This document shows positions 1 to 64,000 of a stretch of 64,000 bases of DNA, one piece after another. Each line of letters opens with the position of its first letter. The stretch's first letter is position 1. The notes beneath the pieces are model-generated. The model had not been told where the DNA came from. It saw nothing but the letters and a program-made list of their open reading frames with translations, and ran no database searches. This DNA is from Candidatus Woesebacteria bacterium GW2011_GWC1_42_9 (lineage in GTDB: Bacteria; Patescibacteriota; Microgenomatia; UBA8517): positions 103,028 to 167,027 of the forward strand of contig LCET01000001.1 in NCBI GenBank assembly GCA_000995185.1. The letters are read 5' to 3'. A program made the translations under genes and the position numbers.

Positions 1-2
1 TG

Positions 3-1043
3 TTTTTTTCTGCAGGAGTTTTATACTTGGCTTTTCGCTTGATAAATTACTTATCTCCGCGGGACGGTGTCTATGCAATCGTTACAACCTCGAGTAGCAA
101 ATATGACATTTTAAAAAATTTATTTGGATTTCCGATTAAGGCGATATACGAAACTATTTTTCCGCCGAGACTGCTTTTGATTATTTCCCATAGAGTTAGC
201 GTTCTACTGCCAGAGAGCTTGACTGGATCTGTTGGAACGACTGCTTTTGACATCTTCAACGAGCGCATTAGTCTACCATTTGTGGGTGTTTTAATCGTGT
301 CAGTTTTATTATTAGTTTTCATTAAAAATAAAAAAAAGAATTTGTCATCCACTGTTTTTTTGGTCGGGCTTTCTTTCGTGGTTTTAAATAGTTTTGTTTA
401 TGCCCTTTCTCCTGAAAGACCTGATCCTATTCCTGTTATTGATTCTCGAAATCTCTATTTCCCTGCGATTGGAAGCTCCTTGATGTTGGTTGCCTTATTT
501 TCTTTGGTCTTTAGTAAAAACAAAAAAATGCTAATTTTGTTCGTTGCGGCCTTTGTGTCGCTAAATGTTTTTTGGTTACATCGCGAGATTAGTTTTTTGG
601 TTTCAGTGGCACAGGTTCGTAAAACTATCCTCACTCAAATTAAGGAAGAAAATCAGAGGTTGCCTGATAAAGTTATCTTCTACTCCGAGAGCGACAAATC
701 CTATTACGGTATGCCCGAAGCTGAACATATAATGCCTTTTCAGACCAATTTTGGTCTTAATCTCTTTACTTGGTACGCACCAACCGAGAATTTTCCAAGC
801 GGTTTTATTGATGATAATTATAAGTTTTTCCTAACATCTCTGACCGAGGAAGGATATTTTGAAAATGAGTCTAGAGGCTTTGGATATTTTAGAAACTTTG
901 TGTCATTGGAACAGACAGTTTGGGATAATCATTTGTCGGTCGATTCTGTGATCGCGTATCGTTTTGACTCAAGGACCGGCTTACTTGAAAACATTTCCGA
1001 AGAAATTCGTCAAAAATTGGGAGACTTAACGAATTCTTATTAG
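3..1043 (+). CDS. Integral membrane protein, 5'-truncated by the window edge. It is a paralog of the central region of the 4082-6130 protein and is probably a GT-C-type glycosyltransferase-like protein.
   Basis: The frame is open back to base 3, and the TTG at 27 is only the first in-window start. Hydrophobic segments are present. Clear similarity to ORF 4082-6130 (IDSRNLYF..., R(K/R)(T/E)IL(T/S)QIK...KVIFY(S/T)ESD...FGYFRNF). Confidence 0.55.
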   Translation, partial: FFSAGVLYLAFRLINYLSPRDGVYAIVTTSSSKYDILKNLFGFPIKAIYETIFPPRLLLIISHRVSVLLPESLTGSVGTTAFDIFNERISLPFVGVLIVSVLLLVFIKNKKKNLSSTVFLVGLSFVVLNSFVYALSPERPDPIPVIDSRNLYFPAIGSSLMLVALFSLVFSKNKKMLILFVAAFVSLNVFWLHREISFLVSVAQVRKTILTQIKEENQRLPDKVIFYSESDKSYYGMPEAEHIMPFQTNFGLNLFTWYAPTENFPSGFIDDNYKFFLTSLTEEGYFENESRGFGYFRNFVSLEQTVWDNHLSVDSVIAYRFDSRTGLLENISEEIRQKLGDLTNSY

Positions 1044-1987
1044 GATGAAAACAAAATATCGATTGCCCCAATACTACCGCTTTTAGTTAGATAAGATCGG
1101 CCGATGTGTACAATTTTAAATTTGTTGGCGTGATATAAAAATTCGCAAACATCGGTTATGTCCCCTGAATTTGGCCTATCTAAACTACACTCAATAAGTA
1201 CATATTTTGTTTTCTTTAAAGTTTTGGGGCATGTTTTAAGAACGTCTAGCTCAGTGCCTTCAGTATCTATTTTTAATAGATCAATTTTTGATAAATTCTT
1301 GATTTTATCTATCTTGTCCAGTTTTTTTCCGCTCACTTTTTCTACTCTGAATGAATCACTCAGTTTAAAAGCGGAAGCCATATAGTTTATATCGTTAGGT
1401 ATATATAAGTTTGTTGTGGAAGATGAAAGGATTGCGAACGGAAAAATATCCTTTCCTTTTGTGTTTAGCGAAAGTATTTTAAAACTTTCCTCTATTGGTT
1501 CGAAACTAAGAACACTGGAGGCATGTAGAAAGTTTTTGCAAAAAAAATTAAACTGCCCTATGTTGGCTCCGATGTCTACTACCACACTGGGTGAGGGGCA
1601 ATAGTTTGCTAAAAAACTATTGTCGACAAAAACACTTTGAAGAAACGCTACCCCGAGAGGATCCGCATATCGATAATTATCACCAAATAATTTAGTTAAA
1701 TTAGGATGTTTACTCTTTTTTTTGAAGAGAATATTGGTTATCAACGAGATATATTTTTTGGCGATAAAATTTACTTTTGTTTTTAGCCCTATTTGAGGGA
1801 TTTCTAATAGAGCGGCGTCAAATTTAATTGATTTAATCATCAGTCTGGCCGGTCTGTTGTACCAAAACATACCCACCAGTATACTATGGCAAGATATGAG
1901 GGTATACCTGTTTATTGGAACGACCGCAGAGTTGATCAAGATGTCTCCTGTTATCAGAGAATTGAGGGATAGAAAAATAAACTTCAA
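1040..1987 (-). CDS. FkbM-family SAM-dependent methyltransferase.
   Basis: VVDIGANIGQFNFF ... LLKIDTEGTELDVLK matches the Methyltransf_21/FkbM signature. The real start is probably the internal Met near 1840 (MIKSIKFD...), which would make the gene divergent from 1893. Confidence 0.75.
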   Translation of the reverse strand: MKFIFLSLNSLITGDILINSAVVPINRYTLISCHSILVGMFWYNRPARLMIKSIKFDAALLEIPQIGLKTKVNFIAKKYISLITNILFKKKSKHPNLTKLFGDNYRYADPLGVAFLQSVFVDNSFLANYCPSPSVVVDIGANIGQFNFFCKNFLHASSVLSFEPIEESFKILSLNTKGKDIFPFAILSSSTTNLYIPNDINYMASAFKLSDSFRVEKVSGKKLDKIDKIKNLSKIDLLKIDTEGTELDVLKTCPKTLKKTKYVLIECSLDRPNSGDITDVCEFLYHANKFKIVHIGRSYLTKSGSIGAIDILFSS

Positions 1988-2984
1988 ATTGATTACTTCT
2001 GGACAAAATGAAATATTGTTTGATGAATTTATTGATTATTTAGGGCCGGTCAAGCCTGACATATCATTCGGATATAAAAGTAATAAATCTTCAATGATTT
2101 ATTTTGTTTTATGGGCAGTGAGAACTTTCTTTGCAGGATTAGTTTCTCTTCGTAAAGAATTTACTGGGATTAATAAGGAAAATGTGTATTTTGTGGTTCA
2201 TGGCGATACAATTTCTTCTTTAATAGGAGCATTAATGGCTTCGTTTTATGGATTGAAAATCGTCCATGTCGAATCCGGTTTGCGCTCTTATAATTTTTTT
2301 GAACCTTTTCCTGAGGAAATTTCAAGATTCATTATCTCCCGTTTAGCTAATATTAATTTTTGTCCCAATTCATGGTGTGTTGGCAACCTAAAAAGTGCCA
2401 AAGGGATAAAGATAAATACCTCTCAAAATACATTGATAGATATTTTTATGGCGGCGATGAAAGATATTAAAAAAACTCATTTGTCTATCAAACTTCCGAA
2501 AAAATACTTTGTTTTGGTTGTTCATCGACAAGAACACGTTATTTTTAGTAGAGAGAAAACAAAAGAAATTTTTTGGCACGTCTTGAAAAATGAAGATAAC
2601 CTTGCTTGTGTTTTAATTATGCATAAATTGACCTCAGATTTTCTTAATTCTTTTGGAGTAGACACAAAATTATTAGTGAGGAGGGGCGTGATCCCCGTGC
2701 CTAGGCTATCATATTTTCGGTTTATGAAAGTTATCGCTGGCGCCCAATATTTCATTACTGATGGAGGGAGCAATCAAGAAGAAGCGTTTTATTTGGGGAA
2801 ACCATGTTTGCTATTAAGGAAGCGTACGGAGAGAATCGAAGGCTTGGGGGGTAATGTAGTATTAAGTAAATTGAACAAACAGACAATAAGTAAGTTCCAG
2901 AAGAATTATAAAAAGTACCAGCGCCACAGAGTGCGATCCAAGATTTCTCCAGCAAAAATTATTGTCGATTATCTACGAATTTAG
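1893..2984 (+). CDS. UDP-N-acetylglucosamine 2-epimerase-like protein (WecB/NeuC family, divergent).
   Basis: VVHGDTISSLIGALMASFYGLKIVHVESGLRSYN..PFPEEISRFIISRLANINFCP parallels the epimerase core HGDT...HVEAGLRT...PFPEE..NR...LA.LHFAPT. The ORF track start is 1857; the Met at 1893 avoids overlap with the divergent gene. Confidence 0.65.
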   Translation, partial: DMRVYLFIGTTAELIKMSPVIRELRDRKINFKLITSGQNEILFDEFIDYLGPVKPDISFGYKSNKSSMIYFVLWAVRTFFAGLVSLRKEFTGINKENVYFVVHGDTISSLIGALMASFYGLKIVHVESGLRSYNFFEPFPEEISRFIISRLANINFCPNSWCVGNLKSAKGIKINTSQNTLIDIFMAAMKDIKKTHLSIKLPKKYFVLVVHRQEHVIFSREKTKEIFWHVLKNEDNLACVLIMHKLTSDFLNSFGVDTKLLVRRGVIPVPRLSYFRFMKVIAGAQYFITDGGSNQEEAFYLGKPCLLLRKRTERIEGLGGNVVLSKLNKQTISKFQKNYKKYQRHRVRSKISPAKIIVDYLRI

Positions 2985-2989
2985 GAGCG

Positions 2990-4063
2990 ATGAAGCGAAA
3001 ACTTGTAAGTATTATTATTACAACTTTTAATTCTCAAAAAACTTTGTCTTTAGTTCTCAGATCAATTAAGAGACAAACTTTTTCACAAAAACAGATTGAG
3101 GTAATTGTTGTTGATGGTGGATCGTCTGATGAAACAGTAGCCATCGCCAGAAAATATAAAGCGAAAATCATTATTAACCCGCGTACAGAGCAGAACTATG
3201 GTAAGTTTTTGGGATATTTGAATGCCAAAACAAAGTACATCATGTTTCTTGATTCTGATGAGGTTATTGAAAATAAAAGTTGTCTAGGAATTAGGACTGA
3301 GGCCTTTACCTCAAACCCTAACGTTAAGGCAGTGATCGGTTCAGGTTACAAAAACCCGCGCGGGTATCCCTTTATTAATAAATACATCAATGAGTTTGGC
3401 GATCCATTTTCTTTTTTTATTTATCGGCTTTCTAAAAGTACAAGTTTTTTTATGAGTGAGATGAAGAGAAGATATAAAGTTATTGAGGAGACGAAAGAAT
3501 ATGTTATTTTTGATTTTTCTGGTATTGGTAATTTACCACTTATCGAGTTGACGGCTGGGGCAAGCATGATTGATGCAGAATTTTTTAAGAAAGAATTTCC
3601 TTTTCTAGAAAAGAGAGTAGGGTTACTAAACCATTCTTTCCATCTTCTTCTTTCAAAATTTCCTTGTCTGGCTATCGCTAAGAATGATGCCGTGATTCAT
3701 TACTCCGCCAATAATATTTCGATATATCTTAATAAAATCTCTTGGAGAGTTAAAAATAACGTTCATTTCGTTTCAAGTGCAGGACTCTCGGGATTTGTGG
3801 GTAGAGATCAGTTCCAATCTCAATTTATATTGAGATATAAAAAATATTTATTTATTCCCTATGCTTTCTCATTCGTACTTCCAATATTGGATTCGATATT
3901 TTTAGCCATTACTAGAAAGGATTTAAGATATCTTTTCCATTTCCCACTTTGTCTCTATACTGCAAGTCAAATTATTTATAATTTTGTATTAAAGATTATT
4001 GGCATAAAACCTAAGCTTTTAAGCTATGGTGAAAACAAATTAATCGTTTCAAGGACACAGTAA
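2990..4063 (+). CDS. Family 2 glycosyltransferase (GT-A fold).
   Basis: VSIIITTFNSQKTLSLVLRSIKRQTF...IEVIVVDGGSSDET is a canonical GT2 N-terminus. DSD is present. Confidence 0.8.
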   Translation: MKRKLVSIIITTFNSQKTLSLVLRSIKRQTFSQKQIEVIVVDGGSSDETVAIARKYKAKIIINPRTEQNYGKFLGYLNAKTKYIMFLDSDEVIENKSCLGIRTEAFTSNPNVKAVIGSGYKNPRGYPFINKYINEFGDPFSFFIYRLSKSTSFFMSEMKRRYKVIEETKEYVIFDFSGIGNLPLIELTAGASMIDAEFFKKEFPFLEKRVGLLNHSFHLLLSKFPCLAIAKNDAVIHYSANNISIYLNKISWRVKNNVHFVSSAGLSGFVGRDQFQSQFILRYKKYLFIPYAFSFVLPILDSIFLAITRKDLRYLFHFPLCLYTASQIIYNFVLKIIGIKPKLLSYGENKLIVSRTQ

Positions 4064-4081
4064 GACAGTTATCCGCGGTAT

Positions 4082-6130
4082 ATGTATAATAAGTGGCGCA
4101 TGAGAAGAATGTGGTTGGTTGCGTTGCTACCAGTTTTTTTTTACCTTAGGCTTTTTGTGGGCTTTTTTCAACAGGATGACTGGTTTAGCTATGCGTGGTA
4201 TGTTCTGCACCGGGATTCACTCAGCTATGTATTGGCGTTTTCAGCCAGCCATTTTAATCCTTTTACCGTACTTATCAATCACTTTTTGTTTTCACTTTGG
4301 GGGATGAACTATGAGGCTTTTTTATCGGTTAGTCTCTTTCTCCATACAATGGTAATTATTTTGGTTTACCACTTATCTAAAGAGATTTTTAAACGACGTT
4401 GGCAGGCGGTAATTACAGCCTTCTTATTTGGTATCTTCGCGGCTCATTATCAAGGAACAGCTTGGGTTGTAGTTGATATTAGTACTCATTTGGCTACATT
4501 TTTTGGAATCTTATCGGTAATTTTCTTTTTGCGTCGCCGACTTTGTTTTTCTTTGGTTCTATTAATCATTTCTCTCTTTTTTAAGGAAATTACCATCGGT
4601 TTATTTCCTTTATATTTGCTTCATTTGTTTATTTCTAGAAGGAAAGGCGAATCTAGTTTTTCAAATATGATTATCGTCGTCGGACTTGGTGCGGCGTATT
4701 GTTTGTTCAGACTAGTGATAGTACTTAGTCTCAATCAAACTAATGGCTCTGTAGTGGTCCAATCGCAAAGCATCGCTATATTAGCGTATAACTTTTTCAC
4801 TATTCCTCTAAAGGTTATTTCTCAGAGTATTTTTTCTTCTGAACTGTTGTTGGTGATAGCAAATAAAGTTGGAGAGATATTGCCCAATAGTATTTCCGGC
4901 GACGTCGGGACGCCGAGTTTTGAAGTATTTGTTGTTAAAGTTGTATTAGAAGGATTTTCATTAGGCTTGTCGATTTTGATTTTAGTATTGGTGGTTTGGT
5001 TAGTACGAAGAAGTAAACGGTTAGAAATAAAAAATACTTTATTATTTGGCTTGGAGTGGTTGGTTTTAAACAGTTTTATTTTTTCTTTTGCTCCAGAGCG
5101 ATTGGGAGTGATAGCTACGATTGATTCAAGGAATCTATATTTTGTTTCTGTTGGTACGGCAATTTTCTTGACTTCGGTTGCCTCACGTTTTTATGATAAA
5201 TATCACTTAAAAATAATTTGGATTATGTTATGTATTTTGGTGATAATTAACGCCTTTTGGCTTAATAAAAATTTGACAGCGTTCAGCCGACGAGGAGAGC
5301 TTCGAAGAGAAATTCTGTCTCAAATTAAAATGAATTACCCGGATCTTCCGAACAAGGTTATTTTTTATACCGAAAGCGATCGTGCATTCTATGGCTTACC
5401 GCCAGAAGAGAGAATTCTACCATTTCAGTCGGGATTGGGTCAGACCTTGCTCGTTTGGTATTATCCAGAAGAGCGATTCCCAAATGAATTTTTTGAGGAT
5501 CGATTTTTGTGGGATATTTTGGAAGAGGGATATCGACAGTCAGATGGAAGAGTTTTTGGATATTTTAGAAACTTTGAAAAAATGGCCGAGGCGGTTAGGG
5601 CGCTGGATCTTGATTATCAAAATTCTATCATCGCTTTCAGTTATGATTCAGATGATGGTAGAATAAGGGTGACTACTCCGGAAATTATTGGTAGATTAAG
5701 TGGATATTTTTCTCAAAAAAGAGAAATTCTTTTGACCCCAGAGATGCTTACAGCTAATAGAAAACCTGATGAATTAAGATTGATTATAGATGACGAGAGG
5801 CAAAGTTATTGGAGTTCAGGGGTTCCATATAAATTTGCACTTGAGATGACGATTGATCTGGGTAGTCATAAAAAAGTGGCACAGGTAACAATAGATTCTT
5901 ATAACGATCTTGATCAATCTCAGGTAGGGTATCGGATATTAATTTCTGGAGATGGTGAAAATTGGCAAGAAGTTTTTTATGCCAAGAGGTATCCTCCTGG
6001 TAGTGACGGCCTAGTCGATTTGTACTTTAAACCACAGCCTGCTCGTTGGCTGAAAGTGGAGCAAGTAGGGAGCCATAATTTTGCCCCGTGGGTTGTAAGT
6101 GAATTGAAACTATATGAAGAAATTAACTAA
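4082..6130 (+). CDS. Polytopic membrane protein (GT-C-like) with a C-terminal discoidin/F5/8 type C (carbohydrate-binding) domain.
   Basis: About 10 hydrophobic helices in the N-terminal half. C-terminus: YWSSGVPYKFALEMTIDLGSHKKVAQVTIDSYND...GYRILISGDGENWQEVFY...ARWLKVEQVG fits the F5/8-C pattern (W.S, DLG, I.I., S.DG..W). Confidence 0.65.
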   Translation: MYNKWRMRRMWLVALLPVFFYLRLFVGFFQQDDWFSYAWYVLHRDSLSYVLAFSASHFNPFTVLINHFLFSLWGMNYEAFLSVSLFLHTMVIILVYHLSKEIFKRRWQAVITAFLFGIFAAHYQGTAWVVVDISTHLATFFGILSVIFFLRRRLCFSLVLLIISLFFKEITIGLFPLYLLHLFISRRKGESSFSNMIIVVGLGAAYCLFRLVIVLSLNQTNGSVVVQSQSIAILAYNFFTIPLKVISQSIFSSELLLVIANKVGEILPNSISGDVGTPSFEVFVVKVVLEGFSLGLSILILVLVVWLVRRSKRLEIKNTLLFGLEWLVLNSFIFSFAPERLGVIATIDSRNLYFVSVGTAIFLTSVASRFYDKYHLKIIWIMLCILVIINAFWLNKNLTAFSRRGELRREILSQIKMNYPDLPNKVIFYTESDRAFYGLPPEERILPFQSGLGQTLLVWYYPEERFPNEFFEDRFLWDILEEGYRQSDGRVFGYFRNFEKMAEAVRALDLDYQNSIIAFSYDSDDGRIRVTTPEIIGRLSGYFSQKREILLTPEMLTANRKPDELRLIIDDERQSYWSSGVPYKFALEMTIDLGSHKKVAQVTIDSYNDLDQSQVGYRILISGDGENWQEVFYAKRYPPGSDGLVDLYFKPQPARWLKVEQVGSHNFAPWVVSELKLYEEIN

Positions 6131-9100
6131 CAAATTTTTGAGAAGCTGGACTTCGATAGCAGGCTTAATTTTAGGTTCGACGCCGGTGATTTGGTTTTTG
6201 GGTAGGCCGGGTATTTTGATAAACGGATCCGATACCAATTTTCCGCTGGACCCTCTCAAATGGTTTATTCGGAGATTTTATGTTTGGCACTCAGTATCTA
6301 GTGCAGGCAGTGATTTTTCTTCTTCTCTGGCCGGAATATTTTTTCATTTAGTTCAAGTTGTTCCTTTCATCCTTGGCTTTAATTTACAAACAGTTCAAAT
6401 CATAAGCCTTGTTTTCTGGTTTATGCTAATTACATTTTGTTCATATCTTTTTGCCAATAGTCTCTTCCCAAGATCTAAATTAGCACAAATAGTATTTATT
6501 GTTTTTTATGCATTTAATATTTATCTTTTTAACACTTGGGAAAATGTTAAAGTGGCCAATTTGGCTTTGGTGGCGGCAATCCCATTTGGTGGCTGGATAT
6601 TAACAAGACTTAAAGATGGTTCATTGGGATTGGTTAATGCTTCTTTCTGGTCAATTGTTTTGGGAATAATGCTTTCTGGAAGTGGAATTAATCCGGCTTA
6701 TTTTTTGACATTTTTGATTATTATCTTCATTTTATTTGTCTCAGAGATTGTCTGTGGCATTAGTAGGAAGCGCCTTTTTGATTATTTTATAGTTGTATTT
6801 TTTGTCACTTTAGTCAATATGTTCTGGATCTTGCCAACTTTAAGGTACATTTTAGTTAGTGTTTCTGTTACACATAGTATTGATAGTATTAGTTACACTA
6901 ATTGGATTGATAGTCTTTCCCAAAACACAAGCCTATTTAATGTTTTTCGGCTTCAGGGAGCCTGGGATTGGTACGCCCAGGATTCAGCTACGGGTACGCC
7001 GTTGTATATCCCTTATTCAGTAAATTATTTTAGACGGTTGCCTTTTGTTTCTTTTAGCCTTTTGATTCCTTTTTTGGTTTTCTTATCTTTGTTAGTTAGA
7101 AGTAAAAGGAGGACTAACGGTCATTTTTATCTTGGTTTTGCCATTATGGTCGTCCTTGGCGTTTTTCTGGGAACTGGTACTCATTTACCAACTGGTTTGG
7201 TATTTCGCTTCTTTTCAGAAAGGCTACCGTTTTTTTCTCTCTTTAGAAGTCCTTGGTATATTTTTACACCTCTTTTGATTTTTTCTTATGCCGGATTATT
7301 AGGATTACTAATTTCCACTATACAAAAAAGAACTGCAATTGTTTTTTCTATGACGGTTATTTTGGTTGTTGGTAACTTCTTTTATAATTATCCTCTCGTA
7401 ACCGGTAAAATCTTTCGACCAGCCATGAAAGATAATTTTTTAGTGAAGTTCCCAGAGTACGTTTGGGAGACTAAGGATTGGCTGGATACTGAAGATCAGA
7501 TTAAAGGAAGAATAATCGGTTATCCCGATGATGAAATAGAAAGATTTAAGTGGGGATATGGCGCTGTTGACTCGCTCTTGAATCTTTTTTCAGACAGGGA
7601 GATTCTTTTTCCTTCTTTAAATGCGCCGGATTCAAATCTTTCACTCGTTCTTAAGGAATTTTATATTAGTCTTAAAAAACAGAAATTAACTTCGGCGCAG
7701 AATATTGCCCGAATTTTGAACGTAGGCATGATTTTTGACAAGAGAGACCAAATATCTCTTGCCCCACTTCTCCCAGAGAAGATAACCGGATCACCAGTAG
7801 CGAGGCTTGGTGAGTGGTCATTTTATCAGTTTCCGCAAAAAGATCGATATCTTTCTAAGATATATGCGTCGCAGTTGTTATTTCTTGGGTATCCGACTGA
7901 CAGAGAGGCTGTTTTAAGTCTGGGAAGCTTTGATGGGGAGAGTATTCTTGTTAATTCAAAAGATAGTGAGGTTATAAAAATTTCTGACCTCGAGAGAATA
8001 TCTGGAAGGATAGTATCGTCGATTAACTCGCAAGAGAAAATTTTTCGCGATTTTCAAGAGAAAGAACACACACTTTTTGATCGTTTTACACATCAAGATT
8101 TATCAAGGGTAAATTTTAGTTTTGAAGTCCCAAATGATGGGGTATATCAACCTGTAATAGAGAATTATCGTTTGGGAGATTTTGGTCTTGATTTTGATGA
8201 GGAGTTTAAGATCCAAATTAATGGGCAAGAGCAAACTTGGCAACCGGTCCGATCGACTGATTCGTTGATTTATTTTGCCGGCGTTGAACTTGCCCAAGGT
8301 AAATATGAAGTCGCCATCGAGTTGGAAAATAAAGATTTAGTGAACGAAGATTTTGAAGGAGAAATGAAATTCGAGAGGGAAGGTTCAGAAAGTCAGTTTG
8401 TGATTAGAAATGAAGACACTCGAAGATTTTTGGAGATCGTGAGCTCAAAGGACGCTGATACCTCGGCTGGATTTGTAATTTCGTCTTTTGATCCCTTGAT
8501 CCCATATTATCTTTCGGTTGATTACAAAAAGATTTATGGGGAAAATGCTGCGATTATTGCTGTTCAAGGGCGCGGTCATACCTTAGTCAAAAGTCAGCTT
8601 GAAAGAATGCCTTTATATTCGGGATGGAAGACTTATGGATTTTTTTATGATCCGGTTAAAACAGAGTCTCAAATGAAGGTTTTACTTGTTGCTTCGCGCA
8701 TAGAAGATGTTTTCGGAACTACGGTTTATTATGACAACCTTTCTGTTTACCGAGTTTTCACTAATCGGTTGTTTTTAGTTAATGAGAAAAATACAATTTT
8801 GTCGGCTCCGCAAGTCTATCTCGAAGATCAGTCCCCAGTCTCTTATAAGGGTACAGTTAAAGGAGTTATGGGGCCGCATATTTTAGTTTTCTCGGAGAAC
8901 TATTCTCCTGCATGGGAAATAAAAATCATAAACAGTAACGGCAGAAAAATAGATGTTCGGCCTCTGCATTTTAGCGCGAATTTGTACGCCAACGCATGGT
9001 ATTTAGAAAACCTTCCTGATGAATATTATTTTGAGATATATTATAAACCTCAGAGGTTATTTAAATTGGGGTTCATTATTCTCGTATCGAGTCTGACTAT

Positions 9101-9143
9101 TTCTTTGACCTTCTTATTGGGGAATAGATTGATGAGAAAATGA
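6114..9143 (+). CDS. Large integral membrane protein, YfhO-like GT-C family (1009 aa).
   Basis: Multi-TM N-terminal domain. The YfhO-type C-terminus YSPAWEIKIINSNGRKIDVRPLHFSANLYANAWYLENLPDEYYFEIYYKP is followed by a terminal TM helix. Confidence 0.6.
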   Translation: MKKLTNKFLRSWTSIAGLILGSTPVIWFLGRPGILINGSDTNFPLDPLKWFIRRFYVWHSVSSAGSDFSSSLAGIFFHLVQVVPFILGFNLQTVQIISLVFWFMLITFCSYLFANSLFPRSKLAQIVFIVFYAFNIYLFNTWENVKVANLALVAAIPFGGWILTRLKDGSLGLVNASFWSIVLGIMLSGSGINPAYFLTFLIIIFILFVSEIVCGISRKRLFDYFIVVFFVTLVNMFWILPTLRYILVSVSVTHSIDSISYTNWIDSLSQNTSLFNVFRLQGAWDWYAQDSATGTPLYIPYSVNYFRRLPFVSFSLLIPFLVFLSLLVRSKRRTNGHFYLGFAIMVVLGVFLGTGTHLPTGLVFRFFSERLPFFSLFRSPWYIFTPLLIFSYAGLLGLLISTIQKRTAIVFSMTVILVVGNFFYNYPLVTGKIFRPAMKDNFLVKFPEYVWETKDWLDTEDQIKGRIIGYPDDEIERFKWGYGAVDSLLNLFSDREILFPSLNAPDSNLSLVLKEFYISLKKQKLTSAQNIARILNVGMIFDKRDQISLAPLLPEKITGSPVARLGEWSFYQFPQKDRYLSKIYASQLLFLGYPTDREAVLSLGSFDGESILVNSKDSEVIKISDLERISGRIVSSINSQEKIFRDFQEKEHTLFDRFTHQDLSRVNFSFEVPNDGVYQPVIENYRLGDFGLDFDEEFKIQINGQEQTWQPVRSTDSLIYFAGVELAQGKYEVAIELENKDLVNEDFEGEMKFEREGSESQFVIRNEDTRRFLEIVSSKDADTSAGFVISSFDPLIPYYLSVDYKKIYGENAAIIAVQGRGHTLVKSQLERMPLYSGWKTYGFFYDPVKTESQMKVLLVASRIEDVFGTTVYYDNLSVYRVFTNRLFLVNEKNTILSAPQVYLEDQSPVSYKGTVKGVMGPHILVFSENYSPAWEIKIINSNGRKIDVRPLHFSANLYANAWYLENLPDEYYFEIYYKPQRLFKLGFIILVSSLTISLTFLLGNRLMRK

Positions 9144-9550
9144 TTGAAATAATACTATTACAGATATCTTTGGGTAAAAAAGGGCTCAAAAAGTGGTCAC
9201 GGGATCACATTGTAAATTTATCTTTGTTCAATTTTATTGTGTTTATGCTGCTTTTACTTCGGTCTGCCGGCTATTTTCATCCATTTTTTTTATTAAGTAT
9301 CAATGTAGTAATTTTTATAACCTTAATCTGTGCAATAGTTTTGTTGAATGCGGGAACGCGATGGTTATTTGCGATGGCTGCATTGTTTTGGATTTTCGCA
9401 TCATTCATGAGAATACTTAAAATAGATGTGTGGGCAGAGAGGACGGCTATTTATACCTATCAATCTTTGTTATTGGGAGTGGCATTAATGATAATTGAAA
9501 ATATAAAGGGAAATTTCGGGAAGCCTTGGAAAGATTTCTTCAGGACCTGA
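9140..9550 (+). CDS. Small hydrophobic membrane protein of unknown function. Its 3' end overlaps the convergent gene 9485-10831.
   Basis: ORF with 3-4 predicted TM helices. No family recognised. Confidence 0.35.
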   Translation: MIEIILLQISLGKKGLKKWSRDHIVNLSLFNFIVFMLLLLRSAGYFHPFFLLSINVVIFITLICAIVLLNAGTRWLFAMAALFWIFASFMRILKIDVWAERTAIYTYQSLLLGVALMIIENIKGNFGKPWKDFFRT

Positions 9551-10831
9551 AAATTGTTTTATGTTAACGAGGGTGTAGTCATTAGGAATATTTTTTGTCA
9601 ATTGCGCACTGTCAACAATAATCGTACTTTCTTCAATTTTGTTAGGAGCTTTATCCCAGTAGTTTTTATATTTGGGGGCATAATATTGGAATTGCCGATA
9701 AGTAAAACTACTTACAATGATAGTTTCTTCTAAGCTGTAGTGTTTAGCAACATAATTAACTGGCGCAATTGACGGCGGAGTGAGTGAGTGTACTTGTTTT
9801 GCTTGAATTAGCCCTGTTTTAAAAAACATTGTAATAAAAATTATATATATGGGGATGACAATAATTTTGGAGAAATTTTGGGAAATTATCCCAAAAGCGA
9901 TGATTATAGGTGGAAGTAGGGGAAGAATATCTCTTGGCAATTTGGTACTGTAGAAAAATACCAGAGGAATTAGGTACGACAGAATCCAGACGAAGACAAA
10001 AAAAGAATTAAAATTTAATACCCTTTTTTTGTAAAAGGGAATGCCTGCAATAATTAATCCAATTGCTAGTGAAAAATATATAGTTAATGAGATTTCAAAA
10101 AGATGACTAATTTCGGTAAAGCGGCTGGATAAATTGTGAATAGTAAGGGAACCAATTGAATCATGGTCGGAAATATAAGCTACTTCAAGACGATATGAAT
10201 TAATGAATTTATTAAGACCAGTATCAAGAATTAGAGGAATTAGCCAGAAGAAGACGCCGCAAAGAAAATATATTATTGATTTCAAAAAAAGTAATATGCT
10301 CTTTTTATATAGAACGATGAATGCAATTAAGGAAATTAGAATTGTATATTCTGCAAATCGGACACCAAGGGTAATTCCCGCTAGAAAGCTCCCTAATAGT
10401 AGTGAATTACTTGAACCTTTTCCTTTGTGGATGAAATAAATCGAGATGAGACAAAAAGCCATTCCAGGAATATTTGATAGGGCGTTAAGAGAAAGATTCC
10501 ATTGGAGTGGAGCTATCATAAATATTGCAGACAGCGTTGGTGCGTTCGCTTTTGGTGCCATCTTCTTAATTAAGAGATAAAATGGGAATATGCTGAATGA
10601 TCCTAATATTGCACTCAAACTAGTTAGTGCCAGGGTGTCATTTTGAGTAAATAAATAAAGTAATTTTCCCAAAGCAATATATAAAATATATCCCGGAGGG
10701 TGTGGCTGGTGATTAACGACATTAAAATCATGAAGCCCCATCGCAAATTGCACGGAGTCCCAGTCTTCAAGCCAGGGCGACAAGAAAAAGACCCTTAGTA
10801 ATAGTGCTGATACAAATAGTATAAAAACCAT
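9485..10831 (-). CDS. DUF2723 (TMEM260-like) family GT-C membrane glycosyltransferase.
   Basis: N-terminal EDWDSVQFAMGLHDFNVVNHQPHPPGYILYIALGKL is the hallmark DUF2723 motif. A multi-TM body follows. Confidence 0.65.
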   Translation of the reverse strand: MVFILFVSALLLRVFFLSPWLEDWDSVQFAMGLHDFNVVNHQPHPPGYILYIALGKLLYLFTQNDTLALTSLSAILGSFSIFPFYLLIKKMAPKANAPTLSAIFMIAPLQWNLSLNALSNIPGMAFCLISIYFIHKGKGSSNSLLLGSFLAGITLGVRFAEYTILISLIAFIVLYKKSILLFLKSIIYFLCGVFFWLIPLILDTGLNKFINSYRLEVAYISDHDSIGSLTIHNLSSRFTEISHLFEISLTIYFSLAIGLIIAGIPFYKKRVLNFNSFFVFVWILSYLIPLVFFYSTKLPRDILPLLPPIIIAFGIISQNFSKIIVIPIYIIFITMFFKTGLIQAKQVHSLTPPSIAPVNYVAKHYSLEETIIVSSFTYRQFQYYAPKYKNYWDKAPNKIEESTIIVDSAQLTKNIPNDYTLVNIKQFSGPEEIFPRLPEISLYIFNYH

Positions 10832-12708
10832 GTTGCAAGCATTGTAAGTGTCGTGAAGGTAATTATCCTTCCATATTTATAGGATTCTGGATCGTATTTA
10901 AATTCTACATATTGGATATTCGGTTTTAGCTCGACGACTCTTAATCTATCTGGGCTTTCTTGAATTTCGACTTTTTCATCTCCATTTAAGTAGGCATTCC
11001 ATCCTGGGCTATATACTTCAGCGAGCAAAAGTACACTTTCGTGATAGTTGGAGGTGTCAATCTTGATGAAGTTCGGGGAGTACTCAGTTATGGGTGCACT
11101 TGCTCTTGGCTGGAGTGCTTCGTTAATGTATAGAAAGTAATCGTCAAATTTTTTTGCGAGAGTGAAACCTTTTCCAGTCAGCTGGTGAGGTGAAATGACA
11201 TATTTAACATTATATTTCCCCAAGGTTTTTGGATCTGGTTGAAGTTTTTGGAATTTATAGACGCCCGTAGGAGGGATGGGAAGTGAATAATAGTCCCAAT
11301 AGCTACCGACAAGTCCCCATGAGTGTTGATAGTAATTAATTTGCTGAACAGTGGTGTAGCCCTCTACGAGCTCCAAATCATGTTTAACTGCCAGTAATTG
11401 TGGTATGCATCTGTCAATGCAAAATACCCTATATCGAGATTTATCATTTTCGATAAAACTATAGAAGTCGCTTGATATTCCCTCCCTTTTCCCAGCAGGT
11501 TTAGCCAAAAAAGTCCAATAAAGTAGTAGTGATTCACAAACAGAGAGAATTATTAAAAGATATATAAACGGTTTTAGGTGCCTACTTCCGAGAAGTTTAT
11601 CTATTGAACTTCCGGCAAGAAAATGAGCGATAAGAACAATAATAAACCAGACTCTTGTCGGTACTCTCATAAGTTGATACCATTCCATCTGAATAAAGAT
11701 CGAGTAAAGTGGTGATGAATTTCCCAGAGCGACCAGGAGAAGGAAAGCTGTTGGTAGAATAATAAAAAGTTTAATTTTTTTATTAGCTAGGATAAAGCCG
11801 AGGATAGCCAGAGAGCTTACGCTAAGCCCTAAAGGGATCCATTTTTCTGTGTCTAATCCTTGTATCCCAGTGGTAGTTGTCCATGGGAGAAATACTGATT
11901 TAAGAAATTCTATTTTGGAATTCCAGATCGGATATATCTGAGGTTTTTCGGTCAGCAAATATCTAGTTGTAAGATTTTTCCAATCTAATTGTGGTAAAAG
12001 TGCGATAGCGGTTAGCCCAAATCCAATTATTGCACCAAAAAGATATGAAATGGCTCTGCGAATAGTATTTTTCTTGTGGATTATCGAATAAGACATAAAG
12101 AAATATGCTGAGGCAATTGCAGAAATCAAAAAAGTTACTGTATGAGTATAAAATAAACCAGCCATTGAAAGTGCAAGTAATATACTCCATCTCCATTCCT
12201 TTGTTTGAAAGAGTTTTAGAAGAGCTAACATCGTATATGGCACCCATGCCATTGCTTCAATTAGTCCGAAATGTCCTGCCTCAAAGTATCCGGCCATTTT
12301 GGGCGAGGTAATTGTAAAGATAGCCACGCATAAACTGGCAACTCGGGAAAATCTAAATCCTGCTTTAGCTGCCAAGTAGAATCCAATCCCTCCAAAAACG
12401 GTGTGAATAATGAAATTTATAAGAAAGGCAATTTCGATGGGCATAAATAGGAAGAGGATGTTTGGAGGATAAAAAAGTTGTGATTGGGGATCTGGCAGTA
12501 GCGGGGTACCTGAAAGGATTGTATTAAACCAAAGCGGGAAAGTATGATTTATCAAAATTTGTTTTTTTATAAATAAAATAATTGGCCAAAAAAATTCTTG
12601 AAGATCATTCCCTCGCTTTAGAAAATGGCTAGGATCTGCCCAAAGTGGAAGATTTGTAAATATGGAAGCCAGGATAATCGTCGAAATAATTTTTTTAGTA
12701 GTAAGCAT
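10795..12708 (-). CDS. YfhO-family membrane protein (GT-C).
   Basis: N-terminus FPLWFNTILSGTPLLPDPQSQLFYPPNILF and C-terminus VYSPGWNAYLNGDEKVEIQESPDRLRVVELKPNIQYVEFKYDP plus a terminal TM helix match YfhO architecture. Confidence 0.7.
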   Translation of the reverse strand: MLTTKKIISTIILASIFTNLPLWADPSHFLKRGNDLQEFFWPIILFIKKQILINHTFPLWFNTILSGTPLLPDPQSQLFYPPNILFLFMPIEIAFLINFIIHTVFGGIGFYLAAKAGFRFSRVASLCVAIFTITSPKMAGYFEAGHFGLIEAMAWVPYTMLALLKLFQTKEWRWSILLALSMAGLFYTHTVTFLISAIASAYFFMSYSIIHKKNTIRRAISYLFGAIIGFGLTAIALLPQLDWKNLTTRYLLTEKPQIYPIWNSKIEFLKSVFLPWTTTTGIQGLDTEKWIPLGLSVSSLAILGFILANKKIKLFIILPTAFLLLVALGNSSPLYSIFIQMEWYQLMRVPTRVWFIIVLIAHFLAGSSIDKLLGSRHLKPFIYLLIILSVCESLLLYWTFLAKPAGKREGISSDFYSFIENDKSRYRVFCIDRCIPQLLAVKHDLELVEGYTTVQQINYYQHSWGLVGSYWDYYSLPIPPTGVYKFQKLQPDPKTLGKYNVKYVISPHQLTGKGFTLAKKFDDYFLYINEALQPRASAPITEYSPNFIKIDTSNYHESVLLLAEVYSPGWNAYLNGDEKVEIQESPDRLRVVELKPNIQYVEFKYDPESYKYGRIITFTTLTMLATWFLYYLYQHYY

Positions 12709-12732
12709 TGTGTATAATCGACATGCAAAAAT

Positions 12733-15279
12733 ATGAAGAGTAGAGCAGTTCTCTTTCTGGCAATATTAGTTCCTATATTAATTGTTTTCAAGGCTTTTAT
12801 TTTTTCAGGAAATCGTTCTCTCGTTTATGGTGACGCTCCATACTTTACCAGTGAGGGATTAGAAGAATTATTATCTGAGCCATCGAGCTGGACGTATCGA
12901 GGTAATAATTTTGGGGAAGTTAATAACCTTCTTTGGCTCTCTCCATTAATGCTTTTATATGGGTTTTTACATTTGTTATTTGATTTCGGAAATGAGCTGA
13001 TTTTAATAGTCTTGTTTTATATTCCTTCGATACTTGCGGCTTTGGTGGGGACATTACTCTTTACTAGATTTTTAAAGCTATCGATAAAGGTACAATTTAT
13101 TACTTGTTTCTTTTACGTTTTTAATACTTTTTATTTATTAATAGTTGATGGTGGACAAGTGGGGATCGCATTGGCGTATGGATTGTTTCCTTTTGCGCTA
13201 CTTTATTTGGTTAAATATCTTAATAACCCTTCTCTGAATAGTTTTTTATTAGCCCTGGTATGGATTTCTTTGGTTTCTTTGGCAGACCCAAGATATGCAT
13301 TGATCGCGATTATTTTTAGTATCTTGTGGAATTTTTGGTCCTTCGATCCAAAAAAATTATTGTTATTACTCATAGCACTTTTTGGGATAAATATGTATTG
13401 GGTTTTTCCGTTAATAAAAACAGGGGGATTAACTACGGTATCTTCAGGAATGCAATTAATTAACTTCAAACATGGGCTCGCAGTCTTCCAGCCGCATTGG
13501 CCAGAAAATACTTTTGGAGTAATCACAGATCCGCCAATTTATTTTTATGGGATTTTCGGGCTGATTTTATTAGGTGTTTTATTAGGGAAGCATGGGCATA
13601 AACATAAAATAATATCATTATATTTGGTGTCCTTATTTTTGATTAAAGGTGGCTCGGGATTTTTAGGAAATTATTACAGTTGGATAATCAATAATTTCCC
13701 ATTTGCGGTATCCTTTAGGGATTCGACCAAATTTTCGGCTCCGCTGGTTTTATTTTCTGGAATATTAATTGGTTTATTAATTGAAAAAATTAATCGGAAA
13801 ATATTTTTGGCAGCCGTTTATCTTTATTTATTGTTTCTTCTGTCTCCCGCGATATGGGGATTAATGAATGGGGTATTGTCAGGTGGTTTAAATGACACTG
13901 ACATTAATAATGTTATTCGAGGCAAGACAGGGACCCGCTCAGTTTGGTTTCCAGAGAAATATCCTCTGGCTTACGAAACAGTTGATAACCAGGCGATAAA
14001 TGCAAAGGAGTTGGTTGATTTGCGTCCGATAGCTTCTATGAACGCAGGGACCTATGATAAATTTAATTTTTTACACAATGAAAAATCTTCAGAATGGTTG
14101 ACTCTTTTGGGGATTAATTATTTAGTTATTAATAAACCAGAAAATATTAATAATAACCAAAGAGAAGAGTGGAATAACCTCTTGGACTTAATTTCGTTGA
14201 ATAAAGAGTTTCGAGCAGTAAGCGGTGAAATTTATGAGATAACCTCTCCGTTGCCACGGCTATATGCCGCCGATCGTTTGTTAATAGTTGTTGGGGGAGA
14301 TGAAATATATAGTGAAGTTCCAAAATTGGCTGATCAGGCGGTAGTCTTTGTGGAAGACGGGAAATTTGATCCGAGATTACTCCAAGGGAAAGAGAAAGGA
14401 TCAGCGGTGCTAATTTTTAGTGGTAAAAAAGATATTGATTTAGAGATGAGCTTCTTACAGGAATATTTTATTTCCCCGAATAATCTGAAATATAACTGGG
14501 GGTATTATTCTTCGGATGATTATCTGCTTTGGAAATATCAACTTTTGATCAGAGATTTGAGTACCTTGGAATATGATTATGGGATTGGCACGCTTCTCTC
14601 GACTAACAAGAATGAAGAAATTTCCTATAACTTTACTGGACTTAATGATGGAGAATATGTACTTGCCATCAGGCAAATGGCAGTTAGTAATCCCGCAACT
14701 TCGGTGATAACCTTAGATCATCAACAGTGGGTGACCACTTTCCCTAAAAACAGTAAATTTGACTGGTTTACTGTGCCGGTGAAATTATCGGGTGAGGAGC
14801 ATCTATTCTCTCTGCAAAACGGAGAGGGCTCTCAGGTCTTTAACACCGTAGCTCTTATACCAAAGGAAGAATACGATAAAGCAATGACTCTGGCACAAAC
14901 ATATAAGGATCATTTTGGATCCATAGGTGGAAATGAATTAGCTTTAGAGGGAGTAAATAGTAATTGGCGCGAAATTCCATATGAAAAAATTAGTCCAACT
15001 TGGTATAAATTAGGGAATCCGAAAATTACAACCTGGATAGTTCTTACCGATAGTTTTCATCCAATGTGGCAGTTAAAAAGAGGACAGGTCGATCAGTTTG
15101 GTTCGTTTCCGGCTTATTCTGCGGTCAACGCCTTCTATATAGAGGATGATTGGAGAGATTTGGAAATCGTCTTTGGCGGTCAGAAGGAATTTCGCTGGGG
15201 CGTATATTATTCTGCCTTGACGATTTTGATGCTAGCCATTGTGTTTCTTTATCTCAAATCTCTAGACAGATATAATTGA
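12733..15279 (+). CDS. Large YfhO-like integral membrane protein (848 aa). It is the first gene of the 26-kb co-directional glycosylation array.
   Basis: Multi-TM N-terminal half. The C-terminus FHPMWQLKRGQVDQ...YIEDDWRDLEIVFGGQKEF plus a terminal TM helix is paralogous to the 6114 and 10795 C-termini. Confidence 0.55.
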   Translation: MKSRAVLFLAILVPILIVFKAFIFSGNRSLVYGDAPYFTSEGLEELLSEPSSWTYRGNNFGEVNNLLWLSPLMLLYGFLHLLFDFGNELILIVLFYIPSILAALVGTLLFTRFLKLSIKVQFITCFFYVFNTFYLLIVDGGQVGIALAYGLFPFALLYLVKYLNNPSLNSFLLALVWISLVSLADPRYALIAIIFSILWNFWSFDPKKLLLLLIALFGINMYWVFPLIKTGGLTTVSSGMQLINFKHGLAVFQPHWPENTFGVITDPPIYFYGIFGLILLGVLLGKHGHKHKIISLYLVSLFLIKGGSGFLGNYYSWIINNFPFAVSFRDSTKFSAPLVLFSGILIGLLIEKINRKIFLAAVYLYLLFLLSPAIWGLMNGVLSGGLNDTDINNVIRGKTGTRSVWFPEKYPLAYETVDNQAINAKELVDLRPIASMNAGTYDKFNFLHNEKSSEWLTLLGINYLVINKPENINNNQREEWNNLLDLISLNKEFRAVSGEIYEITSPLPRLYAADRLLIVVGGDEIYSEVPKLADQAVVFVEDGKFDPRLLQGKEKGSAVLIFSGKKDIDLEMSFLQEYFISPNNLKYNWGYYSSDDYLLWKYQLLIRDLSTLEYDYGIGTLLSTNKNEEISYNFTGLNDGEYVLAIRQMAVSNPATSVITLDHQQWVTTFPKNSKFDWFTVPVKLSGEEHLFSLQNGEGSQVFNTVALIPKEEYDKAMTLAQTYKDHFGSIGGNELALEGVNSNWREIPYEKISPTWYKLGNPKITTWIVLTDSFHPMWQLKRGQVDQFGSFPAYSAVNAFYIEDDWRDLEIVFGGQKEFRWGVYYSALTILMLAIVFLYLKSLDRYN

Positions 15280-15282
15280 AAT

Positions 15283-16569
15283 ATGTTAACGAGCCTTCGT
15301 GAATTTGGGTTCTCAGTTTTGAGGGCAAAAACTTTTCGACAGTCAGGGATAACCATGGTGGGGACTATTGTTACCGGGGTGCTTGGGATGGTGTTTTATA
15401 TTTTTATCGCACGAAGTCTTGGGCCCACTTCGTTTGGTTCATTTTCAGTAGCGATCAGTGTGATGACGATCATTGCTAGTTTTGGGGATGTTGGTACGAA
15501 TACCGGCTTAGTTAAATTTGTAGGCAAATACTATCGCAATGATGACGAAAAGGCCAAGAAATTTCTGAAGCTTGGTTTAGAAATTAAGATTTTGGTTTGG
15601 GTCTTGGTCTTGGCAATAGGGTTCCCGTTAACATCTTGGGTAGGTGGGTCATTATTTGGAAAACCTGAGCTAGTTGTTCCACTTCGGATTGCCTTGGTCG
15701 GGGTTGGTGGTGGGCTTTTGTATTCATATAGTGCCCACGCTGTTCAGGCAGTTCAAAAATTTTTCATTTGGAGCACTGTTGGTGTATCCATGAATGTTCT
15801 TCGTCTTTTTACGATGTTCGTTCTAATTTACCTTGGGCGATTAAATCTTTACACAGGCATCTGGTTATATTTTACGTTCCTTTTAGTTGGGTTTTTAGTT
15901 GGACTTGTATTTTTACCAAAGTTTCTATTTGTAAAAGGGGAGAAAAAAATTCTCGGGGAATTTTTGAAATTTAATAAATGGGTAGCAGTTTTTACGGTGG
16001 TGTCTGCACTGACTGCAAGACTTGATATGCTTATCACCGCTAGACTTCTTCCATTGGAAGAAGTGGGTATCTATTCTGTTGCCGTGAGCCTCTCAAGCAT
16101 TGTCCCTCAGATCGTCTATTCTCTGGGAATAGTTGCCGCTCCAAAATTATCCAGCTTTGGAAACAATGTCGAGGCTTTAAAATATCTCAAAAAATTACAA
16201 ATCTTTGTGGTCGGGCTAGCGATTGCTGGAGTAAGCATCGGTATTCCATTGTCAAGGATTATTATTCCGCTTTTTTATGGTGCAGAGTATTCAGGAAGTA
16301 TCGCTCCATTTGCAGTTTTATTATTAGCGCAGGCGGTCTTTTTGATCGCTGTTCCCTTTCATTCAGCAATTCTATATTACTTTTCTTATCCCAAATTGTT
16401 TGTGTGGATCACTTTTGGTCAGATGGTGATTGTGGGTACGCTTGGGTGGATCTTAGTTGGGATTTATGGGGCAATGGGCGTGGCCATTGCGATTCTGGTT
16501 AGTAATTTATTTAGTTTTACCGTTCCTGTGATTTGGGTCTACAGTAAATTTACTAAGCAGACTGATTAA
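15283..16569 (+). CDS. Wzx-type polysaccharide/oligosaccharide flippase (MOP superfamily, Polysacc_synt).
   Basis: About 12 TM helices. The N-terminus GTIVTGVLGMVFYIFIARSLGPTSFGSFSVAISVMTIIASFGDVGTNTGLVKFV is typical of this family. Confidence 0.65.
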   Translation: MLTSLREFGFSVLRAKTFRQSGITMVGTIVTGVLGMVFYIFIARSLGPTSFGSFSVAISVMTIIASFGDVGTNTGLVKFVGKYYRNDDEKAKKFLKLGLEIKILVWVLVLAIGFPLTSWVGGSLFGKPELVVPLRIALVGVGGGLLYSYSAHAVQAVQKFFIWSTVGVSMNVLRLFTMFVLIYLGRLNLYTGIWLYFTFLLVGFLVGLVFLPKFLFVKGEKKILGEFLKFNKWVAVFTVVSALTARLDMLITARLLPLEEVGIYSVAVSLSSIVPQIVYSLGIVAAPKLSSFGNNVEALKYLKKLQIFVVGLAIAGVSIGIPLSRIIIPLFYGAEYSGSIAPFAVLLLAQAVFLIAVPFHSAILYYFSYPKLFVWITFGQMVIVGTLGWILVGIYGAMGVAIAILVSNLFSFTVPVIWVYSKFTKQTD

Positions 16570-16571
16570 CG

Positions 16572-17420
16572 ATGACTACTATTACAGCTCATACTTTAGT
16601 TAAAAACGAGGCTAGATTTGTTTGGTTTTCGGTCATGTCCGTGATTGATTATGTTGATGAAGTTTTGCTTTGGGACACTGGAAGTACTGATGGTACAATT
16701 AAGATCCTTCAAGAAATTAAAAAGAGATACCCAGCAAAGGTTAAGTTAAGACTTTTTGGATCTGTTACGCCGGAAGAATTTACAATAGTTCGCCAAGACA
16801 TGCTTGATGTGACCGAGTCTGACTGGTTTTTGGTTGTTGATGGCGATGAGATTTGGTGGGATGAGTCCATCAAGAAAGTCACTGACTTTATTAGGAATAA
16901 CGCTCAAAAACATGATGCGGAGTCAATAATTACTCCCACAATAAATTTAGTTGGAGACATTTATCATTATCAAGAAAAAGAGGCGGGACAATATAAATTT
17001 GGGAGGAGGAAAGGACATTACAACTTGCGCGCTGTTAATAGAAACATTCCAGGGTTATCTTCAGATAAACCGCATGGCACATGGGGGTGGATAGATAATC
17101 AAGGCAGGATGATTCAGGATAGAAATTCAAGAAAGATAATTTTTATTGACGCGCCTTACGTGCATGCGACCTTTTTAAGGCGGGCAGGGGATAATAGTTT
17201 AGACAAAAATGTGCCTAAACGTACTGGGAAATTGAAACATGAAATAGGGATTTCTTTTCCAAGCGACTATTTTTATCCAGAAGTTTTTTTTAGAGAAAAG
17301 CCGGACTTTATTCGGTCTCCTTGGGAAACGATGTCGAAATTTTTTTTTGTTCGGGCGTTAGTCGAGACTCCGCTTCGAAAATTTAAGCGTCGTTATCTTC
17401 CGGGTAAAATTGGATATTGA
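16572..17420 (+). CDS. GT-A fold glycosyltransferase (GT2-like).
   Basis: HTLVKNEARFV...DEVLLWDTGSTDGT and DXD (VVDGDE) motifs. Confidence 0.6.
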   Translation: MTTITAHTLVKNEARFVWFSVMSVIDYVDEVLLWDTGSTDGTIKILQEIKKRYPAKVKLRLFGSVTPEEFTIVRQDMLDVTESDWFLVVDGDEIWWDESIKKVTDFIRNNAQKHDAESIITPTINLVGDIYHYQEKEAGQYKFGRRKGHYNLRAVNRNIPGLSSDKPHGTWGWIDNQGRMIQDRNSRKIIFIDAPYVHATFLRRAGDNSLDKNVPKRTGKLKHEIGISFPSDYFYPEVFFREKPDFIRSPWETMSKFFFVRALVETPLRKFKRRYLPGKIGY

Positions 17421-18237
17421 AATGAAAAAATGTGTAGTTTGTGAGTCAAAACAATGTGAGGCTCTTTTCATTATTGATGAAGTAAAAATTGTCAGATGTA
17501 GGGATTGTGGTTTAGTGAGGACTTTAGGGAAGGCAAAAATTAGTTATAAGGAGTATCATCGAGATGATGATTACGCCAAACACGAACAGCTATTTAGAAA
17601 CATATTTCATAAACGCTTTGATCGAGTAAAGAGGTATAAAAAGGGCGGGAGAGTGCTTGATATCGGGGCTTCTACGGGGACAATGCTTCAAATATTTAAA
17701 TTCCATGGATGGGATGTGTGGGGAGTAGAGCCATCAAATAGTGCCGAGGGATTATCGGAAAAAGGTATTAAGTGTACGAATTCGACTTTTGAAAAAGCTA
17801 AGTTGCCAACAAACTATTTTGATGTTGTGATAATTAACCACGTCTTGGAACATGTAGAAAATCCTGTCAGTTTCCTTGAAAAGGTTAATGAAGTTCTCAA
17901 AAAGGATGGGATAGTCTATGTAGATGTTCCAAACTTTGATAGCTTGATTTCAATGATTCGCGGCAAGAATTGGAAATATTTATCCCCTGGTGAACATCTT
18001 TATCACTTTACTCCAAAAACTCTTGAAAATACTCTTAAGAGAGCTGGCTTTGAGATCATTTGGTGTGGGACAAGTTCGGGCGTGTTTGATGTTGCCAGGC
18101 CATTATTAAAATTAGCTTATGAAGCTAGATATTTAAGGCGCAATTTTCTTTTTGATATATTTCGGGTCCCGCTTGATATAGCCTCCCAAATCTCAAACCG
18201 CGGCGCAAGTCTAGCGGTGATCGCCAAGAAAAGTTAA
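17410..18237 (+). CDS. Class I SAM-dependent methyltransferase with an N-terminal Zn-ribbon.
   Basis: CVVCES...CRDCG gives a CxxC...CxxC Zn-ribbon. VLDIGASTGTMLQ (motif I) and VIINHVLEHVENP (Methyltransf_11/23). Confidence 0.75.
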   Translation: MDIEMKKCVVCESKQCEALFIIDEVKIVRCRDCGLVRTLGKAKISYKEYHRDDDYAKHEQLFRNIFHKRFDRVKRYKKGGRVLDIGASTGTMLQIFKFHGWDVWGVEPSNSAEGLSEKGIKCTNSTFEKAKLPTNYFDVVIINHVLEHVENPVSFLEKVNEVLKKDGIVYVDVPNFDSLISMIRGKNWKYLSPGEHLYHFTPKTLENTLKRAGFEIIWCGTSSGVFDVARPLLKLAYEARYLRRNFLFDIFRVPLDIASQISNRGASLAVIAKKS

Positions 18238-18246
18238 AATATAACC

Positions 18247-19560
18247 GTGAAGAAGATAATAGCCCTACTTTTCGGGGTACATTTGTATTTGCTCTATAAT
18301 CTTCAGTTTACAGCTTGGCCCGAGATGTTTTCCTATCCCTATCTAGCCAATAACGGATTTTCATTGTATGGGGACATGATCATGCCATACCCGCCGCTTC
18401 TTATTTGGACCCTTCAAATTATTTATGCGCTTTTTGGGTACAACGTTTGGGTTGTAAAAGTATTTTCGTGGGTATTAATATTGACAAGTGATGTACTGAT
18501 CTTCCAAATCACAAAAATTATTACAAAAAATGAAAAATATGCACTCTTCAGTTTACTTGTTTATGTTTTATTAGAGCCTTTTTTAGAAGGAAATATGATA
18601 TGGTTTGATAATGTTGTGGTCTTGCCAATTTTGGGTGGTTTTTTCTTTCTTCTTCAGAAGAGTTACAGAAAAGCTGGTCTTATGCTGGGGATATCGGCGC
18701 TTATAAAGCAAACCACTGGAATTTATTTAATTTTCTCGGTTTGTTATCTGGCGGTAAATAAAAATTATAGAAGCATCCATAAATTGTTATTATTCCCATT
18801 TATTTTAGGAGTGTTTTTATTGGTCTGGCTTATTTCTACAGGTTCGCTTGATTGGTTTTTGAACTGGTTAATAATTTTTCCATCCACCAAGTGGGAGAGT
18901 TTTCCGGGTTACGTTCAATTTATCTTTACAAATTTTAATAAAGAAGTTTTGTTTTTTCTTTTTTTACCTGCGTTATTTTTGCGGGATAAGCTTTTATGGT
19001 TTTTTTTGATCGGGGGGCTAGTTGCGATTTATCCTCGTTTTTCTTTTTTCCATTTTCAAAGTGAGCTTGCCATCCTTACAATTTCGTACGGATTAATACT
19101 ATCAAAATCTAAATATAAAACCTTATTTCTGCCGATTATTTTGGCGGTGTTATTAATAATTAGACAGACGGTCTCACTGGACTGGAGAAAAGAGACAAAG
19201 TTTTTTGGGCGATCTGACCTGGTGGTGGCAGGTTTGATTACTACTGAAGTTCCTGAAGGCAATAGTGTTTATCTATTGGGACTGGATTCTTCGCTTTATG
19301 CCCTTAGCGATCGTCTTCCACCGAAGCCATGGTTTGATAATTTTGGATGGTACTTGGAGATAGAAGGAGTACAGGACGAAATATTGAAGCATTGGCAGGA
19401 AGACCAACCCAACTATATTATTTGGCGCACGCCAAGTCGTGGAAATTGGTTTGATCTTGGAGTCTATCAGCCTCGAAAAATTACAAATTGGATCGAGCTC
19501 TATTATACTAAGGATAAAGAGATAAGTTCAGGCATATTTTTATGGAAAAAAAGAAGCTAA
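18247..19560 (+). CDS. Polytopic membrane protein, putative GT-C-type glycosyltransferase.
   Basis: About 11 hydrophobic helices. Sits in a glycosylation operon. No specific family motif seen. Confidence 0.45.
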   Translation: MKKIIALLFGVHLYLLYNLQFTAWPEMFSYPYLANNGFSLYGDMIMPYPPLLIWTLQIIYALFGYNVWVVKVFSWVLILTSDVLIFQITKIITKNEKYALFSLLVYVLLEPFLEGNMIWFDNVVVLPILGGFFFLLQKSYRKAGLMLGISALIKQTTGIYLIFSVCYLAVNKNYRSIHKLLLFPFILGVFLLVWLISTGSLDWFLNWLIIFPSTKWESFPGYVQFIFTNFNKEVLFFLFLPALFLRDKLLWFFLIGGLVAIYPRFSFFHFQSELAILTISYGLILSKSKYKTLFLPIILAVLLIIRQTVSLDWRKETKFFGRSDLVVAGLITTEVPEGNSVYLLGLDSSLYALSDRLPPKPWFDNFGWYLEIEGVQDEILKHWQEDQPNYIIWRTPSRGNWFDLGVYQPRKITNWIELYYTKDKEISSGIFLWKKRS

Positions 19561-20576
19561 AAATTGTTTTTTTAAATATTTATCAAGGGAGTGTGAATCG
19601 CGGTGCTGAGACATTTACGGAGGAGCTTTCTAAGAAGCTGGAGAAATATTTTGATCTCGAGGTAATTTCAGGTAAACGAAAACTTATAAAAAGATTGCCT
19701 GTAATTTGGAGATTTTTTTTGGATCCGCAGGGGATGATTGTGTTTTGGTGGAGTTTACGAATGCTTCCGAGGGTAATTCGTGAAAGGCCGGATATTATTA
19801 TTCCTTTGAATGGCGGATGGCAGGCATTGCTTATGAGATTTTTAACATGGGCTTATGGAGGAAAACTGGTGATAGTTGGGCAATCGGGGATTGGTTGGGA
19901 TGATCGGGTCAATTTATGGTCTATGCCCAATCATTTTGTAGGAATATCTAAAAAGGCTAGTCTGTGGTCAAAAAAGGTGAATCCTATGGTTAGTTCCCAA
20001 TATATCCCGAATGGGGTAGATCTGGAAAAATTTAAACCAGGCGGGCGTGTATTTCAGCATGGTTTGAAGGGGAAAGTGATTTTGTGCGTGGGAGCATTAG
20101 TCCCGAGCAAGCAAATTGATAAGGCAATTTTGGCTGTTAGTAAGCTTAAGCAAGTTAGTCTACTTATCGCGGGCGATGGTCCGCAGAATGAGGGGCTTTT
20201 AGCTCTTGGCAGGGAATCACTTGGGAGAAGAAGGTTTAAGCTCGTTTCTGTTACCCACGAGATGATGCCTGAAATCTATCGTTCTGCTGATATTTTTGTA
20301 TTTACTCCGGAAAGATCAGAAGCTTTTGGAATTGTTTATGTTGAGGCTATGGCCTCAGGATTGTCAGTTGTGGCCACTGACGACCCTATTCGAAGAGAAA
20401 TTGTTGGGAATGCGGGACTATTTGTGGACCCTAATAATATGGAAGAATATGCCAGGATTATCAGGAGGGCTTTGGAGATGAAATGGGGAAATAAACCCAG
20501 AATCCAAGCACAAAAATATTCTTGGGACAAAATTGCTGAAAAGTATGAGAAATTATTCTCAAGTTTATATAAATGA
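19542..20576 (+). CDS. GT4 family glycosyltransferase (GT-B fold).
   Basis: C-terminal FVFTPERSEAFGIVYVEAMASGLSVVATDDPIRREIVGNAGLFVDPNN matches the GT4 EX7E region. Confidence 0.8.
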   Translation: MEKKKLKIVFLNIYQGSVNRGAETFTEELSKKLEKYFDLEVISGKRKLIKRLPVIWRFFLDPQGMIVFWWSLRMLPRVIRERPDIIIPLNGGWQALLMRFLTWAYGGKLVIVGQSGIGWDDRVNLWSMPNHFVGISKKASLWSKKVNPMVSSQYIPNGVDLEKFKPGGRVFQHGLKGKVILCVGALVPSKQIDKAILAVSKLKQVSLLIAGDGPQNEGLLALGRESLGRRRFKLVSVTHEMMPEIYRSADIFVFTPERSEAFGIVYVEAMASGLSVVATDDPIRREIVGNAGLFVDPNNMEEYARIIRRALEMKWGNKPRIQAQKYSWDKIAEKYEKLFSSLYK

Positions 20577-21412
20577 AAACATCAATTATTATCCCGACAT
20601 ATAATGAGGAGGGCTTCATAGAAAGCTGTTTGAAATCATTGGATAATCAATCTTTGCGTGATTTTGAAGTGATAGTTGTTGATGATGGGAGCATTGACAA
20701 GACGGAGAGCGTCTTGTCAAATTTACAATTTACAAATTTCAATTTACAAATACTTAGACAAAAACACCGAGGACCGGCTCTTGCCCGAAACTTAGGCGCC
20801 AAGAAGGCGCTGGGTGAAATACTCGTTTTTGTCGATGCTGATATGACTTTTGATAAAGATTTTGTTAAAAAATTGATCGCACCGATTATAGAAAATCAAA
20901 CAATCGGCACATTTAGCAAAGAGGAATACGTGGTTAATTGGAATAATCTTTGGGCGAGGTGTTGGAATATAAATAGTAATTTACCATCTAAAAAAAGGCT
21001 TCCTGGTAATTACCCAAATAAACAGAAAGTGTTTCGAGCGATCTTAAAAAAAGAATTTGATAGAGTAGGGGGGTTTGATAGGGGAGGGTACACCGATGAT
21101 TGGAGTTTGTCGGAGAAACTTGGCAAGATGGCCGTAAACGCGAAAGGAGCAAAGTTTTATCATAAAAATCCAGAAACTTTTGACGAGGTTTTTAGGCATT
21201 CTCGGTGGGTTGCTAAGCGCGGGTATAAACTTGGGATTTTTGGCTTTGTAGTTGCTTTAGTCAGACTTTCGCTTCCAGTGACGATCTTGGTTGGACTTTA
21301 TAAGTCCATTCGATTTAGGACTCCCCTATTTTTTATTTTCAAATTGGTTTATAACACGGGTGCAACTTTGGGAATTTTTGAGTACTTTTTGCTTAAAAAA
21401 GGAGAAAAATGA
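20573..21412 (+). CDS. GT2 family glycosyltransferase.
   Basis: SIIIPTYNEEGFIESCLKSL...FEVIVVDDGSIDKT and DAD. Contains a short heptamer repeat (see findings). Confidence 0.8.
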   Translation: MKTSIIIPTYNEEGFIESCLKSLDNQSLRDFEVIVVDDGSIDKTESVLSNLQFTNFNLQILRQKHRGPALARNLGAKKALGEILVFVDADMTFDKDFVKKLIAPIIENQTIGTFSKEEYVVNWNNLWARCWNINSNLPSKKRLPGNYPNKQKVFRAILKKEFDRVGGFDRGGYTDDWSLSEKLGKMAVNAKGAKFYHKNPETFDEVFRHSRWVAKRGYKLGIFGFVVALVRLSLPVTILVGLYKSIRFRTPLFFIFKLVYNTGATLGIFEYFLLKKGEK

Positions 21413-22770
21413 AGCGATCTCCGATCATTTATATATTACTTCTTGGTTTGATATTGAGGCTTGTTAACATTAATCAGTCCTTGTGGCTGGATGAGGCAAC
21501 AAGTGCCGTTGTGGCGCGTGATTACAACTGGGGTGGAATATGGAGTAATTTTCTACCAAAGGATTTCCACCCCCCGCTTTACTATTTTGCACTAAAGGCA
21601 TGGAGCTTGATTTTTGGGACAAGCGAAATTGCTCTCAGGATGATGTCAGTTGTTTTTGGTATAGCAGCCATTTGGATGATTTATCTGATTGGAAAGCTAG
21701 CTAAATCAAGATCTTTAGGAACAGTTGCCGCTCTTTTTCTGGCTACCGGTCCCCTCCATATTTATTATTCACAAGAGGTAAGGATGTATATGATGAGCCT
21801 GTTTTTAATTGAGTGTGCCATCTACTTTTTTCTATGCAAAAAATGGCTATGGTTCGGAATGTCTCTAGCAACAGTAGGATTAACAGACTATCTTCCGCTC
21901 TTTATTGTTCCGATCTTTTGGATTTATGGCTACATTACTAGATCAAACTATAAATGGTGGAAAAGCTTTATATTATCCCACATTTTTCTGTTGGCGGCAT
22001 TTATCGTGATCTTGCCGATTTTTACATCTCAAGTAACTGGCGGTTTTGAGGTAAAAACGCTTGTAGCCGGCTGGTGGAATATTTTGGGAGGGACGAGCAT
22101 AAAAAATGCCCTGCTTATCCCAGTAAAATTTGTCATCGGAAGGATAAGCTTCCCAAGACTGATATATGTTGGGGTAGTTGGCTTTAGTTTGTCTCTTTTT
22201 GGATTTGTAATGTATCCTTCATTTAGATTAAAAAAATATAGATTTTTTGTGTTGTGGATGATTTTACCGATATTATTTGCTCTAGTGATTGGGCTTTTCC
22301 TGCCGGTTTTAACTTACTTTCGGCTTTTATTTGTTTTGCCCGCCGTGTATTTTCTCTTGGCTACTGGATTAATGGAGCGCGACGATAAATTCTTTTTCCC
22401 GTTTCTAGGAGCGATTCTACTCATGAATGTTTTGTTTTCGGCGAGATATTTAGCTAATAGTCGTTTTCAAAGAGAAGATTGGCGGGGATTTACTGCTTTT
22501 GTAAATAATAATTCTGGAGGTAAATCTATTATCATATTTCCGGCAAATTCTCAGATGGAAGCCCTTAATTTTTATAAACCGGCGATCCCCTATTCAGGTC
22601 CAATTGAGAACTATCGCGATTACGAAGAAATTTGGTTGATGAGGTATGTGTGGGATGTATTTGATCCAGGGGATAAAGTGCGAGAAACTATTGAAAGGTC
22701 TGGTTTTATGAAACAATCCGAGCATAATTTTAATGGGGTGTTAGTTTATAAATATGAAAATAGCAATTGA
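21409..22770 (+). CDS. ArnT/PMT-like (GT39/GT83-type) membrane glycosyltransferase.
   Basis: ILLLGLILRLVNINQSLWLDEATSAVVARDY...HPPLYYFALKAWSLIFGTSEIALRMMSVVFG is a classic PMT_2/ArnT N-terminus. Multi-TM. Confidence 0.75.
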   Translation: MKRSPIIYILLLGLILRLVNINQSLWLDEATSAVVARDYNWGGIWSNFLPKDFHPPLYYFALKAWSLIFGTSEIALRMMSVVFGIAAIWMIYLIGKLAKSRSLGTVAALFLATGPLHIYYSQEVRMYMMSLFLIECAIYFFLCKKWLWFGMSLATVGLTDYLPLFIVPIFWIYGYITRSNYKWWKSFILSHIFLLAAFIVILPIFTSQVTGGFEVKTLVAGWWNILGGTSIKNALLIPVKFVIGRISFPRLIYVGVVGFSLSLFGFVMYPSFRLKKYRFFVLWMILPILFALVIGLFLPVLTYFRLLFVLPAVYFLLATGLMERDDKFFFPFLGAILLMNVLFSARYLANSRFQREDWRGFTAFVNNNSGGKSIIIFPANSQMEALNFYKPAIPYSGPIENYRDYEEIWLMRYVWDVFDPGDKVRETIERSGFMKQSEHNFNGVLVYKYENSN

Positions 22771-23824
22771 CGTCTCCCAAATTGTTTATGGGACCGGAGT
22801 ATCTGTTTATACAGTTAATCTAGTTACTAATTTATTAAAAGTTGACAAGAAGAATGAATATATCCTATTCGCCGGTTCTCTAAGAAGGCGGCAAGAGTTA
22901 AAGAGTTTCTATAACACCAAAGTTTTCCCCATTCCCCCGATCTTAGCCGACTTAGTGTGGAATAAGCTCCATATCTTCCCTGTTGAGAGGTTAATAGGAG
23001 AGGTTGATGTTTTTCATTCTTCTGATTGGACACAGCCGCCCTCAGGGGCGTTTATGGTGACGACGATACATGATCTTGCTCCCGTAATGCACCCTAAATG
23101 GACCGACCCAAAAATTACCCGCGTTCACAAGAGAAGACTTAATTGGGTTAAAAAAGAAGTTGATAAAATTATTGTCCCGTCGGTGGCTACGAAGAATGAA
23201 CTTATGAAATTAGACTTTGATAATCAGAAAACCATCGTAATACAAGAAGCTTGCAACGAAATGTTTAGAAGATCAACTGAAGAACAAATAGTAAAGATTA
23301 GAGACAAGTATGGGATACAGGGAAAATACATCTTAGCAGTTGGCTCTGGGAAAAGAAAAAATACAAATAGGATAATATTGGCTTTTGAAAAAGTTAGGGA
23401 TAAATTGGGGATTAATAATTTGGTCTTAACTGGGCGGCCAATGGACGGACAAAAAAAATCAGAGGGATTAATTTTTGTGGACCATGCGCCCAAAAATGAG
23501 TTGCCAATTTTATATTCAGGGGCGGAGTGCTTGGTTTATGCGAGTTTATATGAAGGTTTCGGGTTGCCGATATTAGAAGCATTTGCTATAGGCACACCAG
23601 TTGTTACTAGTAGTATTTCAAGCATGCCAGAGATCGCGGGAGACGCGGCAATTTTGGTCAATCCAAAAATGGATAGCTCTATCGCGGGGGGAATTAAAAG
23701 GGCTTTAGGTGATAGAGAAAAATTAGTTAAGAAAGGACTTAGTCGGGTGAAGGAATTTTCTTGGGAAAAGACAGCAAGGGAAACTTTAAACGTTTATAAT
23801 TTATGTCATGAGGATAGGAATTGA
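22754..23824 (+). CDS. GT4 family glycosyltransferase.
   Basis: VYASLYEGFGLPILEAFAIGTPVVTSSISSMPEIAGDAAILVNP. Confidence 0.8.
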   Translation: MKIAIDVSQIVYGTGVSVYTVNLVTNLLKVDKKNEYILFAGSLRRRQELKSFYNTKVFPIPPILADLVWNKLHIFPVERLIGEVDVFHSSDWTQPPSGAFMVTTIHDLAPVMHPKWTDPKITRVHKRRLNWVKKEVDKIIVPSVATKNELMKLDFDNQKTIVIQEACNEMFRRSTEEQIVKIRDKYGIQGKYILAVGSGKRKNTNRIILAFEKVRDKLGINNLVLTGRPMDGQKKSEGLIFVDHAPKNELPILYSGAECLVYASLYEGFGLPILEAFAIGTPVVTSSISSMPEIAGDAAILVNPKMDSSIAGGIKRALGDREKLVKKGLSRVKEFSWEKTARETLNVYNLCHEDRN

Positions 23825-24935
23825 TGGCAATGAAGCAAATATAAAAAGGCGCGTCGGGGTAAATGTGTATGCTTTTGAGCTATTAAGATCTATTTATCAG
23901 CTTCAAACGGAGAAAAGTGCGAAAGAACAATTTACGATCTTTCTAAAAAGTGCCCCACTCCCTCATTTACCACCAGAAAGTGATTTTTGGCACTACCAGA
24001 TCCTTCCGGATAGGCCTCTTTGGGTCGTTACCAGCCTATCGTCTCATCTTTTTTTTAATTATTTTTCAAACAAACGCTTGGATTTGTTTTTCACACCTGG
24101 GCACTATGCTCCACCGCTTACTCTGATGACAAAAATTTGCTCGATTATGGACCTTGGTTATCTCGAATTTTCGGACCAATTCACAAAATATGACTATTGG
24201 CAGTTAAGACTTTGGAGTGCTTGGTCGATACTGACCTCAAAGAGGATCCTTACGATTTCCAAGGCCTCCAAAAGGGATATTTTGCGCCATTACCCCAGTT
24301 CACAGGGGAAAGTAACGGTAACATACCCGGCTTTTGACAAGAATATTTTTAATCAAGGCACTAAAGTGGAAAAGAAAATATTAAAAAAATACCGAATTCA
24401 AGGGAAATATATACTATTTTTGAGTACGCTAAAGCCAAGTAAAAACATTTTAGGGCTGCTTACTGCGTGGAAGTATATAGAATCTCAATTCCCCGATACT
24501 AAACTTGTAATTGCTGGGAAGAAGGGATGGCTTTATGGAGATATTTTTATTAGGACGAAAGAATTAGGTCTTACAAAAAGAGTAGTATTTACTGATTTCG
24601 TTAGTGAAGAGGACAAGCCCTCTATTATTGCAGGGGCTAAGGTATTTGTTCTTCCAAGTTTTTGGGAAGGGTTTGGATTAGATATCGTAAGCGCACTTTC
24701 TTGTGGCGTACCCGTTACTTGTTCTAGTCGAGGAAGTCTTCCGGAAGTTGTTGGAGATGCTGGTCTAATGTTCAATCCTGAGGATCCGAGGGAGATATCA
24801 GAGAAGATATCGTACATATTAAGAATGTCTAAAAAAGATTATAATAAGCTAGCTAGGAGTGGCGCAAAGCAGGCGGACAAATTCTCTTGGGAGGCTACAG
24901 CTAGTGAGACTCTAAAAATTTTCGAACTGTTATGA
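23808..24935 (+). CDS. GT4 family glycosyltransferase.
   Basis: FVLPSFWEGFGLDIVSALSCGVPVTCSSRGSLPEVVGDAGLMFNPED. Confidence 0.8.
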   Translation: MRIGIDGNEANIKRRVGVNVYAFELLRSIYQLQTEKSAKEQFTIFLKSAPLPHLPPESDFWHYQILPDRPLWVVTSLSSHLFFNYFSNKRLDLFFTPGHYAPPLTLMTKICSIMDLGYLEFSDQFTKYDYWQLRLWSAWSILTSKRILTISKASKRDILRHYPSSQGKVTVTYPAFDKNIFNQGTKVEKKILKKYRIQGKYILFLSTLKPSKNILGLLTAWKYIESQFPDTKLVIAGKKGWLYGDIFIRTKELGLTKRVVFTDFVSEEDKPSIIAGAKVFVLPSFWEGFGLDIVSALSCGVPVTCSSRGSLPEVVGDAGLMFNPEDPREISEKISYILRMSKKDYNKLARSGAKQADKFSWEATASETLKIFELL

Positions 24936-25543
24936 TCAAAGACAGAATGGGACATCAACTTTCGGTTAAAGAAGTCATTAAAAAAGTTACTAATCGTCTT
25001 TATAATTATTTTGCCGATTTTGGCTTGTTTATATTTCAAATAGGAGTAGCCATTCCTGGTGTTGGCATCCCTTCACATCATGCAAGAAGATTTTTAATGA
25101 GATTGGGAGGAGCAAAAATTGGCAAGGGAACTTCTATTCATATGGGTTGCAAGTTTTTTTCTTTGAAAAATCTGTCGATTGGTGAAGATACAATTGTGGG
25201 TCATGGCTGTTTTATCGACGGGAGAGGCAAAGTTAATATCGGCAATCATGTAAATATTGCCAGCGAGGTGATGATTTATAATTCCGAGCACGATGTGAAT
25301 TCAGAAGATTTTGGAGCGGTCGAGGAACCGATAGCGATCCACGATTACGTCTTTATTGGTCCAAGGGTGATTGTTTTGCCCGGGGTCACAATCGGAAAGG
25401 GGGCTGTCGTAGCCGCGGGTGCAGTGGTCACAAAAGATGTTCCCGAATATGGGATTGTTGGGGGGGTGCCAGCAAAGGTAATTGGGGAGAGAAAAATAAA
25501 GAATCCTAATTATAAACTTGGGAGGGCAAGGCTATTTCAGTGA
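24932..25543 (+). CDS. Hexapeptide-repeat (LbH) sugar O-acetyltransferase (WcaF/colanic-acid acetyltransferase-like).
   Basis: Successive [LIV]G..... repeats: IGNHVNIASEVMIY, IGPRVIVLPGVTIGKGAVVAAGAVVTKDVPEYGIVGGVPAKVIG. Confidence 0.75.
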   Translation: MIKDRMGHQLSVKEVIKKVTNRLYNYFADFGLFIFQIGVAIPGVGIPSHHARRFLMRLGGAKIGKGTSIHMGCKFFSLKNLSIGEDTIVGHGCFIDGRGKVNIGNHVNIASEVMIYNSEHDVNSEDFGAVEEPIAIHDYVFIGPRVIVLPGVTIGKGAVVAAGAVVTKDVPEYGIVGGVPAKVIGERKIKNPNYKLGRARLFQ

Positions 25544-26070
25544 TGAGGAAGTTTTTTACAGCTTCGTATTTAGTTTTTTCTTTAGGATTAATTATATATC
25601 TTGTGGTATACCCGGGGATCAAATTTCCTGATCCTCCTCCAAATTCGACCCTTTCAGTTGAGCCAGGTGACTCTGAAACACCATATAGAAGGGCCTATTT
25701 CACGGACTATAATCGTAGCGAGGTGATTGAGCATTATAGGAAGCAATTTGATTATTTGCCAATATTGAGGCTTAACTATCCACCAGAAGACGCCCAGACA
25801 ATTATCCGCGACAGGACAAGAAGTGTTTATCTGGAGGAGTTGACTCATCCCTTTAGAGAATCGATTTTTATTAACGGCTTTATCCCGAGTAGCGCCAAAG
25901 ATGACATTTGGTATAAAGGAAGGCATTATGAGCAGAAGATTACTGTTCGCTTTGTCCCCTCAATGATAGTTAGAAGGATTCTTATAAATGTGATCACTTT
26001 AGTGTTAGGCTGGATGATCGTTAACGAGTGGGTGTATTTTGTTAAAAATTCATTATGGATCTTTCGATAA
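25540..26070 (+). CDS. Hypothetical membrane protein with N- and C-terminal TM helices.
   Basis: ORF whose stop/start overlaps the neighbouring operon genes. Hydrophobic ends. No family recognised. Confidence 0.45.
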   Translation: MMRKFFTASYLVFSLGLIIYLVVYPGIKFPDPPPNSTLSVEPGDSETPYRRAYFTDYNRSEVIEHYRKQFDYLPILRLNYPPEDAQTIIRDRTRSVYLEELTHPFRESIFINGFIPSSAKDDIWYKGRHYEQKITVRFVPSMIVRRILINVITLVLGWMIVNEWVYFVKNSLWIFR

Positions 26071-26969
26071 TCATCGTTAATTACAATACTGGCGGCTTGT
26101 TGGCTGAGTGCATAGAATCAGTGCTAAAGCATACTAAAAAGATTAGCTACATAATATATGTGGTTGACAATAATTCATCGGATGAGAGTCTTGCTTTATT
26201 ATCTAGGCTTTCCAAAAATAAAAGCAGAATCAAAGTAATTAAATGCAGTAAAAACCTTGGGTTTGCCGGTGCGAACAATCTTGCTCTTAAAAAAGTAAAA
26301 AGCGACTTCGTATTACTTTTGAACCCGGACACTTTGATAAAAAATAATGTGATTGGGGATATGCTTGCATGGATTAAGAGAAAGGCGGAAGTTGGGATTG
26401 CAAGCTGTGCATTGAAAAATTCTGATGGAAGCATTCAAGGGACTGGTGGATATTTCCCAACACTTTTAAGGGTCTTTTCTTGGATGACGATTGAAGATTT
26501 ACCTTTTGTTGCAAAAATTATCAAGCCCTTTCACCCGATGCGGAATCTGTCGTATTCAAAAGGCATTAATTTTTATAAGGGCATCAAAGAACTTGATTGG
26601 GTCACCGGCGCTTTTTTTATGTTTCGATCCACGCTTCTAAAAGAGATAGGGTTACTAGACGATGATTATTTTATGTACACAGAAGAAGTTGATTATTGCT
26701 ACCGAGCAAAACAAAAGGGCTGGAAGGTGTTTTATAACCCAGCTTGGAGCATTGTTCATTACGGGGGTGCAAGCGCGGGAAGTGAATTTGCAATTCTTTC
26801 TGAATTTAAAGGAATTAAATTATTTTACAAAAAACATTATCCAAAGTGGCAATCTTTATTTTTATGGGTCGTTTTAAAAATTGGCATATTGGGTAGGGTG
26901 ATTTTGTTTGCAATTCTTGGAAGAGGTACACTTTCAAAAACATATGCAAAAGCGTTTATCGAGATATAG
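26055..26969 (+). CDS. GT2 family glycosyltransferase.
   Basis: LSIIIVNYNTGGLLAECIESV...YVVDNNSSDES and DDDYFMYTEEVDYCYR (the GT2_2 pattern). Confidence 0.8.
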   Translation: MDLSIIIVNYNTGGLLAECIESVLKHTKKISYIIYVVDNNSSDESLALLSRLSKNKSRIKVIKCSKNLGFAGANNLALKKVKSDFVLLLNPDTLIKNNVIGDMLAWIKRKAEVGIASCALKNSDGSIQGTGGYFPTLLRVFSWMTIEDLPFVAKIIKPFHPMRNLSYSKGINFYKGIKELDWVTGAFFMFRSTLLKEIGLLDDDYFMYTEEVDYCYRAKQKGWKVFYNPAWSIVHYGGASAGSEFAILSEFKGIKLFYKKHYPKWQSLFLWVVLKIGILGRVILFAILGRGTLSKTYAKAFIEI

Positions 26970-28359
26970 AAAGATAATTGATTCAAATATTAAGTTTGGG
27001 TTGGCCGCGCTTATTTTGGTGGTCCCTTTATACCCAAAGTTTCCCTTTCTAAATATTCCGGGAACCCAGGTTGCGATCAGATTAGAAGATTTATTGATCT
27101 TTATAGTCTTAGCATTATGGTTGTTTTGTTCGGTTGAAAAAATCCCAAAATTTATGAATAATAAGATAATTATTGCGTTTGTTTTATTTTGGAGTATAAG
27201 CCTTGTTTCAACTTTTTCGGGTGTATTTATTACTCAGACAGTGAGCGCTCATATTAGCTTTTTGCATTGGATGAGGAGAGTTGAATATATGTTTGGATTC
27301 ATAATAGCACTAGACGTTATTAAGAAACGCGGCGACCTTGCTTTTTATTTGAAATTATTAACGATCGATTTGTTTATTATTTTCTTATTTGGACTGGGAC
27401 AAAAGTACTTGAATTGGCCGGTCATAACCACACAAAATGCCGAGTATGCCAAAGGTGTCGCATTAAGATACATTCCAGGGTCTCACTTAATATCGACCTT
27501 TGCCGGGCATTATGATTTGGCAACTTATATCGTCCTGATGGCACCTATATTTATAGTGCTCTCATTTGGGACAAGAAACGTGGTTGACTCGGTGAAAATT
27601 ATAAAAAATAGCTTGGTTGCGAAAGGAATATTTCTATTTATATCCACGATATCACTCTGGACACTTGTGAATTCGGCATCGCGGATCTCAATCGCCTCTT
27701 ATTTAGGGAGTGTAACTTTAGCGTTGATATTTATTAAAAAATACCGATATATCCCCGTGGTTATAGTTGCAAGCATATTGTTTATAAGTTCCTCGTCAAA
27801 TTTAATAGACCGGTACATGAGGATAATTGAAGTGACGGTACAAAAGGTTGTCGGTGAGCGGGGCAATATAGTTGAATTGGATTTAGTTTATGCGGCTGAA
27901 GATGCCCCAGCTAGAAGGGAAACCAAGATTCCAACCCCCACCCCCGTCCCCGTATTTGAAGATAGGTCCACCTCTATTAGGATAAATGTAGAATGGCCGC
28001 GGGCGCTTCGCGCTTTGAAGAAAAACCTAATCTTGGGGACAGGCTATTCATCTATCACTCTTGCAACAGATAATGACTATCTTCGGATGCTTGGAGAAAT
28101 TGGAATTTTGGGAACACTTTCTTTTTCGTTGGTATTAGCAAAGATTGTGTATTATTTGTTTGCAGAGTTATTACGACACGGAAGCAAGCCATCTCTAGAG
28201 CGGTATTTTGTATTGGCAGTGTTGGCCGCGGTTCCCGGTGTGATGCTGAACATGGTTTTTATCGATATTTTGGAAGCGAGTAAATTTGCAATCATGTTCT
28301 GGATAATTTTAGGGCTTGCAATATCATCGGCTAATTTACTTTCAAATGAAAAAGATTAA
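26908..28359 (+). CDS. O-antigen ligase/polymerase-like (Wzy_C-type) polytopic membrane protein.
   Basis: Multi-TM. The periplasmic-loop region LILGTGYSSITLATDNDYLRMLGEIGILGTLSF resembles the Wzy_C motif. The start may be the internal Met near 26944. Confidence 0.5.
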   Translation: MQFLEEVHFQKHMQKRLSRYRKIIDSNIKFGLAALILVVPLYPKFPFLNIPGTQVAIRLEDLLIFIVLALWLFCSVEKIPKFMNNKIIIAFVLFWSISLVSTFSGVFITQTVSAHISFLHWMRRVEYMFGFIIALDVIKKRGDLAFYLKLLTIDLFIIFLFGLGQKYLNWPVITTQNAEYAKGVALRYIPGSHLISTFAGHYDLATYIVLMAPIFIVLSFGTRNVVDSVKIIKNSLVAKGIFLFISTISLWTLVNSASRISIASYLGSVTLALIFIKKYRYIPVVIVASILFISSSSNLIDRYMRIIEVTVQKVVGERGNIVELDLVYAAEDAPARRETKIPTPTPVPVFEDRSTSIRINVEWPRALRALKKNLILGTGYSSITLATDNDYLRMLGEIGILGTLSFSLVLAKIVYYLFAELLRHGSKPSLERYFVLAVLAAVPGVMLNMVFIDILEASKFAIMFWIILGLAISSANLLSNEKD

Positions 28360-29803
28360 TAAAATAATTAACTCAACCTGGCTTGAGTTTTTGGTACTAT
28401 CAGCGATAGTTGCGGCAAGCTTTGTGGTCCGGCTTTATAAAATTGGAAATCCGATCGCCGATTGGCATTCTTGGAGGCAGGTGGATACCGCTTCAGTCAC
28501 TCTTAACTTCAAAAACACAGGAGTAGATCTCCTTCACCCAAGGTATCACGATCTTTCGGCCATACAGACCGGGAGGTTTAACCCCTTCGGGTATCGGTTT
28601 GTAGAATTTCCGATTTTTAATATGTACCACTTTCTTGGTGCGACCTTCATAGGTCGGATGGGGTTTGACGCTTGGGGGAGATTGATCTCGATTTTGGCGG
28701 CATCGGTTTCCTGCATCGTGATGTATCTAATGGGAAAAACATTGCTTGGGAAATGGGAGGGGTTACTAGCGAGCCTCTTTTATGCTCTCATCCCCTTTAA
28801 TATCTACTTTACCAGGGTCGTTTTGCCGGATCCTCTATCTACTGCATTTGCCTTAATTTCTATTTGGCTGTTTACTATTTATCTATCGGAGGGGAAAAGA
28901 TGGCAACTGTATTTTGGCGGGATTTATATGAGCTTTGCTCTTTTGGTTAAGCCTAACGCCGTCTTTATGGCTCTGCCAATTTTGGTATACGGATTAATAA
29001 AATTTAGGATTAAAGGTGTTTTTTATGTCCGCCACCTTTTGACACTATCAATAGTCGCTATCCCGATTTTGTTATGGCGAGCATGGATGGGAAAGTATTT
29101 GGTTGGGATACCGCATTTTCTTTGGGCTCTAAACGGGGATGATATTCGTTTTAGGCCATCTTTTTGGAGATGGATATTTTCCGAGAGGTTGGGGGTTTTG
29201 ATTCTTGGCGTGTGGGGGATAGTTCCGTTTGTTTTTGGATTAATATCCAGTGGAAAGGAAAAATCATATAAATATTATTCTTGCATTTTTCTTTTGGGCT
29301 CGTTTATATATGTTTCGGTTTTTGCGACGGCCAGTGTAAGGCATGATTACTATCAGATTTATATTATCCCGGCGGTTTCCTTGGTGCTCTCCCAAGGGGT
29401 ATCGTTTATGTGGAGGCAGAAGGATTATTCAAAATTGTTTACTCGAGGTTTGTTGATCTTTTCACTTGGGGTGATGTTTATTACCTCCCTTATCAGAGTG
29501 CGCGATTTTTATATCGTTAACCATTATGAAATTGTTGTGGCCGGAGAGGCCGCCGACAAGCTCCTCCCAAAGGAGGCATTAGTTATCGCGCCGTACAATG
29601 GGGACACCGCGTTTTTATACCAGACAAGAAGAAATGGCTGGCCGGTAGTTGATGAGGGGATAGGGGATATTATTGCTAAAGGCGCTGATTATTATGTATC
29701 CGTGAATACGGGAGACAAAGATTCAGTCGAATTTAAAAAGGTATTTAAGGTAGTGGCAGAAACAGATAATTACTTAATTTTGGACCTTCATCAGTATAAT
29801 TAG
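28316..29803 (+). CDS. ArnT/PMT-like GT-C membrane glycosyltransferase.
   Basis: N-terminal ...LYKIGNPIADWHSWRQVDTASVTLNF..., about 10 TM helices, and a soluble C-terminal domain. This is typical GT39/GT83-like topology. Confidence 0.55.
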   Translation: MQYHRLIYFQMKKINKIINSTWLEFLVLSAIVAASFVVRLYKIGNPIADWHSWRQVDTASVTLNFKNTGVDLLHPRYHDLSAIQTGRFNPFGYRFVEFPIFNMYHFLGATFIGRMGFDAWGRLISILAASVSCIVMYLMGKTLLGKWEGLLASLFYALIPFNIYFTRVVLPDPLSTAFALISIWLFTIYLSEGKRWQLYFGGIYMSFALLVKPNAVFMALPILVYGLIKFRIKGVFYVRHLLTLSIVAIPILLWRAWMGKYLVGIPHFLWALNGDDIRFRPSFWRWIFSERLGVLILGVWGIVPFVFGLISSGKEKSYKYYSCIFLLGSFIYVSVFATASVRHDYYQIYIIPAVSLVLSQGVSFMWRQKDYSKLFTRGLLIFSLGVMFITSLIRVRDFYIVNHYEIVVAGEAADKLLPKEALVIAPYNGDTAFLYQTRRNGWPVVDEGIGDIIAKGADYYVSVNTGDKDSVEFKKVFKVVAETDNYLILDLHQYN

Positions 29804-29805
29804 GC

Positions 29806-31008
29806 ATGAAAGTACTCTTTTTGGTACCGTTTTTACCAAATACTTCGATGTCTGGCGGTCAAACTAGATGGTACAACTTGATTAAGTACATGTCTCCCAA
29901 TCACGAAATCACTTTATTTTCCCTAATTAAGGACGAATCTGAAAGAAAGTTTATCCCGGAACTAGAAAAGTATTGCAAAAAAGTGCGCGTATTTAAGCGA
30001 CCCAAGTCTCCTTGGACAATAAGAAACATATTGCTTAGTGTTTTTTTACCCTTTCCGTTATTGCTAATTCGAAACTTTTCTTTCTTAGAACGGATTGCGG
30101 TTAAAAAAGAACTGGAAAGTGAAAATTACGATTTAATTCACGCCGAGGCGTTTTATGTTATGCCTCATATTCCTAAGACCAATGTCCCCTCTATTCAAGT
30201 TGAGCAAACAATTTGGCACAAAGTTTACGAACATCATGTAAAAACTAAAACCCCTTTTTTTGTAAGGCCATTATTTATGCTTGATGTATATAAACTTAAA
30301 TATTGGGAAATATATTTTTGGAAAAAGGCTACGAAGCTTTTTACAGTTTCTCCTGATGACAAAGTTTTAATGGAAGAGTTAATTCCAGGAGAAAAGGTTG
30401 GCGTAATTCCAAATGGAGTTGATGTTTCTCTTTATGCCGCAAAAAAAGTGAAAAAACTTGTTCCACCAAGAGTTATGTATGGAGTTACAAATTTTGAGTG
30501 GTTACAAAACGTAGAAGCAGTAGACTTATTAGTTGAAGAAGTTTGGCCAAAAATTATTTCTGAATTTAAAGACGCAAAGCTTTGGATCGTAGGAAGAAAA
30601 ATTCCTCAAAGAATTTTGGATTTGGCCAAAAGAGATGATATCGAAATTACAGAATCTATTCCTGATGCTAGAGATGCATACCTTGCCTCTACTGTTATGG
30701 TAACCCCAATTAAAGGTTCCGGAGGAACTCGCTTGAAGATTTTAGAAGCACTGGCAGCAGGATTGCCGATAGTTTCAACAAGTACGGGAGTTGCAGGACT
30801 TAATCTAGTTAGCGGCAAGCATGCATTAATAACAGATAAACCTCAAGAGCTGGCAAGTCTTACTGTAAGCTTGTTAAAAAATCCCCAGAAAGCTCAAGAG
30901 ATAGGCGAGGCAGGAAGAAAGTTCGTTCGAGATAATTTTGACTGGAAAGCAATTGTAAAATTACATGATCCTATATATAAAGCATTAATCAATGGGAAAA
31001 ACGGCTAA
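29806..31008 (+). CDS. GT4 family glycosyltransferase.
   Basis: GGTRLKILEALAAGLPIVSTSTGVAGLNLVSGKHALITDKPQE. Confidence 0.8.
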   Translation: MKVLFLVPFLPNTSMSGGQTRWYNLIKYMSPNHEITLFSLIKDESERKFIPELEKYCKKVRVFKRPKSPWTIRNILLSVFLPFPLLLIRNFSFLERIAVKKELESENYDLIHAEAFYVMPHIPKTNVPSIQVEQTIWHKVYEHHVKTKTPFFVRPLFMLDVYKLKYWEIYFWKKATKLFTVSPDDKVLMEELIPGEKVGVIPNGVDVSLYAAKKVKKLVPPRVMYGVTNFEWLQNVEAVDLLVEEVWPKIISEFKDAKLWIVGRKIPQRILDLAKRDDIEITESIPDARDAYLASTVMVTPIKGSGGTRLKILEALAAGLPIVSTSTGVAGLNLVSGKHALITDKPQELASLTVSLLKNPQKAQEIGEAGRKFVRDNFDWKAIVKLHDPIYKALINGKNG

Positions 31009-31864
31009 ATTATCAATAATTATAGTTAGTTATAATACCAAAAAGTTGTTAAATGATTGCCTTCATTCATTGGAAAAGGTTGCTAGGGAAGCCGATTTTG
31101 AAGTAGTAGTTTGCGATAATCGGTCTGTTGACGGGAGCGTAGACATGATTAAAAAAAGTTTTCCTTGGGTAAAATTAATTGTTAATGATAATAATTTAGG
31201 CTTTGCTAAGGGCAATAATGTTGCCAGAGGAATAGCCTTAGGTAAATATATTTTATTTTTAAATCCAGATACTTTAGTATTTCCCGGTGCAATTGGGAAG
31301 ACAATTTCATATTTAGATACTCATAAGGAGGTGGGGGCGATCACTTGTAAAGTGGTCTTACCAAATGGCAAGCTCGATAAAGATACGAGGCGATCCTTCC
31401 CTACTCCCTGGGTAGCACTCACCCACTTTTCGGGATTAGATCGCGTTTTTCCTAAGTCTAAAATCTTCTCGAAATATTGGTATGGGTATTTGAGCGCATC
31501 TTTCGAGCATGAAGTGGAAGTATTGCAAGGAGCATTTTTTATGACTAGAAAAAAGATCTTGGATAAAGTTGGCTGGTTTGACGAGGACTATTTCTTGAAT
31601 GGTGAAGACATTGATCTTTGCTGGAGGATAAAATTACTGAAGTATAAAATTATCTATTTCCCGGAAGTTAAAATTATTCACCTTAAAAAGGGTTCGAAGA
31701 AAAAAGCAAAAAGTTTGAAAATTGAGCTTGCCGGAGTGGAAGCGATGGAGATTTTCTATCGAAAAAGACTTTGGAAACGCTATTCTCTATTAACAAGTTA
31801 TTCAGTAATTTTTGGGATAAAAATAATTAAATTAGTAAGACTTGTGAAATATTACTTTCTATGA
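30992..31864 (+). CDS. GT2 family glycosyltransferase.
   Basis: LSIIIVSYNTKKLLNDCLHSL...VVVCDNRSVDGS and DEDYFLNGEDIDLCWR. Confidence 0.8.
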   Translation: MGKTAKLSIIIVSYNTKKLLNDCLHSLEKVAREADFEVVVCDNRSVDGSVDMIKKSFPWVKLIVNDNNLGFAKGNNVARGIALGKYILFLNPDTLVFPGAIGKTISYLDTHKEVGAITCKVVLPNGKLDKDTRRSFPTPWVALTHFSGLDRVFPKSKIFSKYWYGYLSASFEHEVEVLQGAFFMTRKKILDKVGWFDEDYFLNGEDIDLCWRIKLLKYKIIYFPEVKIIHLKKGSKKKAKSLKIELAGVEAMEIFYRKRLWKRYSLLTSYSVIFGIKIIKLVRLVKYYFL

Positions 31865-32985
31865 AGATTTTATTGGACGCAAGGCTCTATGGACTTGAGA
31901 ACGCGGGGCTTGGAAGGTATGCGATTAATCTGATTAGGGAGCTCCAGAGAATAGATAAAAAGAATGATTACGCGGTTCTTTTGAGAAAAAAGTACTTTGA
32001 TGAATTGAAGCTTGGGAATAATTGGAAAAAAATATTAGCGGACTTTCGGCATTATAGTGCGAAAGAACAGTTATTGCTTCCAAAAATAATCTCAAATTAT
32101 GGCCCCGACATGGCCCATTTTTTACACTTCAATGTACCTATCTTTTATAGAGGAAAATTTGTTGTTACGATTCACGACCTTTTGATGCATAAAGAAAAGG
32201 GTAAACGCTCTACTACTCTGCCGGCTTACGCTTATCACATCAAAAGAGCTGGCTATAAATTAGTTTTTCATAGAGCCGCGAAAAGGGCATCCCAGATTAT
32301 TGTCCCAAGTAATGACGTGGCCAGCGAGGTAATTTCATACTATCATCTTGGCGCTGATAAAGTTCGAGTGATATATGAGGGTGTTGATCCGAGAATTTCA
32401 GTAAATAGATATGTGGCGAAGGCACTCACGAAGTTTTCTCTAGACCGTCAATATTTTATGTATGCCGGGAATGTTTTTCCTCACAAAAATATTGAGCGGG
32501 CACTGGAAGCAGTTTCATTGATCAAGACAAAAGAAGGAAAAACGCCAATTTTGCTTGTGATTACCAAAGAAAGTGAATTTAGTAAAAGATTAATGAGCAC
32601 TGCGATTAGGATGAGGACTGAGGAATTTTTAAAAATAATCAGTCAGGTTAGTGATGAGGAGCTTGGTACATTGATGAAAAATTCGTTAGGGTTTATTTTC
32701 CCCTCATTATCTGAAGGTTTTGGCCTCCCCGGGCTTGAAGCAATGAGCATCGGTACGTTAGTTTTAGCTTCAGACATTCCCGTCTTTAGGGAAATTTACA
32801 AGGATAACGCGATATATTTTAACCCGTACGATTTCTCCTCGATTAGGGGTTCTATGCAGACAGTTATCGATATGAAGGAGGGCGACAGGAAGAGGAGAAT
32901 TAGCGAGGGTAAGAAATTTACTAAAAGATATTCATGGGAGAAAACTGCCAGAGCGACATTGAAAGTATATGAAAAAACTGCATAA
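31861..32985 (+). CDS. GT4 family glycosyltransferase.
   Basis: FIFPSLSEGFGLPGLEAMSIGTLVLASDIPVFREIYKDNAIYFNP. Confidence 0.8.
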   Translation: MKILLDARLYGLENAGLGRYAINLIRELQRIDKKNDYAVLLRKKYFDELKLGNNWKKILADFRHYSAKEQLLLPKIISNYGPDMAHFLHFNVPIFYRGKFVVTIHDLLMHKEKGKRSTTLPAYAYHIKRAGYKLVFHRAAKRASQIIVPSNDVASEVISYYHLGADKVRVIYEGVDPRISVNRYVAKALTKFSLDRQYFMYAGNVFPHKNIERALEAVSLIKTKEGKTPILLVITKESEFSKRLMSTAIRMRTEEFLKIISQVSDEELGTLMKNSLGFIFPSLSEGFGLPGLEAMSIGTLVLASDIPVFREIYKDNAIYFNPYDFSSIRGSMQTVIDMKEGDRKRRISEGKKFTKRYSWEKTARATLKVYEKTA

Positions 32986-32994
32986 TGGCAGCTA

Positions 32995-34071
32995 ATGAGG
33001 ACGGTGATTGTCTATGATCGGGTAAATAAGTGGGGCGGGGCAGAGAGACTACTTTTGTCTTTAAATAAAATATTTCCCGAGGCTCCTCTTTATACTTCTG
33101 TTTATTCTCCAGACAGCGCTAAATGGGCAAAAGCTTTTCCAAAAGTATCCCCAAGCTTTCTGCAAAAAATTCCGGGAGCTTTAAATAATCACGATAAATT
33201 GGCACTACTTATGCCTTTGGCATTTGAATCGTTTGATTTTAGGGAGTTTGATTTAGTGATCAGTGTAACAAGTGAGGCCGCCAAGGGGATTATTACACGT
33301 CCTGAAACAAGGCATCTTTGTATTTGTCTGACGCCAACGAGGTACTTATGGAGCGGATATGATGACTATTTCAACACTTTAATGAAAAAAAGTGTCTCGA
33401 AAATTGCAGTAGATTACTTGAGGAATTGGGACAAAGTAGCTGCCCAGCGGCCAGACACGATGATCGCTATCTCCAAAGAAGTGCAAAAGAGGATAAAAAA
33501 ATACTATGGGAGAGAGTCGGAAGTTATTTATCCCCCGGCCGGCGAATTAAAAACTAATAATTTAAAATTAAAAATTAATACACATGATTATTTTTTGATT
33601 GTTTCCAGATTGGTTTCATATAAAAGGGTGGACTTGGCAATTAAGGTATTTAATGAATTGGATTTACCATTAGTGATCGTTGGTACTGGAAGTGAAGAGC
33701 GAAAATTAAGACAGATGTCAAAGAAGAATATTATTTTTACAGGGCGATTGACAGAGAGCGAGCTTGCCAATTACTATTATAGAAGCAAGGCTTTGGTATT
33801 TCCGCAAAAGGAGGACTTGGGGTTGGTCTCCCTGGAAGCACAAAATTTTGGTAAGCCGGTTATAGCTTTTTATGGCGGAGGGGCCAAGGAAACAGTGATA
33901 AATAATAAAACCGGTGTATTTTTTTACACGCAAAGTGTGAGTGAACTAAAGAATGCCCTGAAAAAGTTCTCGGGAATGAAGTTTAGCGAGAAAATTATCA
34001 AGAAAAACAGCGCCAGATTTTCTGAAAAGCGATTTAAGATAGAATTATTGAAGAGGATAAAAAATGTCTGA
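32995..34071 (+). CDS. GT4 family glycosyltransferase.
   Basis: LVFPQKEDLGLVSLEAQNFGKPVIAFYGGGAKETVINNKTGVFF. Confidence 0.75.
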   Translation: MRTVIVYDRVNKWGGAERLLLSLNKIFPEAPLYTSVYSPDSAKWAKAFPKVSPSFLQKIPGALNNHDKLALLMPLAFESFDFREFDLVISVTSEAAKGIITRPETRHLCICLTPTRYLWSGYDDYFNTLMKKSVSKIAVDYLRNWDKVAAQRPDTMIAISKEVQKRIKKYYGRESEVIYPPAGELKTNNLKLKINTHDYFLIVSRLVSYKRVDLAIKVFNELDLPLVIVGTGSEERKLRQMSKKNIIFTGRLTESELANYYYRSKALVFPQKEDLGLVSLEAQNFGKPVIAFYGGGAKETVINNKTGVFFYTQSVSELKNALKKFSGMKFSEKIIKKNSARFSEKRFKIELLKRIKNV

Positions 34072-35182
34072 AGAGAATTATAAAAAGCATTTATATGCGT
34101 TGATACTTGCCGGTGGTGGCGGCACAAGATTGTGGCCTCGTTCTCGGGAGAAAACTCCAAAGCAGTTTTTAAAATTATTTGGCGGGAAGACCCTCACACA
34201 GATTACTGCTAAAAGGTTTCGCAAGATATTACCTTGGCAGAGGATATATTGTGTAACTGTTTCGGATGCATATAAGCGCGAGCTTCTTAGGGAGTTACCT
34301 GGCTTTGTTCCTGGAAATATCATCGTTGAGCCAGCTCGGAGGGAAACCGGGCCTGCTCACGGAATTGGAGCAGTTTATATCCAAAATAGGGATCCTGATG
34401 CGGTGATAATTACCGAGTCGGTCGATAGGCTTGTGAAACCGGTCCCAACTTATTTAAAAACGCTAAAAGTAGCCGCGCAAGTGGCCTATGACCAAAAGGT
34501 GATGGTCGCCATCGGAGTTGAGCCCCGCTACCCGAACGTCGGCTATGGGCATATAAAGAAGGGGGCAGAAATTGATAAAGTTAACGGCGTTAAATTTTTT
34601 AAGCTTGAGAAATTTGTAGAAAAGCCTCCTCTGGCGTTGGCTAAGAAATATACTTCTTCTGGAAAGTATTTATGGAATGCAGGGCAATTTGTGTGGAGGG
34701 CGGACGTCCTTCTTGCTTCGATAAAGAAACATGAGCCAAAGATATCTTCAGCACTTGATAAAATTTCTGGGGCAATAGGGACTGAAAATGAAAAGGAAAT
34801 GGTTGCCCGCGTATATAAAAGTATGCCCAAAATATCGATTGATTACGCCGTGGCAGAGAGAGATCGCAATTTTGTACTCGTGTCAGCCGACTTTTTCTGG
34901 ACGGATATAGGTGACTGGAAAGAGGTATGGGAAAATCTAGCGAAGGATAATGTTGGGAACGTGATCATTGATGGTGATGAGCCTGGCGGAGAGGTGATAA
35001 ATATTGATACTTCTGATGCTTTAGTCCACAAAGACGGGCGCTTGATCGCCTTGGTTGACGTTGACAATATTATCATTGTAGATACCAAAGATGCCCTGTT
35101 GGTTTGCTCAAAGAGCATGGCCCAAAATGTAAAAAAGATTGTCCAGGAACTTAAAGAGCGAAAGGACACAAGTTTGTTATAA
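34064..35182 (+). CDS. Mannose-1-phosphate guanylyltransferase (NTP_transferase plus ManC C-terminal domain).
   Basis: N-terminal ALILAGGGGTRLWPRSREKTPKQF and overall ManC/CpsB-like layout. Confidence 0.75.
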   Translation: MSEENYKKHLYALILAGGGGTRLWPRSREKTPKQFLKLFGGKTLTQITAKRFRKILPWQRIYCVTVSDAYKRELLRELPGFVPGNIIVEPARRETGPAHGIGAVYIQNRDPDAVIITESVDRLVKPVPTYLKTLKVAAQVAYDQKVMVAIGVEPRYPNVGYGHIKKGAEIDKVNGVKFFKLEKFVEKPPLALAKKYTSSGKYLWNAGQFVWRADVLLASIKKHEPKISSALDKISGAIGTENEKEMVARVYKSMPKISIDYAVAERDRNFVLVSADFFWTDIGDWKEVWENLAKDNVGNVIIDGDEPGGEVINIDTSDALVHKDGRLIALVDVDNIIIVDTKDALLVCSKSMAQNVKKIVQELKERKDTSLL

Positions 35183-35201
35183 TATCCCGCTGCCCAAGAA
35201 G

Positions 35202-35843
35202 ATGTTATATTTTTTTGTCAAAAGGACGATAGATATATTTGGATCCCTGTTTTTGTTGGCGATCTTTTTTCCTTTGTTGATTGCGGTTGCCATCATCATT
35301 AAATTAACCTCAAATGGTCCCTTATTTGCAGATACGCCAAAACGCGTGGGGAAAAGAGGAACACCTTTTTTTGCATATAAATTTCGTTCGATGATCGTTA
35401 ACGCCCACAAACTCCTAAGGACCGACCCGAAGTATAAAAGTGCTTTAAAAGAGCTTGAACAAGGGGGAAATTATAAAATAAAAAGGGATCCGCGGGTCAC
35501 TCCAATCGGTAGAATAATCAGAAAACACTCTATCGATGAAATACCCCAGCTTTTTAACGTCCTAAAGGGAGAGATGAGTATTGTCGGCCCGAGACCTTAT
35601 TATCAGGAAGAATTAGTTAAGCAGCAAGAAAAATTTCCGGGGACCGAGGGCTATGTCAAAGAAATGCTCAAAGTTAAGCCTGGGATAACCGGCTATTGGC
35701 AAGTGACGGGGAGAAGCGATGTCGCCTTTGATAAAAGGATCGAAATGGACGCATACTATGCCAAAAGGCGATCAGTTTTACTGGATATTTTGATATTATT
35801 AAAGACGCCATGGGTGATGATCTCGGGGAAAGGAGCTGCCTAA
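35202..35843 (+). CDS. Initiating sugar-1-phosphate polyprenyl-phosphate transferase (Bac_transf/WbaP C-terminal domain type).
   Basis: KRTIDIFGSL...PLFADTPKRVGKRGTPFFAYKFRSM...DPRVTPIGRIIRKHSIDEIPQLFNVLKGEMSIVGPRP. The ORF track start is 35139; the Met at 35202 follows the upstream stop. Confidence 0.85.
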   Translation: MLYFFVKRTIDIFGSLFLLAIFFPLLIAVAIIIKLTSNGPLFADTPKRVGKRGTPFFAYKFRSMIVNAHKLLRTDPKYKSALKELEQGGNYKIKRDPRVTPIGRIIRKHSIDEIPQLFNVLKGEMSIVGPRPYYQEELVKQQEKFPGTEGYVKEMLKVKPGITGYWQVTGRSDVAFDKRIEMDAYYAKRRSVLLDILILLKTPWVMISGKGAA

Positions 35844-35852
35844 TAGTGTAAT

Positions 35853-37823
35853 ATGAATGACATGCCTCAAATTAATTTTGAAGAGTCCCTAGTCCAAATT
35901 AAGCCGGATGAGAAACCTATAAAAAGATTTAGGTTTTGGAAGTTCCATCGCCCTGGAAAAAGGATTTTGATCGGTTTATCGCTTGCCTTTGTCGTTTTAT
36001 TTGTTCTTATCCTATTTCCCGCTCTTCGGGTTTATCGAAGCGGCATGGTCTTGGCAGAGAGCGCCAGGCGTGCAAAAGACTCCGTGAACAGCCAGGATAT
36101 CACGGTTGTAAGAGGCGAGCTTAATAATTTTAAGGGTGATTTGGAGAGTTTTCAGGGCGCCTACAGATGGTTTGGCTGGGTGCAATACATCCCCTGGGCG
36201 GGGAGATACTGGAAAGACGGTAATGCAGGGATAAAGGCAGGACTTCATGGATTAGCCGCGGCAGATAAAGTGATTGAAACACTGTCCCCGTATGCGGATA
36301 TTATCGGCTTTGCCGGACCAGAGAGCGATACTGCTCAAAGCGGGGAAGATACCGCAAATGACCGGATTGAGTTTTTGGTACAGTCGGTTGAGCAAATAAC
36401 TCCTCAGATTGATGGAATTTCCGCCGAAGCCCAAGCCGCCGTCGCAGAATTATCTAAAATCGATCCAAACCGGTACCCAAAGGAATTTAGGGGAATTCCC
36501 GTCCGCGAAAAACTAAAAAACGGGATAAACCTGGCGATAGTTGGCGCCGGCTTTGTTTCAAAGTCAAAACCTTTGATGGAGGCCGCCCCATATATGCTTG
36601 GGATGGACGAAGAGCGCACGTATTTGGTTCTTTTCCAAAATGACAAAGAGCTAAGACCGACTGGCGGATTTATCACCGCCTACTCGATCATGACAGTAAA
36701 AAATGGGAAAGTAAGCCAGGTGAATTCGAGCGATATATATCATTTGGATAATGCCTACCGGCCAGTCGTTCCTGCTCCGGACCCGATCATTAATTACATC
36801 AAGGGAGTTTATGCGGCTTTGGATAAGTTTCGCTTAAGAGACATGAATTGGTCGCCTGATTTCCGAGAAAGCATGGACCTGTTTATGAACGAGGCCGAGA
36901 AGGCCGGGATTGAGGATATCGATGGTGTGATCGCGGTTGATACTCATGTTGTAGTTAATCTTCTTAAGGCGATCGGGCAGATTGGTGTGCCAGGATTTGG
37001 CAATTTTAGCGCTGAAAATGATGAGCGCTGTAATTGCCCGCAGGTAGTTTATGAGCTGGAAAGCTTTGCAGACGTGGAGGGGCCGGTTGTTTGGAGTGAA
37101 AATGAGCCGGAGAAGATCGTCTTTGCTCCCCCAAATTATGATAATCGCAAAAAAATTGTCGGTCCTTTGATGAATTCACTTTTGGGAAATGCCTTGGGAC
37201 AACCAAAGGAAAAGCTACCGGATCTTTTTGAAGCCGCGTGGGATTCGATCAATGAAAAGCATGTCCTGATTTACATGTTTGATGAAAATGCCCAAAAGGG
37301 AGTGGAGAGCTTTGAAATCGCCGGTAGAATTAAAGATATTGAGGGCGACTATCTACATATAAATGATGCTAATTTAGGGGGCAGGAAGTCAAACATGTAT
37401 GTCACCCAAGAAGTATCCCAGGACGTAGATATTGCCCGAGACGGCACAGTTACAAAAACACTAAGCATTACCTATAAAAACCCTCAGGACTACGATGGCT
37501 GGCTTAATTCGGTCCTCCCTAATTGGACGAGAATTTATGTGCCGAGAGGGAGTGAACTCGTTTCCGTTGACGGATTTGACGATGAAGGGGAGACCTATGA
37601 GGAGCTTGGCAAGACTGTCTTTTCCGGAGGATTTGAGCTTCGTCCTCAAGGCATAAAGCAGATAATCATTGTCTATAAATTGCCTTTTAAAGTAAGCGAT
37701 GATTACTGGGTTTACTTGCAAAAACAGCCCGGGACGGATATGCCGCTCTATGTCGTTAATGTTGGTGGGAAAACTGAAGAGCTATTTCTTAAAACTGACC
37801 AACACCTGAAGTTTTCGATCTAA
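35853..37823 (+). CDS. N-terminally TM-anchored large extracytoplasmic protein, probably DUF4012 family.
   Basis: A single N-terminal TM helix. LRPTGGFITAYS motif. Positioned next to the priming sugar transferase, as in other polysaccharide loci. Confidence 0.5.
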   Translation: MNDMPQINFEESLVQIKPDEKPIKRFRFWKFHRPGKRILIGLSLAFVVLFVLILFPALRVYRSGMVLAESARRAKDSVNSQDITVVRGELNNFKGDLESFQGAYRWFGWVQYIPWAGRYWKDGNAGIKAGLHGLAAADKVIETLSPYADIIGFAGPESDTAQSGEDTANDRIEFLVQSVEQITPQIDGISAEAQAAVAELSKIDPNRYPKEFRGIPVREKLKNGINLAIVGAGFVSKSKPLMEAAPYMLGMDEERTYLVLFQNDKELRPTGGFITAYSIMTVKNGKVSQVNSSDIYHLDNAYRPVVPAPDPIINYIKGVYAALDKFRLRDMNWSPDFRESMDLFMNEAEKAGIEDIDGVIAVDTHVVVNLLKAIGQIGVPGFGNFSAENDERCNCPQVVYELESFADVEGPVVWSENEPEKIVFAPPNYDNRKKIVGPLMNSLLGNALGQPKEKLPDLFEAAWDSINEKHVLIYMFDENAQKGVESFEIAGRIKDIEGDYLHINDANLGGRKSNMYVTQEVSQDVDIARDGTVTKTLSITYKNPQDYDGWLNSVLPNWTRIYVPRGSELVSVDGFDDEGETYEELGKTVFSGGFELRPQGIKQIIIVYKLPFKVSDDYWVYLQKQPGTDMPLYVVNVGGKTEELFLKTDQHLKFSI

Positions 37824-38620
37824 TGATCTGGGAGGAGATTTTTGCAAGCGGGGACACTTCCTACTCCGAGTCAGGTAAGACCCAAAATCAGCTTTTTGAG
37901 CTAGTTAAGCTTCGTTTCTTAATTACGATTTTTCCAAAAAAACATTCTCTAATTCTTGAGGTTGGCTGCGGCGCGGCCCGGACTTCGCTTTATTTTGCCA
38001 AAAGGGGACATGAGACTACTTTACTTGATCAAAGTGATGAAGTTTTAAAAATCGCCAAGGAAAATTATAAAAAAGAAAAAGCAAAAGGAAAATTTGTCGT
38101 CGGGGATGCTGAAAAATTACCGTTTGATAGTAACCAATTTGATGTTGTGATGAGCTTTGGATTGTTGGAGCATTTTAGGAAGCCTGAGATAGTGATCACT
38201 GAAATGGTAAGGGTGCTTAAACCCGGTGGATTGTTTTTTGCGGACATTGTCCCCAAACGATTTTCGGTGCAATCGATTGGCAATGTTATCAACTTTATTT
38301 TTTCAATAATTTACTGGACTATAAAATTAAAGCCACTTGTGGGAATTAAAAGAGGGATGCGGAATTTCAGGCCGCTTTATTATGAAAATGCCCTTTCCTG
38401 GATGAAATACAAAAAAATAATGGAGGAGGCAGGAGCAAAGGGCATAAAAGTACGCGGCAACCGTCCCTGGCCGAGACTTACTCTGCCGATGGCAGCAGAT
38501 AGACTTTATGCGGGAGTATTAAAGCCGACGATGCTTTTTTGGAGAAAATTTGACACATGGGATAATTTTTTCCCTCGCTTCTGGGGAGCCGGCTGGTGGT
38601 TCTGGGGAATAAAGCGATAA
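37823..38620 (+). CDS. Class I SAM-dependent methyltransferase (Methyltransf_11).
   Basis: ILEVGCGAARTSLYFAKRGHETTLLDQS...FDVVMSFGLLEHF. The start overlaps the upstream stop (TAATG). Confidence 0.75.
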   Translation: MIWEEIFASGDTSYSESGKTQNQLFELVKLRFLITIFPKKHSLILEVGCGAARTSLYFAKRGHETTLLDQSDEVLKIAKENYKKEKAKGKFVVGDAEKLPFDSNQFDVVMSFGLLEHFRKPEIVITEMVRVLKPGGLFFADIVPKRFSVQSIGNVINFIFSIIYWTIKLKPLVGIKRGMRNFRPLYYENALSWMKYKKIMEEAGAKGIKVRGNRPWPRLTLPMAADRLYAGVLKPTMLFWRKFDTWDNFFPRFWGAGWWFWGIKR

Positions 38621-38677
38621 TTTGGTATAATTTCGCAAACCAAGTCAAGCGGAGGTTAAAATGAATAGCAAAAGTAA

Positions 38678-38710
38678 GCCCTCGAGATGCGTCCCGAGGG
38701 CATTTGTTTT
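38678..38710 (+). terminator. Rho-independent terminator closing the 26-kb glycosylation array.
   Basis: GCCCTCG-(10 nt loop)-CGAGGGC, a perfect 7-bp GC-rich stem, followed by ATTTGTTTT. Confidence 0.6.
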
Positions 38711-38744
38711 GAAGGGCCACCTTTCGGCGTAGTAGAATCGCTGT

Positions 38745-39287
38745 GTGGGAAGGACATATGTTTCAGATGGGGTTGTGTTGGCTTCGCGTGATTACAGTGA
38801 GGCGGATAAAATATTGGTAGTTCTCTCGAAAGATTTTGGCAGAGTGTCGCTTATTGCCAAAGGCGTTAAAAAGCTCAAAAGCCGTAAGCGCGGGCACGTC
38901 GAAATCTTTAATCATATAAAGTTCCAAGCTGCTCGGGGGAAATCTTTGGATATTATTACCGAGGCAGAAATTATCAATGCTTTTTCAAGGGTCAGGAAAA
39001 ACTTAGTAAAGACTTCTGTCGCCTATTATTTTGCGGAGGTGATCGGGCGTACTACCCGCGACCACGAAAGAAATGAAGTGCTGTACGGACACCTATTAGA
39101 TAGCCTCACGAAGCTCCAAAAAAGCGAGAATTTGAAAGAATTAAGGCGTGATTTTGCGGTAAGGGCTTTGGAGATCCTAGGCTTCTGGCCAAAAAACAAA
39201 AAAATCGCCGATCCGGACAGATTTATCGAGGAAATCCTCGAGCGTGAGCTAGCGAGCATTAGAGTGGGCAAAAGGCTTCAAGGGTAG
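38745..39287 (+). CDS. recO: DNA repair protein RecO (short form).
   Basis: GTG start. N-terminal OB-fold region DGVVLASRDYSEADKILVVLSKDFGRVSLIAKGVKKLKS matches RecO_N. Confidence 0.65.
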   Translation: MGRTYVSDGVVLASRDYSEADKILVVLSKDFGRVSLIAKGVKKLKSRKRGHVEIFNHIKFQAARGKSLDIITEAEIINAFSRVRKNLVKTSVAYYFAEVIGRTTRDHERNEVLYGHLLDSLTKLQKSENLKELRRDFAVRALEILGFWPKNKKIADPDRFIEEILERELASIRVGKRLQG

Positions 39288-39311
39288 GGGAAAGTGGTAA
39301 AATAGGGCAGA

Positions 39312-40409
39312 ATGAATACTAAATCTTTAAATACAAACTTACATAGAGCAAATAAAGCAAAGAAAGATGAGTTTTATACTCAGCTTATTGATATTGAAAA
39401 AGAACTGAAGCACTACAAAGACCAGTTTCGAGGCAAGGTGGTTTATTGCAATTGTGATGATCCATTTGAAAGTAATTTTTTCAAATATTTTGCCGCTAAT
39501 TTCAACGCCCTAAAACTTAAAAAGTTAATCACCACCAGTTATACAAAGTCGCCAGTTGCCGGAGGACAGTTGCCACTCTTTGAAGTCAAGGGCTTAAAAC
39601 CGAAAGGCAAAGAGCCGTTTATGATTGTACTCAATGAAGTGACAGATACCGATGCAGACGGCGCGGTGGGGCTTACTGATGTGAAGTGGCTCTTGAAAAA
39701 TGATGCCAATATCGCTACCTCACTCAAGGGTAACGGAGATTTTCGCAGCGAGGAGTGCATCAAACTTCTAAAAGAAGCAGATATTGTGGTAACCAACCCG
39801 CCATTTTCACTCTTTCGCGAATATGTGGCGCAGTTAGTCGAGTATAAGAAGAAATTTATAATTCTTGGCGACCAAAACGCAATTACATACAAAGAATTTT
39901 TTAAACTTATAAAAGAAAACAAGCTATGGCTTGGTTATGATAACGGTGGCACAAAATGGTTTCAAGTCCCAATGGATTACGATATACCAACAGAGTCAAG
40001 AAAGAAAATTGAGAATGGAGTGCAGTATTTTAGTATGGGGCGGATTATGTGGTTTACAAATTTAGACACCACAAAAAGACACGAGAAGCTGACTTTATAT
40101 AAAAAATATAGTCCGAAAGAATATCCAAAATATGACAATCATGATGCAATTGAAGTCTCTAGGGTTTTAGAAATTCCAATGGACTACAAGGGATTCATGG
40201 GTGTGCCAATTACATTTGTTGATAAATATAATCCTGATCAATTTGAGATCATTGGATTGCTTGCTGATAAGCGGGAAAAATCAGATGCACTTATACAAGG
40301 TATCCCTACTTATCTTGATGAACAGCATAAAAAATATGTAGGTGCTATTGTTAACGGAAAAGCAACTTATGCACGGATTATTATTAAAAATAAGAAAGTA
40401 AAAAAATAA
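39312..40409 (+). CDS. N6-adenine DNA methyltransferase, EcoRI-methylase-like family.
   Basis: KDEFYTQLIDIEKEL..Y...FRGKVVYCNCDDPFESNFFKYF and motif IV VVTNPPFSLFREY (the NPPF catalytic tetrapeptide). Confidence 0.65.
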   Translation: MNTKSLNTNLHRANKAKKDEFYTQLIDIEKELKHYKDQFRGKVVYCNCDDPFESNFFKYFAANFNALKLKKLITTSYTKSPVAGGQLPLFEVKGLKPKGKEPFMIVLNEVTDTDADGAVGLTDVKWLLKNDANIATSLKGNGDFRSEECIKLLKEADIVVTNPPFSLFREYVAQLVEYKKKFIILGDQNAITYKEFFKLIKENKLWLGYDNGGTKWFQVPMDYDIPTESRKKIENGVQYFSMGRIMWFTNLDTTKRHEKLTLYKKYSPKEYPKYDNHDAIEVSRVLEIPMDYKGFMGVPITFVDKYNPDQFEIIGLLADKREKSDALIQGIPTYLDEQHKKYVGAIVNGKATYARIIIKNKKVKK

Positions 40410-40410
40410 T

Positions 40411-41517
40411 ATGAAAATTGATCTAAACAAAATACCAATTCACGAAGTGATAGTCGGCTACAGAGATAGCGCCGAGGAGGGCGTGGTGGCTTATGGTGGC
40501 AAACTTGATATTCGTCCAAAATATCAGCGTGAGTTTGTATACAAGGAAAAGCAACGCAACGCAGTGATAGAGACTATAAATAACAATTTTCCTCTTAACG
40601 TGATGTACTGGATGATTAGAGAAGATGGCGGCTATGAAGTACTGGACGGCCAACAGCGCACCATCAGCATTGGGCAGTATGTTACGGGTGATTTTTCGCT
40701 GAACGACCGCTTTTTTCATAATCTGACCAAAGAGGAGCAGGATAAAATTTTGGATTATGAGCTTATGATTTACTTCTGCGAGGGAACGGACAAAGAACGG
40801 TTGGATTGGTTTAGAATTATCAACATCGCCGGAGAAAAATTGACCGATCAAGAAATACGCAACGCAGTTTATACCGGCCCGTGGCTTTCTGACGCGAAAA
40901 TCAAATTTAGTAAATCAAATTGTGCGGCGTATCTCTTGGCAAACGACGGCGGACAATTAGTTAGTGGTTCGCCAATTCGCCAAGAGTATTTGGAAACAGT
41001 ACTTTCGTGGATTAACGATGGCAAGATAGAAGATTATATGGCCAAACATCAGCATGATGAAAACGCCGATGAGCTATGGCAGTATTTTCAAGATGTGATA
41101 GTCTGGGTACGAATAATTTTTACGAATTATCGCCGAGAGATGAGCAATGTGCCGTGGGGAGTTTTGTATAACCAATTCAAAGATAAAAAATTTGATTCAA
41201 AAAAACTGGAAAAAGAAATAACCGAGTTGATGCAAGACGAAGATGTGACCAAAAAGTCCGGTATTTACGAATATGTTTTAACTAGAAATGAAAAATTTTT
41301 AAACATCCGCGCTTTCACCGACAAAATGAAACGAGAAGCGTATGAGAGACAAAAAGGCGTTTGTCCGCACTGCAAAGGCGAGAACAAGAAAAAGAAATGG
41401 GAAATTAAGGAAATGGAAGCCGACCACATCAAGCCATGGCATGAAGGCGGAAAAACGACAGTAGAGAATTGCCAGATGTTGTGCCAAGACGATAATAGAA
41501 AAAAATCAGGAAAATAA
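40411..41517 (+). CDS. DUF262 (ParB/Srx-like, GmrS-type) domain protein with a C-terminal HNH nuclease.
   Basis: VLDGQQRTISIGQY (the DGQQR motif of DUF262). C-terminus CPHCKG...ADHIKPWHEGGKTTVENCQMLCQDDNRKK (HNH with CxxC...C..C Zn ligands). A 1-nt gap to the upstream MTase suggests translational coupling. Confidence 0.7.
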   Translation: MKIDLNKIPIHEVIVGYRDSAEEGVVAYGGKLDIRPKYQREFVYKEKQRNAVIETINNNFPLNVMYWMIREDGGYEVLDGQQRTISIGQYVTGDFSLNDRFFHNLTKEEQDKILDYELMIYFCEGTDKERLDWFRIINIAGEKLTDQEIRNAVYTGPWLSDAKIKFSKSNCAAYLLANDGGQLVSGSPIRQEYLETVLSWINDGKIEDYMAKHQHDENADELWQYFQDVIVWVRIIFTNYRREMSNVPWGVLYNQFKDKKFDSKKLEKEITELMQDEDVTKKSGIYEYVLTRNEKFLNIRAFTDKMKREAYERQKGVCPHCKGENKKKKWEIKEMEADHIKPWHEGGKTTVENCQMLCQDDNRKKSGK

Positions 41518-41551
41518 AATGATAGGTGCGCCGGCTTCACTGGTATGAGAT

Positions 41552-43018
41552 TTGCTGAGAATAAATAGTATGAAAATTAGTCAAATCTACAAATTAAATA
41601 AAACTCAGCATGAATTAGATTTTGTTGACATAGATCCCTCAAAAGACAAAGCAGTTTTTCTTGACCCCTTCTTTATTTCTACTAGACCTCAACCGTGGTG
41701 TATAGATGTAAGTAGAACAATAAAAAGTTTTTTTCAACACGCGATTGACCTTATTAAATCAGATGAGGTTGATAAAGCTCGTGCTCTTTTTGTTCATTTA
41801 AACGAACCGAATGAAATATGTTTAGGTTTATCGAGATCCAAACCTCAAGGTAGGGGTGCCGGCAATGATGATTCAAGACGCATATATGAAAGTATTTTGG
41901 AGAGTAAGGCAGTTCAAACTGGGTTAGTAGAAGATTTGGAAGATACGGCTATTTTTATTGATCGGATAGCTAGAGATAAGGTATCTGATATGACAACTAA
42001 CATAATTAGGAAACATCTTGTTGGTTACACTAAATCACAGTGCGAATTGTGGAATATTCCTTTGACCAGCGATGTACCATCTGGATTTTTTTGGGATCCA
42101 GCAAATAAAAGATGGGAAATTGTGCACACCGACAGATTAGTCGTAAGAAACAAACCCTTATTGCTAGTTCCAAAAATATCAGTTTCTTTCCATAAAGAAT
42201 ATATTGATCAAAAATATTATCAGCACTTCGCCTTAAATTATTTACAGGGTGAGCATTTAGCAAAAGATAGCAGTTTGGTGCGTGAAAGAACATTAAAGGA
42301 TGGTTCAAAACATAGATATGTAACAAAAAAAGATATAAAAGAGAAGGAAGCTCCTTTTTCTAAAGAATTTTTGCGTGAGTTTACAAAAAGTCATCCTGAA
42401 GTTTTTAAAAATTTCAGAAGTAGTAAAGCTCAATCCGTTCAACCAATCGGAAATAAAGATCTGGAAGATATTGATGTTGGCGCTTTAGTCGATTACTTGA
42501 TTAACTTACTTAATTCCTTGACTGCGGGTGGGGACAACGCAAGCGCATATCATAAATTGATCATCGGAGTACTAGAATTTATTTTCTACCCATCATTAAA
42601 TAATCCAGTCAAAGAGAAAGAAATAAACGACGGCAGAAAGCGAATTGACATAACTTTCGACAATTCAGCAAATGATGGATTTTTTTACACTCTCCACAAT
42701 CTCCATCAAATTACTTCAAGATATATTTTTGTTGAGTGCAAAAATTATTCGGAAGATCCAAAAAATCCAGAAATTGATCAGTTGGCCGGTAGATTTTCGG
42801 TTAATACAAGTAAATTCGGCTTTTTGGTTTGCAGATTGATAAGTGATAAAAATTTATTTCTGAAAAGATGCCAAGATATGTGGAAACAGAAAAATGAGTT
42901 GATTATCCCGTTGACCGATCTGGAAATCATCGCTATTTTAAAAAATATAAAATCAGGAGTGATACGAACAGAAGAACAATTACTCAATGATTTAAGAAGG
43001 AAGATAATTTTGTCGTAG
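41552..43018 (+). CDS. Putative restriction endonuclease. It has a C-terminal Mrr-cat-like PD-(D/E)xK domain and a large uncharacterised N-terminal domain.
   Basis: C-terminal GRKRIDITFDN...(27 aa)...IFVECKNY matches the Mrr_cat pattern G.IDh...(E/Q)xKxY. Confidence 0.5.
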   Translation: MLRINSMKISQIYKLNKTQHELDFVDIDPSKDKAVFLDPFFISTRPQPWCIDVSRTIKSFFQHAIDLIKSDEVDKARALFVHLNEPNEICLGLSRSKPQGRGAGNDDSRRIYESILESKAVQTGLVEDLEDTAIFIDRIARDKVSDMTTNIIRKHLVGYTKSQCELWNIPLTSDVPSGFFWDPANKRWEIVHTDRLVVRNKPLLLVPKISVSFHKEYIDQKYYQHFALNYLQGEHLAKDSSLVRERTLKDGSKHRYVTKKDIKEKEAPFSKEFLREFTKSHPEVFKNFRSSKAQSVQPIGNKDLEDIDVGALVDYLINLLNSLTAGGDNASAYHKLIIGVLEFIFYPSLNNPVKEKEINDGRKRIDITFDNSANDGFFYTLHNLHQITSRYIFVECKNYSEDPKNPEIDQLAGRFSVNTSKFGFLVCRLISDKNLFLKRCQDMWKQKNELIIPLTDLEIIAILKNIKSGVIRTEEQLLNDLRRKIILS

Positions 43019-43175
43019 GCGGAGACGGAAAAGCGAGGACAGGACACAAGCATGGTACAAAATTCAGAATGAAGCAAAATTGTCTCCCCATATTTTATAA
43101 AAAAACTGCTGTTATATCATGAGACTTGACCCCTAAGAAATTTAGGATTATGTTTAGGATGAGATACATTTTAAG

Positions 43176-43718
43176 ATGCCTTTTTCTACAGAAATTATTG
43201 GTCTTTTGCAGTATTTAGGTGTTAGTGCGGATAAAATAGCCCCATTTTTAATTTTTGGTTTTCTTTTGAATCTCTCCTTCTCAAAGAGACTCGGAATATT
43301 TTCAAAAGAGATCAACAAAATTGCCAACGCAATAGTTGAAATTCAAACTGTTTTAAGAAACAATCTTAAAGTTACGCTGCAGCAAAATATCAATCAATAT
43401 GGAATATCTGGAAGTCCAATAGTTCTTAAGAGTGAATTTCGGTCATTTATTACTAAGCCAAAACTTGACCAGCAGGTAGATGAAAAAATTGACGAACTTA
43501 TAGAATGGTTGAAAAAGCAAAACCCAAAAACTGGAATTGATGCCCAAAATAAAATTTCAGAGCTGGTGATATCACCAAAGATCAACGAATATTTAGACCT
43601 CACAAAATACAAACAATACCTATATACAAAAGGTAAAACGTCAAGAGATGCTTATGGGATTTTGGCCGTCTACCTCTTCGAGATATTGATTCCTATATTG
43701 TTTCCCTCAGGCAAATAA
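43176..43718 (+). CDS. Hypothetical protein (180 aa).
   Basis: ORF only. Hydrophobic N-terminal and C-terminal segments. No motif recognised. Confidence 0.4.
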   Translation: MPFSTEIIGLLQYLGVSADKIAPFLIFGFLLNLSFSKRLGIFSKEINKIANAIVEIQTVLRNNLKVTLQQNINQYGISGSPIVLKSEFRSFITKPKLDQQVDEKIDELIEWLKKQNPKTGIDAQNKISELVISPKINEYLDLTKYKQYLYTKGKTSRDAYGILAVYLFEILIPILFPSGK

Positions 43719-43742
43719 CAAATAATATCAAACTGCTCAAAT

Positions 43743-43832
43743 TTGACCCGTTTTGACACATTAATTTAGGGTTGACAACATAATCATGTTGTCCATAGTA
43801 GTTAGCAAGCAGTCTATTTGAGTGCTTGCTAA
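43743..43832 (+). promoter_or_regulatory. Promoter/operator region. It has three TTGAC(A/C) boxes, a palindrome GACAACAT-aatc-ATGTTGTC overlapping the TTGACA/CATAAT elements, and a second perfect 10-bp inverted repeat TTAGCAAGCA-(11 nt)-TGCTTGCTAA ending 1 nt before the SD.
   Basis: Read directly: TTGACC 43743, TTGACA 43753, TTGACA 43772. First inverted repeat (IR) 43773-43792. Second IR 43802-43832. SD GGAGGTGA at 43834. Confidence 0.5.
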
Positions 43833-43847
43833 TTGGAGGTGATTAAA

Positions 43848-44102
43848 ATGGTAGATTTTAATAATTTAAAAATAGAGCCACATTTTAAGCTAAATTTTGG
43901 TAAGTCCGGGAAAAACGGAAATGGTGGAGATGGGGGATCAATATTTATTTTCACTGAAAAATTAGCAGGGGATGGGAAATTCCTTGCTCATGGAGGTAGG
44001 GGAAAACATGGAGGAAAAGGAGGGAATATAAAAATTATTGCAAAAAATAATGATTTCAAGGGCGAAGTTTCAGTAAAAGGAGGTGATTCCTATGGAAAGT
44101 AA
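43848..44102 (+). CDS. Small glycine/lysine-rich protein (84 aa).
   Basis: ATG 43848 with SD GGAGGTGA 6 nt upstream. The in-frame TTG at 43833 is the ORF-track start. Sequence GKSGKNGNGGDGGSIFIF...GGRGKHGGKGGNIKII...KGGDSYGK. Confidence 0.5.
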   Translation: MVDFNNLKIEPHFKLNFGKSGKNGNGGDGGSIFIFTEKLAGDGKFLAHGGRGKHGGKGGNIKIIAKNNDFKGEVSVKGGDSYGK

Positions 44103-44382
44103 GCAACATAAACAAATCGCAAACAAAATTGCCAAAATTAAGGGCTCCGAATACCATTCGGATAAAGGGATAGATATTCGTACCAGAACTCAAGCAATAG
44201 AAGTAGAGGTTGATTCAAAAGCCTTTGGACACGCAAAACAACAATTGGCTGGATCGACACGAGCACCTTATATTGCCGTGCCTAACGAACTCGTCAAAGA
44301 TGCTCTAGTGTCAACACAAAATACTAGATTTGGAGTTATGAATGAGAGAGCAAAAATTTATAAATCAGGTCGGCGAAGATAG
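44092..44382 (+). CDS. Small protein (96 aa), possibly a minimal PD-(D/E)xK (YraN-like) fold. It is translationally coupled to the upstream gene.
   Basis: ATG 44092 with an identical SD GGAGGTGA 8 nt upstream, lying inside the 3' end of the previous gene. KGIDIRTRTQAIEVEVDSKA resembles a D...ExDxK core. The ORF-track start is GTG 44083. Confidence 0.45.
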   Translation: MESKQHKQIANKIAKIKGSEYHSDKGIDIRTRTQAIEVEVDSKAFGHAKQQLAGSTRAPYIAVPNELVKDALVSTQNTRFGVMNERAKIYKSGRRR

Positions 44383-44403
44383 AAAATATATATAGATTTG
44401 GAT

Positions 44404-44434
44404 TTTGTGGCCCCGCAAAAAATCATTTTTTTTG
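44404..44434 (+). terminator. Probable intrinsic terminator after the two-gene module.
   Basis: TTTTGTG-gccc-CGCAAAA hairpin (one G.U pair), followed by a T8 run. Confidence 0.4.
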
Positions 44435-44458
44435 ACCAAACTAAAAGAAAGGATATGA

Positions 44459-45754
44459 TTGGGAGGAATGGTTAACTTTTTTGAAAAACAGTTTGATAAT
44501 TTAGCAAAAAAGATTCAACTGCGTTGGAAAAATCTTATTTTAGGGTTAAAATCTTATTTCAAAAAATTGATTTTTCCTCTGTATCTTTTCCCGATTAAGC
44601 TTGTTACTTATACCGCTTATTACTTGGTCAAGTTTTTAATCAAGTTTATTTTTGCTTTCATCAGCCTTATTTTTGAAACAATTATTTTTCCCTTCAAAAG
44701 TCTTAAAAACTTTTTAAAGTCAATTTTTATTCTTGGTATTTTTATATACCTTTTAGCCTCTGTTTTTGTAATTGCTGATTATTTAACAAACCAGTACGGC
44801 TATATCGGCAAATTCCTTTGTTCTTTTGGAGTGAGAGATAAAATGGTAAATTCTGTTGTTCGTGTCGTCGGCGGATATTCTGAAGGCACAGGGTTTTTCA
44901 TAAGCCCCGACCAAGTGATTACCAACTTCCATGTTATTGCTGATGAGCCAAGCCCTAAAATTATTTTTCCCGATGGAAACTTTGTAACTCCGGTAAAAAT
45001 TCTTGGCAATAAAGATGTTGACTTGGCAGTCTTGTTTACAGAAGCAAAGTATCCGGATCTGGTTTTGCCTTTGCCGGATAGCATAGGCTTTAAGGAGGAC
45101 GAACCTCTTATTGCTACCGGCTACGCTTTGGGAACTGACTTAACTGGTAAGGCAACGAGCCTTAGGGGAAGGTTTATTGATTTTAGGAAATCCAAGCGAA
45201 TGCCCATTGGCTACATCCAAACTGACATCAGTTTGGTCAAGGGCATGAGCGGCGGCCCGCTGGTCGATCAATGCGGGAGTGTAGTTGGGATAAATACCAT
45301 TAGTCTTGCCGGATTATCCTTGTTTATCAACGCAGACTGGGCAAAAACTATGGTGCCGGATTTTACCGACCAGAATATTACTAAAATCGAGGTTGACCCT
45401 TCTCTCTCTCCGGAGGAAGCCGTGAGAGCTTTTTATACCTATCTTAAAGCCCGCCGGATGGAAGACGGCTTTAACTTATTGAGCGAAGAATATCTTAAAA
45501 AGACAAACTTTGAGGAATGGACCAACCGCTTCACTGATATTTTGGATGTTGATGTTATCAAATCCGAGAAATTTGAAAATACCAACGATATTGCTTTTGT
45601 AAAATTCTCAACTAAAAATTGGGTGGACGGGGAAGCAGAAGTACATTTTTACGAGGGTACTTGGCAAACGGTCAAAGAAGACGGGGTGTACAAAATGTTC
45701 AAAAGCAAAATTGTGGAAGTTGAAAACCCAGATTGGGATTGGTTCTATGAATAA
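44459..45754 (+). CDS. Membrane-anchored trypsin-like serine protease (S1/Trypsin_2) with an uncharacterised C-terminal domain.
   Basis: 3-4 N-terminal TM helices. Catalytic triad contexts TNFHVIAD (His), DVDLAVLF (Asp) and KGMSGGPLVD (Ser). Confidence 0.7.
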   Translation: MGGMVNFFEKQFDNLAKKIQLRWKNLILGLKSYFKKLIFPLYLFPIKLVTYTAYYLVKFLIKFIFAFISLIFETIIFPFKSLKNFLKSIFILGIFIYLLASVFVIADYLTNQYGYIGKFLCSFGVRDKMVNSVVRVVGGYSEGTGFFISPDQVITNFHVIADEPSPKIIFPDGNFVTPVKILGNKDVDLAVLFTEAKYPDLVLPLPDSIGFKEDEPLIATGYALGTDLTGKATSLRGRFIDFRKSKRMPIGYIQTDISLVKGMSGGPLVDQCGSVVGINTISLAGLSLFINADWAKTMVPDFTDQNITKIEVDPSLSPEEAVRAFYTYLKARRMEDGFNLLSEEYLKKTNFEEWTNRFTDILDVDVIKSEKFENTNDIAFVKFSTKNWVDGEAEVHFYEGTWQTVKEDGVYKMFKSKIVEVENPDWDWFYE

Positions 45755-46397
45755 GCTCTCGCCATCAGACTTCGCCTACCTCTATGAGGAGTGTAAGCTT
45801 TGCTACTACCTCAAAGTCAAGCACAAGATTTCCCAGCCTAGCATGCCCATGCCTGGCGTCTTTAGTGCGATAAATACCCGCCTCCAAACTCCGCTTGTCG
45901 GCAAAAATTTGCAAGTCATATCCAAAAGACTCCCCGAGGGTGAGGTTATAAAGCAAGAAGGATGGGTAGAGTCTAAAACTGTCCCTGGGACAAATGTTTA
46001 CCTCAAGGGTAAGTATGATTTGTTAGTTAAAAACATGGACGAGACTTATACCCTGGTCGACTTAAAGATCACCCAGCCGGATGAAGGCAAGATTGAAAAG
46101 TACCAGACCCAATTGTCGGCTTATAAATTTGCCTTGGAAAATCCCAAAACTGGCAAGCCGACCCAGATCGTGAGGACCGGATTACTTCTTTTTTATCCCG
46201 ACACAGTGACTTTTAAAGCGGGGAATGCGATATTTAAATTCCCGCCGACTTGGATGGAAGTGCCGATCGACGAAAGAGTTTTCTTTGGGTTTATGAAGGA
46301 AGTTAACGAGCTTTTAAATGGACCCACTCCAAAAGAAAGCAAAACTTGCAAATGGTGCCAGTACCGGCACATTGGGGATAAGTTAGCTCACTCGTGA
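45747..46397 (+). CDS. Cas4/RecB-like PD-(D/E)xK nuclease with four Cys that could form an Fe-S cluster (standalone, no CRISPR nearby).
   Basis: N-terminal ECKLCYY. GKYDLLV (motif I Asp). LVDLKI (DxK). QTQLSAYKFAL (QxxxY). C-terminal TCKWCQY. The ORF-track start is 45711; the Met at 45747 overlaps the protease stop by 8 nt. Confidence 0.6.
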   Translation: MNKLSPSDFAYLYEECKLCYYLKVKHKISQPSMPMPGVFSAINTRLQTPLVGKNLQVISKRLPEGEVIKQEGWVESKTVPGTNVYLKGKYDLLVKNMDETYTLVDLKITQPDEGKIEKYQTQLSAYKFALENPKTGKPTQIVRTGLLLFYPDTVTFKAGNAIFKFPPTWMEVPIDERVFFGFMKEVNELLNGPTPKESKTCKWCQYRHIGDKLAHS

Positions 46398-46430
46398 AAC
46401 TCCTCGAAAATAAGATCGTGTATAATAGTT

Positions 46431-47693
46431 TTGATGGAGAAAATTGTTTCTCTTGCCAAAAGACGGGGGTTTATTTATCCGGGGAGTGAGATCTATGGAG
46501 GGCTGACTGGCTTCTGGGACTATGGACCTCTTGGAGTGGAATTGAAAAACAATATCAAGCGCGAGTGGTGGAGGACAATGGTTTATGGGCGCGAAGACGT
46601 TGTCGGGCTTGACGCCGCAATTATCATGAATCCTAAGGTGTGGGAAGCAAGCGGCCACACCGAGGCCTTTACCGACCCTCTGGTTGAGTGTAAGACTTGC
46701 CATAAGCGCTTCCGTGCCGATAGGCACGAGATTATTGCCAAGCACGAAAAAAAGCACAAAAAAGCCCCCCAGTGGACTGAGCCCAGGACATTTAATCTAT
46801 TGACGGAAGTGTATTTAGGGACGACTGAGCCAAAGCAAAAAGCTTATCTTCGGGGTGAAATCACTCAGGGCGTATTTGTAAATTTCGGGAATGTCGTTAG
46901 CTCTAATCGGGTCAAGGTCCCCTTTGGGATTGCCCAAATAGGGAAGGCTTTCCGGAACGAAATTACCCCAGGGAACCTCACTTTTCGCTCGCGTGAATTT
47001 GAGCAGATGGAGCTTGAGTATTTTGTCGCGCCGGATGAAAAAGAAGCCCAGAAGACTTTTGATTATTGGAAAGAGGAAAGACTAAATTGGTATGTTGGTC
47101 TTGGGATGAATAAAGAGAAGCTGAGATTTAGAGCCCATGCAAAAAATGAGATGGCGCACTATGCGCGCGCGGCAGAGGACATTGAATATAAAGCTCCTTT
47201 TGGCTGGAGTGAGTTTGAAGGGATCCACCACCGGGGGGACTGGGACTTAAGCCGTCATAAGATTACTTATAAAGATGACTCGGGCAAAGAATTCACTCCT
47301 TGGGTGATAGAAACTTCTGGAGGAGTTGACCGGTCTACGTTGTTTTTCTTAATTGATGCTTATTGTGAGGAAGATGGAAGAGTTGTTTTAAAACTAAATA
47401 AGAAGCTTGCGCCTTTTAAAGCGGCCGTGTTTCCTCTTTTGGCCAATAAGCCGAAGCTATTGGAAGTGGCCAAAAAGATATTTACTGATCTGAAGAAGGA
47501 AATGCCGGTGGTGTGGGATGATCGCGGGAACATCGGGAAGCGCTACTTTGCCCAGGATGAGATCGGTACACCCGCATGCATTACAATTGATTTTCAAACT
47601 CTTGAAGACGATGCCGTGACGGTGCGGGACCGCGACACGGCAAAACAAGAAAGGGTTTCAGTTGACAAGCTCCAGGACTATCTGAAAGAATAA
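46431..47693 (+). CDS. glyQS: Glycine--tRNA ligase, alpha2 (GlyQS) type.
   Basis: N-terminal KRRGFIYPGSEIYGGLTGFWDYGPLGVELKNNIKREWW is the GlyRS class II signature. A C-terminal anticodon-binding region is also present. Confidence 0.85.
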   Translation: MMEKIVSLAKRRGFIYPGSEIYGGLTGFWDYGPLGVELKNNIKREWWRTMVYGREDVVGLDAAIIMNPKVWEASGHTEAFTDPLVECKTCHKRFRADRHEIIAKHEKKHKKAPQWTEPRTFNLLTEVYLGTTEPKQKAYLRGEITQGVFVNFGNVVSSNRVKVPFGIAQIGKAFRNEITPGNLTFRSREFEQMELEYFVAPDEKEAQKTFDYWKEERLNWYVGLGMNKEKLRFRAHAKNEMAHYARAAEDIEYKAPFGWSEFEGIHHRGDWDLSRHKITYKDDSGKEFTPWVIETSGGVDRSTLFFLIDAYCEEDGRVVLKLNKKLAPFKAAVFPLLANKPKLLEVAKKIFTDLKKEMPVVWDDRGNIGKRYFAQDEIGTPACITIDFQTLEDDAVTVRDRDTAKQERVSVDKLQDYLKE

Positions 47694-47696
47694 GCT

Positions 47697-48425
47697 ATGA
47701 AGAAGTATTTGCCCGTTCTTCTTTTTATTTTGGGATTACTTGTGGTGGTGGCCGCATTTTTTGTGGTCAAGTCGAGAAAAAGCTCCGGGATAATCGAAGA
47801 TGAATCTGTGCCCGAAATCCCTTTGGGCGAGCGCCCATATACTTCGCTTACTCCGACTGCGGATGGCCATTATTTAAAACTTGAAATAAAAGGGATTAAG
47901 GTTTCCGGAGCAGAGTCTTTGGACTATGAGCTTCTTTATGAAACTAAGGATGAAGTTACCCAGGGGGTGCCTGGCTCTATCATGTTATCCGGGAAGACCA
48001 GTATTGATCGGGAGCTTTTGCTTGGGTCGGAGTCTTCTGGAAAATTTCGCTATGATGAAGGGGTGACGGAGGGGAAGCTCACCCTTCGCTTTAGGAATGG
48101 CGGGGGAAAGCTCCTTGGGAAGCTATCAACTGATTTTCATTTGCAGACAGATACAAAATCATTATTGAGCCTGGATGGTAAGTTTAGCTTTGATTTGGAT
48201 AAGGCGAGCGATGAGTTTTTTATAGTGATGAGCACATTCGGGTTGCCTGGCGAGGTCGCCGGAGATATTTCAGATGGACCTTACGGCATCTTTTCTTCGG
48301 GCGGGGATGACTTTGGCGGGATCGTTAATATGGCCCGTATGTGGGATGGCTCAAGCTGGGGGGAGCTTTCGGGAGGCAAGGCTAGCGGCCTTGGGGTCTT
48401 CGTGAATTTAGCTTCAACGAATTAA
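47697..48425 (+). CDS. Hypothetical extracytoplasmic protein with an N-terminal signal/TM anchor.
   Basis: MKKYLPVLLFILGLLVVVAAFFVV, then a hydrophilic Gly/Ser-rich body. Confidence 0.5.
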   Translation: MKKYLPVLLFILGLLVVVAAFFVVKSRKSSGIIEDESVPEIPLGERPYTSLTPTADGHYLKLEIKGIKVSGAESLDYELLYETKDEVTQGVPGSIMLSGKTSIDRELLLGSESSGKFRYDEGVTEGKLTLRFRNGGGKLLGKLSTDFHLQTDTKSLLSLDGKFSFDLDKASDEFFIVMSTFGLPGEVAGDISDGPYGIFSSGGDDFGGIVNMARMWDGSSWGELSGGKASGLGVFVNLASTN

Positions 48426-48468
48426 TTTTTTGGATAAATGTTTGCTTAGAGTTTGGGTTTTGTTTGTA

Positions 48469-48527
48469 TTGACACACGCGTGAAAATAGATCAAAATGGT
48501 GAGAATTGGTGAGAAATGGTGAAAAAT
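48469..48527 (+). promoter_or_regulatory. Candidate mraZ promoter (TTGACA 48469 and CAAAAT 48492) followed by three direct MraZ-box-like repeats at 10-bp phasing.
   Basis: TGGTGAGAAT 48498, TGGTGAGAAA 48508, TGGTGAAAAA 48518. The last repeat overlaps the mraZ ATG (48526). MraZ is known to bind a tandem series of GTG-containing repeats at 10-bp periodicity in its own promoter. Confidence 0.6.
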
Positions 48528-48969
48528 GATGCTAGGAACTTTTTCTTCAAACTTAACTTCTCAAAGGCGAGTTGCCGTCCCCATAAAATTTCGGAAAGAA
48601 CTTGGAAAAACATTTATCGTTGCCAGATGGTATGAAAACTGTCTAGTTGTGGTTTCAAAGGCCAATTGGCAGGAACTTTTAAATAAATTAACAGGCAGAT
48701 CAAAGATCTTAACTTCCCCGGTGAGGGATACCGACCGATTTATATTGGGAAGTGCGTATGATCTGATCACAGATTCCCAAGGAAGAGTGGTTTTACCCGA
48801 AAGCTTGGTTAAATTCGCAAAACTGAGGACAGAAGTAGTGTTTGTAGGACTGGGCGACAGAGTTGAAGTGTGGGATAAAGCAGAATGGTCAAGAAGAGAA
48901 GAATACTTTACCAGAAATGCGAGCGAGATGATTGAGAAGCTGGCGGAAGATGAGAAAGGATCGCAATAA
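48526..48969 (+). CDS. mraZ: Transcriptional regulator MraZ.
   Basis: Two half-domains, each with the DxxxR-type motif. MLGTFSSNLTSQRRVAVPIKFRKEL and ITDSQGRVVLPESLVKFAKL. Confidence 0.85.
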   Translation: MMLGTFSSNLTSQRRVAVPIKFRKELGKTFIVARWYENCLVVVSKANWQELLNKLTGRSKILTSPVRDTDRFILGSAYDLITDSQGRVVLPESLVKFAKLRTEVVFVGLGDRVEVWDKAEWSRREEYFTRNASEMIEKLAEDEKGSQ

Positions 48970-49867
48970 TTTTGATCGGCTCCATAAGCCGGTGATGGTC
49001 CATGAAGTGGTTGATTTTCTTGTTAATAAATCCTCGAATTCAGAGGATAAATATATCGATGCAACCCTAGGGGCCGCGGGACACAGCTTGGCTTTGGCTA
49101 ATTATGAAGGAAAAGTCTTGGGAATAGACCAAGACAAAAGAATGTTGGAAATTGCCCGAAAAAATATAGCCTGCCCTTCCCCGCAGCTGCGGGGATCTGC
49201 CAAGCTCGTCCACGGCAACTTTAGAGATATTGATAGGATCGCGGGGGAGAATGGATTTGCCCGCGTTAGGGGAATAGTGTTTGATCTTGGAATATCAAGT
49301 TTCCACTATCAAAGCGGGCAGGGATTTTCGTTCCAAGAGGGGAATAATCCTTTGGACATGAGGCTTGATCCTGAAAGCCAGAGCGTTAGGGGAAGTGATC
49401 TATTAAATTCGCTTCGTACTGATCAACTGGAAACAATGTTTGAGGAAGCGCTCACCAAGGGAGAATCGAAAAGATTGGTGAAGAAAATAATTAGATTTAG
49501 AGAGCGCACGCCAATTAAGACGGTTAACGATTTTTTGAGTGTAATCAGGCAAGGTGTGATTAAAAAAGGGAAAACTGATCCGGCAACCAGACCGTTTTTG
49601 GCTCTGAGGATGGCGGTTAATAGTGAAGTGGACAGTTTGCAAACGGCTCTGCCGAAAGCCGAGGGACTACTAATTTCTGGCGGAAGGTTAGCCATAATTA
49701 GTTTTCATTCGGGAGAGGATAGGATAGTAAAAGAATATTTTAAGGAAAGAGTGCGCGGGGGATACGGGAGGCTTGTTACCGCAAAGCCGGTACTTCCCTC
49801 AATTGAGGAGGTCAAAGAAAACCCCAGCTCGCGAAGCGCAAAATTAAGAATTTATGAAAAAATTTAA
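48932..49867 (+). CDS. rsmH: 16S rRNA (cytosine1402-N4)-methyltransferase RsmH (MraW).
   Basis: HKPVMVHEVVDFL...YIDATLGAAGHSLAL. Conserved position after mraZ. The precise start is uncertain (alternative ATG at 48950). Confidence 0.85.
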   Translation: MRSWRKMRKDRNNFDRLHKPVMVHEVVDFLVNKSSNSEDKYIDATLGAAGHSLALANYEGKVLGIDQDKRMLEIARKNIACPSPQLRGSAKLVHGNFRDIDRIAGENGFARVRGIVFDLGISSFHYQSGQGFSFQEGNNPLDMRLDPESQSVRGSDLLNSLRTDQLETMFEEALTKGESKRLVKKIIRFRERTPIKTVNDFLSVIRQGVIKKGKTDPATRPFLALRMAVNSEVDSLQTALPKAEGLLISGGRLAIISFHSGEDRIVKEYFKERVRGGYGRLVTAKPVLPSIEEVKENPSSRSAKLRIYEKI

Positions 49868-50135
49868 CAAAATAAAAATTGCCCTTATGCTAGGTGGAGT
49901 TCTCATGCTGATAAATGTCTTGGTGACTGCTTTTCTAAGTGCAAAAAGTACGGCTTACTTGAATATTGAGAGCGAGATCAAGGCGATAAATGATCGCAAC
50001 AGGGAGATATCAGAAAACTTGATAAGTGAAACCGCTTTAGTAAATATCCAGATGAGGGCAGAAGGACTAAAGATGGCAAAGCCCCACGACATCATCTATT
50101 TGTCAAAGAAATCTCCGATAGCGAAATTGCCGTAA
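49854..50135 (+). CDS. ftsL: Cell division protein FtsL-like (single-pass membrane protein with a coiled coil).
   Basis: 93 aa. One TM helix (IALMLGGVLMLINVLVTAFL) followed by a helical segment. Located between rsmH and ftsI, as in canonical dcw clusters. Confidence 0.55.
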   Translation: MKKFNKIKIALMLGGVLMLINVLVTAFLSAKSTAYLNIESEIKAINDRNREISENLISETALVNIQMRAEGLKMAKPHDIIYLSKKSPIAKLP

Positions 50136-51848
50136 ATGGAAACTCGTTTGCGAGTGGTTGGATTGTTTTTTATTCTTGCTATGTTTGTACTTCTTGTGAG
50201 ACTTTTTTACTGGCAAATTCTCCGGGGGAAAGTACTATCTGCGCAGGCTCGGGCACAGCATGTTAGTGGAGAAAATATTGATGCTCCGCGCGGAGATATT
50301 TTGGCAAGGGACGGATCGTGGCTTGCCGCAAGCAGTGAAAGCTGGCTGGTTTTTGCATCGTCGGAGGAAATTGATCGCCCGATCCGGGAGATTGCTAATT
50401 TATTGGCACCGTTATTAATTGATGAGGATGATGAAGAGGAAGATTTACTAGGTGTGGCAATGGAAATTGAAGGGCTGCTTAAGGGGAATAACTCACTTTG
50501 GATACCCCTTAAAAAGGGGGTAAACAGTGAAATCAAGAAAAAAATCGAGGAGCTAGCGGTTAATGGGATACATTTTGAGAAGCAAGAGGCGAGGATCTAT
50601 CCGGAAGGGTCGTCAGCGGCTCAGGTGATGGGCTTTGTGGGAAAGGATCAAGATGGTAGTGATCGCGGATATTTTGGCCTCGAGGGATTTTATGATCTGA
50701 CATTGTCAGGAAAGCCTGGATTTGTGGAAAGGGAGTCAAACCCCTTGGGAGTCCCCATCCTTTCTGGGCGCGCCAAGGAAATCACGGCAATTGGCGGGGT
50801 GAGCTTGCACACTCACCTTGACCGCTCTATCCAGCTATTAATTGAAAAAAAGCTCGCGTATGCAATTGAAACATATGGGGCCGTTGCCGGCACGATAATT
50901 GTGATGGATCCAAAGACAGGAGGGATACTTGGGATGGCGTCATCCCCGTCTTATGATCCTGGTAAGTACTATGAATTTGGCGACGAGTATTTTAAAAATC
51001 CTGCGATTAGCGATAGTTTTGAGCCTGGATCAATCTTTAAGCCAATTGTGATGGCATCAGCCCTTGACGCCGGTGAAGTTGAGCCGGATACAAAATGCGA
51101 TATCTGCACTGAGCCATATAAAGTAGACAAATATGTTATTCGCACTTGGAACAATGAGTACCATCCAGATTCAACGATGACTGAAGTACTTCTTCATTCG
51201 GATAATGTGGGGATGGTTTTTGTGGGGCAGAAGCTTGGGATGGATAGAATGTATGATTATTTATCGGCTTTCGGGTTTGGACGGGCGACAGGGATTGATT
51301 TGCAGGGGGAGGTTAGTGCGCCTTTAAGGAAAAAAGATGAGTGGAATATTGTTGATCTTTCAACGGCCTCATTTGGACAAGGAATTGCGGTTACCCCGAT
51401 ACAGATGGTCAAAGCGATGGCAATTATTGCTAATAATGGGGTGGAGATTACTCCGCAAGTTGTCGATAAATTAGAATTTGAAGGGCGGGATGATGATATT
51501 GACCCTGAGATCGGGAAGAGGGTGATTTCGAAAAAATCAGTTGAAAAAATTAAGCAAATGCTCGTGGAAGCGTCGAGCCACGGAGAAGCACAGTGGACGG
51601 CAATAAAAGATTTTAAGATTGCCGGGAAGACGGGGACGGCGCAGATCCCAGTCTCCGGGCATTATGATGAAGAAAAGACAATCGCGAGCTTCATAGGGTT
51701 TGCTCCTGCGGATGAACCTAAATTTGTGATGCTGGTCACTCTCCGCGAGCCTCAAAGTTCGCCTTGGGCCGCAGAAACCGCCGCCCCTTTGTGGTTTAGT
51801 ATTGCCAGCGATCTCTTCCCCTACCTGGGAATCCACCCCGAAAGGTGA
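50136..51848 (+). CDS. ftsI: Class B penicillin-binding protein/peptidoglycan D,D-transpeptidase (FtsI/PBP2-type).
   Basis: N-terminal TM helix and PBP dimerisation region (PRGDILARDGSWLA). Transpeptidase motifs SIFK (SxxK), HSDN (SxN) and KTGT. Confidence 0.85.
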   Translation: METRLRVVGLFFILAMFVLLVRLFYWQILRGKVLSAQARAQHVSGENIDAPRGDILARDGSWLAASSESWLVFASSEEIDRPIREIANLLAPLLIDEDDEEEDLLGVAMEIEGLLKGNNSLWIPLKKGVNSEIKKKIEELAVNGIHFEKQEARIYPEGSSAAQVMGFVGKDQDGSDRGYFGLEGFYDLTLSGKPGFVERESNPLGVPILSGRAKEITAIGGVSLHTHLDRSIQLLIEKKLAYAIETYGAVAGTIIVMDPKTGGILGMASSPSYDPGKYYEFGDEYFKNPAISDSFEPGSIFKPIVMASALDAGEVEPDTKCDICTEPYKVDKYVIRTWNNEYHPDSTMTEVLLHSDNVGMVFVGQKLGMDRMYDYLSAFGFGRATGIDLQGEVSAPLRKKDEWNIVDLSTASFGQGIAVTPIQMVKAMAIIANNGVEITPQVVDKLEFEGRDDDIDPEIGKRVISKKSVEKIKQMLVEASSHGEAQWTAIKDFKIAGKTGTAQIPVSGHYDEEKTIASFIGFAPADEPKFVMLVTLREPQSSPWAAETAAPLWFSIASDLFPYLGIHPER

Positions 51849-51869
51849 AAGAGAATGTTATAATTCGCA

Positions 51870-52787
51870 ATGTCCGTTGAGATTGGTGACAAGGAAACGA
51901 TCAGTGGAGGAATGAGCATTGCCGTTTTCGAGAGGAAATCGTCGAAGTTAAAACCTGAGTGTGAAGATTCGTTTTATGTCGATCAAGATCAAACCGTTTT
52001 TGTTGTTGCGGACGGTATTAGCAGGTTTAGATATCCTTTTAACTATTCTCCTTCTGCAAGAGCGGCACAATCGGCCGCTGTTACAATTGGTAAAGTATTG
52101 GCAGAAAGAGACATGATTAGGCCGCGAGAAGATTTTTTATCTGCCTTTAAAATAGCAAATGATGTAATTCGTGAGCTTAATTTAAAAGAAATAGGATCAG
52201 AGAGATTGCCTTTATGGGAGAGCACCGATTACTATGAGGATGATTTGGCTGGCGCAGTAGCAGCCGTTTGCGTCTTAAGAAACAATTCTTTACATTATGC
52301 ATTTAATGGCGATTGTCAAATAGTGCATTTGCCTTACAAAGGTGAAATCTGGAAAGCCGTTACTCCTGCAACCGATAGGGTGGCACGTTCTAGGTCGGTG
52401 TTCGTGCACCACAAAGAAAATCTACCTGAACCAGAGAGCGGGGATTATGAAGAGGCGTGGAAAAACTACATAAGATTAGTTCATAACGATTATAGAAATA
52501 ATCCCCATGCTGAATTAATGAATTCCACACATGTGACTTATAGTGTATTGAATGGTCAAAGCTCTGCAGTCCATGATATTTATATTAATTCTGGAGAACA
52601 AAAATTGGCGTCTGGGGATATATTTTTACTTTGTTCAGACGGCTTGAATTCATATATAAATGATTTGGGATTTGTATCGATTTTGAAGTCCGGAGAGATC
52701 GATACGTTAAGTACTTATGTTGATAATCACCCCAAGATAGATAAGGAAAACGATGATAAAGTTTGTATTTGTGTGAGATTACCTTAA
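51870..52787 (+). CDS. PP2C-family (PPM) Ser/Thr protein phosphatase inserted in the dcw cluster.
   Basis: EDSFYVDQDQTVFVVADGISR (metal-binding motif 1). GAVAAVCVLRNNSLHYAFNGDCQIVH. GDIFLLCSDGLNSYIND. DDKVCICVRL (C-terminal Asp motif). Confidence 0.65.
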   Translation: MSVEIGDKETISGGMSIAVFERKSSKLKPECEDSFYVDQDQTVFVVADGISRFRYPFNYSPSARAAQSAAVTIGKVLAERDMIRPREDFLSAFKIANDVIRELNLKEIGSERLPLWESTDYYEDDLAGAVAAVCVLRNNSLHYAFNGDCQIVHLPYKGEIWKAVTPATDRVARSRSVFVHHKENLPEPESGDYEEAWKNYIRLVHNDYRNNPHAELMNSTHVTYSVLNGQSSAVHDIYINSGEQKLASGDIFLLCSDGLNSYINDLGFVSILKSGEIDTLSTYVDNHPKIDKENDDKVCICVRLP

Positions 52788-52794
52788 TATAACT

Positions 52795-55533
52795 ATGATT
52801 ATAGATACGCAACTTAAGCGTTTCCCCTTTCAAGTATCGGGGATAGCTGATAACTCTCGTGATGTTAGGAAAGGTTATTTGTTTGTCGCAATTAAAGGGT
52901 TGACCGTGGACGCTCATCAATTTATTCCTGAAGCCGTTAAGAGGGGGGCTACGGTAGTTGTTGGTGAAAAAGATTTTAACGATTTAAATATAAGTCCCAA
53001 AAAAGCTCGGTATATAAAAGTTACGGATTCGAGAAAAGCACTAAGTCTTTTAGCTTCTGCTTGGTACGGAAATCCTGCTAATAAACTAAGACTTATTGGT
53101 GTTACGGGAACTGATGGCAAGACTACCACAGCTTCAATGATATGGTGGATTTTGCAGAAGTCGGGGCTTAAGGTTGGTTTGATTTCTACAGTTTCTGCAA
53201 AAATCGGCAATAAGGAATATGATACAGGCTTCCATGTAACCAACCCTGAGCCACTAGCTCTTCAGAGATTTCTAAAAAAGATGGTGGACAGTGGCTGTGA
53301 ATATGCCGTATTGGAGGTAACTTCTCATGGATTGGATCAAAAACGAGTTTACGGTATTAACTTTGATGTTGGGGTACTGACTAATATAACTCACGAACAT
53401 CTTGATTATCACAAAACTTTTGATGCCTATCGTCGTGCCAAGCTTAAGCTTTTTAAAAATTCGAAAGTGGCAGTATTAAACAAAAATGACAAAAATTCGA
53501 ACTGGGTCAGAAAAAATATAGGCGCAAAAACCATTTTTTATAAACCAGATTTAATGGCAAAGGTTTTTACTGAGACTCATAACCAAGAAAATGCAGCCGC
53601 TGCGATAGCTGTAGCGCGGTATATTAATGTTTCTAAAAAAGAGATTTTATCGGCGCTCAATTGTTTTCCAGGTGTTGAAGGAAGAATGCAAGAGGTCAAA
53701 AATAACAAAGGAATAAAAATAATTATTGATTTTGCCCACACTCCAAATTCACTTAAGTGTGTACTAATAAATCTACGAAAATCTTCGAAAGGAAAATTGA
53801 TATCTGTTTTTGGATGTGCAGGAGAGAGAGATAGTGCGAAAAGGAAGATCATGGGTGGTCTTTCTGCTTCAATTGCTGATTTATCGATATTCACAGCAGA
53901 GGATCCGAGGAGTGAAAAAATCAAGGATATTTTGTTAGAGATGGAAAAGGGAGTACTTAGGAAAAATATCGACAAATATCTTTCTTTCCCCGAAAGAGGA
54001 GATGCAATATATTATGCAATTAACTCTGTCGCCAAAAAAGGAGACACTGTAATTATCTGTGGTAAAGGTCATGAAAAGAGTATGTCTTATTATGGTGTTG
54101 AGTATCCATGGTCAGACAAAGTTGCTGTTTTATCTGCCTTGGAAGGTAAGTCGAAAAGAATCCCCTGGAGAGAGAATATCTATAAAGGGAAAAATGTTGC
54201 TATTTTAGGGCTTGGTTTAGAAGGGAAAGATCTGGCTAATTATCTTGTCAAGATTGGTGCCAACGTGACAATAAGAGATCAAAAGCCAGAAAACGAATTA
54301 GATCTTTCTAAAATACCAAGTGAAAAGATACGATTTATGTGTGGTTCGAAGTATTTGGTCGGCTTAAACCAACATGAATTTATATTTCGTTCTCCAGGCA
54401 TTTATAGGTATAAAAAAGAGTTGGTTTATGCAGAAAAGAAGGGAGTGGTGATATCGAGTGCCATAAAACTATTTTTTGATTTTTGTTCAGCCAGGATTAT
54501 TGGAGTTACAGGTACGAAAGGGAAAGGTACAACTTCTACTTTAGTCTATCAAATTATTAAAAATAGTGGGAAAGATGTTTATCTCGCAGGTAATATAGGT
54601 AGACCATGCTTAAACTTGTTAAGTGAGTTAAGAGCCGATAGTTGGGTAGTATTAGAGCTTTCTTCTTTTCAATTAATAGATTTGGAGAAAAGTCCGCACA
54701 TTTCAGTAGTTCTGAATATAACTTCTGATCATATGGATTGGCATAAAAATCTGAGAGAATACAGAGAATCAAAGAAGAACATAGTCAAATACCAGACGAG
54801 CAAGGACTATTCGGTTATAAATGCTGACTATCATTCTTCGAAGGTATTTTCGCAAAATACCTTTGCAAAACTTTATTACTTTAGCAGAAATAAAAAAGTT
54901 TGTGGAGCATATGTGACTGGAGATTCTATTTATCTTAATTTTGGTGAGAAAATATTAATCGGAAATATAAAAAAATTATTATTGAGAGGGAAACACAATT
55001 TGGAAAACATAACTGCTGCGATTTGTGCCGCATATTTATCAGAAGCAGAAGTTCAGGAAATCAAAAATACAATATTTGAATTTAAAGGACTAGAGCATAG
55101 ACTAGAGTTAGTAAGAAAAATTAAAGGAGTATCATTTTATAACGATTCGTTTTCTACTAATCCCCAAACTACAGTTGCTGCAGTCGATTCATTTAAAGAA
55201 TCACTCACTCTAATTCTCGGGGGCTATAATAAGGGATTGGATTATGGAACATTAATAAAAAAAATTTCTAAAGCTAAGAATCTGAAAAATATTATTTTGA
55301 TTGGAGATTTGTCAACCGATTTAAATAAATTGTTATTAAAAAGTAATTTTAAAGGCAAAATAATTGAATTAAAAAGAGCCTCAATGAGAAAGATAATTAG
55401 AAATTGTTTTAAAATAACAGATCCCGGTGGAGTAGTTTTGCTTTCGCCTGCAGCAGCCTCATTTGATATGTTCAAAGACTATAAAGATAGAGGAGAGAAG
55501 TTTAAATCGACAGTAAGTAAATTTAACTTTTAA
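52795..55533 (+). CDS. murE-murD: In-frame MurE-MurD fusion. The N-terminal half is UDP-MurNAc-L-Ala-D-Glu:diamino-acid ligase. The C-terminal half is UDP-MurNAc-L-Ala:D-Glu ligase.
   Basis: First half: DNSRDVRKGYLFVAIKG..DAHQFI, IGVTGTDGKTTT, DFAHTPNSL, ICGKGHE. Second half from about residue 460: KNVAILGLGLEGKDLANYLVKIGANVTIRD, IGVTGTKGKGTT, LAGNIGRPCL, VVLELSSFQL, GKHNLENITAA, FKGLEHRLE, FYNDSFSTNPQT, LLSPAAASFDMFKDYKDRGEKF. There is no stop between the halves. Confidence 0.8.
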   Translation: MIIDTQLKRFPFQVSGIADNSRDVRKGYLFVAIKGLTVDAHQFIPEAVKRGATVVVGEKDFNDLNISPKKARYIKVTDSRKALSLLASAWYGNPANKLRLIGVTGTDGKTTTASMIWWILQKSGLKVGLISTVSAKIGNKEYDTGFHVTNPEPLALQRFLKKMVDSGCEYAVLEVTSHGLDQKRVYGINFDVGVLTNITHEHLDYHKTFDAYRRAKLKLFKNSKVAVLNKNDKNSNWVRKNIGAKTIFYKPDLMAKVFTETHNQENAAAAIAVARYINVSKKEILSALNCFPGVEGRMQEVKNNKGIKIIIDFAHTPNSLKCVLINLRKSSKGKLISVFGCAGERDSAKRKIMGGLSASIADLSIFTAEDPRSEKIKDILLEMEKGVLRKNIDKYLSFPERGDAIYYAINSVAKKGDTVIICGKGHEKSMSYYGVEYPWSDKVAVLSALEGKSKRIPWRENIYKGKNVAILGLGLEGKDLANYLVKIGANVTIRDQKPENELDLSKIPSEKIRFMCGSKYLVGLNQHEFIFRSPGIYRYKKELVYAEKKGVVISSAIKLFFDFCSARIIGVTGTKGKGTTSTLVYQIIKNSGKDVYLAGNIGRPCLNLLSELRADSWVVLELSSFQLIDLEKSPHISVVLNITSDHMDWHKNLREYRESKKNIVKYQTSKDYSVINADYHSSKVFSQNTFAKLYYFSRNKKVCGAYVTGDSIYLNFGEKILIGNIKKLLLRGKHNLENITAAICAAYLSEAEVQEIKNTIFEFKGLEHRLELVRKIKGVSFYNDSFSTNPQTTVAAVDSFKESLTLILGGYNKGLDYGTLIKKISKAKNLKNIILIGDLSTDLNKLLLKSNFKGKIIELKRASMRKIIRNCFKITDPGGVVLLSPAAASFDMFKDYKDRGEKFKSTVSKFNF

Positions 55534-56163
55534 ATGGTCTTACTAGAAAATGAAAGTAGGTATAATCACGAATCTGAAAGGCTTGATGGAGAATTAAGCC
55601 TTGTATTTATACGAGGATTACCAGGCTCTGGCAAAACGACAGTCGCGAGTGAAATGGTTAGATTAATAGGAATTAATGGAGTTGAATTGATAGATCCAGA
55701 TATTATTGATAAAGATTCTGAAGATTATTCCGAATTTGTACGAAAATTGTCTCAAGCACAGCCTGAATTAGATCCTAAATTTTTTCTATATAGGTATATG
55801 CTTTTTCGAGCCAGATGTGCTCTGCTGGAAGGGAGGTCGGTAATATGGGATCAACCTTTCAGCCTCTTAAGTGGATTGAAGCATGCAATCGTTACAACGG
55901 AATCTTATTTTCAAAATTTGTCGGAAATACAAGTAATTATAGTCGATCTTGATATTGATCCCGAAGAGTCTTATAAGAGAGTGCAAGATAGAATTAGCAA
56001 GGGTGGTCATGGGCCAGACAGATTGACTTTTGATTCTTTCGTTTCTAAATATCAACCTGCCGAGTGTTTAGGTAGAAATCATATTTCTCTTTCTGGCATG
56101 GGATCTCCAATTGAAAATGCAGAAAGAGTTTTTGAAATGATTAAATGTCAGAAGAAAGATTGA
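55534..56163 (+). CDS. P-loop NTPase/kinase (AAA_33-like), function unknown.
   Basis: Walker A GLPGSGKTT. Probable Walker B VIIVDLD. Confidence 0.55.
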   Translation: MVLLENESRYNHESERLDGELSLVFIRGLPGSGKTTVASEMVRLIGINGVELIDPDIIDKDSEDYSEFVRKLSQAQPELDPKFFLYRYMLFRARCALLEGRSVIWDQPFSLLSGLKHAIVTTESYFQNLSEIQVIIVDLDIDPEESYKRVQDRISKGGHGPDRLTFDSFVSKYQPAECLGRNHISLSGMGSPIENAERVFEMIKCQKKD

Positions 56164-56783
56164 ATATAGTTCTTACTAGACACTTAGCAACTGAATTTAA
56201 CAGGAGCGGGAGGATTATGGGAAGGGTATTCGATGAAGGAATAGTTAGAGACGATCAATTGGATAAATTTAGGACGAGGTTGGTCTCTTTGAAGAATTAT
56301 TGCTACTTAGACACAAAGACGACTAAGATTATATCTAGCCCTTTTAGGAGATGTATCGAGACAGCAGAGATAGCAAGAGAAGAGCTGTCTCTTGACGCCG
56401 GTATAATTACTTCCGAGCTATTGACAGAGACAGATATGGGGAGATTCTCTGGGGAAATCGCTAAAGATTTAAGGGGGGAATTTGGTAGCTTAATAGATAC
56501 ATGGATGCATTATCCTGAATCTTTCATCTTCCCGGGAGGTGAGTCGTATTCTAAAGTAGATGAGCGCGTAATAGAATTTTTGAGGTATTTGAGAGATGAT
56601 TATCATGGTAAAAACGTTGTAGTTTGTAGTCATGCTGATGTAATAAAAATGATGGTTTCAAAAGTTCTAAATCAACCTTTTAATAACAGGAGATATTTTA
56701 TCGTTCCTAATGGATCTATAAGTTTATTGACTCTGCCTAGGGGCGGTGAATACAGGCTTGAGGGAGTAAATATGTGGCCTTAG
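56145..56783 (+). CDS. Histidine phosphatase superfamily protein (phosphoglycerate-mutase-like, branch 1).
   Basis: LTRHLATEFNRSGRIMG (the RHG-type catalytic His motif) and VVVCSHADVIKMM (second His). Overlaps the upstream kinase by 19 nt. Confidence 0.65.
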   Translation: MSEERLNIVLTRHLATEFNRSGRIMGRVFDEGIVRDDQLDKFRTRLVSLKNYCYLDTKTTKIISSPFRRCIETAEIAREELSLDAGIITSELLTETDMGRFSGEIAKDLRGEFGSLIDTWMHYPESFIFPGGESYSKVDERVIEFLRYLRDDYHGKNVVVCSHADVIKMMVSKVLNQPFNNRRYFIVPNGSISLLTLPRGGEYRLEGVNMWP

Positions 56784-57859
56784 TGTATTTGATGGAATTC
56801 CAAGGTATTATCCCCAAAGCATGTGACTAAAAAACTGGAGTTACTGACTCGACATAGCCCAGTTGGCTCTTTCCCTGTGTACTGAGATCTCCCTTGCACT
56901 TTTTCTTTGTCTATGTCAACAAGATAGACACATGAGGAGCCTCTACATGAAACAATAATCTCGTTATTTCCTAGAAAGTCTATAGAATTTGGAGATTTCC
57001 CAACAGCTATTTTTTTAGTGTTTTTCAGGGTATCCGTGGAATACTGAAGGAGCAAGTTCCTGCCTAAATTAGAAACATACGCATACTCTCCTCTTTCATC
57101 AATGATTATATGTCTCATATTTCCGGAATACCTGGGTTTTTCGAACGGCTCTGTTGTTGTAATGTTAAACCATTCATCTGAGTATTTTTTGAATACGCCT
57201 AGATTTCCAGAATAAAATCCAGTCACAATAGCGCTATTACCATCTGGTGCAAAAGCTATTCCTCTGGGGGCCTCTCCCCACTCAAGGGTTTGTTTTAATT
57301 TGGGAGCAAAGGAGTCAGATGTATCAATTACACTGATGTTGTGGCTATGCCAGTTTGAAATCATAATTTCATTATGTATTGGGTTGACTGCTATCAACTT
57401 ACTCCAATTACCTCCTGTATTCAGAGATGAGAGAATTGAGAGGTTCTCTGCGTTAATAATCCATAATTGATTTCTTGTTTTTCTTGGCGGTCGTTCAAAA
57501 TTCGTAGTAGTTGCATATAGTAAGCCACCATCTATAGCTACCTCAACACATTGATCTTCAAAATTTACTTCATCGGCAAAATGTAATTTCCTATTATCAT
57601 GGGAAAACTTTTGAAGACTTCGCCCTGACATGCATGATACATATGCATTTCGTTTGCTTGGGTCGTATACAACTTGTTTAGGTTGGGGCCTTGTTTCTAT
57701 ACCGTCTAATTTTTCTCCTGTTTCAACAACTCTCTCTGGTGGTAAAAAAATTTTTGATTCGGGTGGAGGACTAATTGTTGTTCTCCAGTATCGTTTTATG
57801 TGTTTTGGAAGATTTTTGAAATCCAAAATTTCTGGAACATATCTGCCTACCTCCTTCAT
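56780..57859 (-). CDS. YVTN-family beta-propeller repeat protein.
   Basis: Repeated blade motifs: NAYVSCMSG, LLYATT, PRGIAFAPDGNSAIVT, YAYVSNLGRNLL, SPNSIDF. Confidence 0.6.
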   Translation of the reverse strand: MKEVGRYVPEILDFKNLPKHIKRYWRTTISPPPESKIFLPPERVVETGEKLDGIETRPQPKQVVYDPSKRNAYVSCMSGRSLQKFSHDNRKLHFADEVNFEDQCVEVAIDGGLLYATTTNFERPPRKTRNQLWIINAENLSILSSLNTGGNWSKLIAVNPIHNEIMISNWHSHNISVIDTSDSFAPKLKQTLEWGEAPRGIAFAPDGNSAIVTGFYSGNLGVFKKYSDEWFNITTTEPFEKPRYSGNMRHIIIDERGEYAYVSNLGRNLLLQYSTDTLKNTKKIAVGKSPNSIDFLGNNEIIVSCRGSSCVYLVDIDKEKVQGRSQYTGKEPTGLCRVSNSSFLVTCFGDNTLEFHQIH

Positions 57860-57910
57860 GTTTCGTTATTTATTTTGTTATACCTCTCCAGTGTTTAGCT
57901 CGTAGAATTT

Positions 57911-58138
57911 CTAAGGCTTGTCAATTAATACTTGAAAACTTTGATGGATCAACTCACGAGCTTTGTTGAAATCTGAGTTTTGGAGATGAGTATTACCGTC
58001 GTGATAAAGCCTGATTGCTTTTTGTACTTGCTCAGGACACTTAGCTAATAAGTCTGGTCTCTCGTATATTAAAATTCTAGTGAGAATAGTCCCTCCTGCT
58101 TTTGGCAATTCAGGGGTATTTGGAATTTCAGCTGACAT
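57911..58138 (-). CDS. Small hypothetical protein (75 aa), co-oriented with the propeller gene.
   Basis: ORF only. Confidence 0.25.
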   Translation of the reverse strand: MSAEIPNTPELPKAGGTILTRILIYERPDLLAKCPEQVQKAIRLYHDGNTHLQNSDFNKARELIHQSFQVLIDKP

Positions 58139-58218
58139 TTGAATTGATGTAGTATAACATATGGTTTGTGATTGTATAACACTCGCGCAATAGTGAAAAT
58201 TGATATTTAGTATCAGGT

Positions 58219-59364
58219 ATGGCTGTGAATAAAAAGAAAAATAAAGTGGCGGTCATGTTTGGAGGAGTATCTCCCGAACATGAGGTGTCGGTAATAACTG
58301 GTCTTCAGGTTGTCGAGAATATTGATAGAAAAGTTTTTACTCCATATGCCATATTATTAAATAAGCAGGGTATTTTCGAATATTATAAGGGCCTTAAAAA
58401 TAGACGAGGGTACGTTAAAATTAAGCCCAACGCTGTTAATTTTGGCAGGGATAAGAAAGGCAGCTTTTTTCAGACAACTGGTTTATTGAAGGAAAAGATT
58501 TATATAGATGCGGCTTATTTGGCATTTCATGGCGGCAATGGGGAATCTGGCCAACTTCAGGGATTTTTAGAAACATTAGACATACCCTATACATCTCCAA
58601 ATGTCGAGTCTTCTGTGATCACAATGAATAAAGTAATTACTAAGCAAATTTTGTCGTCAAATGGAATTTCAACAGTTGAAGGAGTTAGTGTTAGGGATGA
58701 AGATATAAAAAAGAATGTTGATGAAGTTATTAAAAACACCAAAATAAAATTACCAGCAATAATTAAACCGGCGCATCTTGGATCAAGTATTGGCATAAAT
58801 ATTGCAAAAACGAAGGTGGAGCTGAAAAAATATTTATTGGAGGCATCCCATATTGACCCGGAGATATTAATCGAAAAATTGATTAGTAATTTCGAGGAAT
58901 ATAATATTTCAGTAAGAAGGATAAAAGGGAAAATCGGAGCTAGTGAAGTTGAAAGACCAATTTCTAAGGATCAGATTTTGTCGTTTACTGATAAGTATCA
59001 AAGAGGCGGCAAAAAAAGTGGAGGCATGGCCAGCCTGAGTCGTGAACTTCCGGCAAAAATCGATAAGATTCTTGAAGAAAAATTAAAAAAATTAGCGGTT
59101 GAAGTATTTAGGTTAATTAGAGCGAAAGGCATGATAAGGATAGATTTTATGGTTTCGGCAGACAAGATCTATGTTACAGAAGTAAACCCAATCCCTGGGT
59201 CCATGAGCTACTACCTTTGGGAAGCGAGTGGAGTGAGTTTTAGGGAACAAATCACAGATCTTATTGATCAAGCGATTGCTGATTTTTCCGAAAAACAGTC
59301 AAAGAGGGTAGATTATAGATCAGATATTGTAGAAAAATTTATTACTCATAATATAGATCATTAA
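58219..59364 (+). CDS. ddl: D-alanine--D-alanine ligase (ATP-grasp).
   Basis: KVAVMFGGVSPEHEVSVITGLQV (Dala_Dala_lig_N). ATP-grasp body. C-terminal IRIDFMVSADKIYVTEVNPIPG. Confidence 0.85.
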   Translation: MAVNKKKNKVAVMFGGVSPEHEVSVITGLQVVENIDRKVFTPYAILLNKQGIFEYYKGLKNRRGYVKIKPNAVNFGRDKKGSFFQTTGLLKEKIYIDAAYLAFHGGNGESGQLQGFLETLDIPYTSPNVESSVITMNKVITKQILSSNGISTVEGVSVRDEDIKKNVDEVIKNTKIKLPAIIKPAHLGSSIGINIAKTKVELKKYLLEASHIDPEILIEKLISNFEEYNISVRRIKGKIGASEVERPISKDQILSFTDKYQRGGKKSGGMASLSRELPAKIDKILEEKLKKLAVEVFRLIRAKGMIRIDFMVSADKIYVTEVNPIPGSMSYYLWEASGVSFREQITDLIDQAIADFSEKQSKRVDYRSDIVEKFITHNIDH

Positions 59365-60514
59365 GTTCTGGTTGAAGTAGGATTAGATATTTTTTGGGGT
59401 CATATTCTTCCAAGATTTTCCAGGCATCATTCAGATTATTTGCCAATATAAACTTATTCGAATTATTTATCACTTCAGTATATAAAATCGACTTTAGTAA
59501 AATAATTTTGTGAACTTTTTTTACTAAATATTTTCCAAGTTTTTTGTTGGCATATTTGTTTTCTTCTCCTAGTTCAGGGATGCCGGCGGTGATGACTATT
59601 AGTCCCTTTTTGTCTAGTTTTGCTAATTTAACTGCATTGTCAACCCCATATTTGGCTGTATCCCCACTAATATTGTAGCTTTGATCAATAACTTTAAATT
59701 TATTGATAATTTTGACATCGCCCCTTCTGTCCGGCTTTTTCAACTTTGTGATTGTATCTTTGATAATGTCATTCGGGATATTTAGTATTTTAGCTACTTT
59801 TAGTGCATAGGCTAAATTAGTTTTTTTATCACAGATTTTAATTGCATTTGGTTTTGCGTAATCAAAAATTTCAAGTAAGGCTTTTTTTAAGTTTGATTTT
59901 GAGCCGAGTCTCTCTAAGTGTTGGTCGCCGACATTGGTTAGTAGTGCAATATCCGGAGGAGTAATTCTAAGACTCCTTTTAATTTCTCCAACGAAATATG
60001 TATCAACCTCTACAATTAATAGTTCGCTTGAATGGTCGAAATTATTTAGTAGCCAATTAGCAATACCCGTGGGAGTATTAATATTGCCGGGGATAATTTG
60101 AGTTTTATAATTATATCTAACAAACTCGTAAATATAATTTTTGACCGTGGTTTTGCCATATGAACCGGCGATGGCAATTACTTTTGTATTTTTGCCGTAC
60201 TTATTAAAGTGGATTGCGGCGTTTTTTTGAATATTTAATTTAATCCGCTCAAAATAAGGTGTTAAAACAGAATTTGATAACCATATCCAAAGTGGTGTGA
60301 AAGGCGGCATGGTTATACAAAAGGGCAGTGCTAGTGCCAAAGTAATATTTATTCTTTTTGTATAGACTAATTTACCCCTTTTTTGGATATTCCTCCTCCA
60401 CCAAAAACGCTTTATTGTATTAAAGTATCTCTTAGATTCATACTCTTCAAGTTGAAGAAGGTACAAAAAATCAGCTATCGGATAGATTGTTGATAAAATT
60501 TTTGACATAGCCAA
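59342..60514 (-). CDS. murF: Mur ligase family protein, MurF-like (UDP-MurNAc-tripeptide:D-Ala-D-Ala ligase). It has an atypical N-terminus carrying a hydrophobic segment.
   Basis: VIAIAGSYGKTTVKNYI, PGNINTPTGIANWLL (parallels MurF GNLNNEIGVP), LLTNVGDQHLERLGS, DQSYNISGDTAKYG (parallels DDSYNAN), IVITAGIPELGEE. The first ~100 aa lack the usual MurF N-terminal domain and contain ITLALALPFCITMPPFTPLWIWL. Confidence 0.6.
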   Translation of the reverse strand: MAMSKILSTIYPIADFLYLLQLEEYESKRYFNTIKRFWWRRNIQKRGKLVYTKRINITLALALPFCITMPPFTPLWIWLSNSVLTPYFERIKLNIQKNAAIHFNKYGKNTKVIAIAGSYGKTTVKNYIYEFVRYNYKTQIIPGNINTPTGIANWLLNNFDHSSELLIVEVDTYFVGEIKRSLRITPPDIALLTNVGDQHLERLGSKSNLKKALLEIFDYAKPNAIKICDKKTNLAYALKVAKILNIPNDIIKDTITKLKKPDRRGDVKIINKFKVIDQSYNISGDTAKYGVDNAVKLAKLDKKGLIVITAGIPELGEENKYANKKLGKYLVKKVHKIILLKSILYTEVINNSNKFILANNLNDAWKILEEYDPKKYLILLQPELNDLYYE

Positions 60515-61154
60515 AAAATAGATCTGACTTATCTAAAAAAACGTTGTGGCCAGCGTTTTCTATGATTTTCAGTTGAGAATTTGGGATTAGTTTTTCCATT
60601 TCATACGCGATATGCAGTGGGACTTGATCATCATTTTCTCCCCAGATCAAGAGAGTGGGTATTATTATTTTTTTTAGACTTGTTGATTGGTCGTAAGTAA
60701 TGATATTTCTGAAAATTTTCTCAAGCTTTCCCGCCCTTTTTAGATCTTCCGAGTAAAATAATACTTTAATACCCTTTGGCATAAATACTTTTAATAATTT
60801 ATATATTTTTATTTTTGCCTTTACTAATGTTGATGGTCTATAGAGACAAGGCGCGCCGGTTAATACGAGTCCTTTTAAAAGTTTTGGATTTTTACTAGCC
60901 ACTTCAGCCGCGATTCTGCCTCCAAACGAATGCCCAATTAGAACAGTGTCTTTTTTTTTGTCAATTCGCCGTATGACCCAATCGGCATATTCCGGAATTC
61001 CCCAGTCATCTTTGACAAGAGGTTCGTCCCCAAACCCAGGCAAATCTAATGCTTTTGCATTTTTACCAAACTTAGTTGCTAAGTTTTTCCAAAGCTCTCT
61101 ATTGTGTCCCCACCCGTGCAAAATAATTATTTTCATCTTGCCATATTTTACCAT
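60471..61154 (-). CDS. Alpha/beta-hydrolase fold protein.
   Basis: IIILHGWGHN (oxyanion-hole region). LIGHSFGG (GxSxG nucleophile elbow). ENAGHNVFLD (catalytic His). Confidence 0.65.
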   Translation of the reverse strand: MVKYGKMKIIILHGWGHNRELWKNLATKFGKNAKALDLPGFGDEPLVKDDWGIPEYADWVIRRIDKKKDTVLIGHSFGGRIAAEVASKNPKLLKGLVLTGAPCLYRPSTLVKAKIKIYKLLKVFMPKGIKVLFYSEDLKRAGKLEKIFRNIITYDQSTSLKKIIIPTLLIWGENDDQVPLHIAYEMEKLIPNSQLKIIENAGHNVFLDKSDLFFGYVKNFINNLSDS

Positions 61155-61187
61155 TGCCCATGAGATGTCGTATAATTTACGAGCAAC

Positions 61188-62252
61188 ATGGGCGCAACTA
61201 ACATTCTTCCACTCTCACTTGGGATAATTATTTTTTCCTTTCTAGTTACGAGTATCTTAGTCGTGCCGTTTATTGATTTTCTCTACAAGCTAAAGCTCAC
61301 TAGAAGGAAGGAAGGAGAGGTTAGGGGGATTAAAAAATCGCTTTTTGATAAGCTCCATGATAAAAAAGCCGGTACTCCAATCGGCGGAGGGATCTTGGTT
61401 ATTGCGGTCGTGGTGATACTTTTTGCACTGCTTGTCCCACTGATAAGTAGGCTCGGGGTGAAAATTGAGGCTTCGTACCCACCTAGAAAAGAATTGATAT
61501 TAATATTTTTTACTTTCATTATGTTTGGTGTTTTAGGGTTTCTTGATGACTACACAAAGATATTTGGAAGACCCAGACCGGGTGCACTGGGTGCTGCGTT
61601 TGGATTGAGTAAGAGAACTAAATTTGGCCTGCAGTGGGTGCTTGGGTTTATCGTTGGCTTTCTTCTTTATAGCTGGATGGGTATAAGCATCCTACACGTC
61701 CCCTTAATAGATGTGTCGGTAGATATTGGGGCTGCATACGTACCTTTTGCCGCATTTATTGTTGTGTTTTTTGCGAATGCTTTCAACTTCACGGATGGAT
61801 TGGATGGTCTGGCGAGTGGACTACTCATTATTTACCTTCTCACCTATATGATCATGATCGTGACGATTGGTAATCAAGACACGCTTCTTTACGTATTTAC
61901 TTCGCTTTGGATAGGCGCTTTGGGAGCATTTTTATATTTTAATATTTGGCCTGCAAGGATCTTTTTGGGCGACGCTGGCGCTCTTTCTTTTGGGGCAATG
62001 ATCGCGGTCATAGGATTAATGATAGGTAATGTGGCTACTCTGTTTATAGTTGGAGGGATATTTGTGATCGAGGCGGCAACAAGCGCAATTCAAATATTTG
62101 GGTGGAAGCTTTTGAATAGGCCAATTTTCCCGCTGGCACCAATCCATCATACTTTTCTTACTATTGGCTGGGAGGAGCCAAAGATTGTCATGAGAGCCTG
62201 GATTATCGGGATATTGATGGCAATATTTGGATTATGGTTGGCCGCAATTTAA
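61188..62252 (+). CDS. mraY: Phospho-N-acetylmuramoyl-pentapeptide transferase MraY.
   Basis: NAFNFTDGLDGLASG and ten TM helices. The PNPT family signature is clear. Confidence 0.9.
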   Translation: MGATNILPLSLGIIIFSFLVTSILVVPFIDFLYKLKLTRRKEGEVRGIKKSLFDKLHDKKAGTPIGGGILVIAVVVILFALLVPLISRLGVKIEASYPPRKELILIFFTFIMFGVLGFLDDYTKIFGRPRPGALGAAFGLSKRTKFGLQWVLGFIVGFLLYSWMGISILHVPLIDVSVDIGAAYVPFAAFIVVFFANAFNFTDGLDGLASGLLIIYLLTYMIMIVTIGNQDTLLYVFTSLWIGALGAFLYFNIWPARIFLGDAGALSFGAMIAVIGLMIGNVATLFIVGGIFVIEAATSAIQIFGWKLLNRPIFPLAPIHHTFLTIGWEEPKIVMRAWIIGILMAIFGLWLAAI

Positions 62253-63316
62253 AAAAAAATAGGTCAATTGACCGGGGATTACTGTTTCTAACTTTGGGAT
62301 TAACTGTAGTGGGAGTTGTCGTAGTTGCAGATGTTTCTTCCCCTCAGGCTTTAGAGGTATTTTCGGACAGTTTCTATTTTGCAAAACAGCAGTTAATGTG
62401 GGCCGTGGCTGGAATAGTCCTTCTTTTGATTAGTTCAAAGGTTAATTATAATATTTGGAGGAAGCTTTCCTTGCCGTTATTTGCGATGAGCATGGTGTTA
62501 TTGGTGCTGGTTTTAATACCAGGATTTGGAGCTAAAACACTTGGAGCGCAAAGGTGGCTTATTTTAGGTCCCATAAGGTTCCAGCCTTCAGAGTTAGCTA
62601 AGCTGACACTGGCGATATTTTTCGCTGATAACTTGACGAAAAACCGACCATTTTATTTTTATTTGGGAATTTTGGCGGGAGTATTTGGTTTAATTATGCT
62701 TCAGCCGGACTTAGGGACATCGTTGGTCTTATTGAGTATTGGGATGTCACAGCTTTTTATCTCAGGTATTTCTCTGACTTGGCTAACGGGTACAATATTT
62801 TTGGGCGGGCTAGTCGGGACAGGTTTAGTTTTGCTTTCCCCTTATCGCAAGGAAAGATTGATGACTTTTTTAACGAGCTCTTCTGATCCCCTAGATAGCT
62901 CATATCATATTCGCCAAATTTTAATTGCAATTGGTTCAGGTGGTTTATTTGGAGTGGGGCTGGGACAATCAAGGCAGAAACATTTATTTATTCCAGAGAC
63001 GGCAACGGACTCGGTTTTTGCGGTGTTGGCAGAGGAGATTGGATTTATTGGATCAAGCTTGATAATAATTCTTTTATTTGTCTATATCTTTAAAACAGTC
63101 AAGGTGGCTAAGAATGCCGAGGACGGATTTGCGAAACTGTTAGCAGGAGGGATCTCGGTATGGATGGGGGTACAAATTATTCTTAATCTTTCCTCTATGC
63201 TTGCTCTTACCCCATTAACAGGGATTCCTCTACCTTTTTTTAGTTATGGGGGGTCAAGTTTAGTGATGATTTTATTATCAACGGGAATATTATTAAATAT
63301 AAGTAAACATGGTTAA
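62234..63316 (+). CDS. ftsW: SEDS-family peptidoglycan glycosyltransferase FtsW/RodA.
   Basis: PSELAKLTLAIFFA and PETATDSVFAVLAEEIGFIGSSLIIILLFVYIF (parallels the ..TDFIFAVIGEELGFIG.. consensus). Confidence 0.85.
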   Translation: MVGRNLKKNRSIDRGLLFLTLGLTVVGVVVVADVSSPQALEVFSDSFYFAKQQLMWAVAGIVLLLISSKVNYNIWRKLSLPLFAMSMVLLVLVLIPGFGAKTLGAQRWLILGPIRFQPSELAKLTLAIFFADNLTKNRPFYFYLGILAGVFGLIMLQPDLGTSLVLLSIGMSQLFISGISLTWLTGTIFLGGLVGTGLVLLSPYRKERLMTFLTSSSDPLDSSYHIRQILIAIGSGGLFGVGLGQSRQKHLFIPETATDSVFAVLAEEIGFIGSSLIIILLFVYIFKTVKVAKNAEDGFAKLLAGGISVWMGVQIILNLSSMLALTPLTGIPLPFFSYGGSSLVMILLSTGILLNISKHG

Positions 63317-64000
63317 AAAAGTATTACTGACAGGAGGACATGCGGGCACTACTGCGATTGCAGTCATTCAGGAGCTCGAAGAGAGAAATAAAGAGTGGAA
63401 GATTTACTGGATTGGGGCAAGGCGGGCATCAGAGAGAGGGGACATAACGACGCTTGAGAGCAAGGTCTTTCCTGGTTTGAATGTCCATTACTGCACAATT
63501 TTGGCCGGGAAACTCCATCGAAAATGGAGTATTTACTCCATTATTTCGTTATTTAAAATTCCTTTTGGATTTGTTCATGCATTCTTATTACTTTTAAAGA
63601 TCCGACCGAAAGTTATTTTGTCCTTTGGTGGGTTTGCTGCTTTTCCAGTGGTTTTATGTGCTTGGGTCCTAAGGATCCCGATTATCATTCATGAGCAGAC
63701 ATCAACCGTGGGGTTAGCAAATCAACTATCGAATCATTTCGCAAGCAAAATTGCTGTATCACGAAAATCAAGTACGAAGTACTTTCCCCGTAAAAAGGTG
63801 GTGGTAACAGGGAACCCGGTAATGAAGCAAGTCTTGGATGTTGGGCTAAAAAAGAAAATGGGAAATCCACCGACTATTTATATTACTGGTGGTTCGCGCG
63901 GGGCAAGGGTGATAAATGAGGCGGTGAGACCGATTATAGAGGACTTATTAAAACTATTTGTTGTATATCACCAGACTGGATTAGCTGATTTTGATGAGTT
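63309..64000 (+). CDS. murG: MurG, UDP-GlcNAc:lipid I N-acetylglucosaminyltransferase. It is 3'-truncated by the window end.
   Basis: MVKKVLLTGGHAGTTAIAV... (the G-loop GGTGGH pattern) and PIIIHEQTSTVGLANQLSNHFASKIAV. The frame is open to base 64000. It is absent from the ORF track because no stop falls inside the window. Confidence 0.8.
   Translation, partial: MVKKVLLTGGHAGTTAIAVIQELEERNKEWKIYWIGARRASERGDITTLESKVFPGLNVHYCTILAGKLHRKWSIYSIISLFKIPFGFVHAFLLLLKIRPKVILSFGGFAAFPVVLCAWVLRIPIIIHEQTSTVGLANQLSNHFASKIAVSRKSSTKYFPRKKVVVTGNPVMKQVLDVGLKKKMGNPPTIYITGGSRGARVINEAVRPIIEDLLKLFVVYHQTGLADFDE

Follow-up and report, generated by a model that had tools for sequence, protein, structure and literature searches.

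A MurE–MurD fusion in Woesebacteria, probably derived from overlapping neighbour genes

MurE and MurD, two ligases of the cytoplasmic steps of peptidoglycan synthesis, are encoded as one polypeptide of 912 amino acids by a single open reading frame (ORF; 52795..55533, forward strand) in a 64-kb stretch of Woesebacteria DNA, which we refer to as the window. Judged from sequence comparisons, the product is very likely to be a genuine bifunctional enzyme, with two autonomous and complete Mur ligase modules per chain, that arose by the merger of overlapping genes. It extends the list of natural Mur fusions modestly and is otherwise an ordinary fusion of neighbouring pathway genes.

Gene and genomic context

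The murE~murD gene comprises an ATG start, 912 codons and a stop, and its translation contains no internal stops. At the local GC content of around 36%, an open frame of this length is far beyond chance. The coordinates, length and domain order of the original prediction are all correct. It had described an uninterrupted frame, free of frameshifts, in which a full MurE stands N-terminal to a full MurD; the translation, curated profile cut-offs and an alignment of 18 fusion proteins all bear this description out.

Upstream, and in the same orientation, lie the dcw genes mraZ (48526–48969), rsmH (48932–49867), an ftsL-sized ORF (49854–50135) and ftsI (50136–51848). The ORF that precedes murE~murD ends 8 nt before its start, and its stop codon is directly abutted by the ATG of the next gene (55534). 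Downstream, the cell-wall cluster includes ddl (58219–59364, forward), a divergent murF-like ligase (59342–60514, reverse), an alpha/beta hydrolase (60471–61154, reverse), mraY (61188–62252, forward) and ftsW (62234–63316, forward). Searches of the 64-kb window with tblastn found no second murE or murD and no murA, murB or murC; the last three must therefore be located elsewhere in the genome. The host is a groundwater member of the Woesebacteria, within the candidate phyla radiation (CPR).

One source labels the murE~murD product as MurE alone. Naming of this kind puts the genome at risk of being falsely scored as lacking murD, and serves as a warning to annotators.

Two complete ligase modules

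Across the whole protein, Pfam identified Mur_ligase (amino acids 14–91), two copies each of Mur_ligase_M and Mur_ligase_C, and MurD-like_N (amino acids 466–553). The MurE module (52795..54174, forward; amino acids 1 to around 460) ends in a natural MurE C terminus, ...ALEGKSKRIPWREN, and has the three-domain architecture of Mur ligases (PF01225, PF08245 and PF02875). Its sequence (amino acids 1–457) matches the murE model TIGR01085 over its full length with 451.3 bits (cut-off, 257.3) and the equivalog NF001126 with 447.2 bits (cut-off, 373; both NCBIfam). The model for bifunctional MurE/MurF, NF008896, scores 467.8 bits, below its cut-off of 1023, the second module being MurD and not MurF. 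The closest solved relative of the MurE half is Thermotoga maritima MurE (4bub, E value of 9e-81).

The ATP-binding P-loop of this module, GVTGTDGKTTT (amino acids 102–112; 53098..53130, forward), in which GTDGKTT occupies amino acids 104–110, is invariant or nearly so in the fusion alignment. Lys216, in YRRAKLKLF (53440..53442, forward), is invariant and presumably corresponds to the carbamylated catalytic lysine of Escherichia coli MurE, K224. At the position of the DNPR motif for recognition of the diamino acid, alignment to 4bub and 2wtz places EDPR (amino acids 369–372; 53899..53910, forward). The arginine is retained and the asparagine is replaced by aspartate, as in T. maritima MurE (DDPR); the aligned segments read ..tddprged.. 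in 4bub and ..ddnprded.. in Mycobacterium tuberculosis MurE (2wtz). Among the 18 fusions, D370 and R372 do not vary and P371 hardly does. The DNPR motif specifies meso-diaminopimelate (meso-DAP), and the T. maritima enzyme adds Lys. With EDPR as its motif, the MurE half may add either meso-DAP or Lys as the third residue.

The MurD module (54181..55530, forward; amino acids around 463–912) is recognized equally clearly. The C-terminal half (amino acids 458–912) scores 374.4 bits against the murD equivalog TIGR01087 (cut-off, 211.95), covering profile positions 1–440 of 441; a MurD-type Rossmann-like N domain, PF21799, is located at amino acids 466–553, and the half matches Streptococcus agalactiae MurD (3lk7) with an E value of 1.4e-72. 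The fusion alignment locates its ATP-binding P-loop, GVTGTKGKGTTS (amino acids 570–581; 54502..54537, forward), where GTKGKGTT corresponds to amino acids 573–580 and T572–T580 are invariant except for the nearly invariant K575. Also invariant are D645 and H646, the DH motif of E. coli MurD (D182/H183), and Lys660 in YRESKKNIV (54772..54774, forward), which we take to be the position of the carbamylated lysine, K198, of E. coli MurD.

One residue of the MurD half departs from the solved structures. Where E. coli MurD has Lys348, a residue kept in solved MurDs, alignments place Phe786, within YNDSFSTN (amino acids 782–789; 55138..55161, forward). Lys348 adjoins the D-Glu substrate, and combined changes at this position and at D182 switch the Glu stereospecificity in MurD2 (PMC8788868). 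Owing to the location of Phe786 beside the D-Glu site, the amino-acid substrate of the MurD half is assumed rather than certain. Of 118 motif matches in standalone MurDs of the Woesebacteria type, 116 have a hydrophobic residue at the same position, and the substitution recurs in many Patescibacteria and some Clostridia MurDs that are each the only MurD found in the gene cluster retrieved. We considered and rejected a fusion-specific functional change, as the standalone relatives have the same residue. Phe786 thus appears to mark a normal MurD subtype, a lineage trait that gives no ground for exclusion from the MurD family.

The junction

The MurE C-terminal tail runs directly into the MurD N terminus at IPWRENIY (amino acids 456–463; 54160..54183, forward). 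No linker domain is present at this junction, where the natural C terminus of one enzyme abuts the natural N terminus of the other: on the numbering of the fusion, the C termini of standalone MurE relatives lie at a median of 2 residues beyond residue 457, and the N termini of standalone MurD relatives at a median of 2 residues past residue 458. Junction sequence and length differ among fusion orthologues, some of which have no linker residues.

An AlphaFold2 (AF2) model of the whole protein has a mean pLDDT of 85.5 and a pTM of 0.56, and the mutual arrangement of its domains and modules is not confidently predicted. The separate parts resemble solved structures, with TMt values of 0.75 to 4c12 (MurE) and 0.80 to 5a5f (MurD). 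The top Foldseek match by E value was the rigid MurE–MurF crystal structure 8f5d (1.3e-34), in an alignment of 852 columns with a TM score of 0.33–0.37 and an rmsd of 22.7 Å; in this comparison of a predicted model, the two proteins do not appear to have a common global architecture.

Conservation in related genomes

The identical 912-amino-acid protein is present on 17 contigs from ENA (a k127 contig), JGI and Logan assemblies. The same fusion was found in 17 further clusters, with 46–62% identity per half, bringing the total to 18 clusters from four sources (52–60% overall identity). Homologues are therefore not always two separate ORFs; that they always would be was the outcome that the original prediction had named as evidence against it. 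Among these orthologues, the P-loops, K216, K660 and HxxDxH-type motifs show little or no variation, and both modules are therefore under purifying selection.

Standalone forms are also present: when genome contigs were scanned with two peptide patterns from the MurD half, the matches listed included 80 loci, which were standalone MurDs only. In neighbour-joining trees of the MurD and MurE segments (star-like and unbootstrapped, at around 50–60% identity), the fusions are scattered among standalone proteins rather than forming one clade. Within Woesebacteria, the fusion may have arisen once or repeatedly.

Origin of the fusion

Two unfused relatives bear on how the fusion arose. In both, murE directly precedes murD and the two genes overlap by 4–16 nt: in L092, murE occupies positions 480–2009 and murD positions 2006–3373, with an ATGA overlap, and in L093 the genes occupy 9001–10527 and 10512–11882. 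The expectation that murF and mraY separate murE from murD therefore stands for canonical dcw clusters (L005, L032 and L039) but not for these near relatives. L093 and the window have distinctive downstream genes in common (an AAA_33 kinase, a histidine phosphatase and a beta-propeller protein; 40–54% identity). The MurE of L093 ends in ...EIKWKKN followed by the stop and that of the window in ...RIPWRENIYKGKNVAILG; the MurD N terminus of L093 reads MEEKLAGKKIAVVG. Insertion of a single A in L093 would yield a collinear fusion.

These comparisons suggest that the fusion probably resulted from merger of two overlapping neighbour genes. In this Woesebacteria lineage, murE and murD would first have come to lie side by side in E–D order, the stop of the one overlapping the start of the other, and a small frame-merging mutation at the overlap would have removed both stop and start, joining the natural MurE C terminus to the MurD N terminus. 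As the genes are already adjacent and overlapping in near relatives, a frame merge alone would have sufficed. In the pathway, the MurD step (addition of D-Glu) precedes the MurE step (addition of the diamino acid), and the order of the polypeptide is the reverse, as had been pointed out from the sequence. Inherited gene order is the simplest account of this reversal, for which a functional reason is unneeded; fusions of other lineages likewise track local gene order.

Comparison with other Mur chimeras

That Mur enzymes occur naturally as fusions is already known (PMC10214165). Published chimeras include MurC–Ddl (Chlamydia), MurB/MurC (Verrucomicrobium), MurG–MurC (Actinobacteria), MurD–FtsW and MraY–MurG (PMC10214165, PMC4803751), which resemble the window fusion in uniting neighbouring dcw genes in one ORF and in being lineage-specific and conserved within clades. 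The 2023 survey, which used UniProt and left out chimeras from unidentified species (PMC10214165), does not list MurE with MurD as a type of chimera; the pairing may be absent because its uncultured CPR source fell under this exclusion. Mur fusions are frequent and varied in CPR bacteria.

The MurE–MurF chimera of Bordetella pertussis (8F5D; PMC10214165, PMC6420597) similarly comprises two complete ligases of consecutive steps, with MurE N-terminal, in a linker-less head-to-tail join that follows dcw gene order, and activity has been shown for both of its modules (PMC10214165, PMC6420597). The partner of MurE there is MurF, the enzyme of the following step, whereas here it is MurD, the enzyme of the preceding step, and the polypeptide order is therefore opposite to that of the pathway. 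B. pertussis MurF is without its N-terminal ‘cap’, and the MurE C terminus covers the corresponding hydrophobic patch; the cap is a feature of MurF, and nothing comparable is evident at the junction described here.

Other CPR bacteria, also with short junctions and in genomes with compact cell-wall operons, encode the same enzyme pair as MurD~MurE (around 890 amino acids; P0041) and within a triple fusion, MurC~MurD~MurE (around 1330–1350 amino acids; P0051, Candidatus Parcubacteria). The MurD and MurE halves of P0041 and P0051 pass the TIGR01087 and TIGR01085 cut-offs. The D~E fusions have the opposite order, that of the pathway, which matches the local arrangement murA-murB-murC-murD~E-murF-ddl-mraY. 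As the D~E and C~D~E proteins are just 33–43% identical to the window halves, they represent independent fusion events.

A separate MurE~MurD group, which is probably proteobacterial (P0267/P0380, that is, MBL6689095.1 from a Pseudomonadales metagenome-assembled genome; P0343 and P0348), has the same E–D order and domain set and is likewise encoded directly after ftsI, but is only around 28–33% identical to the window per half. Its context is ftsI-murE~D-ftsW-murC-ftsQ-ftsA-ftsZ, followed by lpxC in L087 and L088, and murF-mraY has apparently been removed from between murE and murD. This group is of independent origin.

Alternative explanations

Two overlapping genes could be mistaken for a fusion if a stop were masked or an indel introduced where they meet. 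The overlap of murE and murD in close relatives means that a 1-nt homopolymer indel would suffice, and one orthologous fusion (P0002, in L084) lies on a contig with fragmented ftsW, ftsA and ftsZ, suggesting an error-prone assembly. However, the identical protein was recovered from at least three independent sources or assemblers, and the other 17 clusters are all in frame with differing junction sequences. Moreover, the MurE tail (..IPWREN) and the MurD head (YKGKNVAILG) lie in one frame a few codons apart, so that an indel between them is neither needed nor possible without breaking one of the matches, and no in-frame ATG, GTG or TTG for a separate MurD occurs at the junction before the MurD GxGxxG motif. 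A sequencing or assembly artefact is extremely improbable, and the fusion is real, as originally proposed. It is also very improbable that internal initiation, or proteolysis at the junction, gives rise to two enzymes from the one ORF, leaving a fusion at the gene level only. A purine-rich, GGAG-like stretch at the junction, GGAGAGAG (54167–54174), resembles a leftover ribosome-binding site, and the mean pLDDT of residues 451–460 (70) is below that of the flanking segments. Against this, the GGAG-like stretch is not followed by any canonical start codon in frame (the ATG at 54194 lies in another frame, and the closest in-frame triplet that might serve is ATC, at 54178), and the junction consists of just a few residues between a helix (441–449) and a strand (467–471) of folded domains in the AF2 model. 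Promoter-like sites occur at chance frequency (32 found versus 26.1 ± 4.7 expected), the best of the region being TTGACA-17-CAAAAT (48469–48497), just upstream of mraZ. Separate expression of MurD from an internal start or promoter was accordingly rejected.

That one module is not a canonical ligase, for example a MurD half that uses another amino acid or serves only as a scaffold, is quite improbable, even though the MurE half has EDPR in place of DNPR, Phe786 replaces the D-Glu-adjacent lysine at a position implicated in MurD2 stereospecificity (PMC8788868) and the L416 position is also Phe, as in MurD2. The MurD half exceeds its equivalog cut-off by a wide margin and conserves the D182 and H183 equivalents, the P-loop and K660; the hydrophobic residue is the rule in standalone relatives, and the window has no other murD. 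A further proposal is that MurE~MurD is a substrate-channelling unit with a specific module geometry. The two enzymes catalyse consecutive steps, their junction is nearly linker-free, as in the linker-less MurE–MurF class (PMC10214165), the fusion has been kept across 18 divergent clusters, and independent fusions of the pair occur in several lineages. We nevertheless consider channelling unlikely: the arrangement of the modules is not confidently predicted despite the high mean pLDDT, the architecture of 8f5d is not matched, and the junction varies among orthologues. The occurrence of both E~D and D~E in nature argues against one specific geometry, and equally close relatives get by with separate overlapping genes. 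A broader version holds that the Mur ligase chimeras of CPR bacteria make up a natural ‘permutation set’ (E~D in the present protein and, in others, D~E, C~D~E, E~F, E~F~B, D~B and MurE~GlmU-N), and that the modules of the Woesebacteria fusion meet at a defined interface, across which the C-terminal MurD site passes UDP-MurNAc-dipeptide back to the MurE site at the N terminus; we regard this, too, as doubtful.

Proposed function and implications

For the preferred reading, two autonomous ligases joined by gene merger, family membership suggests the order of the reactions. The MurD module would act first, and the N-terminal MurE module would then take up the released or nearby UDP-MurNAc-dipeptide and add the diamino acid (meso-DAP or Lys), with each module using its own ATP site. 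The likeliest consequence would be obligatory 1:1 co-expression and co-localization of consecutive enzymes that were already translationally coupled. The fusion may thus have been a small or near-neutral step, and a dedicated substrate tunnel is unnecessary as an explanation.

Mur fusions serve as evidence for a multi-enzyme complex in the cytoplasmic steps of peptidoglycan synthesis, and as structural handles. Such a complex has been long postulated and, to our knowledge, has never been seen for the D to E step pair; if the doubtful interface model were true, the Woesebacteria protein would be a stable, crystallizable stand-in for it. MurE–MurD is accompanied by an evolutionary intermediate, the overlapping and translationally coupled genes of close relatives. 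Together with its mirror image (D~E) and the triple fusion C~D~E, both from other lineages, it provides a cheap natural experiment on module order, a comparison that bears on whether channelling, or co-expression alone, is the point of such fusions.

Two Mur ligases in one reading frame

The murE~murD fusion (~ denotes genes or proteins fused in one chain) is real, and the original prediction described it rightly: its coordinates, length and domain order all agree with the ORF listing, the translation and the Pfam and NCBIfam matches. The gene is a single ORF on the + strand (52795..55533) that starts with ATG, is free of internal stops and encodes 912 amino acids. Pfam places a Mur_ligase N domain at amino acids 14–91 and a MurD-like N domain at 466–553, together with two Mur_ligase_M and two Mur_ligase_C domains. 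Scanned separately against NCBIfam, the N-terminal half (amino acids 1–457) scores 451 bits with TIGR01085 murE (cut-off of 257) and 447 bits with NF001126, the DAP-ligase equivalog (cut-off of 373); the C-terminal half (amino acids 458–912) scores 374 bits with the TIGR01087 murD equivalog (cut-off of 212), matching profile positions 1–440 of 441. The closest solved structures are T. maritima MurE (4bub, E 9e-81) and S. agalactiae MurD (3lk7, E 1.4e-72), respectively. The database name on a 100%-identical protein covers MurE alone and marks the source as a groundwater bacterium of the candidate phyla radiation (CPR, Patescibacteria).

ENA, JGI and Logan assemblies together contain 17 contigs that encode the exact 912-amino-acid protein, with identical neighbours. 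Seventeen more 90%-identity clusters (P0002–P0018; ENA, Logan, JGI and NCBI) have an identical four-domain set, with query coverage of 98–99% and identity of 50–60%. BLAST of both halves recovered the same fusion in these homologues, MurE then MurD in 17 of 17 clusters, at 46–62% identity per half. In the window, the MurE tail and MurD head share a frame, a few codons apart, and the junction holds no ATG, GTG or TTG that could serve as a separate in-frame MurD start. The identical contigs, the further in-frame clusters and the shared frame at the junction led us to reject an assembly or sequencing artefact.

In an alignment of 18 fusions (A1), the MurE P-loop, K216, D370 and R372, as well as the MurD P-loop, D645/H646, K660 and C-terminal SPAxASFxMF, are invariant or nearly so, and P371 of the MurE EDPR motif is nearly invariant; both modules are thus under purifying selection. 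One aligned fusion, P0012, has GTDGQTT for GTDGKTT in the MurE P-loop (alignment columns 121–127), a change of the ATP-binding Lys to Gln that may mean either that the MurE module is inactive or that the contig has a sequencing error. On the contig of the orthologue P0002 (L084, 16902–22706), mraY, ftsW, ftsA and ftsZ are each broken into several short ORFs, which suggests an indel-rich (long-read) assembly and calls for caution over the reading frame of that fusion.

Specificity residues

The MurE module carries EDPR where DAP-specific enzymes carry DNPR; in the alignment, the motif is similar to DDPR, found in the Lys-adding MurE of T. maritima. In the MurD module, YNDSFSTN (amino acids 782–789; window 55138–55161) stands against NDSK(A/S/G)TN in solved MurDs, with Phe786 at the position of E. 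coli Lys348, beside D-Glu. Among standalone Woesebacteria-type MurDs, 116 of 118 motif matches have a hydrophobic residue (F/I/A/L/Y) here, as do many Patescibacteria and some Clostridia, Gemmatimonas and Fibrobacteria MurDs. The change is therefore not tied to fusion; it defines a MurD subtype that may recognise the second stem-peptide residue differently. In MurD2, the K348-equivalent position helps to set L-Glu versus D-Glu specificity (PMC8788868).

Junction and origin of the fusion

Standalone MurE relatives end in ...ALKGKVKKINWKRR* or similar, standalone MurD relatives begin with M..FKNKKVAVLG, and the fusion junction reads ...ALEGKSKRIPWRENIYKGKNVAILG. The standalone MurE tails end at a median of 2 residues beyond fusion residue 457, and for the MurD heads the median start lies 2 residues past residue 458; two complete enzymes thus abut directly in one chain, and no linker domain separates them. 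Some orthologues in A1 lack even the few residues at the junction.

Two relatives without the fusion show the intermediate state. In L092, murE (480–2009) and murD (2006–3373) overlap by 4 nt (ATGA); in L093 (GCA_040961665.1), murE (9001–10527) and murD (10512–11882) overlap by 16 nt. The fusion therefore probably arose when the frames of two neighbouring genes, already coupled in translation, merged, and the E-before-D order most simply reflects the gene order. L093 and the fused genomes are equally close to the window, and the FtsI of L093 is 58% identical to that of the window. The L093 junction DNA reads AAA TGG AAG AAA AAT TAG / A ATG GAA GAA AAA TTA GCT; adding one A to its A5 run would yield ...KWKKKLAGKKIAVVG, collinear with the ...PWRENIYKGKNVAILG of the window. 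The original prediction had placed murF and mraY between murE and murD in dcw clusters, which holds in canonical clusters (for example, L005, L032, L039 and L044) but not in this lineage. The origin of the murE~murD fusion is now explained.

Genomic context

The fusion gene lies within a tightly packed division and cell-wall (dcw) cluster. Upstream are mraZ, rsmH, an ftsL-sized ORF, ftsI and a 305-amino-acid ORF; downstream are genes for an AAA_33 kinase, a histidine phosphatase and a beta-propeller (−), then ddl, a divergent murF-like ligase (−), an alpha/beta hydrolase (−), mraY, ftsW, murG and ftsA. Sequence searches across the 64-kb window turned up neither a further copy of murE or murD nor any murA, murB or murC. 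The order in other fused genomes is ftsI-[murA-murC-murB]-murE~D-[murF]-ddl-...-mraY-ftsW-murG-ftsA-ftsZ.

Non-canonical genes flank the fusion on both sides: the 305-amino-acid ORF, with a weak PP2C-phosphatase match (51870–52787), and the AAA_33/zeta-toxin-like kinase, histidine phosphatase (branch 1) and minus-strand beta-propeller (55534–57859). This trio, which might act on a cell-wall precursor, is shared only with the unfused L093 (40–54% identity) and is absent from other fused genomes. The sole MurF-like gene near the cluster (59342–60514) is short (390 amino acids) and on the opposite (−) strand. It scores 127 bits with TIGR01143, below the cut-off of 288.6, and its central Mur_ligase_M domain alone is recognised. 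The N-terminal ~100 residues align to a 450-amino-acid counterpart in locus L085 and include a hydrophobic stretch that may be membrane-associated.

Mur fusions across bacteria

Of the published surveys of Mur chimeras, the most complete, which left out those from unidentified species, reports MurE-MurF, MurC-Ddl, MurC-MurB, MurG-MurC, MurD-FtsW and MraY-MurG (PMC10214165). The MurE-MurD pairing is absent from this survey and from related papers that were read, and a text search with incomplete coverage of the literature found no description of it. MurE~MurD is a new pairing in a known class of natural Mur chimeras.

Across 1.84 billion 50%-identity representatives, the Woesebacteria fusions group in the query's own cluster. 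Five remoter E~D representatives (P0254, P0267, P0342, P0343 and P0348) show about 28–33% identity per half; MBL6689095.1, from a Pseudomonadales MAG, belongs to one of these clusters. Three of the remote fusions, at L087 8001–10727 (Pseudomonadales MAG), L088 8001–10808 (828-kb contig) and L090 5671–8538, lie in the order ftsI-murE~D-ftsW-murC-ftsQ-ftsA-ftsZ. L087 and L088 continue with lpxC, and none of the three clusters has murF, mraY, murG or ddl where those genes normally sit. This family is of independent origin from the Woesebacteria fusion.

Other CPR bacteria encode MurD~MurE (P0039, P0041 and P0056) and MurC~MurD~MurE (1330–1349 amino acids; P0026, P0035 and P0051, the last from Candidatus Parcubacteria), with up to three consecutive ligases per chain in pathway order; P0041 (L091 8001–10676) sits in a pathway-ordered operon, murA-murB-murC-murD~E-murF-ddl-mraY. 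MurE~MurF, MurE~MurF~MurB, MurD~MurB and MurE~GlmU-N also occur among the matches. In many Woesebacteria a nucleotidyltransferase domain is fused to the MurE C terminus (P0021 and about 25 other matches, about 680–783 amino acids; also L005 5672–7708 and L010 3856–5757), a chimera type that is not in the published survey. Amino acids 474–715 of P0021 match GlmU positions 2–238, the uridyltransferase half only; among MurE relatives, P0021 is also the closest to the MurE half in the window, at 65% identity. Standalone MurDs at 51–60% identity far outnumber fusions (120 of 120 among the matches listed have no MurE module), making fusion the minority state.

Predicted mode of action and significance

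[quoted passage not shown] The AlphaFold2 model built from the 18-sequence alignment bears on whether the modules are held in a fixed geometry that channels the dipeptide from MurD to MurE. Its MurE and MurD parts match solved structures well (MurE 4c12, TMt 0.75; MurD 5a5f, TMt 0.80; Foldseek) and its mean pLDDT is 85.5, but its pTM is only 0.56, and against the MurE-MurF crystal structure 8f5d it aligns over 852 columns with a TM of 0.33–0.37 and an rmsd of 22.7 Å. As the junction also varies among orthologues, E~D and D~E orientations both exist and equally close relatives use separate genes, a fixed channelling geometry, though possible, is improbable and finds no support here. The same observations are most economically read as a fusion that costs little and secures 1:1 co-expression and proximity. 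Alone, murE~murD is of moderate-to-low importance; the permuted Mur fusions of CPR bacteria are somewhat more useful as a set, and could test the hypothesis of a Mur complex with channelling.
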